From positions 124,001-188,000 of the forward strand of contig NIVC01001666.1 in the NCBI GenBank assembly GCA_002269645.1: a stretch of DNA of 64,000 nucleotides, in the 5' to 3' direction. The position numbers and the translations under genes are program-made. The stretch is from Macrostomum lignano. Its lineage: Eukaryota. Under the pieces are notes generated by a model. That model was not told where the DNA came from, searched no databases, and saw nothing but the letters and a program-made list of their open reading frames with translations. Shown here in pieces: positions 1-64,000 of the stretch (positions are counted from its first letter, which is position 1; each line of letters starts with the position of its first letter).

Positions 1-289
1 TACATGCTGGTATGCATTTTGTAAATTGTGGTGTACTTTGTGTACATTTCGGTGTACATTGTAATTTGCATTTAGTCCCATATTTTAGATTCTCAGTTTT
101 ATATGTGCAAATAGTTGAGCAAAGTTAGAAACTTGAGCTGCACAATTATTAAAACACATTGATTGCGTGCAAAGTGTACAGAAGTCTAAACTACAAGGTT
201 CCAGTACATTAAAAAAGTACATTAGGTAAGCATACTCTTGAAATTCACACCGTTTAAAAAGCGGCTAAAACGTACACAGAGCTAAAAGC

Positions 290-520
290 ACATCACTTAA
301 AGTACATCCAGAAAGTACATTCATAAAGTACAGCCAGAAAGTATACTCATTATAGTACATTCATTAAAGTACACCCACAAGTATATTCATTATAGTAAAT
401 TCATTAAAATACAGCCAGAAAGTATACTCATTATAGTACATTCACTAAAGTACAGCCTGAAAGTATACTCATTATAGTACATTCACTAAAGTACATCCAG
501 AAAGTATATTCATTAAAAGT
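290..520. repeat. Degenerate ~40-bp tandem repeat (AAAGTATACTCATTATAGTACATTCA-type), probably intronic in the CROT-like gene
   Basis: Recurring aaagtac/aaagtatactcattatagtacattc motifs read directly from the sequence. Confidence 0.7.
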
Positions 521-604
521 GCATCCGATTAAACGCGAAAATTTAAACTTCGCATCACTGCAAAAACTAAAGCTCCTTAACCCCCTTCCCCAGAAATCTC
601 GCAG

Positions 605-1096
605 CCCACTAGCACACCTGGCTCTTAGCTCGTTGTGCCGATCGTGCGCCGCCAAGATGGCCGTCCGCGCCTCCGCCGTGGCCGCACCGCCGGCCGCTGT
701 CACAGCCCGGCACATGGCCACCGCCTCCGCCGTGCATGACCGAATGGTCTCGGTGCGACCCCGATGAAACTGCCTGGTAGTGGCCGTCTGGTAGGTCGGC
801 GCTGGCCTGCCGCCGTGGGCGCGCCAATAGGCCAGCTGCAGAGCCAGCTGCACCACCGTGTCCGGGTGCAGCCGCAGTCTGCGCAACTCCGACCGGCCGA
901 AATCGTTGAACTCGTGCGGCAGAGCGTCCAGACTGGCTCGTTGCGACGCGTTCTCGGCCAGCCCTCTGGACGACTCGACCATGAGATGGTTGTCAAGGAT
1001 TAAGCGAAGCTCGACTGGCACTGCCGGTGGGCCCGAGGCCGCCTCGCTGCTGTGGTGCCGCTCACATGGGTCCTCAGGGCCGCCCTCGATTCGGCC
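605..1096 (-). CDS. CROT: Carnitine O-acyltransferase (CROT-like), coding exon 3; 3' boundary uncertain (possible donor at 617); the gene probably continues left of the window
   Basis: Translation has ...DTVVQLALQLAY...TYQTATTRQFHRGRTETIRSCT, the family motif YETAxTRxFxxGRTETxRSCT. Phase-0 acceptor ccacccgcgcag at 1098-1097 matches the exon-2 donor. Confidence 0.85.
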
Positions 1097-1124
1097 CTGC
1101 GCGGGTGGGCGAGGTGCAATTTGT

Positions 1125-1790
1125 ACATGATCTAATCTGTACATGATCTAATCTGCACATGATTGAATCTGTACATGATCTAAACTGTACATGATCGAAT
1201 TCGTACATGATTGAATCTGTACATGATCGAATTATTACATGATCGAATCTGTACATGATTGAGTTTGTACATTATTGAATCTGTACATGATCGAATTTAT
1301 ACATGACATAAACTATACATACCCTAAACTATACATGACCTAAACTATACATACCCTAAACTATACATGACCTAAACTATACATGACCTAAACTATACAC
1401 GACCTAGACTATACATGACCTAGACTATACATGACCTAGACTATACATGACCTAGACTATACATGACCTAGACTATACATGACCTAAACTATACATACCC
1501 TAAACTATACATGACCTAAACTATACATGACCTAAACTATACACGACCTAGACTATACATGACCTAGACTATACATGACCTAGACTATACATGACCTAGA
1601 CTATACATGACCTAAACTATACATGACCTAAACTATACATACCCTAAACTATACATGACCTAAACCATACATGACCTAAACTATACACGACCTAGACTAT
1701 ACATGACCTAAACTATGCATGACCTAAACTATACATGACTTAAACTATACACAACCTAGACTATGCATGACCTAAACTATACACAACTTG
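1125..1790. repeat. 16-bp minisatellite (CTATACATGACCTAAA / TGTACATGATCGAATC) filling CROT intron 2
   Basis: About 40 tandem units occupy most of the 743-bp intron 1097-1839. Confidence 0.9.
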
Positions 1791-1839
1791 CACAGTCTAA
1801 ACTGTAAATTTTGACATCAACAATAGCAAGCAGCCTCAC

Positions 1840-2434
1840 CTGAGTCTTATAGATCTGGCCTTCAACATAGTAGGTCATCAGCGCGATAGTCATCCCGTCC
1901 ATAGGCGTGTGGCCGCAGTTATTCAGCCACACGCCATCACCGGTGACCATCAGGTTGCAGGACTTATCCGGCACCACAGATTGAATATCTCCGGTCAGGG
2001 CCAGTTCCAGCAGCCGCTTGTTGCTGCAGCCGCGCTCGTCCAACAGCAAGCTGAGCACGAATATTGCCTGCTCAACCAGGTCGAGATTGCGCTGATTAAC
2101 TGGACTGAGGCTGCCCAAATGCCGTCTCGCCTCGAACCAATCAGGCCGAGGAAGGCCGTACAGGCCGGACGCTGAACCGGCACTGGAGCTGGCATCGCCC
2201 ATCTCGCTGCTGTCAGCCGATGACTCAACAGTCTTCACCAGCCTATCCAGCTGCCTATAGTACTGAGCAACAGTGTAAGGCTGCTCAGCTTCATCCAACA
2301 GGTCTAGCGAAAACATGCGACCGCGGATTAGCACTAGAAAATGTCTGGGCGATGCGCCCTCGCTGCGAGGCCGGAAATGACTGGCCAGGGTGTCCGCCTG
2401 GCGGCCAGGCAACTGGCAGGATGAGAAGTAGCGC
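1840..2434 (-). CDS. CROT: CROT-like coding exon 2, containing the catalytic His region (NNCGHTPMDGM)
   Basis: RYFSSCQLPG..., IEQAIFVLSL and DKSCNL...GHTPMDG match choline/carnitine acyltransferases. Acceptor cgccgcag at 2436-2435 (phase 2) and donor CAG/GTGAGG at 1839 (phase 0). Confidence 0.9.
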
Positions 2435-2574
2435 CTGCGGCGGGGTGGGGGCGATGATGGCAGATCTGTATAGCTTGTTGGGGATCTCTGAAAGATTATG
2501 GACTCCTTAAGCATGGGATCTGTAAGATGAGGAATAATTTTCAAGGTATGCGATCTAGGGCGTGGGGTCTAGAG

Positions 2575-2819
2575 GTATGGGATCTGGGGTGTGGGGTCTG
2601 GGGTCTGGGTGTGGGTTCTGAGGTGTGGGGTCTATGGTATGGGATCTGAGAGTATGGGATCTGAGGGTATGGGATCTGGGGGTATGGGATCTGAGAGTAT
2701 GGGATCTGGGGGTATGAGATCTGAGGGTATGGTATCTGAGGGCATGGGATCTGGGGTATGGGATCTGAGAGTATGGGATCTGAGAGTATGGGATCTGAGA
2801 GTATGGGATCTGAGAGTAT
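2575..2819. repeat. 15-bp minisatellite (GGGATCTGAGAGTAT), left half of an array split by the transposon
   Basis: The same unit resumes at 13470-13640. Confidence 0.9.
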
Positions 2820-2860
2820 TCCGTATAGAAAATTTATGGTCACACTTTTCGGTTGTGACC
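2820..2860 (+). repeat. Left TIR with GGTCAC-N11-GTGACC motif pair
   Basis: Direct comparison with the reverse complement of 13429-13469. Confidence 0.9.
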
Positions 2861-3150
2861 GTGCCGTTACCCTGAAATGGTAACGGTGACTATTTTGTAA
2901 CCATTTTGTGACCGTTCCCCTATGGTCACGTATGTGACCGTGCTTTGTGACCGTGTCTTGTGAAGCGCCGAATGAGCGCCTAGAAATACATGGCCGGAAA
3001 ATCACATATAATGTGATTGTTAGCATATTGTTCAGTAGTTCAGAACTTCAATAGCCACTTGTACTTCACGTAGCTGCCTGTACCGTTAAAGCATGTATGG
3101 TCATTCCCTCTCTGTAACACTTTTGCGACCCTCGCTTCAGTGATCCACTG

Positions 3151-3783
3151 ATGGACCACTGGTCCCACGCAATATCGTGCGCCGTCTGTGCGGCACTAGA
3201 AGAGGAAAATCGGGTAATGCGGGCCGAATTGCACCGACTGCGAACCCCTGATCGAGCAACGTCACCTATGTTCGGTACATCCGCAAGTTTGCGTCGGAGG
3301 CGGGCAATAATGGAGTGTGATGAGCTGCCACCTACGCCAGTTATGGCGCTTGCATGGCCTTTCACTGCAGGGTCAGAGACCCAGGGCCCCGACGTCACCG
3401 CCGAAGACGGCGCATCTGAGACTCAGGGCCCCGACGTCACCGCCGAAGACGGCGCATCTGAGACTCAGGGCCCCGACGTCACCGCCGAAGACGGCGCATC
3501 TGAGACTCAGGGCCCCGACGTCACCGCCGAAGACGGCGCATCTGAGACTCAGGGCCCCGACGTCACCGCCGAAGACGGCGCATCTGAGACTCAGGGCCCC
3601 GACGTCACCGCCGAAGACGGCGCATCTGAGACTCAGGGCCCCGACGTCAACGCCGAAGACGGCGCATCTGAGACTCAGGACCCCGACGTCAACGCCGAAG
3701 ACGGCGCATCTGAGACTCAGGGCCCCGACGTCACCGCCGAAGACGGCGCATCGTCAACGGCTGAAGGCAGCAGCGTTGGGTAA
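3151..3783 (+). CDS. Transposon ORF1: CxxC + short coiled coil followed by nine 14-aa acidic repeats (SETQGPDVTAEDGA); function unknown
   Basis: ATG-initiated 210-aa ORF inside the element with an in-frame 42-bp repeat at ~3375-3750; CAVCAALEEENRVMRAELHRL looks like a heptad segment. Confidence 0.55.
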   Translation: MDHWSHAISCAVCAALEEENRVMRAELHRLRTPDRATSPMFGTSASLRRRRAIMECDELPPTPVMALAWPFTAGSETQGPDVTAEDGASETQGPDVTAEDGASETQGPDVTAEDGASETQGPDVTAEDGASETQGPDVTAEDGASETQGPDVTAEDGASETQGPDVNAEDGASETQDPDVNAEDGASETQGPDVTAEDGASSTAEGSSVG

Positions 3784-4122
3784 TAGATATGATACGTGTG
3801 CGCCGTCAGAGTATAATTGTTATGCCAGAGAATATGCATGCAGTTAATGAATGAATTCCTAGGAATATCTAAAGTCGTATCTGTGATTTGTAGCCGTACC
3901 TAATAATTTTTCTGCCTGTTTTGTGCAGCTTATTAATCACGAAATACACAGTAAAGTAAGGTGAACGCGTAAGCTTCCTTTCTGAATGCGTGTTTGTGTG
4001 TTCATTTGACTTTGCTCAACCATGCTTTGCTGCTCTGATTGTGCAAAGTGAGAATAGATGCCTTACTCTGAATTGCATAATGTCAACACTTAAACCCGCT
4101 CTGCAGTTTAACATGTGACAAC

Positions 4123-6938
4123 ATGAGCGACATAAATGATCTAAGTGATGACGAAAACGTCGACTCGGTGCTGGAGAGGGCGTGGCAGAAAGTGAAAACG
4201 CTTCAAAGACGGTCAAGAAATCGGCGTTTCCGAGAGCGCCGACGCCGTCTCCGAGAACAGCAGTTGCTGTTCAATCGGCGCCAACAATGGTTACACGGAC
4301 AAGTGCCTGGTGAGGCTGGTCCCAGTGGAGCCGCTGTAGCTGTTTCGGGTACGAGGAAAAGAAAGCGATCATCTAGCAGCAGCAGCAGCAGCAGCAGCGA
4401 GTCAAGCGCCAGTGACAGCGAGCCAAGCGCCAGTGACGGTGAGCCAGGCGCCAGTGACGGCGAGCCAGGCGCCAATGACGGTGAGCCAAGCGCCAGTGAC
4501 AGCGAATCAAGCGCCAGTGACAGCGAGCCAAGCGCCAGTGACGGTGAGCCAAGCGCCAGTGACAGCGAGTCAAGCGCCAGTGACAGCGAGTCAAGCGCCA
4601 GTGACAGCGAGTCAAGCGCCAGTGACAGCGAGCCAAGCGCCAGTGACAGCGAGCCAAGCGCCAGTGACGGTGAGCCAAGCGCCAGTGACGGCGAGCCAGG
4701 CGCCAATGACGGTGAGCCTAACGGCGTTGAAGGCGCCGCTGACAGTGGCGGCAGCAGCAGCGATGACGAACGTGCAACCGACGCAGCCAAGTTGCAGCGC
4801 CTCATTGATATGCCCGCCTATGAAGGTGCAACGCAGTCATATGCGACAATAGCGACACGCGTGCAGAAGCTAGCCATAGAGTTAAAGTTATCAGACAAGG
4901 ACATTCAAAAGTTGCTGTCCTACACGGGCAATATACTGCCGGAGAATGCAGCATTTCCGCACACGACGCATCGGTTGATTAAATTTCTTGAACTGACGCC
5001 ATTCTCCTACAAGAAGAGCACACCTGTTCTGTACTGTATGCTTTGCGAACACGCAATCGTTCCCAAGGAAGCAGTCAACTGTCCGTATTGTCGCGTCCGC
5101 ATTGTGCCTTCAGCTGTGGGAACATTCTGGCAAATGGACATACGCAGTCAATTGCGATTACTGATAGAAGATTGTCGCCTGCTTCGGCACGTAATTTTTC
5201 CGGTGGATCAGCCCGCTCACGCGAATCGGCTACACATGGGAAGCAGTGTTGCTTACGCTGAATTCAAGCGGTCGATTGATTTGGGTGCGCGAAGCGACCT
5301 CACCTACATTGTGTGTATTGACGGATTTCCTGTCTTTAAACGAGCAACAATGGAGCTCTGTCCGGTCTACCTGAGTATCAACGAGGTGACGGACAAAATG
5401 AAGAGCCGATTTGTACTTGTGTGTGGCGTATGGGCAGGCAAACGCAAATTGCGCTCTACGGCATACTTGCCGTGGCTGGTGGAGCAGCTTAAGTCATTGC
5501 GTTCCGAAGGTATCACATTCACACGCGGTGGTGGAGCCGACGGCAGGCAGTGTGGAACATTGCGATTTCATCCTTATATGTTTATTATGGACGCTCCGCA
5601 AAGAGCAGAAACTGAGTGCATACGGCAGTTCAACGCTGATACGGCTGCGAGATGTGCTATACCGTCACCTTGCACGACACAGACCGCGGAGGTAACGCTA
5701 GGATCTTCCCAGAGACACTTTCGGATGCCGCCCTACAAGCCGCAGTAAATGCGAACGTTACGCAGCTCAATGCGAGAAACTTGGCGGACACCGTCATGCT
5801 GGCCAACACGAAGCCCATTAGTCGTGAACACAATCTAGGCGTCGTGGGTCTATCACCGCTCTGTCGTCTAGAAGGCTTCGACTACGTGAGAGGCTGTCCG
5901 CCATGTTATTTGCACCAACTGCTGACTGGCTTGGTGCGCCGTATTTTTGAGCAGTTGTTCCTGCCTATCGGCAAGAAGCCATCAAGGCTGAGCGCCGCTC
6001 CGAATATGTCCAGGCATATCGCCGAAGTGGATGCTCGTCTCGCATCGCTGCACATCCCTTCGTCGCATCAAAGGAGGCCGCGCACAATGCACGAACTGGG
6101 ACATATCCGAGGACATGAACTGGAGACTCTGCTTCTGGTTTATGCTCCAATGGTTCTGGACGGTGTTCTTCCCAGGGACCACTTCGACCACTTCATGCTC
6201 CTTTCCTCCGGCATCTTTACGCTAGCCATGGAGGGTACGAGCCACGCGCAGATATTGCGAGCAGACGCAACTCTGAAGCACTTTTACAGGGCACTGAGTG
6301 CTCTATATGACGACACCATGCTGACGTTAAATGCACATCAAGTGGCTAAGCACTTCGGTATGGTTAGCATGCTATTCGGCCCTATTTACAGAGTTTCCGC
6401 TGGCCTCTTCGAATCCACGCATGGGAAATTGCGATCGAACATCCATGGAACGCGTCACGCCGCCATAAGGCTGGTGAAAGTAGTCACTCGCAAAGCAGCG
6501 ACTCGCTACCTCTTGTCACTGTTGGGCATTGAAGCGAAAGTCGTCGGCGCGCAGAGCAGATTTGATCTGCCCGCAACTACGACGCCTAATGGCGTGCGGC
6601 TGTTCCAAGACAGAGCAAGGCGTGTCTACACACGGCTCGTGCTGCCCGACGGCTGTGAATTGGAGGTATTCCGGCCGCAATTGCGCTTCACACGATACGC
6701 GTCCTGCTTCATTGCCTTTTCTGTCAACACCGTCGGCGAGTCTCTTCGCTTCGAGTTCGGCCGAATCGAGTCGATCTGTGTGGTGCAGGCACATGCGAAG
6801 CTGAAGGTGCGGCGACTGTTAACTGAGGAGTACATTGAGCCACGGGACAACCCGCTGTATCGGTTTTTTCGGAAGGCGCCTGCATGGCGGCTGTGCACTA
6901 CTGCATGTGCGACGACTGCTGCGCAGTCCTTTTGTTGA
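4123..6938 (+). CDS. EnSpm/CACTA-type DDE transposase (~940 aa if repaired), split by a 1-nt deletion at ~5640
   Basis: CxxC..CxxC (YCMLC...CPYC), IDGFPVF (D, 5320), MDAPQRA (D, 5590), QFNA/YGCEMC across the frameshift, RRPRTM, LLLVYAPMVLDGVLP, LTLNAHQ, GP..SAGLFES (E, 6411). N-terminus has a basic NLS-like stretch and a 21-bp SASDSEP repeat. Confidence 0.85.
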
Positions 6939-7318
6939 CGTGTCCCGGTTCTACTTTGAAGTCGATCCGATGGAGACTGCAGTAGTTCGGCCGTGCTACG
7001 TCTCGGACAGTCACGTGGCCTTCCTACCGCATTTGCAATTCTCTTACGCTGCATAGATCGATAAGGTATTGCCCAATAATTGTACGTATAAATAGTTTAT
7101 ACTATCTAGTATATACACCCGAAGCAGCTATATTTCTTGAAGTGTAACTGTATAATACGTATTCGATCGTATACGATCAGCGGTCAAACCCCATCCAAAA
7201 CACTTGCAGCGTTCGCGACTGCGTGGGGCCCAATAGGAAGCCTATCTGGCTATCAAAAGCAACTGCCCACCTGTACGGGAACTGGGCGCCCCCTCAGCGT
7301 CCAGACCCGTACAAGTGC

Positions 7319-7558
7319 ATGCGAGTGAGCGGTGGCGGTGGCGCCGACTCTGGCGGTGGCGCCGACTCTGGCGTCAGCAGGCCGGTTAATAAACGTATTT
7401 TGCAGTCGGAAAGTGTGCCGTCTCCGGTGTACAACCGTTCTATTAACGTCTGCGAGCATGAGGTTTACGTGAACAAATATTGGTACAATGATGGTATGAA
7501 CGACTTGCTGTCAGAGGCGGCAGAGGATGCCGAGGGGACCATAAATACCACTGTGTGA
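7319..7558 (+). CDS. Small transposon ORF (79 aa) or first exon (7319-7493) of ORF3
   Basis: TATAAATA at ~7088, ATG at 7319, GTATGA donor at 7494 in phase with the acceptor at 7929, AATAAA at ~7745. Confidence 0.4.
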   Translation: MRVSGGGGADSGGGADSGVSRPVNKRILQSESVPSPVYNRSINVCEHEVYVNKYWYNDGMNDLLSEAAEDAEGTINTTV

Positions 7559-7889
7559 CCTCCAGTACGGTGTAACAGTAATATTGTAATTGTATAACTA
7601 TATTTTACAATAATTGTAACAATAATACAACAATAATTTATATTGCTACTGCTGTTTCCGTGATCGGGTTTCTCGAACCACACTGAAGGTCCAGTAGTTA
7701 ATAAATTGTTAATTAAATAGTCGCTGTTCCTTCCGCTGTTTCAAATAAAATAATTTTAGTTTCTCGTTTTAGTTTTTCGTTTTAAATAATTTTAGTAACT
7801 TTTATAACACTAGAAAATTATACAGTGCTGTCACTGTTGGGATCAGTAATTAATCGGTAGGTATATATAACTACCCACTACGTAATTAC

Positions 7890-8966
7890 ATGTGCATTTT
7901 ACGCCACGCCTCCCCCTTTAAATTTCCAGCGCACACGGGCAACATAGAGCGCGAAGAGTTTGTTGTACAGCTGCTTATGCAGCTGTCTGCCGACATAGCC
8001 GGTTTACGGCTGGATGTGCGTCTGCTGACTGCGCAGCAGATGCAGCTAATGACCCGCCTATCGGCTCGACCGTGCCCAGTCGGCGACGCTGCCCAGCCGC
8101 CAGTCGGCGACGCTGCCCAGCCCCCAGTCGCTGCCCAGCCGCCAGTCGGCGACGCTGCCCAGCCGCCAGTCGGCGACGCTGCCCAGCCGCCAGTCGCTGC
8201 CCAGCCGCCAGTCGGCGACGCTGCCCAGCCCCCAGTCGCTGCCCAGCCGCCAGTCGGCGACGCTGCCCAGCCCCCAGTCGCTGCCCAGCCGCCAGTCGGC
8301 GACGCTGCCCAGCCCCCAGTCGCTGCCCAGCCGCCAGTCGGCGACGATCCGGATGTCGACGCAAGTGATAAATATTGCGAGCATTGCATCATCCTTCTCG
8401 ACAAGGGCAGCGATTGGCCAGAGGCATGGCACTCGATGCAGAGCAGCGACCCTGCTGTGCGTCAACTTAAAAATATTCTCCTTGACACAGAAAGTGACTT
8501 CCACGACGGCCTTCCCCAACCGAAAGCGATTTTTGCTGGCCGAGTCGCGCTGACTACGGCTCTCTGGTTCGTCGCTTTATATAAGCATGATGACGCCTAT
8601 CCCTGTGTCCGCAGTGTCGTAGACATCTACTGCGAACACGTGCGTGACACCGGCGTCGTCCGTACTGCTGGTCCTGGCCCGTCCAATAGTCGACAAGCTG
8701 AGTGGCGCTCGTTTCTTAATCAGAGCGAGAGACGCGTATGGGCAGCCGCCAAGAAAGCAAATATTCGACCGCCCGAAGAGACTCGCCGCGGCGCCTATGG
8801 CCAAATCCGAGGCGGTCGCTCCGCCAGCCTGCGTCGACTGGTCCGTGTAATAGCCGGTCTCATCGATTGCCGCTGGAACATTCATTATGCGTGCTTCGCA
8901 GACGCCTTTCTGGCGGTTTTATCGTGCTACTGGGACTTTGGTCCTGCTGTGTCACCAGCTAACTAG
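7890..8966 (+). CDS. Transposon ORF3: coiled coil, PVGDAAQP/PVAAQP repeats and a ~200-aa helical C-terminal domain of unknown family
   Basis: 358-aa open frame with non-repetitive C-terminus, GC-rich between AT-rich spacers, followed by AATAAA at ~9130. Confidence 0.65.
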   Translation: MCILRHASPFKFPAHTGNIEREEFVVQLLMQLSADIAGLRLDVRLLTAQQMQLMTRLSARPCPVGDAAQPPVGDAAQPPVAAQPPVGDAAQPPVGDAAQPPVAAQPPVGDAAQPPVAAQPPVGDAAQPPVAAQPPVGDAAQPPVAAQPPVGDDPDVDASDKYCEHCIILLDKGSDWPEAWHSMQSSDPAVRQLKNILLDTESDFHDGLPQPKAIFAGRVALTTALWFVALYKHDDAYPCVRSVVDIYCEHVRDTGVVRTAGPGPSNSRQAEWRSFLNQSERRVWAAAKKANIRPPEETRRGAYGQIRGGRSASLRRLVRVIAGLIDCRWNIHYACFADAFLAVLSCYWDFGPAVSPAN

Positions 8967-9345
8967 CTATATAGACTTCCATAGCTCTATGTCTGTGCCT
9001 GTCTACGCCGATATAGGGCGCACCCGTCTACGCCGATAGGGCATGTTATATATACAATTCTTCTTTGCTACTGTATATAACATCGTCATCCGGTGTTTAT
9101 AAAAAGTAAATATCTCCACTACTATTAATAATAAAAGCCGAATCCTGCTTCCTTACTTTTGTTTATTGGCCGGCGTATTTGTTGCTCATTTATTTCTCCG
9201 GTTCATTATACACCGTGTACCTGCGTAATATGTATATATACGAAAATATCCCATGTACTTAGGCTCCCGTTTGTCGTCACTAAATTCCCTTTTTACTACG
9301 ACGATCTGCCCCCTCGCCTTTCCAGGTCGTGATTAATTCTCTACT

Positions 9346-10923
9346 ATGAGCTCCAGTAGTAGATGCAGTCGATCGCTTGCGACAGCGGAGTCAGCACCAA
9401 GGGAAGGCGCATCAGCGCCGGGCAAAGGCACTTCAGCGCCGGGCAAAGGCACTTCAGCGCCAAGCAAAGGCGTATCGCGTTTCTGGATTGTGGAGTACGC
9501 CGAGGGGGATGGCGGGCAGCTTGGAGTTTACTCTGAGAAGTGCATCCTTCCGGACTCAAGCAGAGACAGTAGCCGGGTACTGTCAGTGGACGACTTCGTC
9601 ACTCTTCGGCCAGGAAAGCCTGGCAGCAAGGTGTACTGTGTTCGACTCCTCAAGGGCCCATATAAAACTAAGCTGGCCGCCGAGTCCCATGTGAACTCAT
9701 GTTTGCCAGCACAAAACACGGGCATTACGCTGCCGAACGGGTGTGCCTCTTGTACTTCACTTCGCCAGGAATTGGCGTCGCTGCGCGCCATTGTGGACAA
9801 CCTGCAGTCCAGCAGTGACGAAGAGCGTGAGAGCCGACGCCGGCAAATAGACTCTCTGGAGAGCCAGCTAGAGGACGCTCAGCTAGAGTCCCAGGGTTAT
9901 AAGGAGAAGATGGAATTAGCAGAACGCAAAAATGCGGAACTCACCAAAGAACTCTCACGTTTGCTTAACTCAACTGAATCAGGACCTGAAAACGGAACCC
10001 AACCAACTGCTACTGTTTCCGGTGCCGACACTGCTTCGCAGAGGTACGCCGCAGACCTGCAAGAGGCGGTCTTTGCTGCTATTGAGCTGCTGCAGAATGC
10101 AGTAGTTGTCCAAGAGGGGAACGCAGGCGCAGCAGCAGCAGCTTCTACAGACTTTTTGCGCATCCGCCTGTCCGACATACCAGGTCTACCAGCTTCAAGC
10201 GCCAATCGGCGGACAATCAACGCACTGGACTGTCACGAGGCTATGCCATTATCGGCGGAGGACGACGCAAACTTGGATGCCAGCGCTGAAGCTGCGTCGG
10301 CGCTGCGACTTCAGCAAGAGGCTGCTGCCGCCAAAGGGGCGTATTATTTTAAGCGCCCGGAGTCCAGGCGTCACCGTCAGCGAAGACAACTATGCGTCTA
10401 TTCGACAAATATCCCGGAAATACTTGGGGGTGGCCTGAAAGTTTCGCATGCCAAGGAACTGCTTCGCACCCTGTATAAAGCTGTCTTCAGCACGGAGGAG
10501 CTGTTAACTTGCTCCTACACGGAACGCAAAACCAAACGCCTCGCCGATAAGGCGAAGGCGGCTGTGCCGTCCGATAAGAAGAGAGCAATTGAAGGCTTCG
10601 TGAAGCGACTCAAGCTGCCTGTCAAAATCCCACAGGCAACCTGGTCGACGGTATTCAAAGGCACCGCCTACAGCGCGAAGCGCAAGCACGGCACTGATAA
10701 AGAATCAAATAAAGATGCAGGCAGCCAGCAGCGCAAGAAGAGGAAACGGGCTGCTGGTGCCGGTGCTGCCCCGACTTCTGCCGCTGCCCCGAGTTCTGCC
10801 GCTGCATCGAGTTCTGCCGCTGCCTCAAGTTCTGCAAACAGCGACGAGTCTGCCAGCGGGGATGTCGAGAAAGCAACGAGCAACGAGCCCGTTGCAACCT
10901 CAATTGAGCTTGCCGTCCATTGA
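9346..10923 (+). CDS. Transposon ORF4: N-terminal beta-rich domain + coiled coil + BEN-domain-like region + basic NLS-like tail
   Basis: 525-aa ATG ORF. AKELLRTLYKAVFSTEELLTCSYT...KAAVPSDKKRAIEGFVKRL...W...AKRK (~10440-10690) follows the BEN pattern (RxLxxxxFxxEEL..S...K..AI). Recognised by eye, not by HMM. Confidence 0.7.
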   Translation: MSSSSRCSRSLATAESAPREGASAPGKGTSAPGKGTSAPSKGVSRFWIVEYAEGDGGQLGVYSEKCILPDSSRDSSRVLSVDDFVTLRPGKPGSKVYCVRLLKGPYKTKLAAESHVNSCLPAQNTGITLPNGCASCTSLRQELASLRAIVDNLQSSSDEERESRRRQIDSLESQLEDAQLESQGYKEKMELAERKNAELTKELSRLLNSTESGPENGTQPTATVSGADTASQRYAADLQEAVFAAIELLQNAVVVQEGNAGAAAAASTDFLRIRLSDIPGLPASSANRRTINALDCHEAMPLSAEDDANLDASAEAASALRLQQEAAAAKGAYYFKRPESRRHRQRRQLCVYSTNIPEILGGGLKVSHAKELLRTLYKAVFSTEELLTCSYTERKTKRLADKAKAAVPSDKKRAIEGFVKRLKLPVKIPQATWSTVFKGTAYSAKRKHGTDKESNKDAGSQQRKKRKRAAGAGAAPTSAAAPSSAAASSSAAASSSANSDESASGDVEKATSNEPVATSIELAVH

Positions 10924-10937
10924 TCACAGTAGCCGCG

Positions 10938-11880
10938 ATTGCTCATTTTATCGAGGCCAAACGGCGCTAATTGCAGTACAATTGCTCATTTTATCGAGGC
11001 CAAACGGCGCTAATTGCAGTACAATTGCTCATTTTATCGAGGCCAAACGGCGCTAATTGCAGTACAATTGCTCATTTTATCGAGGCCAAACGGCGCTAAT
11101 TGCAGTACAATTGCTCATTTTATCGAGGCCAAACGGCGCTAATTGCAGTACAATTGCTCATTTTATCGAGGCCAAACGGCGCTAATTGCAGTACAATTGC
11201 TCATTTTATTGAGGCCAAACGGCGCTAATTTTTGCAGTACGACTGCTCATTTTATTGAGGCCAAACGGCGCTAATTGCAGTACGACTGCTCATTTTATTG
11301 AGGCCAAACGGCGCTAATTGCAGTACAACTGCTCATTTTATTGAGGCCAAACGACGCTAATTGCAGTACGACTGCTCATTTTATTGAGGCCAAACGACGC
11401 TAATTGCAGTACGACTGCTCATTTTATTGAGGCCAAACGGCGCTAATTGCAGTACGACTGCTCATTTTATTGAGGCCAAACGACGCTAATTGCAGTACGA
11501 CTGCTCATTTTATTGAGGCCAAACGACGCTAATTGCAGTACGACTGCTCATTTTATTGAGGCCAAACGGCGCTAATTGCAGTACGACTGCTCATTTTATT
11601 GAGGCCAAACGGCGCTAATTGCAGTACAATTGCTCATTTTATTGAGGCCAAACGGCGCTAATTGCAGTACGACTGCTCATTTTATTGAGGCCAAACGGCG
11701 CTAATTGCAGTACAATTGCTCATTTTATTGAGGCCAAACGACGCTAATTGCAGTACGACTGCTCATTTTATTGAGGCCAAACGGCGCTAATTGCAGTACA
11801 ATTGCTCATTTTATTGAGGCCAAACGGCGCTAATTGCAGTACGACTGCTCATTTTATTGAGGCCAAACGACGCTAATTGC
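10938..11880. repeat. 43-bp tandem array, 22 copies, starting ~15 bp after the ORF4 stop
   Basis: Unit TGCTCATTTTAT(C/T)GAGGCCAAACG(G/A)CGCTAATTGCAGTAC(AAT/GAC); period measured from 10941, 10984, 11027. Confidence 0.95.
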
Positions 11881-12669
11881 AGCAGTACGATCGCTCTTTC
11901 TTCGCCACGCATCGTGATTCATATATATGTATATGAATATATATTATGATATATTCTTATACCTGATATATTCTTATTCACAATATATATATATATATTG
12001 AGGCGGAAGGCCTTTTAGTTCAATAGATGGAATGGCAGCGAAGAGTTTGTGCTGCTTTGCGCGTGTATTTATATATTTACAAACAACGCCAGATTGAGGG
12101 GCCAAGTCAAGGGAGGTGCGAAACAGGTGGCGTGGCGTGATTGGCTACGCCAACCCCCTGGCTTAGCGAGCCGGCTAGCGCGGTACGCAACCACCCCACC
12201 TCAGCTAGACAGAGGTTGGGGGTTTTCCAGTGCGGCTGCACTGGTGCTGCCGGTCGCGTACAGTCTGGCCGCCCCAATATATATATATATATATGAATCA
12301 CAATATGTTCCTTTCTCTTCATTTATTGCCTGCGTACATTTAAAAACCTCCTATACCTTCCTAATTTACATACATACATACATACATAGCATTTTTAACA
12401 GTAGCTTGGGCGGTTTTGCTCAGCTCTATCGACTAAATAGTCATATCAGTTTGACTTCGCGTTCTCGACCCTTCCTGCTTTTAACCTTCGCGGTATATTC
12501 ACGTGTCCTGTGAACGGTCACTGTCACACTCTCTGGTCACAGTACTTCGACGTGAGTGTCACATGACATTCACAACTAACGGTCAAACTGAATGATCACG
12601 ACTGTCAAGGGGACAGTCACCGTTTATGGTCAAATGTTGCTCATAGTGTCGTCACACAACCACAGCTAT

Positions 12670-13285
12670 GCGGCAGTTACAGTTGACGGTTACGGTATGC
12701 TGACAGGTGACGGTCACAATATACGGTTACACTTGACGGTCACGGTATGGTCACGGGTGACGGTCACAATATACGGTTACAGTTGACGGTCACGGTATGG
12801 TCACGGGTGACGGTCACAATATACGGTTACAGTTGACGGTCACGGTATGGTCACGGGTGACGGTCACAATATACAGTTACAGTTGACGGTTACGGTATGC
12901 TGACAGGTGACGGTCACAATATACGGTTACACTTGACGGTCACGGTATGGTCACGGGTGACGGTCACAATATACGGTTACAGTTGACGGTCACGGTATGG
13001 TAACGGGTGACGGTCACAATATACGGTTACACTTGACGGTCACGGTATGGTCACGGGTGACGGTCACAATATACGGTTACACTTGACGGTCACGGTATGG
13101 TCACGGGTGACGGTCACAATATACGGTTACACTTGACGGTCACGGTATGGTCACGGGTGACGGTCACAATATACGGTTACAGTTGACGGTCACGGTATGG
13201 TGACAGGTGACGGTCACAATATACGGTTACAGTTGACGTTGACGGTCACGGTATGGTGACAGGTGACGGTCACAATATACGGTCA
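12670..13285. repeat. Right subterminal 50-bp array (~12 copies) rich in GGTCAC/GGTTAC motifs
   Basis: Unit TGACGGTCACAATATACGGTTACAGTTGACGGTCACGGTATGGTCACGGG; period from 12721 to 12771. Confidence 0.9.
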
Positions 13286-13428
13286 CATTGCACGGTAACA
13301 CAAATTACTTACTTTCTTTTCATGTGACCATGGACGGTCACATTTCACGGTCAAGTGCGTCTCGGGGCACGGTCACCGGTTGACCTTCACGGTCACAAAG
13401 TACGGTCACCGCACAGTCGCACATCAAT

Positions 13429-13469
13429 GGTCACAAAAATTTTTGGTGACCGTCAATTTTCTATACGGG
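13429..13469 (-). repeat. Right TIR with GGTCAC-N11-GTGACC motif pair
   Basis: Ends ...AATTTTCTATACGGG, followed by the TSD TAT. Confidence 0.9.
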
Positions 13470-13640
13470 TATCGGATCTGAGAGTATGGGATCTGAGAGT
13501 ATCGGATCTGAGAGTATGGGATCTGAGAGTATCGGATCTGAGAGTATGGGATCTGAGAGAGTATAAGATCTGAGGACATGGGATCTGGTGTATATCTGGG
13601 GTACGGGTTCTGGGGACATGGGATCTGGTGACGTGGGATC
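13470..13640. repeat. 15-bp minisatellite, right half of the split array
   Basis: cggatctgagagtat / gggatctgagagtat units. Confidence 0.9.
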
Positions 13641-13679
13641 TGTAAGATGTGACACTGGCCATGCACAGACCACACTCAC

Positions 13680-14188
13680 CTAAACTGTTCCATAGACATA
13701 TATTTCCCAGCCGCATTTTTATCCACAGGAAAAGTCTGTTCGCGCAGACTTTTCCACACCACAGCATAGTACCGGCACATCATGGCGGCTCGCTCGGTTG
13801 CTGAACCGTCTCTAGCAGGCCAGTACTGATGGTGATAAGGCCCGACCCCGGCCATGTTGAGCAGAGGATGCAGTGCAGTCCTGTTCGTCAGATAGGCATA
13901 GTGCCTCCACCAGTCAGCCAGCCAGTTCCTCTGCTCAGCTGCCCTCTGCTCAAGCCGAGCCTGCAGTTCGCGGCCGATGCCCAATTCGAACTGGCGAGCC
14001 AAGTCTCTGGTGGCGGCAAACTCCGAGTCCGTTAGGAAAGGTCGCGTGGATGACAAATAAAGGTCAAGAGTGTCAGACAGCTTTGGCACTGGATAAGAGG
14101 GCAGACTGTCCTCTAGCGAGAATGTAGGCACACCGGATGACCTGGTGAGGTCGGGGAATGCTTCAGTTTTATATAGATCCAGCTCCAT
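13680..14188 (-). CDS. CROT: CROT-like first coding exon
   Basis: MELDL...TFSLEDSLPSYPVPKLSDTLDLYL...NWLADWW..YAYL matches the family N-terminus (LPxLPVPxL..T...YL; NWLxxWW). Donor AG/GTGAGT at 13679 is phase 2 and joins QFR/RYFSSC. Confidence 0.9.
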
Positions 14189-16807
14189 TGCGTCTGAGTT
14201 CAGCAAGCCGAAATTTAAACAGAGGATACATATAGTGCAAAGTGCTATATTTGGTTTGAATCTTTCCTTGGGATTTGAATCTATACTTGGGATATAATGA
14301 GTTGTTACAAATGAAAAAAAGATGAAAAAAGGTAATGGGGACAGGGTAATGCCAAAAATGGCAGATGAAACTAATAGCTAAAACAATAGACAATAAAAGC
14401 CAACACAGGCAATACAAGTACAGATAAAGTAGCAAGTACATAATTATTGTGTAAAGTACATAATAAAACCAAGCAATATTACAAATAACATTTATAGCAT
14501 AGAACTAAAGATAACGACAAAATCAATTAGCTACTTGGCTTATTATATACCTTACTATGATTGATTAACTTTATCCCTAAACTAATATAAATATAATTTC
14601 TTTAGCAAAATTGGTTGTTTTTAGTACATGATTTAAAAAAACTCAAATAATTAATCTTTAACACAATGCATGTTTCTACTAGTTTATATGAACATACTAA
14701 TGAAGATACTTTAGTGCTAGATATTTTGGTACAAGATGGTTTTATATCAAGTCCCTTTAATTCATGTATACTATAATATATATTATAATCTGCTAGTGAA
14801 TAATGGCATATTAATATAATTCATTAAAAGAAGAATTATCTACAAACCCTTTTTTCTATATTCTACAATCTTTTGTTGAATTCCAAAAATATAGTGGGTA
14901 CCTCTAAATTTGTTATAGTAGTGTTTTCTAAAACCAGTGTTGGGTACTAGTCCATTAATAAGCATTAATCTTAATGAGCATTAACAGACTAAGATTAAGA
15001 ATTAAGAATTTTTGCACTAACAGTTTGACAAAAATGGGCATTAATCATTTTGTGAGTTAGGAACAAATTTATGGCTAATGTCAATGACCAAAGATGCAAA
15101 AAAACAAAAACTCTGATATGTTGGATATGTCAGACATTTTAGAGGTGTCTAACAGTCTGAAAATAAGTTAAATCATTATGAATATGTTAAAATTTATCTA
15201 AGTGCCTAATTAATCTCTTTATTTATGATTTATTTATAAACTTTATTGAATTAAAATTGTGAATTTTTTGCTTGCACATGAGCATTGCTTTGATCTACAC
15301 TTCTTTCCCAATTTTTGTAACTCTGCTGTACCTGCTAATACTATTGAAACAACATTTCTATTTATATTTATTAACTACAGATACTAAAATAGCTAGATGG
15401 GCCACTCAGCAAATTTGCATTTAAGCTACTTTCAGTTCAGTAGCAAATTAAACTGAAGCATTTTAATGCATTTTAAAGCCAAGGCTCATTTTATTGGCTC
15501 TTACCTCCCAGCCTTACCTTACCTTCTTATTGCCTTTTTTGGAATCTATATAACTAAACTTGACTATGTACCATTCTAGCCTAAAGCGGCCATGTACATT
15601 TCAATGGACTAGCTAATGTACATTATTGCTAAACCAATTAGCAAGTTGTTTACACTTATAAGCTTAGGCTTCTGAACATATCAAAGTCATTTTAGCTGCT
15701 TTTATTTTTTTATATGTCCTATTTCTATTTGACTAGCCAATAAAAAATCCTGGCCAATAATCCAGGGGTGAGATTTTGGAACTGGCAATCTAGGGGTGAG
15801 ATTTCAGAGCTGGAAATCTTGTAGTGAGATTTCAAAGCAGACAATTTATACATGCAACATGACATTCAGTTTGTCCTTTGCCAATTTGCATAAGCTGCAT
15901 CTGTCTTTTCTACAACAATCCACTGTGTGCTTTTTCTGTCTTAATAATCACCCACCACTACTAGCATGCAAAGTAGAAAAGACCTTACTTGGATCTACTA
16001 ATATAATTGGTTATTGTTGGACTCTGACTGACTCTGATCTTTTTTGGACTGTGGGCTCTGGGGTTGGTGCTTGGGGTGGGTTATTTGTCTGGTGAGGGTT
16101 TGCGTACTTTGTGTATATCGTTGCTCTTTCACTATTCCCTCGTGCATGCCTTATCTCTGTCACCCACCCCAATGCTATGCTGCGATGCTTATTAATGTGT
16201 TTTCTGATCTTAGGTTGACTTCAATAAACTTTTGTCACAACTGAGAGCTAAAGCTATTGACTTTCAGTTATATTGGTATGCATTTTGGTTATATCTTTTT
16301 TTCAAGTTTATTCTCAGAAATGATTTGCCTTCCATTCTTTGTTTTTTTCTTTTAATAACTGTGTGCAACTTAAAAAGGTACACATACCAATAGACAGGTA
16401 GCTCACCCAATGATGGACAATTAGCTCATCACTAATGGACAGGTAGATCATCCACTGATGGACAGGTAGCTCACCCACTGATAGACAGGTAGCTCACCCA
16501 CTAATGGACAGGTAGCACACATGAATTCTCTTGTAAAACTTACTGTCTAAAAACTTACAACTACTCAAATTCACAGTATAGTTTTTATTTTTATATTTAA
16601 TACAAGTTCTCTACTGAAAGTGAGGCACTGGAGCCCCAATCTGGCAGTTAAATAATAAATAATAAACAGCATATTAAAAAACTCTCATTCAATGATTTGT
16701 CTAGTAGGGAAAAAACAAAAAATCTATTGATGAGCTCTTTGGTTTATTCTATAGTTTTATATATTTTGATAAGCACAAGTATATGCTAAGTAAATATTGA
16801 TAGGAAG

Positions 16808-17082
16808 CATACATGCGCAACCCCCCTGATTTACACTGGCCATGCGACTTACTTTTTGACCAAAAATGCGACTTACCTTTGAAAGAAACCCTAAAGCAAA
16901 ATAAACGCTTATTTGGGTAAACGGCAGGAGTAACCATGACTGTCTTATCAGGCCTAAATGCCTCAGCATCTAATTAGTACTACGTCCGTATTTTTTGGGG
17001 TGCATTTTTGCGACTTACCCCTGGTCCACCACAATTTACGGTGGCCAGATCGGCCAGGTCGGCCAGCAGTTGCGCATGTATG
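16808..17082. mobile_element. 275-bp hAT-like MITE
   Basis: Perfect 14-bp TIR CATACATGCGCAAC; 8-bp TSD ATAGGAAG at 16800-16807 and 17083-17090. Confidence 0.85.
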
Positions 17083-17160
17083 ATAGGAAGAATCACAATA
17101 TACTAAATATCTTATCTTATAGGCCAAAGACAAGAGAGGAGAGCAGACAGGAGAGCAGAC

Positions 17161-17552
17161 CTAGGTTTTTTTTGTCCGAAATCCAGTTGCCAGCTCAAAA
17201 TCTAGTTGCCAATTGCTATCCTCAGTTGCCAACTGGCAACTGACCTATTTCAGTGTCCCAGTGCCTATGCATAGCAAAAATCATACACAAATCACAATAC
17301 GATAAAACAAATTTATAAAGTTGTTTTTGCAACAATTTTCACACATTGATGAAAAAATAATATGCTCGAATCAGCTCAGGCTTCAGGTTTTCAGCCAAGC
17401 CAAATTTAGCAGTAATAAAATGTGACAGACTGTTTTATCATTGGCAACTGCCTTTTCAAGTTGGTTGCCAGATTGGCCTCTGATGCCACAAATCCAGTTG
17501 CCAATGGCTTTTTTGGGTAGCCGGTGGCTACTGTATGGCCTAAAAAACCTAG
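17161..17552. mobile_element. 392-bp MITE with CTAGG termini and 8-bp TSD
   Basis: TIR CTAGGTTTTTT / AAAAAACCTAG; TSD GAGCAGAC at 17153-17160 and 17553-17560; internal CAGTTGCC/GGCAACTG motifs. Confidence 0.75.
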
Positions 17553-18239
17553 GAGCAGACAGGAGAGCAGAGAGGAGAGCAGAGACAGATATAGATAAGA
17601 GAGAAGGGAGAAGGGGGATATGAAAGAAGAAGAGAGGGAAAGAAGAGAAAGGAGAAAGGGAAGAGAAAAGAGGAGAAAGGAGAGAGTACAGAGAAGAGAG
17701 ATGAGTGATGAGAGAGCAGAAAGCAAGGAGATGAGAAGAGAGAAAAAATGAGAGAGGAGAAAGTAAAGAGAAGATAAGACAAGAGAAGAATATATAATAT
17801 AAATATAAAACAAAGTAGGCCTATTGATTATAGTTACAGTAAAAACTAGGTCTATCTAAAATCATAACCTAGGCTATATTGTTAAATATAAAAAAATAAG
17901 TTAGGCCTAGGCCTAACTTAAGCTTATGGCATTATGCTTTTAATTTTATGCTGACCCTAGTAGGCCTAAATATTAATATTGAAATTATTTATCTAAGCAA
18001 GAAAATATCCTCATATTAGGCTTTCTTGAACTTTGTCTTTAGAAAATTGGATGCACATATACTTTATAAAGTTTATGCACCTATCTGGCTATCTAAACTT
18101 TGAAAACTTTTTCCAGACACTCAGGGGGTGTTGCTGCTGTTGCAACTGTGACTCATGTCAAAAATGATAAATCATAGCACATAGATTTTTCATGGAATAT
18201 TATCATAATGGCCCAAAGCTAGGCCTATGGACATATCCT

Positions 18240-19529
18240 CAGTGTTGGGCAAGTTACTCAAAAAAAGTAACTTGCGTTACTGTAACTTAAGTTACCACTT
18301 TTTAAAAAGTAACTTACGTTAGCCTAGTAACTTTGAACAAAAACCCGGTAACTTTTAAGTTACTTCCGTTACTTACTTCCGTTACCTATGTTATTAACAA
18401 AATTTTCTGCTTTTTTAACATTGCAAATGTGATGGAACAGCACAAATGATCGCGAAAGCCAGGAGGAAGAGTACAACAACATTAATTTCAGTAACTGTAT
18501 TAAATTTTAATCACTTTAGGCCCTTTCCGTAAAAAGAAGAGAAGCTGAAGGTCAGAAACGTTAAAGGCAAAACGCAATTTAATTTTTAATAACATTATAA
18601 GTTATAATACACAAGGACAACTTAACGTAACTTCAGTTGTCCTTGATAATACATCACTCGTAATAAGTACCTGGCTTTATACTCCACTCTACAGTCTGCT
18701 TTACTAGTCTTTTTATTTATTTTCAATTATTATCATTAATATTAAATTATTGTGCAGTGCAGTGCAGTGCCAGTGGACTTTAGTGGTGTAGCCAGGGAGG
18801 CCGCCTTAACAATCGTTGGGGCGGCAACTTCACCCCACCTGCAAGACACCCCACCTGGGGGGGTGGGGTTGGGCGTGGCGGGTACCAAAAACCATGAGGC
18901 GATTGAGTGCCTGCGGCGCTTAAATGAGTGCCTGCGGCGCTTAAATGAGTGCCTGCGGCGCTTAAATGAGTGCTTGCGGCGCTAAAATGAGTGCCTGCGG
19001 CGCTAAAAGTGGCAATGGCATGAGGCATGGCCAGCCAGGCCAACCCGCCCCCCCCCCCCCAATTAAAATTCCTGCATGGCTACGTCGATCACTGAGTGGA
19101 TTTGTGGAGACTACAGATGAATTTCTTTCTTTGGTTGTTTGTTTCTAAGAACTAAACAAAATATTTTTATTAACTTAAAAACGAAAAGCAAAAATATTTT
19201 ACCGAAAATAACAAAGTAAAAACATGTTTCAAGTATTTCTTTATTAATTACAGCGTAATACCGTATGATATTATATTATTCACTTAGTTTTGAATTTAGG
19301 AATGAAAAATGCTAAAAATGTGACAACTGGCGTAATAGCTAAGCATATCAGTTTTAAATTTAAATATTGCGATTGTTGCAAAGTAACTGTAACGGACTTC
19401 CGAAATTTGAGTAACTTACCGTTACTCCGTTACCAAAATAGGAAAGTAACTTGCGTAAGGAACGCTTTACGAAAAAGTAACTTGCGTTACCATTTACAAG
19501 TTACTCGGTAACGGAAGTGCCCAACACTG
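18240..19529. mobile_element. 1.29-kb non-autonomous hAT element
   Basis: TIR CAGTGTTGGGCA; 8-bp TSD CATATCCT at 18232-18239 and 19530-19537; dense subterminal GTAAC/GTTAC motifs at both ends. Confidence 0.9.
18781..19094. mobile_element. Probable decayed MITE nested in the hAT element, with five 21-bp internal repeats
   Basis: Imperfect ends TAGTGGTGTAGCC ... GGCTACGTCGATCACTG; near-TSD agtgga(c)tt / agtggatt; GC-rich island in AT-rich host element. Confidence 0.4.
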
Positions 19530-19959
19530 CATATCCTGATGTCCATCATCCATGATTGACTATATGCTGGACTGCTGGTTAAGTTAAGACTGACTGAGCA
19601 CTAAAGCCACTAACACTAGGCCTAGGCCTAGTAGAACTGAGTCAAAAAGCAAACAAAAACAAAAACACAAAAACACAAAGGCGAACAAAAAACTACGCAA
19701 GATTAACAGCTGAGCTACAGCCTATATAAGCTAACTAAAAAATAATAAAATTATACTCGATTCCTCGAAAGAGTTACAATGTATAGAAGGTTTCGTGCTG
19801 TATAGCTGTAAGCTGTATAGAAACTGTATCGTGCTTTTCAGCAGAAATTTCGTTTCTAGGAAAGCTTGCTGGCACATGCAGATGATTGATTTCATGCGAA
19901 AATGTTATCTTATTAATTATCGTTAATTAATTAATTAATTTACTCTCGTTAGTTAATAA

Positions 19960-21860
19960 CATGCCGCTCTTCTGTGCCTATGCGCCCATGGCTGCGCGCC
20001 CAGAGGAGCGCTGGCAGTTTCTGGAGTTCCTGTCAGCGCAGCTGGAGAAGATCGCTCAACTCGACACGTCGACACTGTACTGGTACTCGGAGACCTCAAC
20101 GCCGTCATGCGAAGGTCCGAACGCGCCCGCTTTGTAACGCCACGCGAAAACAACAGTACTAAAAATGCCCTAGTGTATTTCATGGACCGCCACGACCTGG
20201 TCTCAGCAAACACGCTGTTCAGGAAGCCGCTTCACAGATTGGCAACATTTGCCGGCTGTAAGCGGCCACGTCGGAAAGCGTGCGGAAAATTTGCTAGGAA
20301 GAGACTCGCACAGCTCGACCATATGCTGCTTCGCCAGCGATCGAGAACGATGACGAGTGACTAACTGCGATACGGTGGCCCCGTTAGCAGTGCGGTCAGG
20401 TCATAGGCTGCACTACTGCGACCTGCGCCTGAGGGACCCGCTATATCGACCACCGAAAAAACAGCCAAAGCGCTACTTCCGCGCCCTACGCGACCCGGTT
20501 ACAAGTGGCCGCTTCTGTCTGGCATTTGCCAAAGCGCTGGAAGAACGGCCAGATACAACAACCCCAGCCGAGTATCCGGACATCAGTGCCGCCATCCAAG
20601 CCGCCGCCACCAAAACTCTGCCGCTGGTGAAGCCAGCAGAAAGGAGTCGCCCAGTGTGGCAGAACGACGAAGTGCTGCAGCCGGCCCGGCTGACAGTGGA
20701 GAGACTGCGGAGGAGCGGACAGCCCTCGGAGAAGGAAGAGGAGACTCTAGCGGAGACATTTAAGCAAGGACCACTAGGATTTAAAGCCGGGCAACGCGCC
20801 GCGGTGGAGACCGCTATTTAGGAGATCACGGACGTCTTTCCCGCCAAAAAACCGCATGCCGTCTGGTCGGTCGTCAATCAGCTGACAGGCCGCAAGAGAC
20901 GCAACGCTCTGAACCTGGCGGTTGACACGCCCGAAGAGAGGCGAAACGAGCTGCGGACTTTCTCTGGTATCGTCAACGCGCCCCCTCCGCCGCAAAGGGA
21001 CGATATGTTATTGCCCACGAAGGTTGAGGTGCCAGAGGAGAGCTCCTTTAACATCAGCCCCATCACCATCGACGAGGTGCTCCAACTTGCAAAGAAGACG
21101 CCAGGCAACAAGGCTACTGGACCCGACGACATGCCTGAGGAGCTGCTGCGCCTCCCGCAGGTCGCGCTGGAAGTCACGCGAGTGATGAACTACGTGCTAG
21201 CTGGGGGCCCCGCCCCTGCTGAATGGCGGATCATCGGGATATAGTCGGGATCCCAAAGAAACCAGCTTCGATCCATCAAAATCGAAGAACATCGCGGTGC
21301 ATGGGCGCTTGCCTGAGGCGCATTTCGCACTGTGCGGACTGTCCTGCAGTGCCCCGCGCTGCCGGATCGGCTGAGAAGGTGGCTGTTCCAGGCCGTCATA
21401 CAAGCCGTCCTCCTTTACAATGCTGAAACGTGGACACTGACCGGCCCACAGAAGCGGCAACTCGACGCCGCTCACACTGGACTCCTGAGAGCCGCCTGAG
21501 AGTGTCCACTTACTCGCCGATCGCCACCACCACCACCAGCAATGACGAGCTATACCGACGGGCCCAGCTCTCCCGACCCAGCCAGCTGCTGCACATTCGG
21601 CGCCTACAGCTGGTTGGCCACGTCATCCGGGCAGAGCAGTACTGCCCTGAGCCGCTTCGAGACGTGCTGCTGCTATCCTTTCAAGGGCCGCGGCGGCTTG
21701 GTCAGGCGAGAAGTCTGCGTCGTCGACCTGCTTCTAAGAGACGCTGAAATCTCTGACCCTCGCGGACTCGCTGTTCCGCGCAAATCTACGCTTGCGCGTG
21801 CCTTTTGACAGCAACCCAACTTGGCTTACCCAGGGTTGCTGTAGTTTGTCGTTGTTGTTG
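19960..21860 (+). mobile_element. 5'-truncated, frameshifted RTE-like non-LTR retrotransposon lacking the RT core
   Basis: APE endonuclease motifs CAYAP, VLGDLNA, SANTLF, QLDHML, SGHRL; RT N-terminus PITIDEV..NKATGPDDMP..EW..IVGIPKK; RTE-type C-terminus AVLLYNAETWTL..LDAAHT; (TTG)n-like tail at ~21845-21860. Confidence 0.8.
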
Positions 21861-22138
21861 TCGTTAATTAGTCATTCAGTTTTTGATCTACAATAAAGCT
21901 GCAAAAAACGTATCTCAAAATTCTACGTATAAATTTGTACACTATGTGAGATTCCTAAGGACTTTCTCGGATAATTTAAAAAAATCAAAATAAAATTACA
22001 TGAACACTCAAAATTAATAATCTACGAGCCGTATATATTTGCAATGTACATCAGTCGATTTACATCACGATTATTTGCAGATGAATACCTCCACCCCTAT
22101 AACAACCACACAACAGCGAAAACATTCACGTCTCTTAC

Positions 22139-22156
22139 ATCACTTCCTTCCCTAAA
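22139..22156 (-). other. Candidate polypurine tract followed by TGTAAG, the putative start of a 3' LTR at 22139
   Basis: Minus strand TTTAGGGAAGGAAGTGA/TGTAAGAGAC ~170 bp after the integrase ORF; no matching 5' LTR found. Confidence 0.4.
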
Positions 22157-22306
22157 TTGAGGATCATAAAAAAACTATGAAAAGAGGCAGTAAAACCACG
22201 AGAATTAAAAACTAGCAAAAATGAATCAGTAAATTAGTTTTGCGCAGCATAAAAATCAGGCGGTCTTCGAGTCCTTGCAGAACGCCGAGGGCCGACTGCG
22301 GGCGGC

Positions 22307-23542
22307 TCATCCAGCAAGTCCGTCCAGGTCTGCCGCGGATCGACAGCCGGTCTGGACGGTCGGCCGGCCTCTGCAACGGGCGGAGCTGGAGGGGGACTGC
22401 CAGGAAGCGGGCTGCGGCCGCCTGCGCACGAACAGCTTGAGCCGGTCGTGATGCACCACCGTGCTTCGTCTCCGGCCGGCGGGTTTTGAGATCCGGTAGG
22501 TGACGGGGCTCAGCCTCTCGAGCACGCGGTACAGTCCCAGCCACCGCCGACGGAGAGCCTTGTACTGGCCCTTCAGCACCGCCGGGTTGCTGAGCATCAC
22601 CAGCTGCCCGACTTGGATCGGCGTGAAGTGCTGGCGCTTGTCGTACTGCTGCTTCCGTGACCGCTGTGTCGACTGCAGGCGCTGCCGCACGAGCTGCAAG
22701 CCGGTGCGAGCGTCTGTCAGCGTGTCCGTGACGAGCCTCCTTTCGCCGCCTGCAGGTAAACTGAGCTCTGCCGGGATCCTGGGGTCACATCCGTGAAGCA
22801 CTGCGTAGGGCGACCTCTTGGTGGTGCAGTGCACTGAAGAGTTGTACGCCCAGATGACGTACGGCAGGAAGTCCGCCCATTTGTCCTGCTGCTCCATGCA
22901 GTACGCCGCCAGCATATCGCCTAATGTTCGGTTGAACCGCTCGACTTCAGGGTTGTTGCTGGGATGGAAGGGCGTCGTTCTTGTCTTGCGAATATCCAGC
23001 AGGTGGCACAGCTCTTGGAAGATGTCACTTTCAAACTGACGACCCTGATCGGAGTGGATGACTTCGGGCGCTCCATGGCGAAGAACGACACTCCTTAGCA
23101 GCGCATCCGCAACCGTCCGGGCCTCAATGTTGGACACCGCGGTCGCCTCAACCCACTTGGAGAACACGTCCGTGAAGCAGATGGTGTACCTGAGGCCGGT
23201 TTCAGTCTCTGGGAGGGGCCCTTTGATGTCTACCTGCACCATCTCGCGAGGAGCTGATGGCACGGTGTTGTTCTGCAGCGGGGCCCTCTGGTGCTGATGC
23301 GGTACCTTGCGACGCTGACACACTTCGCAGCTGCTCACCCAGTGCTGGACTTCGTCCCTTAGGCCGGGCCACCAAGCTCCGCTGACGACTCTGGCCAGCG
23401 TCCTTTCGGTTCCGAGGTGCCCGCTTGCAGGATCGTCGTGCAGCAGCTGCAGCAGGTCCTGACGAAGCTGCCGCGGGATGACGGGTTGGCCACTCTTCTT
23501 GATGACGCCATCTTCGCCCAGGTTCAGCTTCTTCGTCCTCAC
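22307..23542 (-). pseudogene. Gypsy integrase region
   Basis: LLHDDPASGHLG...CEVC; VQVDIKGPL; IHSDQGRQFES; EVERFNRTL; GPY/F-like WLGLYRV. Confidence 0.9.
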
Positions 23543-24620
23543 CAGGTGTTCTGCGTCATCTGCAGCCTTGCCACGTCTAGGCCTTTCTTTGTCCGAGGAG
23601 CACTTGTCGAGCCGCCGCTAGCACTGGGTCGTCAGCCTGCGCTACACGGATGTCGTTGTCCGACCAGGCAGGGTGCAGCCGGGTCGCCGCTGCTCGGCTC
23701 AGCGCGTCCGCAACCACGTTTTCGCGACCAGGTCTGAAGAGCAGCTTGAAGTTGATCTCCACCAGAAACGTAATCCATCTGGCTAGCCGTCCTTCTGGCT
23801 CCTTGGTGTTGAGCAGCCCTTGCAACGGCTTGTGGTCGGTGAAGACGAGAATTTCGCCAGCGGACGCCAAGTAGTTCCGGAAATGCTTCATCGCCCAGAC
23901 CACCGCAAGAAGCTCTCTGTGGGTAGTCGAGTAATTGCGCTCCGCTTTGTTCAGGATTCTCGACGCGTAGGCTACCGGACACTCGGCATCTTCGTGGAGC
24001 TGGCTCAGGACGCCGGCGATGGCCACTCCGCTGCTGTCACAGCACAACCGGAATCCCTTGGAGAAGTCAGGCAGCTTCAGTACGGGTGGTGCCGACAGAG
24101 CTAACTTCAGCTTCCACAGAGTGTCATCGCACTGAGTTGTCCATTGAAACTATCGACTCTTCTGAGTCGCCTGATGAAGCGGATTAGCGATGCTGGCGAA
24201 GTGCGGAACGAAACGCCGGTAGAAGCCCAGCATGCCGACAAGCCGGCGAACATCCTCAGCGCATTCGGGTATCGGGATGGACTGGATAGCGCTGACCTTG
24301 TCCTGAGTTGGTCGAATGCCTTCTGCCGAGATTTTGTGTCCTAGGTACTCAACCTCCTGGAAGCAGAAGTAGCTCTTGCGTTTGTTCAATTTGAGGCCGG
24401 CAGACTGCAGTCTTCCCAGGACCTGTTCCAGTGTTTCCGCATGCTTCTCGAAGGTCTGACTAAACAGAATCAGATCGTCCATGTACGTGAGCACCTCTGT
24501 CCAGTTCAGGCCGGCCATCGTTAGGTCCATCAGGCGCTGAAAGGTTGCCGGGGCGTTGCAGAGGCCGAACCCGAGTTTCCTGTACTGCATCAGGCCCTGC
24601 GTGGTGTAGAAAGCGGTCTT

Positions 24621-25529
24621 CTCCCGGTCTTGCTCTCGCAGCTCAACCTGCAGGAAACCTTGGCGGAGGTCAAGAGTGCTGAACCAACTTCTCCCGGTCT
24701 TGCTCTCGCAGCTCAACCTGCAGGAAACCTTGGCGGAGGCCAAGAGTGCTGAACCAACTTCTCCCGGTCTTGCTCTCGCAGCTCAACCTACAGGAACCCT
24801 TGGCGGAGGTCAAGAGTGCTGAACCAACTTCTCCCGGTCTTGCTCTCGCAGCTCAACCTGCAGGAACCCTTGGCGGAGGTCAAGAGTGCTGAACCAACTT
24901 CTCCCGGTCTTGCTCTCGCAGCTCAACCTGCAGGAACCCTTGGCGGAGGTCAAGAGTGCTGAACCAACTTTTCCCGGTCTTGCTCTCGCAGCTCAACCTG
25001 CAGGAACCCTTGGCGGAGGTCAAGAGTGCTGAACCAACTTCTCCCGGTCTTGCTCTCGCAGCTCAACCTGCAGGAACCCTTGGCGGAGGTCAAGAGTGCT
25101 GAACCAACTTCTCCCGGTCTTGCTCTCGCAGCTCAACCTGCAGGAACCCTTGGCGGAGGTCAAGAGTGCTGAACCAACTTCTCCCGGTCTTGCTCTCGCA
25201 GCTCAACCTGCAGGAACCCTTGGCGGAGGTCAAGAGTGCTGAACCAACTTCTCCCGGTCTTGCTCTCGCAGCTCAACCTGCAGGAACCCTAGGCGGAGGT
25301 CAAGAGTGCTGAACCAACTTCTCCCGGTCTTGCTCTCGCAGCTCAACCTGCAGGAACCCTTGGCGGAGGTCAAGAGTGCTGAACCAACTTCTCCCGGTCT
25401 TGCTCTCGCAGCTCAACCTGCAGGAACCCTTGGCGGAGGTCAAGAGTGCTGAACCAACTTCTCCCGGTCTTGCTCTCGCAGCTCAACCTGCAGGAACCCT
25501 TGGCGGAGGTCAAGAGTGCTGAACCAACT
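24621..25529. repeat. 13 tandem copies of a 70-bp segment of the RT coding sequence
   Basis: ctcccggtct recurs at 24621 + 70n up to 25461; one frame of the unit encodes SWFSTLDLRQGFLQVELREQDREK. Confidence 0.95.
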
Positions 25530-26524
25530 GTTCCAGTGAGCGCGTCCAGCGCAGCAGACAGCGGAGGCGGCGGGTAGGCGTCCTTCACGGTGCACGAGTT
25601 GAGGGCTCTCCAGTCGGTGCAGATTCGAATCTCGTTGTTTTTCTTTCGCACCACAAGCAGATTACTCGCCCATGGACTGCAGGACGGCTCGATAATCCCG
25701 TGACGCCGCATCTTGCTGATTTTTTGGTCCACTTGCTGCCGGTAATTCAGCGGAACGGTCCGCTGCCTGTGCTTGATGGGGCGACTGTCGGGTTCCAGAT
25801 TAATCTCTTGTTGCAGCAGGTGTGTTGTTCCCAGGTCAAACTCGTGCCTGGCGAAGGCCTGCTCTGCCTGGCACAGCAAGGCTTCGATGCGCTCGCGCTG
25901 CGACTCGCTCAGCTCCGGGTTGATGTTAAAGCCAGCTTCCTCTTCAGCAGGTTCACCGTCTGCTCCGTTTACTTCTGCAGCGTCCAAGTTGCCGATTGCC
26001 TGGTTCTGGTAGAGCACCACCGGGTCGGCACTCACGTTGCAGACGCCCACTGGGAGATTTCCGTCTACGCTGGAGACCACCAGAGCCCTGTTTGGCAGCA
26101 GGCCAGTCTTGTTAATAAGATCTGAGCTGGGCTCGAATAGACCCTGCTCGACAGACGATGGCACTTTGACTGGGATGATGACGCGGCTGAGGGCTGGAAT
26201 GGACACGGTGCTGGCAACTCTGGCTATCGCGGCGGTGGGGACCACTCGGCAAGCCTGCGAGGAGCTCCTGTCCGGCAAGATCGAGATCCTGGTTGACCTC
26301 AGCTGAACAGAAGACGCCGGGAGATTGGCGCTAAAACTTGAGCACATTTTCCCGATGGCGTCCATACCGAGCACGCATTCCGGCTGAATCGCGGTAACCA
26401 CCATTAGCTCGTACCTGGTGCTCCACGGATGGCAGTCCCTCTAGCTGTATCGCTAGCGTTGCACTCGCCGGAGACTCCAAGCGTGGACCATCGATTCCGA
26501 CCGGAGTTTGGGCCTTGCTAGGCA

Positions 26525-26567
26525 GGGCTGGTGATGGCTCATGCTCACCAGTCCTCAGAAGTTTCCC
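26525..26567 (-). promoter_or_regulatory. Putative gag/pol -1 ribosomal frameshift signal (G GGA AAC + downstream hairpin)
   Basis: Heptamer is in the correct gag phase just before the gag stop; CTGGTGA/TCACCAG stem begins 9 nt downstream; the -1 frame is open into protease-like sequence. Confidence 0.65.
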
Positions 26568-27390
26568 AAAGCCGGGGTCGGGCAGACCTCGGCCCGGTGT
26601 CCTCTACCTGAGCAGCGGCTGCACACAGACGGCAGCGCGACTTGCTTGCCTGGACACTGAGCAGCGAAATGACCAGGCTGAGCGCAGTTGAAGCATTTTT
26701 CACGGGTGCTGCCTCTTCCACGAGCTGCATTCCTTCTCCCACCGCGCTGTCCTCCGCGGCTGCCAATGGTGGCGACTGTCGCAGCCAGATCCGTCAACTG
26801 CTCTTGCATTTTCTCCAGCCGGTCTGTCACTTGGCTGCACACCGATGTCACTGCGACGCTTGCCGGGCCTCCTTTGCTGCCGATGCTTTCCAGTGCTGTG
26901 GCGCGGTCTGCCAGCTGTTCAGGACTGCTGCTGTCATAATCCGAAGCTTTCAACAGAGCCTCACGAATCTCTGTCGGCAGCAGAGCTATCAGTCGGTGTC
27001 GCACTTCGCAATCTCTCACCGTTTGAGCGTGCTCCGGGCGTGCCTTTCGATGCAGAAGCTTGAGTGCATAGCACAGCTCCCTCAGCGACTCTCCTTGGCG
27101 TCGCTTCCGGTTCTCGAACTCAGACATGGCGCGAAATGTGTTATCCTTGCCTCTGTAGAACTTGACGATTTCGTCCTTTAAGATCTTGTAGCTGCTCTAT
27201 TTGGCCGCTGGCAGGTCCCAGACGAACACGAGGGCTTCACCTGACAGAAGCAGCTTGTTGATCTTGGATGCCATCTTGGTGTCGTTCCACTCAGAATCTG
27301 CTGCGAAGTCCTCGAACATCTGCAGCCACATGTTCATATCGTTGTCGTCTGAGCCAGAAAACTTTCCCGATGAAAACTTGACTGTGGCCT
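26555..27390 (-). pseudogene. Gypsy gag with one premature stop (~27198) and no start codon
   Basis: KFSGSDNDMNMWLQMFEDFA...; CFNCAQPGHFAAQC and CSRCSGRGHRAEVC zinc knuckles. Confidence 0.85.
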
Positions 27391-28586
27391 AGAATCGTAA
27401 ATGAAGCGTTAGCGTCGTATTTGAATCGCTTTTGAAGCGTTTTGGAGTTGCACTGGGGGACTGGAGGGAAAGTAATTGTGTGTGATTCAAAACCGACGAG
27501 ATGTCACGGTGCACGTCGTAAAAGACGGGTGTTTGAAGCGTTTCTGAATCACTTTGAAGCGTTTTGTGGAAACGCGTCAAAAACGATTCAGGTGACGCGT
27601 TTTAGCGGCGTTTCTGAATCGTTTTTGACTCGCACTTGAATCGTTTGATTAGGGCTATCGCTGAAGCGTATCTGACGCGTTGTTGACGCGCTTTTGACTC
27701 GGAGTTGCAATTTGAGTAAGTTTTTAATATTTGAAGCATTTCCGGTTCCCTTTTACTTCTCGTAGTCCTTATAGTACCATACTTTGTAGGAAAGGAATTG
27801 CTACAAGAACTGTGCACACGTGGAGTCGTTTAATCCGAGAAATCAAATTTATCAGTACGTGTCCCGCTATCCATTAAAGTGTAAGCCTGAATCGAAATAC
27901 ACTAGCTATCAGCTCACTACTGGGACCTGAGGGCTCGTCTCGTATTCGGCGCCAGAGCTTGGTTGAGCAGCCGGTCTCGTTCCGTCCTCAGGGGCTCCGC
28001 TGCAACTGCAGAACCTGTGAGAGGAGAGATTGACAGGAAGCAGCAGACAGGGCGTGCGATGCGATAACGGATGGGTCAATGTAGATAGTGCCATAGTAAC
28101 GAAATAAGAAATAAATTAGGCATGCTTACGGCTCAGGCGAGAAGCTGGGTCAGAGCCCTTGCGCAGCATCCCAGCCACAGACGAGCTTTCGGTGTGAAAA
28201 AAACGATGTGGCAGTTAGCTAGGTGCTCTTTGAAAAGGATAATAAAAAGCAAAGGCACCACGCACTTCAGGTAGTTGATGTACTTACAGTCCCTTTAATG
28301 AGCTCGAACTTCACAATTAGCCATGAACATTCAATTCTTGAAGTTTTAAGCTAAAGAATGTTCGATCTCGTGCCTGCTTGCTTTCGATGCCTTTCGGTTT
28401 CTATTCCAGTAACCGGAGACGGAGCAGGAGAAGAGTTTTCTTTCTAGCTCGTATGGGCATTAGAGCAAATTTGTCATCAAAAGCACATTTGTCATTACCA
28501 TTGCAACTTCGCTATTTAGCCTGTGTGTCATCTATCATCAAGTGTTAGTCATTTTATCATATCTCGATAGCTATAGCATAGTAGGA

Positions 28587-28587
<1 letters not shown>

Positions 28588-28636
<49 letters not shown>
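28588..28636. repeat. (CAGA)n microsatellite
   Basis: Direct. Confidence 0.95.
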
Positions 28637-28639
<3 letters not shown>

Positions 28640-29255
28640 TCTTAGAGATTTAGTAATTGTAATGATTGCAACTTATCATGTCGCAATGAAAATGAAAAAA
28701 TCAATTTCGGGAACTGGATATTATTTATAAATGTTGTTTGTTTATTTTTGTTTAATTAACAATTCAGCTGAGATAAACTAAGAGGTGATTAACAGCTATG
28801 GGGACAGGCAGTGAAACGTGTGCTTTTTGTAGTCGACGGCTAAGTGTAGAAATTTACAACAAACTCCGGTGCGACTCTACTAGAAGAGGCTGGAGTACAC
28901 GTGTGTCCTGTACAATATTCTTAGCGAGAGAACTATACTATTAAACGTAGTTTTTCTAAAAGCAGTGTTAAGGGTACAAAGGCAATCATCAGAAAGAAGT
29001 TTTTTTGTTTTAACATTAATATTAATAGCAAAGTTAGCAGTAGGAACTACTGACAGTAGCTAGACGCTAAGTAAATATTAAAGAAATGAAAAATAAAGCC
29101 GGAAAAAGTAAACTGGTTAAACAAAACAGTGATTTAGCATGAGATCGAAGGGTCATTTCAAAATCGCAACAGATAGCCAATCAAACTGCTATTAGCTTTA
29201 TGCTGTGCAGTACAGTTACTCCAAGGCAAAGTTTACGGTAACACACGATAGCAGA

Positions 29256-30122
29256 TTAAGAGTACTTGGCGGCTGGGAGCTGATGCGGCTGCTGCTGCTG
29301 CGACTGAGAATGAGGCATTGCGGAGGCTGCAACACTACTTTGCATTCCATATCGACAAGTGGGCTGATAAGAGGAAACTGGATTGCTAATCTGCATCAGG
29401 GGGTGCTGGGGCTGCTGACCCGCAAACTGTGGATGCTGGTGTTGATGCAGTTGCTGGGGCTGGCCAATCGGGTAGCAACCGTAACCTGTCATGGGCTGAG
29501 GGTACCAACCGGCGGGGTTGAAGGCAGCCTGATGAGCCTGATGATGCTGCTGCTTCTCCTCATCAGCAGTGACGTAATCAGCAATGTCCTCAAGGCCCTG
29601 GGGGCTGTGAAAGGCGGCGTATGCTGCGGCAGTTGGGTGGTGATGATGCTGCTGATGCTGCTGCTGATGCAGGCCGTAGCCTCCGTGTTGATGCAGCTGG
29701 CTCTGATGGTAGCTCATTCTGGCCAGAATCTCGCTCTGACTGGCTGGACTCGACGTGGCCATGTGATGAGGATAGAAGTGCTGATGATGCTGCTGAAGCT
29801 GCTGCTGCTGATGCTGATGCAACTGCTGCTGGTGCTGGTGATGCTGCAGATATTGCTGCTGCTGAATCTGTTGTTGCAGATTCTGATGCTGTTGTTGCTG
29901 CTGCTGCTGCTGCTGAAGCTGTTGAGCAACCAGCAGCTCGGCCTCCAGTTCGGGCTCCGACTTCACCCCGCCAGACATCGGCGACGAGTCCGGCTGGTGC
30001 CGCCGACGGTGCAGCAGCTGCTGCTCGATTAGGGGGTCATCGGATTTCAACCGGGACAGATCCAGGTTCCGCTCCGATGAGCTCTCGCCAGCTGAATGGC
30101 CTCCATCACTGACTGCCGTGGC
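29256..30122 (-). CDS. FoxC: FoxC exon 3 (Q/H-rich C-terminus, stop codon)
   Basis: Phase-0 acceptor tgctctcag at 30124-30123; open frame to the stop, ends ...AAKYS. Confidence 0.75.
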   Translation of the reverse strand, partial: ATAVSDGGHSAGESSSERNLDLSRLKSDDPLIEQQLLHRRRHQPDSSPMSGGVKSEPELEAELLVAQQLQQQQQQQQQHQNLQQQIQQQQYLQHHQHQQQLHQHQQQQLQQHHQHFYPHHMATSSPASQSEILARMSYHQSQLHQHGGYGLHQQQHQQHHHHPTAAAYAAFHSPQGLEDIADYVTADEEKQQHHQAHQAAFNPAGWYPQPMTGYGCYPIGQPQQLHQHQHPQFAGQQPQHPLMQISNPVSSYQPTCRYGMQSSVAASAMPHSQSQQQQPHQLPAAKYS

Positions 30123-30169
30123 CTGAGAGCAGGTGCGAATGTTGTGGCTATGATAATTAATGTTGTCAT

Positions 30170-31034
<865 letters not shown>

Positions 31035-31079
31035 TCATACTTCAAAATCATTCAAGATAATATCATTCTGTATATATTT

Positions 31080-31950
31080 CAACCTGTATCTAATCTACCT
31101 CAATCCGTATCTAATCTACCTCAACCCGTATCTAATCTACCTCAATCCGTATCTAATCTACCTCAAACCCGTATCTAATCTACCTCAACCCGCATCTAAT
31201 CTACCTCAATCCGTGTCTAATCTACCTCAATTCGTATCTAATCTACCTCAATCTGTATCTAATCTACCTCAATCCGTGTCTAATCTACCGCAATCCGCAT
31301 CTAATCTACCGCAATCCGCATCTAATCTACCTCAATCCGCATCTAATCTACCTCAACCCGTATCTAATCTACCTCAATCCGTATCTAATCTACCTCAATT
31401 CGTATCTAATCTACCTTAATCCGTATCTAATCTACCTCAATTCGTATCTAATCTACCTCAATCCGTATCTAATCTACCTCAACCCATATCTAATATACCT
31501 CAATTCGTATCTAATCTACCTCAATCCGTATCTAATCTACCTCAATTCGTATCTAATCTACCTTAATCCGTATCTAATCTACCTCAATTCGTATCTAATC
31601 TACCTCAATCCGTATCTAATCTACCTCAACCCATATCTAATCTACCTCAATCCGCATCTAATCTACCTCAATCCGTGTCTAATCTACCTCAATCCGTATC
31701 TAATCTACCGCAATCCGCATCTAATCTACCTCAATCCGTATCTAATCAACCTCAATCTGGATCTAATCTTTTTCTACGAGCGTTTCCGAATCTAATCTAA
31801 TCTGTTTATATCTGAATCTAATCTAATATATTTCAATCGGAATCTAATCTAATCTATTCCTATAGGACTCCAATCTAATCTATCATATTTCTATCGGAAG
31901 CCAATTAATTTTATTCTATAGGACTCTAGTCTAATCCATGTATTTATCGG
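31080..31950. repeat. 21-bp minisatellite (GTATCTAATCTACCTCAATCC) in FoxC intron 1
   Basis: Direct; about 32 regular units, then a degenerate tail. Confidence 0.9.
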
Positions 31951-32628
31951 AATCTAATCTAATCTAGGATGCATTTACCGCCTCTACATCAGACAAAGCC
32001 ACCCTGGACAGGTCAGAATCTTTAATAGACAGAGTTTTTCTCCATAATTTCCCGCTTTGTTCCCAGCAAAGGTGTGACCGGCTCCCCCACCCCCTGCAGA
32101 CAATAGTTCCAGTCGGTGCTTCAGTGACAAAGCAATTTAGATTCTGCACCATAAAGAGGGGCCGGGCCAGAAATGCAGGATCGCATTATTGGGTATTTTA
32201 TTAGCGCTGTCTTTGACAATAAAAGTGGGCAGAAGAGCAGTCACACTTTCTTATCTAACTAAAGCGGGGCAACTTGCAGCAAAAAATGAATGCAAAAACT
32301 GCAACACACACATTTCTCACACACACACTTTGAGCCCGTGCCGAGCGGACCACTTGAACACGATCATGCTGAGAGAGCCTGTCTGTCCCCCTATTCTCTA
32401 TTCTCACTCCATCTATTCAACCTGTCAAATTGACAGATATCAAACAGAAGCGACCCTTGCTGCGTGTGGTCCTCTGCAGAAAGCTCAAAACCATTTGTGC
32501 CTTGCTGCCTCTAATTCATTTATCCATTTCTTTTGCAAGACACCCACTGCGTTGACAGCAATTGGTTAGCATGATGAGGCGCTCAAGTTTATACCTGCAC
32601 CGCGACTGATAGAAAACTGTGCACTTAC

Positions 32629-32985
32629 CTGTCCATTATGAACTGGTAAATGCCGTTTAGAGTAATCTTCTTGTCCGGCTGGGCAGTGATGGACATTGTG
32701 ATCAAAGCGATGTAGGAATACGGTGGCTTCACCAGATCCTTGCCGCCTGGTCCATAGGGTGAATACCGGCTGGCTGAATAGCACTGCTGATGATGGTGAT
32801 GATGCTGCAGGTGATGCTGAGCATAGACTCCGCCGGCCGGTGCAGCGTGGTGCGATGCGTAATAACCGTGAGCGAATGCTGGCATCACGGCTGCGGCAGC
32901 GGCTGCGGCTGCGGCGGCTGCTGCGGCTGCTGCACTGGCATCTGTGGCCTCCTCGGATCCTTCCCTTGGTGTAGTCTGGTGGTCT

Positions 32986-33020
<35 letters not shown>

Positions 33021-33266
33021 GTGCCACAGGCCCATCGAATGCGCCGTGTACGGATGACCCTGCTGAGCCTGAAGGTAGGCAGCAGCAGCGGCCGCCGTGG
33101 CACCTGCCGGCGCTGAACTGCCCGACGAAGAAGCGGCGATGGCGTTTACTGGACCCTCGTCAAAGGGCGACGTGGCAGAGTGGTGACTCTGTGGAGATTG
33201 TCTGCTGATGGCCTGCTGCTGCTGCTGCTGCTGCTGCGGATACTCCAGAGGCGACGCCACTTGCAT
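32629..33266 (-). CDS. FoxC: FoxC exon 1 (ATG at 33266; first half of the forkhead domain); spliced CDS 1932 nt = 643 aa
   Basis: [38 protein letters not shown]; donor AG/GTAAGT at 32628; exon lengths 638+427+867 are divisible by 3. Confidence 0.9.
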
Positions 33267-33950
33267 ACTGCTGTCTCTCACTGCAGGTGACAGACGGGCA
33301 AGCAGAACTGACAGAAAATGCAAACAATGAGTGCTAATAATAATAGAGCCAACCCTGACGCTCTATCAACAAATCAGTGCTGCTGGGAACAACTTCGCCT
33401 ATGCAGGTCTCGGATTCAGTGCGAATGGGCTGGTGTCTGGTCAAAAATTAGACAAACAGGGGGCGTGTCTGGTGGGACTCTGCGCCTGCCAGCTACTGAA
33501 GGTTCTGCGGAAGTTTTCTTAACAAACAGCCAGATGAAGGGGTTGCGAACTGTGTTTGTATGCTCTGATGCTTTGCAGCCCTCGAATCTCTCACTCTCTC
33601 ACCTTGGCTTTGCTTTCGTTTAAGGCAAGTCAAAATAATCGAGGAGGATGAACGAGAGAGGCAGCTGGAGCCGCCCCCGCTCTTCCATTCCTAGAAACCC
33701 AAGGGGCTGCCGGCCGCCGCCCCACCTCCTCAGCGGTTGCTGCAGCCCGCCAGCCAATGAGAGCTCTCCGCTGCGATTCTTTAAACCGGCCATCGACCGA
33801 ACCAATGGCGAGGCTCCCTGTGAGGCGGCCTTCATCAACTGCCGGCGAATTTTTCCCAAACAGCTGCCCTGCTGTATTATTGACGAGAGCTCGATATCTC
33901 CGGTGTGTTGAGAAAGCATAGTCACTGTTCAGGTGCTAAAACTTCTTTTG

Positions 33951-34056
33951 ATGATGTTGGCTAGATTAGCAATCCATTCTATTCCTTCATCAGTGATGTT
34001 GGCTACAATCCATTCTATTCCTTCATCAGTGATGTTGGCTAGATTAGCAATCCTTC
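33951..34056. repeat. Short copy (~2.5 units) of the 42-bp TNPO-intron satellite
   Basis: ATCCATTCTATTCCTTCATCAGTGATGTTGGCTAGATTAGCA, identical to the units at 56.9-61.0 kb. Confidence 0.9.
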
Positions 34057-34614
34057 CAATACACTCGAATCATTAAAATTTTAATGATTTAGTTTTAGAA
34101 AAAAGTCTATTTCATAATTCCAACAAGCCTCTTTCTCTACTAAAATGCTTCTTAAAAAGCAAGCCATTGGGAACACGACTTGCTCATGAAGATTAAGTTC
34201 CCAAGTGGCTGGCTGTGAAGACGCGCTAATCCTCTCTGTAAACATCGCACCTGCTTGGTTGAAGAGCCGAGGATGTTGGCTCAAAAGATTGTGCTCAGTG
34301 GAGCGGGTAGCATATGGTGATATAATGGAGTTGAACAATTTGACTTTGAGTAGCTTCCAATACTCGTATATACGGTGGATGGCGCAATGAACCGATTGAA
34401 ATGACACCCGGCCACGGCGCAGCGGCTGACAGGTCCATGCCAACAATTCGATTAAAATTGAAGTCACGGGCTTGTGGACGCCAATTATAGTGACTTATCT
34501 ATGTAGGCCCTTGAGGGAGATTTGAGATTGTGCGCTAGGTTTTCCTATTTCTGATTTGACAATTGATTTTGCCTTCTTGATGAACTCTTATAACTTCTAT
34601 GGGGCGATTTGACA

Positions 34615-35700
34615 GGACAGGGGCGGATTTGAGAGGACAGGGGCGGATTTGAGAGGACAGGGGCGGATTTGAGAGGACAGGGGTTGATTTGAGAGGACAG
34701 GGGCGGATTTGAGAGGACAGGGGCGGATTTGAGAGGACAGGGGCGGATTTGAGAGGACAGGGGCGGGTTCAAGAGAGGACAGGGGCGGATTTGAAAGGAA
34801 TAGGGCGGATTTGAGAGGACAGGAGAGGATTCAAGAGAGAACAGGGGAGGAATTGAGAGGACAGGGGCGGATTTGGAGAACAGGGGCGGATTTGAGAGGA
34901 CAGGAGAGGATTCAAGAGAGAACAGGGGAGGAATTGAGAGAACAGGGGCGGATTTGAGAGGACAGGGGCGGATTTGGAGAACAGGGGCGAATTTGAGAGG
35001 ACAGGAGCGGATTCAAGAGAGGACAGGGGCGGATTTGAGAGGACAGGGGCGGATTTAAGAGAGGACAGGAGCGAATTTGAGAGGACAGGAGCGATTCAAG
35101 AGAGGACAGGGGCGGATTTGAGAGGACAGGGGCGGATTCAAGAGAGGACAGGAGCGGATTTGAGAGGACAGGGGCGGATTCAAGAGACGACAGGGGCGGA
35201 TTTGAGGACAGGAGCGGATTCAAGAGAGGACAGGGGCGGATTTGAGAGGACAGGGGCGGATTCAAGAGAGGACAGGGGCGGATTTGAGGACAGGGGCGGA
35301 TTCAAGAGAGGACAGGGGCGGATTTGAGAGGACAGGGGCGGATTCAAGAGAGGACAGGGGCGGATTTGAGAGGACAGGGGCGGATTCAAGAGAGGACAGG
35401 GGCGGATTTGAGAGGACAGGAGCGGATTCAAGAGAGGACAGGGGCGGATTTGAGAGGACAGGGGCGGATTCAAGAGAGGACAGGGGCGGATTCAAGAGAG
35501 GACAGGGGCGGATTTGAGAGGACAGGGGCGGATTCAAGAGAGGACAGGAGCGGATTTGAGAGGACAGGGGCGGATTCAAGAGAGGACAGGGGCGGATTCA
35601 AGAGAGGACAGGAGCGGATTTGAGAGGACAGGGGCGGATTCAAGAGAGGACAGGGGCGGATTTGAGAGGACAGGGGCGGATTCAAGAGAGGACAGGGGTG
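34615..35700. repeat. 20/22-bp minisatellite containing GGGGCGG GC-boxes
   Basis: Unit GGGCGGATTTGAGAGGACAG with a CAAGAGAG variant; roughly 35-40 GGGCGG by eye count. Confidence 0.9.
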
Positions 35701-36382
35701 GATTTGAAATGGATTTAGAAGGAACCGCACATGCATAAAAATATAGGATCGCATAGCTTAATTGAAAGAACAATCTCAAACATCCTACAGGAGCATAAGT
35801 GACGATGCACACCAGACTCTCATTCCATGAACTGGATCTGCTGTACACGCGCATTCAGCATCAAGTTACCGAAGGCAGAATGGTGTTACAAGCAGTGTAG
35901 CAATCAGTCAGTGATTTCTGCAACTGAAGCACAGAACAGACAGGACCTTAACGTAGGAAATCCGTCCCCTGCAAACCCCAGGCTGACTGCATGCTGAGCG
36001 TGTATCGATAATCTCCCCCTCCCCTCCATCGGATGCGTGCTGATATTTCACCGAATTCAGACTGATGCTGCAAGCGTTTCGCGTGCAATCTGACAACAGT
36101 AGCGACTTGGGCCATGAGCTGCGAACCAATTTGTTATGAGGCATTTCGCTACATGCCGAGCTCTGTCTCGCATTTTTGTGCAGAGCTGGACTCGAGCTTG
36201 GGGCTTGGTTTCGACGAGTGTTTTCTCCGCCCTCAAAGCCTTTGATGGTGTGTCAGTGCATAACCCACTGGAGTGTAGCTGACAGTCTTCAAGAATAATT
36301 TGCCTTTAGTGAGTGTGCTGTCTCTGCTGTTTGTGCGTTGTGCAATGTAGCCAAACACAATTCTGTGAATGGGTGCCTGGGT

Positions 36383-37317
<935 letters not shown>

Positions 37318-38131
37318 AATCCCAATGCTAAACCGCTGAAATCCCAATGCTATCTCAGGTGCCGACTCCATCAATCAACTTATAGAAAAGCCCAGAGCGC
37401 TCGCTCACCTCGGATATTGTTTTCAAAGTCAAATTAATAAATTTATCAGTCACGAGATCGCTCCAGAGAAAACTAGCATTTCCTTTGTCACCCGAGGCGC
37501 GAGCGCTGCGTCCGTAAGTGAGCAAAAACAACTCTTTGAGTTGCGCATGGCTCTGCAAGGGATTATTTTCCCAACAAAAGCTTCCCAGAGCCTGACTCCG
37601 CATGAGTGCGCCGGAATTGGCGGATCGGCCCCACCAAGTCCCCGCCTGTCGCATCCTCTCTGCCATTTATTTTTTGCCTGTTCGAAGTTAAAACTGGGTG
37701 AAAATTAATTAAGTTTTAAAATGGGAATCGGTTGGGGGAAAGGCCTCCAGAGTCCGCAGACAATGTGGGCATGATACGAAGACAGTCCCCAGTGGGATAA
37801 TCAAGTTGAAAAATTGCCCAGCAACTATGGGAAACCCAGCAGATCAGGCTGCTGCGGACTGGGTTGTCAGTCAATTTAAAATAGAAAGATAATTTTTTGC
37901 CTTTGCGTGAAATGAGGCGCACCTGTTGTTGGCGAGAGCAAAGTTTCCATTTGTTTGTGTTTTTGTCGTATAAAAATCTTATTAATATCAAGTTAAATTT
38001 TGGGTCCATTGTCGACGAACATTTTGTGTAGATTGACAGTTAAAAACTGGGCATCCAATTTGCATGTTGTTTTATGCATACGAACTTTGATATAAATAAC
38101 AGCTGATATTGTCATTCTAGCGATGAGGCGT

Positions 38132-38460
38132 GTGATTCTAGGAAAGGTGAGACTGGAGAGGGTAAAACAGGGACAGGTGATTCTAGGAAAGGTGAGACTG
38201 GAGAGAGGGTAAAGCGGGGATAGCTGATTCTAGGAAAGGTGAGACTGGAGAGGGTAAAGCGGGGATAGGTGATTCTAGGAAAGGTGAGACTGGAGAGGGT
38301 AAAGCGGGGACAGGTGATTCTAGGAAAGGTGAGACTGGAGAGGGTAAAGCGGGGACAGGTGATTCTAGGAAAGGTGAGACTGGAGAGGGTAAAGCGGGGA
38401 CAGGTGATTCTAGGAAAGGTGAGACTGGAGAGGGTAAAGCGGGGACAGGTGATTCTAGGA
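38132..38460. repeat. 45-bp tandem repeat, ~7 copies
   Basis: GTGATTCTAGGAAAGGTGAGACTGGAGAGGGTAAAGCGGGGACAG. Confidence 0.9.
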
Positions 38461-41400
38461 AAAACTTTAAAACAGACGAATTCCGAAAAAGGAGAGAGAA
38501 GATCGGGAAGCGAACTAGCAGATGCAGAAGCACTCAGCTTTACTTTGTAATCCTGTTAGGCATTTTAAACGAAATTTGATCCCACACAACTCCATCATTC
38601 CCATAGTAACACCGACGCTACACAGTCACGAGAGCAACAAAAACGTGTGCAAGACTTGCCGGCAGGTGCGAACAGTAAAAGAAGAGGAAGCCACATCGTA
38701 GTAACCCGGGTGTCATTATTTGCTGCGCGGTTTTTTGCAAAGCATTTAACATCCAGACGTTTCTTGCCAGCACAGGGATCTGCGAGTTGCCATGGGGGAG
38801 GGGATAAGTCGTTCCGGCACTTTGTCCAGGTGGGAGGTGTGATGGAAGATTTCCAGGGAAGAAAGAGGATTTGTAGGATTAATAGAGCGGGGGGGAAAGT
38901 GAAGGAGATTTCCCGCAGCTGCAGGTGTCTACCTGGCGGTGTGTGCAGTTGGGTCACTGGGGAGTTTCTACCTTGGCAACCACCGCCAGCTCCGCTGGGA
39001 CCGCCACGCACGGAGGAGAGAGTTTAGAACGCTTTAGAAAGTTATTAGGATAATCTTAATAAATCTTGTGCCACTTCCTGTGCCGCACACGCAGCCTCCT
39101 TTAAGCGCCATCATCGCACGATCGTGACTTTCTGCGGCTAAAAAATATTAATTCTTCCCCTTCTTCGTCTTTCCTCTCTTCCCGTCCACTTTCTTCCCAT
39201 TTTCCAATTCTTTGACTTATTCTTAATCTACCAAATAGCTGGTCAGGCTGCTTGCTTTGTTTATACTCGCATTTGCCAGCAGATTTGGCGGAAGGGTGAA
39301 ATATCACAGCACGGCAGCAGAATAATCAGGGCTCGAACCCCCGCCCCCTGGTCTAATAAACACCAGTGCTGCATTCGAGTTCAACGTCAATATATTTCGT
39401 CTACTCGTTTGTGAATCTGCATGGCAACCGAAGCTGGGGTTGGGGGGGGGGTTCCGCACGCCATCAACAGTTCGCAGCACGAGACTTTCCTCCATCATCC
39501 GACCGGCTTAAGGAAATCTGTGGGAAATTAAAACATCCACCATCCCCTTAGTTTAGCCGGGGTGTGTTTAGCATCAGCAACGGTGATTATAAACAGGTGT
39601 CAGTAGGGGTGCCCGTGCCATGGTTTCGAGCTGGTTAGATGGGGATTCTTAATTGAGGACTCGGGGGGGGGGGCATTTTATTTGATGAGGGAGAGAGTTC
39701 CCCCCCCCCCCAAGTACTTCAAGTGGCACCGCAATGCGCAATTATTTCCATTGTCGAAGCGAAATCTGAAGAACCGAAATTAAGCTAACTGTTTATTTTG
39801 AAGTTCAAAGCAAACTTAGCGAAGTATCAAGAGAGAGAGAGAGAGAGTTCACTAAATTTAACAATGGGTTTTAATGGGTTTAAATATGACAGACTAAACC
39901 AAGACTGCATGCGACAGTGTTATAAAGATCTACAAAGACTCTCTCACACAGTACAGCCTATGCAAAAGACTGCTGATTGTCACAATGTTAAAGCTTGCTT
40001 CCAGCTAGTCAGGGTGTCCCCCCTATAGCGGCCACTTCATCACTTCATCTCCGCCCCCCCCCCTCACGCCCTGCCACCTGATCGCTAATCAATTCGGGAT
40101 CTTCAGCACGCCCGCTGATCTCGGGGATTTCGAAAGGATGCTAGCTGGGAGTGCAGGTACGGTTCCGCCCCTCGGCTGCATATTTTAGGATATTTAGCAC
40201 CTTCACTGCTAAACTCGCGCCCATACCTGCTTGACACGGGCCAAAGAGAGGGGGGTGGGAGGAGAAGTGAAAAAAGTGGGCAAGATTCTGATCTGCCCAG
40301 TGCAGGGCCAAGAAGCGATCTAGATAAGCATCTGCACAAGGCTGCCCCCCCCCCCAAGGGGGAGGCTGCGCCAGTTCTTGGCCCGTCTGGCTGGAACAGA
40401 GGAAGCTGTGCCCTCGCAGGATGCAGCGCCACCCATAGCGAGGGAGGCTGGGAAAGTGTTAACACTTCAAAGCGACCAGCAGCTAAACAGCTAATGGCAC
40501 AGCTTAAGCCCCGGGTATTCGAGACTTTGCTATCGATTTTTGATTTGCCAAGGAATGGTTTGTCACTATCTGACTGTTGGGATCAGAGCGTTCCTTGTCA
40601 CGATTTCCCCGAATCCCGAAGTAAGTCTCCAACAGTTCCAGCGGCGCATTCCAGCACGCGCTTCATCAAGTTGCTGCCAGCATCTCTCCCAGCTTCTGCC
40701 TGGCTTGTGTAGCCAAGTCATTTTCGTCAGTGAACTCGAAATTGAACCGCTTCTCCCACAGCCAGCCTGATTTGGATCTTCAATGAGAAGTTTGAAAAAC
40801 TGGTCGAATCCTAAAAGAAAAAGAAATGGCTTTAAACTATCTGTGGGTGTTCTGTGAAGTTTGCCGCACAGGTTTCTGGGTTCGGTACAGAGCTGCGCGA
40901 ACTGCAAATTATAATTAAGATGAAAGCAAAATGGATGGCCCCACTGGTCTTGTAGCAATTGTTCGCACCGGGCCGGTTCGTCTGCCCCAATGCGGTCCTG
41001 GGCTGGGGAACAGGTAAGAAGAGGCCAAAACTTCTTCTATTAGAAGCAAAAAATGACACAATCGAGGTTGGCGCAATATGATCCGGGGAAAGGTAGTTAC
41101 AAGACAATCATCCCCTCATCAACTCAGACTGAAGCAAAGTCATAATTCATTTTCTATCTACAAACTGTTGTTGGCAGTCTGCCGCCAAGGCAATGCTTCA
41201 TCTTAGCAGCTATAAATCCCTGAGCAATAAAAGCTCGCCTTCAAGTTTCAGATCTCAAATTTCACAATCCCTTGGATTGAATGCGGTTGCCAGGGGGAGA
41301 AGGGTGACTCTTCACCTTCTAGAAGCAGAATAATCCGCATTGTAAAAGCACTTGAAAACACAAAACCCCAAGAAGCTCAGTTTTAACAACTCACCTCAAA

Positions 41401-41849
41401 GTTGTTCTCCGCTTAGAGTTCCGCATTTCGAAATCGTTCTGCAGAAAATCTTCTTCTAAAAGCAGCAATCTGTGCGAATTTCGACTCGGTGGCGGAGAAT
41501 TTCGGTCGGCACCGCCTGCTTTTGTCTGCTTTCAGCCTGTCGAACCGCCCTCCCTCCGCTGCAGTCGGGGAGACCAGCGAGAAGGATTTCTTGGCGTTTA
41601 AAGCGTTGGCCACTCAGTCAGTGTATACACAGAAAGCAATTCAAGGGGGCGCATCAGTCGCTCACTGTTGTCTCAGATAATACCCTCCCTACTGGCCTGC
41701 CTCCCCCATTCGGTGTTTAGGAGGCACTGCGGCAGGATGCGCCTGCGAGAGAGGAGGGAGAGGAGGAGATGTCGGCTGTGCCCCTCAGGATGCTGGCAAC
41801 TAGAAGATTTCGTGTATTTTTTGCCTCTCATTTGTGCCACTGTCTCTCT

Positions 41850-42715
41850 TGACTCCACCTCTCTGCCTTCCTTTCTCACCTCTCTCCCTCTCTTTCTCAC
41901 CTCTCTTCCTCGCTTTCTCACCTCTCTCCCTCTCTTTCTCACCTCTCTTCCTCGCTTTCTCACCTCTCTCCCTCTCTTTCTCACCTCTCTCCCTCTCTTT
42001 CTCACCTCTCTCCCTCTCTTTCTCACCTCTCTCCCTCTCTTTCTCACCTCTCTTCCTCTCTTTCTCACCTCTCTCCCTCTCTTTCTCACCTCTCTCCCTC
42101 TCTTTCTCACCTCTCTCCCTCTCTTTCTCACCTCTCTCCCTCTCTTTCTCACCTCTCTCCCTCTCTTTCTCACCTCTCTTCTTCTCTTTCTCATCTCCCT
42201 CCCTCTCTCCTCACCTCTCTCCCTCTCTTTCTCACCTCTCTTCCTCTCTTTCTCATCTCCCTCCCTCTCTCCTCACCTCTCTCCCTCTCTTTCTCACCTC
42301 TCTCCCTCTCTTTCTCACCTCTCTCCCTCTCTTTCTCACCTCTCTCCCTCTCTTTCTCACCTCTCTTCCTCTCTTTCTCACCTCTCTCCCTCTCTTTCTC
42401 ACCTCTCTCCCTCTCTCCTCACCTCTCTCCCTCTCTTTCTCACCTCTCTCCCTCTCTTTCTCACCTCTCTCCCCCTCTTTCTCACCTCTCTCCCTCTCTT
42501 TCTCACCTCTCTCCCTCTCTTTCTCACCTCTCTCCCTCTCTTTCTCACCTCTCTCCCTCTCTTTTTCTCACCTCTCTCCCTCTCTTTCTCACCTCTCTCC
42601 CTCTCTTTCTCACCTCTCTTCCTCTCTTTCTCACCTCTCTCCCTCTCTTTTTCTCACCTCCTCTCTCACCTTTCTCCCTCTCTTTTCTCTCCCTTATCTC
42701 CCCTCACCTCTCTCT
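41850..42715. repeat. Polypyrimidine ~21-bp repeat (CTCTCTTTCTCACCTCTCTCC)
   Basis: Direct. Confidence 0.9.
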
Positions 42716-43405
42716 TACTCAGAAACTATCACACATAATAAAAATCAATGTGCCCTTTTTTGACGTGAACAAAAATTCACAACGAATCCAATTACAAAAA
42801 ACAATGCATTGATTGATGGGCGCTCATTATTAGCCACTTATTGCAACACTGATTGGGGCACAGGGAAGTTCAAAGTTCAAAGGCGCGCACGGGTGCAGTT
42901 GTCTCGACACAGGAAATGGTGAAGCTTCGGCAACCCTGTCTACACAGCTAATTAGACAATGGAATGCATCCGCAGATGATATCTCTGAATAAAGACTTCA
43001 CTATAACCTCCTCCTCTATACAAAGACCCATTGTGGAAGGCTTTGCAGAGTATTAATGTGAAATTGAAATCCCAGCGCCCTGCATTCCATTCTGACAGAA
43101 CAGGAGAATTCCGCTGCTTGGGTGCGTGGGTGTCCCCAATGCCCCCCACACTCTCAGCCCCCCCCCCCCAGACAGGACCTGCGAATTCCATTCTGGATCT
43201 GTCAGTCAAATCTAGACGCTTATGAAAGGTCTGGGTGAATGCCGAAGTATTCCTTTTGGCCGGCCGAATCTTCCCACGAACCTCTTGGAGGGCATTGCTG
43301 CGCACGGGCCTTGGGTCCCACTTGGTGGCCGGCATCTTAGCCAGCTGTCTCGAGTGTCCCTCACTCAGCTTTGGTTGCGGTCCGGATGTCAGCTGCTAAT
43401 TCTCT

Positions 43406-45700
43406 GACACTCACCTGCCAGCATCTGACACTCACCTGCCAGCATCTGACACTCACCTGCCAGCATCTGACACTCACCTGCCAGCATCTGACACTCACCT
43501 GCCAGCATCTGACACTCACCTGCCAGCATCTGACACTCACCTACCAGCATCTGACACTCACCTGCCAGCATCTGACACTCACCTGCTAGCATCTGACACT
43601 CACCTGCCAGCATCTGACACTCACCTGTCAGCATCTGACACTCACCTGCCAGCATCTGACACTCACCTGCTAGCATCTGACACTCACCTGCCAGCATCTG
43701 ACACTCACCTGTCAGCATCTGACACTCACCTGCCAGCATCTGACACTCATTCACCAACATATGACACTCATTCAAAAGCATCTGACACTCACCTGCTAGC
43801 ATCTGACACTCACCTGCTAGCATCTGACACTCACCTGCCAGCATCTGACACTCATTCACCAACATATGACACTCATTCAAAAGCATCTGACACTCACCTG
43901 CTAGCATCTGACACTCACCTGCCAGCATTTGACACTCACCTGCCAGTATCTGACACTCACCTGCCAGCATCTGACACTCACCTGCCAGCATCTGACACTC
44001 ATTCACCAACATATGACACTCATTCAAAAGCATCTGACACTCACCTGCTAGCATCTGACACTCACCTGCCAGCATTTGACACTCACCTGCCAGTATCTGA
44101 CACTCACCTGCCAGCATCTGACACTCACCTGCCAGCATCTGACACTTACCTGCTAGCATCTGACACTCAACTGCCAGCATCTGACACTCAACTGCCAGCA
44201 TCTGACACTCACCTGCCAGCATCTGACACTCACCTGCTAGCATCTGATACTCATTCAAAAGCATCTGACACTCATTCAAAAGCATCTGACACTCACCCGC
44301 TAGCATCTGACACTCACCTGCCAGCATCTGACACTCACCTGCCAGCATCTGACACTCACCTACCATCATCTGACACTCACCCGCCAGCATCTGACACTCA
44401 CCCGCCAGCATCTGACACTCAACTGCCAGCATCTGACACTCACCTGCCAGCATCTGACACTCACCCGCCAGCATCTGACACTCACCTGCCAGCATCTGAC
44501 ACTCACCTGCCAGCATCTGAAACTCACCCGCCAGCATCTGACACTCACCTGCCAGCATCTGACACTCACCCGCCAGCATCTGACACTCACCTGCCAGCAT
44601 CTGACACTCACCCGCCAGCATCTGACACTCACCCGCCAGCATCTGACACTCACCCGCCAGCATCTGACACTCACCTGCCAGCATCTGACACTCACCTGTC
44701 AGCATCTGACACTCACCCGCCAGCATCTGACACTCACCCGCCAGCATCTGACACTCACCCGCCAGCATCTGACACTCACCTGCCAGCATCTGACACTTAC
44801 CTGCTAGCATCTGACACTCAACTGCCAGCATCTGACACTCAACTGCCAGCATCTGACACTCACCTGCCAGCATCTGACACTCACCTGCTAGCATCTGATA
44901 CTCATTCAAAAGCATCTGACACTCATTCAAAAGCATCTGACACTCACCCGCTAGCATCTGACACTCACCTGCCAGCATCTGACACTCACCTGCCAGCATC
45001 TGACACTCACCTGCCAGCATCTGACACTCACCTGCTAGCATCTGACACTCACCTGCCAGCATCTGACACTCACCTGTCAGCATCTGACACTCACCTGCCA
45101 GCATCTGACACTCACCCGCCAGCATCTGACACTCACCTGCCAGCATCTGACACTCACCTGCCAGCATCTGACACTCACCCGCCAGCATCTGACACTCACC
45201 TGTCAGCATCTGACACTCACCCGCCAGCATCTGACACTCACCTGCCAGCATCTGACACTCACCTGCCAGCATCTGACACTCACCCGCCAGCATCTGACAC
45301 TCACCCGCCAGCATCTGACACTCACCCGCCAGCATCTGACACTCACCTGCCAGCATCTGACACTTACCTGCTAGCATCTGACACTCAACTGCCAGCATCT
45401 GACACTCAACTGCCAGCATCTGACACTCACCTGCCAGCATCTGACACTCACCTGCTAGCATCTGATACTCATTCAAAAGCATCTGACACTCATTCAAAAG
45501 CATCTGACACTCACCCGCTAGCATCTGACACTCACCTGCCAGCATCTGACACTCACCTGCCAGCATCTGACACTCACCTGCCAGCATCTGACACTCACCC
45601 GCCAGCATCTGACACTCACCTGCCAGCATCTGACACTCACCTGCCAGCATCTGACACTCACCCGCCAGCATCTGACACTCACCTGCCAGCATCTGACACC
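43406..45700. repeat. 21-bp minisatellite, ~109 copies, with higher-order blocks
   Basis: Unit CTGACACTCACCTGCCAGCAT; variant blocks (ACTCATTCAAAAG) recur at ~44250, 44900 and 45470. Confidence 0.95.
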
Positions 45701-47114
45701 ACAGAACCCACCATTATAGACGGTGACCTTCTAACTTCGAGCATAAAACTTCTACAAGGGTAAATGAGTCATAGCAACTAGGAAAAATTGTCATAGGAGA
45801 ATTTTTTCCTCCTGATGAAAGAAACGCAATCGCCAACTGACTGACTGACTGACACTTGCCCAACCCCCCCCCCCAGCCTGCGGTCAAGACACCTGAGAGC
45901 GCCCTCCACTCTTAGCAGTCGGATTCCGCAGCCTTGAATATCATGGGAAAGCTTCAGGAGACAGGAGGGACGGAACGGTCGCGGGTCCCATGACAACTGC
46001 CCGGCTCGAAGGCTCCCCGCGGAGTCCCAGCAAACAGCTGGGGCGGCATTCGCAAATGCCCCAGCAGATTTCAGCTGCCCCCAACCCATCCACTTTCATC
46101 GAGACTTCGGGCACGCATTTCGGCTAAAAGACACGAGCAAAAAATTGAAGGGGTCAGGTTGCTGCACAGCAGATGATCCTCTCGCGTCTTTGCAAATTGC
46201 CATCCTAGAGACACGGACAGACAGACGGACGGACAGGCAGGCAGGCAGACAGGCGGGGTTAACAGCGCGGAGCACGTGTTGCGCGTGTCTCTCCTCGCTG
46301 CCCTGCCCTGGCCTCGTGCGTTAACGAAAAAAGATTTTTTGTAAACAAAATTAAAAAATCGCCTGCCTGCCCCTTTTGCAGCTGTAATTAATGCCGCCAA
46401 TTCTCGCAGCCTCTTCGCTTCATCAGAAATAAGTCGAAGGGAAAATCTTCTGACCACGAGGCAGCTCTGGGCGGGGGGGGAGGAAAGAAAAAGGTGCGAA
46501 AAAGGGCTCTCCTCCCAGCAACCAAATCCGGGCGAAGCCAAAGGCAGTCAGCAGCAATAGGGGAGGATTAAGTGAGGCCCAGTGAATCCCCAATTAACTG
46601 GATCGGAACTTATTTTCACTGAAAACATTGGGGCGGCAGGAACTGCCCAGAAATTGAAGAAAATCGAAGAGAGAGAGAGGAGAGGGCGCGAAGTGATGGA
46701 GCTGGAGGGGTGTAAGTGGGCTGAGACTGGGTGAGTGCCCAGTGTGAGGGAAAACAAACCGTTCCGCACTGCCAGCCGGCAGAAGATTTCGCTTAAGTTT
46801 AAGGTGCGGCGGCGGATTAATATTTTCTGCGCCGGGCTTGGGTCGATATAATAAAATCTTTCAAACATTTTATTGCCCCGTGCCGTGTTTCATCGAATAA
46901 GGAAAAAACACTTTTGGTGTCTGCTGCTGCAGTTTTGAATTCCTTCTGTGGAATTTGCTTGAAATGAAAATTTCGCTGAAAGAGAGACTTCACGCCTGAT
47001 GGAAGTGCTTGGGAGAGGGAGACTGGGGATGGGGCGGCCGGCCTTGCGGACAGGGGGCCTGTCAATCAGTCATCCCGAGAACGCAGACTGTTAGAATTAT
47101 TAAAGGGTAATATA

Positions 47115-47670
47115 AACAGATAGGTAGATAAGTAGATAGGTAGGTAGATAGGTAGTAGGTAGAAAGGTAGATAGATAGGCAGATAGGTAGATAGGTAGAT
47201 AGGTAAGTAGACAGGTAGATAGGTAGATGGGTAGATAGGTAGATAGGTAGATGGGTAGACAGATAGATGAGTAGACAGGTAGATGAGTAGACAGGTAGAT
47301 GAGTAGACAGGTAGATGGGTAGACAGGTAGATGGGTAGATAGGTAGATGGGTAGACAGGTAGATGAGTAGACAGGTAGATGAGTAGACAGGTAGATAGGT
47401 AGATGGGTAGATAGGTAGATGGGTAGATAGGTAGATGGGTAGACAGGTAGATGAGTAGACAGGTAGATGAGTAGACAGGTAGATGAGTAGACAGGTAGAT
47501 GGGTAGACAGGTAGATGAGTAGACAGGTAGAGGGGTAGACAGGTAGATGGGTAGACAGGTAGATGGGTAGACAGGTAGATGAGTAGACAGGTAGAGGGGT
47601 AGACAGGTAGATGGGTAGACAGGTAGATGGGTAGACAGGTAGATGGGTAGACAGGTAGATGGGTGGACAG
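47115..47670. repeat. 16-bp GATA-derived repeat (GTAGATGGGTAGACAG)
   Basis: Direct. Confidence 0.9.
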
Positions 47671-48254
47671 TGTGCGCAGCCAGCAATCCGTGAATGAATA
47701 ATTCAGGCCCTCAGCAAACAGAAGCGGCTACTGAAGTGTCCAAGCCGGCAGTCGATGGGGCTGCCATGAGGCGGAGGGCCGCAGGGGGTGGCAGCTCTTG
47801 ACCCGAGCCTTTTGAGCACAGACAAACACGAGACTCCAAGCAGACCAAGTCCACCTTGAGCGGCTGAGTTGGGGGGGGGGGCGAATTTCAATTCCGACAA
47901 AGACAAACAAAGATTGCTCAGTGTATAAAATGAGAACAGGTCTTCAGGACCATGTGCTCAATCCTTAGAAGTCCCTTCTGTCAACTCCCGAACCCAACTG
48001 TTAGTGAGAAGCGCCTTGGACTCTATTGGCCTGCGGAATTGGCTTGCATCACCGCGCCCAGTGTTTGGGTCAGTTTTGACTCAATAATTCTGTCAGCTCA
48101 AATCCCAATTATATCACACCTTAAATAGCCCGAATCCAATTCAATATGATTGCGTTTGATTGAAATTTTTGGATTACCTTGACAGAGTTTTGATGAGCTC
48201 CCATGATTGCTCAAGAAAAGGTTCAGAGCCGTAGCTTTCAAAACTTGCCTGAGG

Positions 48255-48605
<351 letters not shown>

Positions 48606-49554
48606 AAAGCCCGTGTCAGTCATCAACCTGCTGTTGGCTACTATATTAAACTGACAATGAAAAGGTGTGCGGTGGGGCTCCTGTCACGGGCGCGCCCTCC
48701 AACTGTCTGTGCAAACATGCAGCACATTGCAGATCTCTAAGCCAGTGGCGGCATGCAAATAGAGTTCTTGGGTATTCGGGCTCCTCCATATGCGAGCCGT
48801 ACGAGCGGCGAGTGATGAGCAGTGAGTGAGGCGAAGACGGTGATGGTGTCCCTATGATATTCCGAGAAATTCACAGTATCACGTGGTTAGCAACCACTCC
48901 AGTTAGCATGATAGCTGGAGGTGTGCAGGAAACAATGAAAATTACGAGTAAATTAATTGAGACTTGAGTCTTGCAGAGAGAATCGAAACATCGGAGGGTG
49001 GCTGATCAGACAATGCTGAGAAAATCGCTGTGAAAGCTTCTCAAAACTTGCCCAGATTGATTGATTGTGTGTCCAAGGTGGCCGCTGTCCCACAGACTCT
49101 CCACACCGCTTTCATGAAGCTTCATCATAAAATATGGGGATATTTTTAGCTCCCACCAACAAGCCGCGGCAAATTTCGATGGTGGGAATATCGACAGCTC
49201 CTCGTCAAACAAAATCCCAGCCGGTAGGGAAATCTGTTGACATTGTTTCAGAAATTTTGTTGCAGGCTTACGGTGCCCCCGATTCACACCTCCCCGCCAT
49301 CACTGCGTGCTCACCAGTGGGAGAGCCGTATTGACACTGCGTTCAAGTTTAATCAAATGAAAACAATAGGCCAATTCCACTCGCTAATTCTGTCTGTCGG
49401 GCACGGGTTAGGGAACTGCGACAAATTTTGGCGACAGCAACTTTTTTTTAGAATTTCATACTCAATAAAAATCGGCTATTTTTCTTTTGAGGAATTCTCT
49501 CACGGGTTTGCCTCACAATGCCACCCAAACTGCTTTGGTTATCGCACACCTGAA

Positions 49555-49745
49555 CCATCCTGTCCTTTCCGCCCCTGTCCTCCGCCCCATCCTGTCCTTT
49601 CCGTTCCTGTCCTCAGCCCATCCTGTCCTCAGCCCCATCCTGTCCTTTCCGTTCCTGTCCTCAGCCCCATCCTGTCCTTTCCGTTCCTGTCCTCAGCCCC
49701 ATCCTGTCCTTTCCATTCCTGTCCTCAGCCCCATCCTGTCTTTTC
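49555..49745. repeat. CCTGTCCT-core repeat, an inverted relative of the 34.6-kb array
   Basis: Reverse complement contains AGGACAGGGGCGGA. Confidence 0.7.
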
Positions 49746-50236
49746 CGCCCTACCCTCTTCTGTAGGACAGCTGGACTCTGTAGTTCACCGAGCGGCATCA
49801 CGCATCACTGCGAGACTCAGTGAACAGCCGTGGGCCTCGCTATCCCAGATCATTGCAAACCTGTTCTCTAACCTGAACTTGTTAGAATCGCAATACGAAG
49901 TTTAAAAAAAATACAACCGCAGATCCTCACCTTATCGCACTTGCGCACTTGGCTAAGTCAAGGTAGTGCAGTGTCTGCCTGCATGCATTTGGCTGCGCAG
50001 ATTTTCGACATTTTCACAGAGATTTGGACATCTTCGGGCTGAAAGAAACTCGGCGGTACTTGACCGACGAGATGTCCGCCGCCAAGCAGCGGAGCAAATT
50101 TTCTATAGATTTAATGTGACTCAGACTACTTCTGTACTAGATCGCCTACTACCAGTAGGCGTTAAGTGTTTTTTCTTTAAGATTTTAGTTTTCACAAAAT
50201 ACAAAACTACAAAATATTTTAGAAGCTGCAAATCAT

Positions 50237-50481
50237 CGTGAGCGTGTGTCTGAGTGCAGTATTGGCGCGCTTGCATGTGCTCACCGTGAGCGTGTGTCTG
50301 AGTGCAGTATTGGCGCGCTTGCATGTGCTCACCGTGAGCGTGTGTCTGAGTGCAGTATTGGCAAGCGCTTGCATGTGCTCACCGTGAGCGTGTGTCTGAG
50401 TGCAGTATTGGCAAGCGCTTGCATGTGCTCACCGTGAGCGTGTGTCTGAGTGCAGTATTGGCGCGCTTGCATGTGCTCACC
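50237..50481. repeat. 48/50-bp tandem repeat, 5 copies
   Basis: Unit starts at 50237, 50285, 50333, 50383, 50433. Confidence 0.9.
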
Positions 50482-50574
50482 GAACTGCCTCGGCGCTGAT
50501 TGTGGGACAGGTGTCGCCGAAGGGGTTGCACCAGGGTGCACGCAACCGTCTTGTAATTGTTATTATTATTACCT

Positions 50575-51720
50575 CAGTTTAGTTGTGTCTCGGTTTCAGT
50601 TGTGTCTCAGTTTGTTGTGTGTCTGTTTCAGTTGTGTCTCAGTTTGTTGTGTGTCTGTTTCAGTTGTGCCTCAGTTGTCAGTTGTGTCTCAGTTGTCAGT
50701 TGTGTGTCTGTTTCAGTTGTGTCTCAGTTGTCAGTTGTGTCTCAGCTGTCAGTTGTGTCTCAGTTGTCAGTTGTGTCTCAGTTGTCAATTGTGTCTCAGT
50801 TGTCAGTTGTGTCTCAGTTGTCAGTTGTGTCTCAGTTGTCAGTTGTGTCAGTTGTCAGATGTGTCTCAGTTGTCAGATGTGTCTCAGTTGTCAGTTGTGT
50901 CTCAGTTGTCAGTTGTGTCTCAGTTGTCAGTTGTGTCTCAGCTGTCAGTTGTGTTTCAGTTGTCAGTTGTGTCTCAGCTGTCAGTTGTGTCTCAGTTGTC
51001 AGTTGTGTCAGTTGTCAGCTGTGTGTCAGTTGTCAGCTGTGTCTCAGTTGTCAGTTGTGTCAGTTGTCAGATGTGTCTCAGTTGTCAGTTGTGTCTCAGT
51101 TGTCAGATGTGTCTCAGCTGTCAGTTGTGTCAGTTGTCAGATGTGTCTCAGTTGTCAGATGTGTCTCAGTTGTCATTTGTGTCTCAGTTGTCAGTTGTGT
51201 CTCAGCTGTCAGTTGTGTTTCAGTTGTCAGTTGTGTCTCAGCTGTCAGTTGTGTCTCAGTTGTCAGTTGTGTCAGTTGTCAGTTGTGTCTCAGCTGTCAG
51301 CTGTGTCTCAGTTGTCAGTTGTGTCTCAGCTGTCAGTTGTGTCTCAGCTGTCAGTTGTGTCTCAGTTGTCAGTTGTGTCTCAGCTGTCAGTTGTGTCTCA
51401 GCTGTCAGTTGTGTCTCAGTTGTCAGTTGTGTTTCAGTTGTCAGTTGTGTCTCAGCTGTCAGTTGTGTCTCAGTTGTCAGTTGTGTTTCAGTTGTCAGTT
51501 GTGTCTCAGCTGTCAGTTGTGTCTCAGCTGTCAGTTGTGTTTCAGTTGTCAGCTGTGTCTCAGTTGTCAGCTGTGTCTCAGTTGTCAGTTGTGTCTCAGT
51601 TGTCAGTTGTGTCAGTTGTCAGTTGTGTCAGCTGTCAGTTGTGTCTCAGCTGTCAGCTGTGTCTCAGTTGTCAGTTGTGTCTCAGTTGTCAGTTGTGTGT
51701 CAGTTTTCAGTTGTGTCAGT
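50575..51720. repeat. 18-bp minisatellite (CAGTTGTCAGTTGTGTCT)
   Basis: Direct. Confidence 0.95.
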
Positions 51721-52745
51721 TTCCAAATTAACCAATAAAGATAGCTTTGAATAGAAGAAGGAACATTGGATTCGAATGAATGTCTGAATAAGTTGATAGG
51801 AATTATTAGAATATTATGATTGAAACACGGGACAGACGCATGCAGGTCGGGCATGCCTTCAACAGCTGAATTATATTTTAGTTATCAGCCAACAAAAATA
51901 TTTATACGCCAGGACAACAGACAACAAACAAGATCTGAGTGCTTCATATAAATTTAATAAGAATTGAGGAATCATGAAAATTAGATTGACAACAAAGATT
52001 AGGAAAAGAAATGAAAATAAGGACACAAAGAACTTCAGACAGACTGCGGAGAGCTACTTTTGGGAACCAGCGATGGCAATAGTTAAGTTAGTTTTGCATT
52101 AACACTGCCGTACAGACATTGGATTTAAATTAATAAAATATTATAAATTGCTTGGTTACAACTTCAAGTCTTAGTCCGACCAGTGAAAGTACAAAGGCAA
52201 TACGTAGAAATGTATCTAATCTATATACATATGTATATACGGCCTGGCACTACAGTACAGAAAAAACACAAGTAAGAAATTTACCTACAAAATTGTAAAT
52301 ACAACTAGCTTATAATAGGCAAAATGCATTATATCTGCTAATAAAGACCTATCCCCTTCCTAGGGTACAAATTAAAAAATACAGTGTCTGAGTTACATAT
52401 ACAGTCCTACTGTAAGTAGTATACTATGATAGATGTATGTACATCTGCGCTAATCTGGTTGTACATTTGTAACAAAAAACGATTAAAAGTTTGAATCAGG
52501 AAGTACATTAAACAGCCCTGGGAGGTAATACTTTCTAATTTCAACTAATCATTAAAAACATTACACAAAGAAAAAGTTTTTTTTCTGTCAGACAGGAATA
52601 ATAGAGATTAAAATACAAATAGTCCTACTGAAACGAGTAGCATTGAGTCGGCTAAGGCGCAGCATTGTTTAAAACTAATAAATCAAATTTAGAGCTGCAG
52701 GCAGTGACAGTCGAGGGGCCGCGGTCTGTGACTACAATTTGCAAC

Positions 52746-54565
52746 TCTGGATAGTTGGCGCCACTATCCAGACCCAGTTGTGGCGCCACTATCCAGACCC
52801 CAGTTGTAGCGCCACTATCCAGACCCCAGTTGTAGCGCCACTATCCAGACCCAGTTGTGGCGCCACTATCCAGACCCAGTTGTAGCGCCACTATCCAGAC
52901 CCCAGTTGTGGCGCCACTATCCAGATCGCAGTTGTAGCGCCACTATCCAGACCCCAGTTGTAGCGCCACTATCCAGACCCCAGTTGTAGCGCCACTATCC
53001 AGACCCAGTTGTGGCGCCACTATCCAGACCCCAGTTGTAGCGCCACTATCCAGACCCCAGTTGTAGCGCCACTATCCAGAACCCAGTTGTGGCGCCACTA
53101 TCCAGATCGCAGTTGTAGCGCCACTATCCAGATCGCAGTTGTAGCGCCACTATCCAAACCAAGTTGTGGCGCCACTATCCAAACCAAGTTGTGGCGCCAC
53201 TATCCAGACCCCAGTTGTGGCGCCACTATCCAGACCCCAGTTGTGGCGCCACTATTCAGACCCCAGTTGTGGCGCCACTATCCAGACCCCAGTTGTGGCG
53301 CCACTATCCAGACCCCAGTTGTGGCGCCACTATCCAGACCCCAGTTGTGGCGCCACTATCCAGACCCCAGTTGTGGCGCCACTATCCAGACCCCAGTTGT
53401 AGCGCCACTATCCAGATCGCAGTTGTGGCGCCACTATCCAGACCCCAGTTGTGGCGCCACTATCCAGACCCCAGTTGTAGCGCCACTATCCAGACCCCAG
53501 TTGTGGCGCCACTATCCAGACCCCAGTTGTGGCGCCACTATCCAGACCCCAGTTGTGGCGCCACTATCCAGACCCCAGTTGTGGCGCCACTATCCAGACC
53601 CCAGTTGTGGCGCCACTATCCAGACCCCAGTTGTGGCGCCACTATCCAGACCCCAGTTGTAGCGCCACTATCCAGACCCCAGTTGTAGCGCCACTATCCA
53701 GATCGCAGTTGTGGCGCCACTATCCAGACCACAGTTGTGGCGCCACTATCCAGACCCCAGTTGTGGCGCCACTATCCAGACCCCAGTTGTAGCGCCACTA
53801 TCCAGATCGCAGTTGTGGCGCCACTATCCAGACCCCAGTTGTGGCGCCACTATCCAGACCCCAGTTGTAGCGCCACTATCCAGACCCCAGTTGTGGCGCC
53901 ACTATCCAGACCCCAGTTGTGGCGCCACTATCCAGACCCAGTTGTGGCGCCACTATCCAGACCCCAGTTGTAGCGCCACTATCCAGACCCCAGTTGTGGC
54001 GCCACTATCCAGATCGCAGTTGTGGCGCCACTATCCAAACCAAGTTGTGGCGCCACTATCCAGACCCCAGTTGTGGCGCCACTATCCAGACCCCAGTTGT
54101 GGCGCCACTATCCAGACCCCAGTTGTGGCGCCACTATCCAGACCCCAGTTGTGGCGCCACTATCCAGACCCCAGTTGTGGCGCCACTATCCAGACCCCAG
54201 TTGTGGCGCCACTATCCAGACCCCAGTTGTAGCGCCACTATCCAGACCCCAGTTGTAGCGCCACTATCCAGATCGCAGTTGTGGCGCCACTATCCAGACC
54301 CCAGTTGTGGCGCCACTATCCAGACCCCAGTTGTAGCGCCACTATCCAGAACCCAGTTGTGGCGCCACTATCCAGACCCCAGTTGTGGCGCCACTATCCA
54401 GACCCCAGTTGTGGCGCCACTATCCAGACCCCAGTTGTGGCGCCACTATCCAGACCCCAGTTGTGGCGCCACTATCCAGACCCCAGTTGTGGCGCCACTA
54501 TTCAGACCAAAGTTGTGGCGCCACTATCCAGACCCCAGTTGTGGCGCCATTATCCAGACCCCAGC
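52746..54565. repeat. 25/26-bp minisatellite, ~70 copies, with a palindromic GTGGCGCCAC core
   Basis: Unit CAGTTGTGGCGCCACTATCCAGACCC. Confidence 0.95.
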
Positions 54566-54989
54566 TTAGCTCCTGGACTGTCACAAGCACACAAACGATG
54601 GGAAAACTTAGAATACATACGTAGATCAATAATTATCATATGCTAATACTTACGGACACTGGGATTGATAGCAATAATAATAAATAATCCTATTGAATTT
54701 GCAATACGGTGCAAAGTTGGAGAACAAGGCTCTGAAGTACGTGGCAGATATCTAAAGCTCGGGAAGTATTTAGTAAAAATTGTATTGCTAGCGGCCACAA
54801 GCCTATTTTAGATGCGTTCCTAAAATGAGCAAGTGAATAAAATAAAAATGAAAAGCACACTAAAATGCGCGAACACGATAGTAAAACCGAGGAACTAGCG
54901 GATGAGAGGGAAAAGCCAAATCAGTTAGCGGTTAGGTTTACAAAAATACTATTCTAGTGCGCGGTTCCACTTGCCGGTTTGTGCCTAGG

Positions 54990-56045
54990 GAGAGCGAGAG
55001 GGAGAGGGAAGAGGAGAGGTGAGAGGGAGAGGGAGAGGGGAGTGAGGGAAGGGGAGAGGGGAGAGAAGGATGGGGAGGGAAGATAAGGATGGGGAGGGGA
55101 GAGAAGGATGGGGAGGGAGAAGGATGGGGAGGGGAGAGAAGGATGGGGAGGGAGAGAAGGATGGGGAGGGAGAAGGATGGGGAGGGGAGAGAAGGATGGG
55201 GAGGGGAGAGAAGGATGGGGAGGGAGAGAAGGATGGGGAGGGGAGAGAAGGATGGGAGGGGAGAGAAGGATGGGGAGGGAGAGAAGGATGGGGAGGGGAG
55301 AGAAGGATGGGGAGGGAGAGAAGGATGGGGTGGGGAGAGAAGGATGGGGAGGGAGAGAAGGATGGGGAGGGGAGAGAAGGATGGGGAGGGAGAGAAGGAT
55401 GGGGTGGGGAGAGAAGGGGGAGGGGAGAGAAGGATGGGGAGGGGAGAGAAGGATGGGGAGGGGAGAGAAGGATGGGGAGGGAGAGAAGGATGGAGAGGGG
55501 AGAGAAGGGGGGAGGGGAGAGAAGGATGGGGAGGGAGAGAAGGATGGAGAGGGGAGAGAAGGGGGGAGGGGAGAGAAGGATGGGGAGGGGAGAGAAGGGA
55601 GGAGAGGAGAGAAGGATGGAGAGGGGAGAGAAGGGGGGAGGGGAGAGAAGGATGGGGAGGGAGAGAAGGATGGGGAGGGAGAGAAGGATGGAGAGGGGAG
55701 AGAAGGGGGAGGGGAGAGAAGGATGGGGAGGGAGAGAAGGGAGGAGGGGAGAGAAGGATGGAGAGGGGAGAGAAGGGGGAGGGGAGAGAAGGATGGGGAG
55801 GGGAGAGAAGGGGGAGGGGAGAGAAGGATGGAGAGGGGAGAGAAGGGGGGAGGGGAGAGAAGGATGGGGAGGGAGAGAAGGATGGAGAGGGGAGAGAAGG
55901 GGGGAGGGAGACAAGGATGGGGAGGGAGAGAAGGATGGGGAGGGAGAGAAGGATGGGGAGGGAGAGAAAGATGGGGAGGGAGAGAAGGATGGGGAGGGGA
56001 GAGAGAGGGGAGGATGGGGAGGGAGAGAAGGATGGGGAGGGAAGA
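54990..56045. repeat. Polypurine ~18-19-bp repeat (GGATGGGGAGGGAGAGAA)
   Basis: Direct. Confidence 0.9.
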
Positions 56046-56935
56046 GGTATGAGAGGTAGCTGAGGGCAGCTACAGCGGTGAGTCAGCGGCAGTGAAGCTG
56101 CACACACACAAACACACACGGTGGCAAACATGTACGGGGCAGGCAATGAGAACATTGGGATGGACAGACTGAGCAGTGATTGGCCTACAATAGCTTAGAA
56201 TGTGAACAGTACAAGCGGTACACTGGGCAGAAAAGTCTCTGTGTAAAAAACATAAATTAAGCTAGCATACAGAAAATACCATTATTAACATATCGTATTC
56301 AATGCACATACATGTACGCTAAAATCAAATACAAAAAGAGACTGGCAAACTGATGCGGATTACAAAGATAAAAGTTGAATACATCCTATTCTATAGTACT
56401 GTACAGTAGTAGTCCATAGAGTATGTAAAACAGAATATTTAGAAAGCACTGAGAATTGAAGCGATCCCTACATAAGGAGAAAATAAAATGGCAGTACATA
56501 CTCTTACTAACATAAGTGTGTAGAAATGCCCTAGAGATATGGTGCAGATACGAAATAGGGTTAGTAACAGCCGCCCACGCAAGGGGAAACAGATTTCGAA
56601 TTCTCCCAAGAGACAGGACATCCGAAATGGGAGCAAAAGAGATAATGAGGGGACAACACGCACACAGTAGTAATGATAAGTAGTATTTAGCGGGCAGATA
56701 ACAGGCAGAATGCATGCGATTTTACACAGAACAAAGGACATTAGAGATATTAATATTCATCTGGATTAATACGGGGTGCGAAAATCAAAATTAACAACAG
56801 TCCAAAAGCCTGGAAAAAACATTGAGGAACATGCACGGAGTACAGTCCACATTTAGTCAGCTAAAGATGCTTGCAGCGTTCATTGCGGTGTCTTGCAGTG
56901 CACGGCTGTCCTGTGCAAAATGGGAGGTTTGATGC

Positions 56936-57995
56936 AATCCATTCTATTCCTTCATCAGTGATGTTGGCTAGATTAGCAATCCATTCTATTCCTTCATCAG
57001 TGATGTTGGCTAGATTAGCAATCCATTCTATTCCTTCATCAGTGATGTTGACTAGATTAGCAATCCATTCTATTCCTTCATCAGTGATGTTGGCTAGATT
57101 AGCAATCCATTCTATTCCTTTATCAGTGATGCTGGCTAGATTAGCAATCCATTCTATTTCTTCATCAGTGATGTTGGCTAGATTAGCAATCCATTCTATT
57201 CCTTCATCAGTGATGTTGGCTAGATTAGCAATCCATTCTATTCCTTCATCAGTGATATTGGCTAGATTAGCAATCCATTCTATTCCTTCATTAGTGATGT
57301 TGGCTAGATTAGCAATCCATTCTATTCCTTCATCAGTGATGCTGGCTAGATTAGCAATCCATTCTATTTCTTCATCAGTGATGTTGGCTAGATTAGCAAT
57401 CCATTCTATTTCTTCATCAGTGATGTTGGCTAGATTAGCAATCCATTCTATTCCTTCATCAGTGATGTTGGCTAGATTAGCGATCCATTCTATTCCTTAA
57501 TCAGTGATGCTGGCTAGATTAGCAATCCATTTTATGCTTTCATAAGTGACGTTGGCTAGATTAGCAATCCATTCTATTCCTTCATCAGTGATGTTGGCTA
57601 GATTAGCAATCCATTCTATTCCTTCAACAGTGATGTTGGCTAGACTAGCAATCCATTCTATTCCTTCATCAGTGATGCTGGCTAGATTAGCAATCCATTC
57701 TATTACTTCATCAGTGATGCTGGCTAGATTAGCAATCCATTCTATTCCTTCAACAGTGATGTTGGCTAGACTAGCAATCCTTTCTATTCCTTCATTAGTG
57801 ACGTTGGCTGGATTAGCAATCCATTCTATTCCTTCAACTATGATGTTGGCTAGATTAGCAATCCATTCTATTCCTTCAACTATGATGTTGGCTAGATTAG
57901 CAATCCATTCATTCCTTCAACAGTGATGCTGGCTGGATTAGCAATCCATTCTATTCTTTCATCAGTGATGCTGGCTAGATTAGCAATCCATTCTG
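56936..57995. repeat. 42-bp satellite filling the putative TNPO 3'-UTR intron (56911-58006)
   Basis: About 25 units between donor ATG/GTGAGT (58006) and acceptor ttttgcacag (56911). Confidence 0.9.
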
Positions 57996-58013
57996 TTCTC
58001 ACTCACCATGAGT

Positions 58014-58121
58014 TCACAGTCCATACTGAGCGTGAAGTCGCTCTTTAAGCAGCGGGGGACACTGGGCCCAGAACTTGGCCCAGTTCTCCGGTCCGACATT
58101 CTCCTTGACGGCAAATATTAT
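58014..58121 (-). CDS. TNPO1: Transportin last coding exon
   Basis: IIFAVKENVGPENWAKFWAQCPPLLKERLHAQYGL* resembles the transportin-1 C-terminus (ILHGFKNQVGDENW...LKERLAAFYGV); phase-0 acceptor ccctccag. Confidence 0.9.
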   Translation of the reverse strand: MIFAVKENVGPENWAKFWAQCPPLLKERLHAQYGL

Positions 58122-58159
58122 CTGGAGGGAAATTCACGATTTGCGGGATCCTCAATAAG

Positions 58160-58580
58160 AATTTGAATGAGGATTCTCAATGGCGATTTGAATGAGGATT
58201 CTTAATGGGGATCTGAATGAGGATTATCAATGGGGATCTGAATGAGGATTCTCAATGGGGATCTGAATGTGGATTCTCAATGGGGATCTGAATGAGGATT
58301 CTCAATGGGGATCTGAATGAGGATTCTCAATGGGGATTCTCAATGGGGATTTGAATGAGCATTCTCAATGGGGATCTTAATGAGGATTCTCAATGGGGAT
58401 TCTCGATGGGGATTTGAATGGGATTCTCAATGGGGATCTGAATGAGGATTCTCAATGGGGATTTGAATGAGGATTCTCAATGGGGATTTGAATGAGGAAT
58501 CTCAATGGGGATTTGAATGAGGATTCTCAACGGAGATTTGAATGAGGATTCTCAACGGGGATTTGAATGAGGATTCTCAA
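58160..58580. repeat. 25-bp minisatellite (GAATGAGGATTCTCAATGGGGATCT) in a TNPO intron
   Basis: Direct. Confidence 0.9.
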
Positions 58581-58602
58581 TGGACATTACTAATCTGTTT
58601 AC

Positions 58603-58777
58603 CTTGTGAAACATCTCCTTAAGATCGGGCTGGGGCTCGCTCCAAGAGGCCACCGAGTCGCAGAAGTAGATGAATTCATTGACCACCACATCCGGCTTGA
58701 TGTTAATCAGATTGCAGATGCCTCGAAATGCGCTGTCCTTCTCCTCGTTATCGCGAATGTTGCGCAACGAGAGGCAC
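58603..58777 (-). CDS. TNPO1: Transportin exon
   Basis: [21 protein letters not shown]...[20 protein letters not shown]; splice phases consistent with neighbours. Confidence 0.95.
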
Positions 58778-58989
58778 CTGTTAATGGCGTTTGGTTAACA
58801 GAATAGAAGGCTAGACTGCGATATGAAAATCATATACAGAGTCCTTGATTTTCTCACAGAATGATATATAAACTACTGTTAATTATTTGCGTATGCTAAG
58901 ATGAAGTGAAGACGAACATATACTGGACAGCAGGCAAAATAATAATATTAGTAGTAATAATAATAATTTAATGAGACTAGATATATCTA

Positions 58990-60960
58990 TGGATCTATTC
59001 TTTCATCAGTGATGTTGGGTAGATTAGCAATCCATTCTATTCTTTCATCAGTGATGTTGGGTAGATTAGCAATCCATTCTATTCTTTCATCAGTGATGTT
59101 GGGTAGATTATCAATCCATTCTATTCTTTCATCAGTGATGTTGGCTAGATTAGCAATCCATTCTATTCCTTCATCAGTGATGCTGGCTAGATTAGCAATC
59201 CATTCTATTCCTTCATCAGTGATGTTGGCTAGATTATCAATCCATTCTATTCTTTCATCAGTGATGTTGGCTAGATTAGCAATCCATTCTATTCCTTCAT
59301 CTGTGATGCTGGCTAGATTAGCAATCCATTCTATTCCTTCATCAGTGATGTTGGCTAGATTAGCAATCCATTCTATTCCTTCATCAGTGATGTTGGCTAG
59401 ATTAGCAATCCATTCTATTCCTTCATCAGTGATGTTGGCTAGATTAGCAATCCATTCTATTCCTTCATCAGTGATGTTGGCTAGATTAACAATCCATTCT
59501 ATTCCTTCAACAGTGATGTTGGCTAGACTAGCAATCCATTCTATTCCTTCATCAGTGATTCTGGCTAAATTAGCAATCCATTCTATTCCCTCATCAGTGA
59601 TGTTGGCTAGATTAACAATCCATTCTATTCCCTCATCAGTGATGTTGGCTAGATTAACAATCCATTCTATTCCCTCATCAGTGATGTTGGCTAGATTAGC
59701 AATCAATTCTATTCCCTCATCAGTGATGTTGGCTAGATTAGCAATCCATTCTATTCTCTCATCAGTGATTCTGGCTAGATTAGCAATCCATTCTATTCCC
59801 TCATCAGTGATGTTGGCTAGATTAGCAATCCATTCTATTCCTTCATCAGTGATGCTGGCTAGATTAGCAATCCATTCTATTCCCTCATCAGTGATGCTGG
59901 CTAGATTGGCAATCCATTCTATTCATTCATCAGTGATGCTGGCTAGATTGGCAATCCATTCTATTCATTCATCAGTGATGTTGGCTAGATTAGCAATCCA
60001 TTCTATTCCTTCAACTATGATGTTGGCTAGATTAGCAATCCATTCTATTCCTTCAATATGATGTTGGCTAGATTAGCAATCCATTCTATTCATTCATCAG
60101 TGATGTTGGCTAGATTATCAATCCATTCTATCCTTCATCAGTGATGATGACTAGATTAGCAATCCATTCTATTCCTTCATCAGTGATATTGGCTAGATTA
60201 GCAATCCATTCTATCCTTCATCAGTGATATTGGCTAGATTAGCAATCCATTCTATTCCTTCAATTATGATGTTGGCTAGATTAGCAATCCATTCTATTCC
60301 TTCAATTATGATGTTGGCTAGATTAGCAATCCATTCTATTCCTCATCAGTGATGTTGGCTAGATTAGCAATCCATTCTATTCCTCATCAGTGATGTTGGC
60401 TAGATTAGCAATCCATTCTATTCCTCATCAGTGATGTGGCTAGATTAGCAATCCATTCTATTCCTTCATCAGTGATGTTGGCTAGATTAGCAATCCATTC
60501 TATTCCTTCATCAGTGATGTTGGCTAGATTAGCAATCCATTCTATTCCTTCATCAGTGATGTTGGCTAGATTAGCAATCCATTCTATTCCTTGATGTTGG
60601 CTAGATTAGCAATCCATTCTATTCCTTCAATATGATGTTGGCTAGATTAGCAATCCATTCTATTCCTTCAATATGATGTTGGCTAGATTAGCAATCCATT
60701 CTATTCATTCATCAGTGATGTTGGCTAGATTATCAATCCATTCTATTCCTTCATCAGTGATGTTGGCTAGATTAGCAATCCATTCTATTCCTTCATCAGT
60801 GATGTTGGCTAGATTAGCAATCCATTCTATTCCTTCATCAGTGATGTTGGCTAAATTAGCAATCCATTCTATTCCCTCATCAGTGATGTTGGCTAGATTA
60901 GCAATCCATTCTATTCCCTCATCAGTGATTCTGGCTAAATTAGCAATCCATTCTATTCTC
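58990..60960. repeat. 42-bp satellite (~47 units) in a TNPO intron
   Basis: Same unit as 56936-57995. Confidence 0.95.
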
Positions 60961-61073
60961 TCATGAATGTAATGCAAAAGCTTTATAAACAAAGCACAAT
61001 ATAGAAGGACACACTATTAAATATAAAACACAATGGTTGAAAGCAAAGCACAATTAAGAGAGCAATTAAGTAC

Positions 61074-61149
61074 CATTGTCTAAGAAATCTGGACATGTAG
61101 GGGGCAACTTCCATCGGACAGACGAGACCCAACCGGCCAATAGTGATCG
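61074..61149 (-). CDS. TNPO1: Transportin exon
   Basis: AITIGRLGLVCPMEVAPYMSRFLRQW; acceptor ttgtag and donor TG/GTACTT in phase. Confidence 0.95.
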
Positions 61150-61449
61150 CTACAATAGAAAATTGATGGGATAATGACAGGTATGTACATTGTATTCGTA
61201 TCATGTAAAAATAAACTGTATGTAAATTTACATTTACAATAAATAGTAGACACAAGTTTTATTAAACATACTTTACTACTAGATTAAGCAGTAGCATATC
61301 TAAATATTTCTCATGAAAAATAGTGTACAATTATAAATCAAATAACGAATGAAAAGTGCTGCTCGTAGAGAGAATTTATGTAGTTTGTGTGTAATTATAG
61401 ATTATTATATATCATATTTAAATATATAACTGAGGCAGATACATAGGTT

Positions 61450-61940
61450 TCGACGTTGCCGATATGTAGTGTAGATAACTTTACAGACAGAGAGTCAAAG
61501 AAGCGAGAAAGACGTTGCCAATATGTTGTGTAGATAAGTTTACAAACAGCGATTTGGAGTGATGGAAGTCGCCGATATGTAGTGTAGACAGCTTTACAGA
61601 TGGTTAGCGATTCGGAGTGAGAGAAAACGCCGATATGTTGTGTAGACAGCTTTACAGATGGTTAGCGATTTGGAGTGAGAGAAGTCGCCGATATGTAGTG
61701 TAGACAGCTTTACAGATGGTTAGCGATTTGGAGTGAGAGAAGTCGCCGATATGTAGTGTAGATAAATTTACAGATAGCGATTCGGAGTGAGAGAAAACGC
61801 CGATATGTAGTGTAGACAACTTTACAGATAGCGATTCGAAGTGAGAGAAAATGCCGATATGTAGTGTAGATAAGTTCACAGACAGTTAGCGACTCGAAGT
61901 GAGGGAAGACGCCGATATGTTGTGTATATAAGTTGACAGA
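61450..61940. repeat. 54-59-bp tandem repeat, ~9 copies, in a TNPO intron
   Basis: GCCGATATGTAGTGTAGA recurs at 61571, 61629, 61687, 61745, 61799 and onward. Confidence 0.85.
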
Positions 61941-62233
61941 CAGCGAGTTGAAAAGCGAGAGAGAGACGACAGAGACACACCAAAAGGTAATAAAAACAAA
62001 TAACTAATTAAACGGGACAATTAGTGGGTTGAGTAATAAGCAGACAATAATGCCACCACTTAGTTGGCCTCATTAAATACTACTACAACAGAACAGACAG
62101 AGGTTGGACTTGTTCTCATTTGGTAGCGTCAGAAATATTGGCAGACAAAATAACAAAATAATGAATATAAATAAAAGTACACCTTCCTACCGCAGACAAA
62201 TTTGCCAATTATTTAAGTTGGCAACCAGCTCAC

Positions 62234-62329
62234 CCGTATTCTCCTGCAGAGTCTTGGGCGTATTGGTGCGGTTAATGATGTCAGTCAGCGGGTCTATGAT
62301 CTTCTCCACGTACGGCTTGATTTCCGAGC
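62234..62329 (-). CDS. TNPO1: Transportin exon
   Basis: GSEIKPYVEKIIDPLTDIINRTNTPKTLQENT; phase 1 at both ends. Confidence 0.9.
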
Positions 62330-62419
62330 CTAAGATTGGGTTTACGGGATGTTTTTATAGTTTTTAGGCTATCAGGATTACCGAGAAGACCAAGACAGTT
62401 AGGGAATAAAATCTGATTT

Positions 62420-62960
62420 GGGGATCATAGCAATGGGATCAGGTGAGTTGGGAGTCATAGAAATAGGATCTGGGGATTTTGATAATGAAGTCAGGTGATT
62501 TTGGGATCATAACAATGAGATCAGGTGATTTAGGGATCATAACAATCGGATCAGGTGATTTGGGGATCATAACACTGGAATCTGAGGATTTAGGGATCAT
62601 AGAAATGGGATCAGGTGAGCTGGAATCATAACAATGTAATCAGGTGATTTGGGGATCATAACACTGGTATCTGAGGATTTAGGGATCATAGAAATCAAAT
62701 GGGATCAGGTGAGCTGGAATCATAGAAATCAAATGGGATCAGGTGAGCTGGAATCATAACAATGTAATCAGGTGATTTGGGGACCATATCAATGGGATCT
62801 GAGGATTTGGGAATCATAACAATGGGATCTGAGGATTTGGTGATCATAACAATGGGATCATTTGATTTAGGGATCATAAAAATTGGATCAGCTGATTTAG
62901 GGATCATAACAATGGGATCTGAGGATTTAGGGATCATAACAATGGGATCAGGTGATTTGG
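62420..62960. repeat. ~30-bp minisatellite (GGGATCATAACAATGGGATCAGGTGATTT) in a TNPO intron
   Basis: Direct. Confidence 0.85.
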
Positions 62961-63000
62961 GGATAAATTTCAGACGAATTAGCAGCACAAGAGTACAAAC

Positions 63001-63389
63001 CCAATCGAATGGAGATCTCGCCGATAGCCCAGATAGCATTATTGCATACGCTGATATTAACTGGATTAAGATTAGCGGCCAGCACCATTAGAAAATTGCC
63101 AACAGCCGGTCGCAGCTGATCAAAGCAGGCCTTGCTAAGATCGCCGAGCAGTGCGAAGGCGCTCTGCCTTACAATGGGTTGCGAGTCCTGCATGCAGTGG
63201 TAAAGCAGGTCTAGAATTGGCGAGCCCTGCACCAGTGGCTGAATCTCCGAGCCCAGGCCTTCGGCAACTCCGCTGAGCAAGTCCAGGCTGACTATCATGA
63301 AATCTTTGTCTGGCGCTTCGTTTGCTTCTGGGTTCTGGAAGTGCAGCTGCTGCTGGCGCAGGGTGGTCTCAACCAGGCGGACGCAACGG
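63001..63389 (-). CDS. TNPO1: Transportin exon (HEAT repeats); the gene continues right of the window
   Basis: [10 protein letters not shown]...[23 protein letters not shown]...[16 protein letters not shown]...[17 protein letters not shown]1 versus TNPO2 cannot be resolved (likely single pro-orthologue). Confidence 0.95.
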
Positions 63390-63459
63390 CTAAAAGACGG
63401 GGTGGGGATTTCGGGCAGAATTAGCTAGGATTAGTGAGCGATACTTGTGTGATTTAGGG

Positions 63460-63720
63460 ATCACGATTCTTGGGATTTGAGGATCCATTTGGGATCATAA
63501 TTATAGAAATTTAAGGTTCATTTCGATTCATACTTCTGGTATATCAAGATTTTAGGATCATAATTTTGGGATCTCGTGATTTGGGGATAATAAATCTGGG
63601 ATCTCAAGATTTGGGGATCATTATTATGGGACTTTATGATTTGGGATCATGATTCTGAGATCTTATGATTTGGGGATCATGATTCTGAGATCTCCAGATC
63701 TAGGGATCAAAATTCTGAGA
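63460..63720. repeat. Degenerate ~30-bp GGGATC repeat in a TNPO intron
   Basis: Direct. Confidence 0.7.
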
Positions 63721-64000
63721 TCCGAGTGGTCTTGCACGATCTATTTGCTTTAACCGAACAAAGAGCTAGCCTGGAATGAAGGCTTGGCGTGCCTCCAAGT
63801 TGAGTCAATTGCAAGAGCGGGCTCACAAGTGTGCCAAGTTGTCACTAGGCGCAGTACGTATTAAATAATTTATTAAGCGCATAAAAAGGCGTGTATTTGA
63901 TCAATATTTGTCAGAGACAAAGTGCATAACGGACAGGCCTAAGCCAACTCGAAAATGCACAACTTTTCCCCCTGCAACACACCCCAGCCCAAGGGGGATC

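Follow-up and report, generated by a model that had tools for sequence, protein, structure and literature searches.

The clade of transposons ancestral to RAG1 is known chiefly for its transposases, and to our knowledge little has been learned about the accessory proteins of its animal members. In En/Spm-type systems, a repeat-binding second protein is made from the same transcription unit as the transposase by alternative splicing. Transib elements have 5-bp TSDs and termini of another kind. SmTRC1, from the flatworm Schistosoma mansoni, is about 4.7 kb long, with a 54-bp TIR, a 2-bp TSD, one ORF and a Transposase_21 domain (PMC1636069). Fungal CMCT/KDZ transposons carry TET/JBP dioxygenase genes (PMC12730594).

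The window, which is the whole 64-kb stretch of Macrostomum lignano DNA analysed here, held a TIR-bounded DNA transposon of 10.65 kb at coordinates 2820-13469, with co-oriented ORFs and two arrays (Table 1). Like maize En/Spm (TnpD and TnpA), it belonged to the DDE transposase clade marked by C(2)C and H(3-4)H motifs (PMC1636069, PMC12730594), had a TSD of 3 bp and short TIRs with many subterminal copies of a short motif next to them, and encoded a second protein beside the transposase. It differed from En/Spm in its termini (CCCG instead of CACTA), in leaving Pfam Transposase_21 unmatched, and in having separate ORFs with their own ATGs and two further genes, ORF1 and ORF3; no relation was seen between TnpA and the partner protein found here, with its Tudor-like, coiled-coil and BEN-like parts. 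The flatworm host lineage, TIRs starting with CCC, an internal tandem-repeat region and the transposase clade were common to the element and SmTRC1 (PMC1636069), whereas the family described here had no Pfam match, a 3-bp TSD, elements of 8-14 kb and a conserved second gene. Fungal CMCT/KDZ transposons belong to the same broad cut-and-paste clade and also carry an extra gene tied to the state of DNA or chromatin, but they differ in their accessory genes (TET/JBP is absent here), hosts and termini. We assign a probability of roughly 60% to the reading that it represents a divergent animal lineage of cut-and-paste CMCT (CACTA/Mirage/Chapaev/Transib) transposons, with an En/Spm-like two-component system and lineage-specific extras.

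Ends, insertion site and gene layout

The host site of the element was a 15-bp satellite. Excision of the element with exactly 3 bases regained the 15-bp register at the junction, with 29 of 30 matches at lag 15, whereas excision with 0, 1, 2, 4, 5 or 6 bases gave 16-21 of 30. The satellite register thus confirmed the TSD noted in the first-pass annotation and showed it to be the 3-bp TAT, and the ends, co-oriented ORFs and 43-bp and 50-bp arrays that it had placed at 2820-13469 were all present. The end sequence was (T/C)CCGTATAG and the inverted ends were 23-24 nt long. The left end opened at position 2820 (TCCGTATAGAAAATT...) and the right end closed at position 13469 (...AATTTTCTATACGGG); the arms at 2821-2843 and 13446-13468 were 91% complementary over 23 nt. 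The 14-mer CCGTATAGAAAATT had two exact matches in the 64 kb, one at each end of the element, and the chance expectation was 0.38 matches even with up to 2 mismatches allowed. A start of CCC(G) was found at the right end and at both ends of three related elements (L001, L002 and L003), the left end of the window copy carrying T as its first base. The element had been called CACTA-like; its ends proved to be CCCG... instead, like the CCC start of animal CACTA-superfamily elements (PMC1636069). The CA...TG termini of most CMCT members were not found, the window element having TCCG.../...CGGG and L001-L003 having CCCG. L003, also from M. lignano, had a perfect 36-bp TIR starting CCCGTATA, like the window element, and a 3-bp TSD, TAA; no TSD was seen at L001 and L002, whose ends likewise start with CCCG. 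The range of TSD lengths in the clade is 2-5 bp, with 3 bp in EnSpm. Rfam and tRNA scans over the element were empty.

All ORFs were on the plus strand (3151-3783, 4123-5748 with 5652-6938, 7223-7558, 7890-8966 and 9346-10923). Of the four to five co-oriented ORFs originally counted, the shared strand stood, but the transposase "ORF" occupied three frames and the small ORF had no homologue in any fetched locus; the latter, with a sub-threshold Pfam match as its only hit, is probably not a gene. Nor could the element be called complete, with two frameshifts in its transposase and an ORF1 that lacks the C-terminal domain of its relative. The spacers were AT-rich as described (GC of 0.39-0.42 vs 0.55-0.64 in the ORFs), and some of the reported signals were present: AATAAA/ATTAAA sites 3' of the transposase and of ORF3, and TATA-like sites upstream of ORF3 and ORF4. 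The spacer 3' of ORF1, however, contained neither a TATA-like nor an AATAAA/ATTAAA site, and no AATAAA was found downstream of ORF4. The median longest ORF in composition-matched random sequence was 199 aa. By length alone, neither the 86 aa of ORF1 outside its repeats nor the corresponding 205 aa of ORF3 went beyond chance for the composition; the support for these two genes rests on homology. A Pfam scan of the window ORFs gave low-complexity or sub-threshold matches only, and exact look-up of seven of them among 15 billion proteins returned zero matches.

Table 1. Positions of the features of the element in the window
Feature	Position	Strand	Remarks
Left TSD copy, TAT	2817..2819		Satellite register restored only by removing exactly 3 bases
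Left TIR, TCCGTATAGAAAATTTATGGTCAC	2820..2843	+	Base 1 is T; C at the right end and in relatives
Left subterminal region	2838..2965	-	7 GGTYAC/GTRACC copies; 4 exact ACGGTCAC, minus strand
ORF1, 210 aa	3151..3783	+	tblastn, 41% identity over 116 aa to L003 12217-12552, E 1e-18
Transposase gene, pseudogene	4123..7056	+	Three frames: 4123-5636, 5640-~6860, ~6870-7056
Acidic Ser/Asp/Glu-rich stretch	4395..4718	+	Coding repeat, 21 bp x 15, in the transposase N-terminal region
CxxC...CxxC zinc-ribbon-like motif	5035..5091	+	Upstream of the catalytic core; weak Pfam Zn_ribbon_15 match
CIDGF, first catalytic Asp	5314..5328	+	Codon 5320-5322; alignment with relatives
IMDAPQR, second catalytic Asp	5584..5604	+	Codon 5590-5592; alignment with relatives
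GCEMC, C(2)C motif	5643..5657	+	Directly past frameshift 1; alignment with relatives
AHQVAKH, H(4)H motif	6333..6353	+	Alignment with relatives
LFES, catalytic Glu	6405..6416	+	Codon 6411-6413; 20 residues past the second His
Small ORF, 111 aa	7223..7558	+	Sub-threshold Pfam match only
ORF3, 358 aa	7890..8966	+	30% identity over 210 aa to L003 10689-11306, E 3e-16
ORF4, 525 aa	9346..10923	+	Accessory gene; homologues in L003 (43-44%), L001 and L002
Tudor-like beta-barrel plus helix	9481..9702	+	ORF4 residues 46-119; AF2 pLDDT about 80
One long helix (coiled coil)	9745..9978	+	ORF4 residues 134-211; pLDDT about 90
BEN-like domain (LLRTLYKAVFSTEELLTCSYT...KKRAIEGFV)	10441..10686	+	ORF4 residues ~366-447; family profile
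43-bp x 22 array	10936..11882		Begins 13 nt past the ORF4 stop; nowhere else in the window
AT-rich palindromic stretch	11911..12304		Inverted repeats
Right subterminal region	12501..13445	+	49 GGTYAC on plus (51 on both strands); core is the 50-bp array
50-bp x 12.3 array	12676-13296	+	Four motif copies per unit
Right TIR, reverse complement CCCGTATAGAAAATTGACGGTCAC	13446..13469	-	Inverted-repeat and end-sequence comparison
Right TSD copy, TAT	13470..13472		Same satellite register test

The transposase

Two frameshifts, at about 5637-5640 and near a T6 run at 6853-6860, split the transposase over its three frames, and this copy is therefore probably not autonomous. An assembly error could account for the frameshift near the T6 run. 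Introns at the frame changes were rejected because the flanking codons aligned contiguously with intact homologues. The product ended in ...FLPHLQFSYAA*, the same terminus as in its relatives. The best homologues were P0001 of M. lignano (44% identity, E 2e-168) and the intact metagenomic protein P0002 (863 aa, 38% identity), with a flatworm and marine metagenomes as the sources of the best relatives. The D, D, C(2)C, H(3-4)H and E blocks aligned in the window copy and P0001-P0004 and matched the definition of the CMCT clade (PMC12730594). Relatives carried analogous repeats at the place of the acidic repeat in the window transposase. No Pfam transposase model (Transposase_21, PF02992, and its companions) matched the window ORFs, P0001, P0002 or P0004; the distant P0003 gave a weak DUF4218 match (E 0.007). 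Scanning the catalytic cores alone against Pfam with E up to 10 returned nothing for the window, and no relative turned up when JGI metagenome contigs and IMG/VR were scanned with a transposase pattern.

The transposase fold was modelled for an intact relative with low confidence (mean pLDDT 42.8). In this model, the two catalytic Asp residues were on strands, followed by an all-helical insertion and then the Glu on a helix. The ten top Foldseek matches were RAG1 (E 5e-7 to 1e-3) and HzTransib with TM-scores of 0.15-0.25, and at this pLDDT and these TM-scores the match rests on local structure letters. Transib/RAG1 shared with the family the C(2)C and H(3-4)H motifs and a distance of about 20 residues between His and Glu, and provided its best structural matches, yet the alignments were just 9-11% identical; the transposase profile retrieved neither RAG1 nor Transib from PDB sequences. 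The original assignment to a cut-and-paste element of the CMC clade was supported: the transposase motifs, the TSD of 3 bp, the repeats near the ends and the leading fold matches were all in agreement with it.

ORF4 and the other accessory genes

Each of the three related elements retrieved contained a homologue of ORF4; in L001 and L002 this gene was located 3' of the transposase, in the same orientation and within the TIRs. The more distant P0004-type element (L006) had no ORF4-like partner. An exhaustive HMMER search with ORF4 gave 5 matches among 1.84 billion representative proteins, and a word-indexed homologue search gave nothing. The best match (E 1e-57) was the M. lignano gene model P0005, which fuses an N-terminal transposase exon with ORF4; alternative splicing in the family is hinted at by this one gene model.

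ORF4 appears to combine a Tudor-like barrel with a long coiled coil and, further on, a BEN-like DNA-binding domain, all of these domain calls being sub-threshold. Foldseek matched residues 46-119 to the Tudor domains of KDM4A/JMJD2A, KDM4B/C and ARID4B, with probability up to 0.99 and E 0.07-0.5. The long helix began at an invariant CxxC (C133 and C136). The top three among 177,635 PDB sequences for the ORF4 family profile were BEN domains (BEND6 and NAC1), with E 0.04-0.09, and the L003 homologue scored 15.2 bits against Pfam BEN (PF10523), where the cut-off is 23.2 (E 0.025 for the full length and 0.0021 for the domain alone). Pfam gave no BEN match for the window ORF4 by itself, the PDB sequence search with full-length ORF4 gave nothing useful, and a BFVD fold search gave nothing significant, the best match being a bracovirus protein (E 0.017).

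ORF1 and ORF3 recurred in one M. lignano element, L003, which had the same end sequence and the ACGGTCAC motif; HMMs of the two found no counterpart in L001, L002, L004 or L005. In ORF1, the first ~105 residues were conserved, with a CxxC followed by a helical heptad-like stretch, and the remainder consisted of nine 14-aa repeats from a 42-bp array at 3376-3752. The CtIP/Sae2-like tail of its M. lignano homologue was absent from the C-terminus, all frames being stopped at 3783-4120. The SAE2/CtIP C-terminus (PF08573) is marked by a CxxC ... RHR ... P..FW..FP.T tail; for this family the L003 ORF1-like protein scored 18.1 bits, below the threshold of 19.8 (E 0.0057). No Pfam family was found for ORF1, and a PDB sequence search with the L003 protein gave nothing useful. 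ORF3 had 42/66-bp coding repeats at 8076-8346 and a conserved C-terminal part of ~200 aa; it had no match in Pfam, and a PDB sequence search with its C-terminus gave nothing useful. Thus, of the several unrelated accessory proteins proposed by the first-pass annotation, ORF4 recurred in three elements and ORF1 and ORF3 in one, and the small ORF dropped out. Recurrence inside independent TIR-bounded relatives also showed that ORF1, ORF3 and ORF4 are not separate nested insertions, the origin that the annotation had named as contrary to its claim.

These recurrences also bear on the idea that the accessory ORFs are passengers, captured host gene fragments of the Pack-type transduplication kind with no role in transposition. 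Capture of host DNA is known for CACTA-type elements (PMC6379663), ORF1 and ORF3 are rich in tandem repeats, the genes of L003 stand in another order than those of the window element, and ORF3 of L003 has an in-frame stop. However, ORF4 was retained across four elements despite protein identities of only 21-44% and DNA that is past alignment, those of its five relatives with a readable context sit in such elements, and none resembles a host gene family. ORF1 and ORF3 also hold 30-41% protein identity where the surrounding DNA is past alignment. We regard the passenger origin as quite improbable.

Subterminal repeats and a proposed mechanism

The 8-bp motif ACGGTCAC had 33 exact copies in the 64 kb, against an expectation of 0.9, and all 33 copies were at the element ends in symmetric orientation. 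The 50-bp array of the original description was found to be an expanded, conserved block of this subterminal motif, corresponding to the repeats that TnpA binds in En/Spm. It was the sole DNA-level similarity to L003 (67-76%), the two arrays having equal period. L001 and L002 had their own lineage-specific subterminal motifs.

In the En/Spm-like reading that we favour, the transposase would cut at the CCCG termini and ORF4 would be the functional counterpart of TnpA. The BEN-like domain of ORF4 would bind the subterminal repeats and its coiled coil would oligomerise to pair or condense the ends, while the Tudor-like barrel may contact methylated chromatin or the transposase; through such contact, ORF4 would also set the transcriptional or chromatin state of the element. 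ORF1 and ORF3 may be subfamily-specific helpers, and the CtIP/Sae2-type tail of the M. lignano ORF1 relative suggests a possible role in double-strand-break processing. The window copy, because of its two transposase frameshifts and truncated ORF1, would be mobile only with transposase supplied in trans from an intact copy. The binder of ACGGTCAC could alternatively be the transposase, through its own zinc-ribbon region.

If the transposase bound the subterminal repeats in this way through its N-terminal zinc-ribbon, ORF4 (with ORF1 and ORF3) might form a chromatin or anti-silencing module, with ORF4 reading or blocking repressive marks and not assembling the ends. In the transposase, a CxxC...CxxC block is indeed conserved on the upstream side of the core, and the Tudor-like barrel is a fold typical of methyl-lysine readers. 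BEN proteins are for the most part chromatin regulators. The observed/expected CpG ratio of the element was 1.14 and that of the remainder of the window 0.62, but this gap may merely reflect age or base composition. The module would be VANC-like, as the first-pass annotation had suggested, and the likeness to the VANDAL/VANC system of Arabidopsis is in concept only: an accessory protein acting on the short repeated motifs of its own element. VANDAL belongs to the Mutator superfamily, no sequence or fold relation to the element was found in Pfam and PDB, and these searches gave no match to VANC or a known anti-silencing factor. With the ORF4 domain calls below threshold as well, we consider this division of labour, with an anti-silencing module and a mark-reading ORF4 within it, conceivable though doubtful.

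A bolder version of the favoured two-component reading, which we put forward as speculative and rather unlikely, is an undescribed animal lineage related to RAG1, Transib and CACTA, in which an end-binding, chromatin-reading partner co-evolves with lineage-specific motifs and some members add a CtIP/Sae2-like repair factor. That factor would steer repair of the excision break, for example by opening hairpins at the flanks or by promoting homologous repair so that the donor copy is regained. Such a lineage would provide a transposon-encoded cofactor of DNA-end resection and possibly one origin of BEN-domain regulators in animals. Should the BEN-like and CtIP-like calls hold, transposon biology would be linked to sequence-specific BEN regulators and to double-strand-break end resection, two host systems that may descend from transposons or be put to use by them. 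If the domain calls fail, the element keeps its value for repeat annotation, as a clean reference for a divergent transposase family that Pfam does not see. The partner gene and the cis motif arrays were kept with the transposase across 21-44% protein identity, which offers a tractable animal counterpart of maize TnpA/TnpD in a lineage with a transformable model species, M. lignano.

The AT-rich palindromic stretch between the two arrays is possibly a small nested insert, and the 43-bp array has no assigned role. L003 had a 43-bp x 13 array at the matching position, its units being no more similar to those of the window than shuffles. Both features would suit a composite origin, in which a short transposase element was filled with unrelated nested insertions and satellites between two ends. 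We consider this origin very unlikely, as no internal TIR or LTR pairs were found around ORF1, ORF3 or ORF4, and the same genes and layout, with the 43-bp array followed by the 50-bp motif array, were present within the TIRs of L003.

Element boundaries, insertion site and subterminal repeats

The span proposed in the first-pass annotation held, with the exact limits of the element found at window positions 2820 and 13469. The left end was TCCGTATAGAAAATTTATGGTCAC and the right end, as reverse complement, was CCCGTATAGAAAATTGACGGTCAC; a repeat finder run on the window returned terminal inverted repeat (TIR) arms of 23 nt with 91% complementarity. The only exact matches of the 14-mer CCGTATAGAAAATT in the 64 kb were at the two element ends. 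The element was inserted into a 15-bp satellite (unit GGGATCTGAGAGTAT), and the target site duplication (TSD) was examined by excising the element plus 0-6 right-flank bases in silico and scoring the satellite register at lag 15. The register was regained only when 3 bases were excised (29/30 matches, versus 16-21/30 for other lengths), and the anticipated TSD was therefore TAT, 3 bp. Short-period satellites at 1118-1783, 2607-2819 and 13469-13642 included, besides the 15-bp satellite hosting the element, two arrays with a 16-bp period. The observed/expected CpG ratio was 1.14 within 2820-13469 versus 0.62 in the remaining 53 kb, a difference that a young age of the element, a lack of methylation or base composition alone could explain.

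The 8-mer ACGGTCAC occurred 33 times in the window, compared with 0.9 expected, and all copies were located within the element ends, on the minus strand at the left and on the plus strand at the right. Its loose form, GGTYAC, was counted 7 times at the left end, 51 times at the right end, twice in the element interior and 13 times in the other 53 kb. Each 50-bp unit contained four motif copies, and the 50-bp array was therefore considered an expanded subterminal region of putative binding sites. Both predicted arrays were present after ORF4, and the 43-bp array occupied one place only. Between them was an AT-rich stretch (11911-12304). Two inverted repeats in it were near-perfect (24 nt, 92-96%), and the stretch may represent a small MITE-like element nested here; a 154-aa ORF overlapping it (12049-12513) was without support.

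Features of the window and related elements (L001-L003, coordinates on their own contigs)
Feature	Position	Strand	Remarks
ORF1	3151-3783	+	
Transposase	4123-5748 and 5652-6938	+	two overlapping ORFs in different frames
Small ORF	7223-7558	+	
ORF3	7890-8966	+	
ORF4	9346-10923	+	
43-bp array	10936-11882		22 copies; downstream of ORF4
50-bp array	12676-13296		12.3 copies; after 43-bp array
L001	9053-22906		M. lignano NIVC01002297.1; 13.9 kb; TIR CCCGATTGAAAATC
L002	97-10043		marine metagenome; 9.9 kb; TIR CCCGCTGAAAAAATCG; CCGG-type subterminal repeats
L003	8857-16821		M. lignano NIVC01001566.1; 8.0 kb; perfect 36-bp TIR CCCGTATAAAACGAAACGGTCAC...; TSD TAA
Integrase ORF, Ty3/gypsy-type remains	22307-23542	-	Integrase_H2C2, rve, Integrase_p58_C
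RT fragment, Ty3/gypsy-type remains	25370-26404	-	partial RVT_1

The transposase and its place in the CMCT clade

The long ORFs of the element were co-oriented, as had been described, and all lay on the plus strand. In-frame tandem repeats in ORF1 (42 bp), the transposase N-terminus (21 bp) and ORF3 (42/66 bp) also accounted for spurious ORFs in the remaining frames and on the minus strand. In random 10.6-kb sequences of the same base composition, the longest ORF had a median length of 199 aa, and length by itself thus backed only the transposase and ORF4. The spacers were AT-rich as stated (GC 0.39-0.42, compared with 0.55-0.64 in the ORFs), with poly(A)-like hexamers downstream of the transposase and ORF3 and TATA-like sites upstream of ORF3 and ORF4; the proposed signals were lacking in the spacer 3' of ORF1, which contained neither a TATA-like site nor a poly(A)-like hexamer, and no AATAAA was found 3' of ORF4.

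No Pfam family was matched by the transposase, and a homologue search with its joined reading frames returned only four proteins: P0001 from M. lignano (44% identity, E 2e-168), P0002 (38% identity), an intact protein of 863 aa encoded on a marine metagenome contig of Tara Oceans, and the more distant P0003 and P0004 (25-29% identity). Alignment to these homologues showed that the window gene spanned three frames (4123-5636, 5640 to ~6860, and ~6870 to 7056), the last encoding the conserved tail ...SDSHVAFLPHLQFSYAA*. Codons on either side of the frame changes aligned without a gap to the intact relatives, which ruled out introns and identified the changes as frameshifts. The first was located outside any homopolymer; the second, near a T6 run, could be a sequencing error. 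With two frameshifts, this copy would need transposase in trans, and the element claimed to be complete was a defective copy with both ends present.

In the alignment, the motifs of the window transposase followed the order CxxC...CxxC (a zinc-ribbon-like block), CIDGF (first Asp), IMDAPQR (second Asp), GCEMC (C(2)C), AHQVAKH (H(4)H) and, 20 residues further, LFES (Glu), and the same blocks were present in 4/4 homologues, an arrangement that agrees with the definition of the CMCT clade (PMC12730594). The AlphaFold model of P0002, built from a six-row alignment at low confidence (mean pLDDT 42.8), had a predicted secondary structure compatible with an RNase-H-like core and an all-helical insertion. 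Among PDB structures, the ten best matches of the model were to RAG1 (E 5e-7 to 1e-3) and to the Transib transposase of Helicoverpa; because the TM-scores were low (0.15-0.25), this fold match was counted as supportive, not decisive.

The right end of the window element and all three relatives started with CCCG. CCC termini are shared with the animal CACTA-superfamily elements of Schistosoma, Tribolium and Aedes, which are reported to start with CCC (DeMarco et al., PMC1636069). In its working, the element would be like En/Spm, with two components, subterminal repeats and a 3-bp TSD. Two features of classical CACTA membership, CACTA termini and a Transposase_21 match, were missing. The “CACTA-like” label therefore stood only at the level of the CACTA/Mirage/Chapaev/Transib (CMCT) clade, in which TSDs are 2-5 bp (PMC12730594), as supported by the motif blocks, TSD and subterminal arrays, and the element was filed as a divergent animal lineage of this clade.

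Related elements and the accessory genes

The closest relatives of ORF1, the transposase, ORF3 and ORF4 were all from M. lignano. In L001 (19106-20374) and L002 (7509-8237 and 8575-9342), ORF4-like ORFs followed the transposase in the same orientation, inside the TIRs, and L003, located via the ORF4 homologue P0005, contained one at 13419-15149 (43-44% identity). L003 kept the N-terminal region of the transposase (9974-10672) and lacked the core, and its gene order was transposase N-terminal exon, ORF3, ORF1, ORF4. Its motif was ACGGTCAC, as in the window, repeated in arrays of 51-bp (left) and 50-bp (right) units, and a 43-bp x 13 array (15365-15935) directly followed the ORF4-like gene. A composite of nested insertions is an unlikely reading of the window element because L003 has this gene set, and its arrays in this order, within its own TIRs. 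Window and L003 DNA could be aligned in the motif arrays only (67-76%, 50-bp period in both), the 50-bp array being the sole conserved segment, and no further DNA common to the window and the two M. lignano loci was found. The 43-bp arrays had equal periods and both directly followed ORF4, and their units matched at 18/43 at the best rotation, the level of shuffled sequence. In L001 the subterminal motif was GTCGGCACT, which also formed a 12-bp x 33 array at the right end; the family architecture was thus kept, and the subterminal motif differed from lineage to lineage. L001 and L002 had clear CCCG TIRs, but their flanking trinucleotides mismatched (CAG/TCA and AAT/CCT), unlike those of the window and L003. 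TTAGGG-type telomere-like repeats were present at L003 1550-1950, ~7 kb from the element.

Homologues of ORF1 (residues 2-106, 41% identity, E 1e-18) and ORF3 (residues 163-351, 30% identity, E 3e-16) were found in L003 only, and HMMs from the window/L003 pairs matched nothing in L001 or L002. The L003 ORF1-like protein (12211-13002) had a C-terminal tail, CxxC...RHR...FF..P.T, which scored 18.1 bits with Pfam SAE2/CtIP C-terminus, just under the 19.8 cut-off; a CtIP-like gene borne by a transposon, if true, would be unusual. This tail was missing from window ORF1, where nine 14-aa repeats were followed by stops in all frames. The small ORF had no homologue anywhere, and of the proposed four- to five-gene cassette, ORF4 recurred in L001, L002 and L003, and ORF1 and ORF3 in L003. 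No paper describing the ORF1/transposase/ORF3/ORF4 set was found in the literature (Repbase and Dfam lay outside the comparison); fungal TET/JBP-bearing transposons are a precedent for chromatin-related accessory genes (PMC12730594). What the sequence shows is a TIR-bounded CMCT element with a TSD of 3 bp, motif arrays placed symmetrically in its subterminal regions, a partner gene that was found with the transposase in each of L001-L003, and two genes specific to its subfamily.

A possible role of ORF4 and other features of the window

When 1.84 billion representative proteins were searched exhaustively with HMMER, only five relatives of ORF4 were returned: P0005 from M. lignano (E 1e-57), P0006, identical to the L001 ORF4-like ORF across their overlap, and three short marine sequences. 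Capture of a host gene is unlikely as the origin of ORF4 because it was kept across very divergent elements and nearly absent elsewhere. In the deposited M. lignano gene model P0005 (L003 10001-15152), the N-terminal region of the transposase was fused to the ORF4-like ORF and the segments resembling ORF3 and ORF1 were passed over, with the junction within a shared GAT tripeptide; the model may represent alternative splicing as in En/Spm, or an artefact of annotation.

The AlphaFold model of ORF4 (mean pLDDT 58.7) contained a confident beta-barrel with a helix (residues 46-119) and one long helix (residues 134-211). In Foldseek, the barrel matched Tudor domains (KDM4A/B/C, ARID4B) with probabilities reaching 0.99 and E-values of 0.07-0.5. 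The C-terminal block conserved in the family, LLR.L...F..EEL..CSYTGR...K..AI..F, was searched as a profile and had BEN domains (BEND6, NAC1) as its top three matches among 177,635 PDB sequences (E 0.04-0.09), and Pfam BEN matched the L003 homologue at E 0.0021-0.025, under the curated cut-off. BEN domains bind DNA in a sequence-specific manner. By analogy, ORF4 may have a role like that of TnpA in En/Spm: its BEN-like domain would bind the subterminal repeats, its coiled coil would pair or condense the element ends, its Tudor-like barrel would touch chromatin or the transposase, and the transposase would cleave at the CCCG ends. In the main rival explanation, the repeats are recognized by the zinc-ribbon region of the transposase, and ORF4 is a putative chromatin or anti-silencing factor.

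Elsewhere in the window, GC-rich (0.54-0.58) remains of a Ty3/gypsy-type LTR retroelement occupied 20000-28000. A minus-strand ORF at 32625-33323 terminated in the beginning of a Forkhead domain (PF00250, E 2.8e-9) and probably represents one exon of a transcription-factor gene of the host. This exon, the clearest sign of an animal host, and the retroelement remains mark the window as eukaryotic and most likely animal, and the M. lignano origin of the nearest relatives of the four genes suggests a macrostomid flatworm or a related animal as host. A highly repetitive 767-aa ORF (43389-45692, minus strand) had many mutually inconsistent Pfam matches without individual stretches (MSG, bZIP_1, ice-binding and others) and was therefore attributed to low-complexity or coiled-coil repeats; its region showed an extreme GC skew of -0.45 to -0.55.
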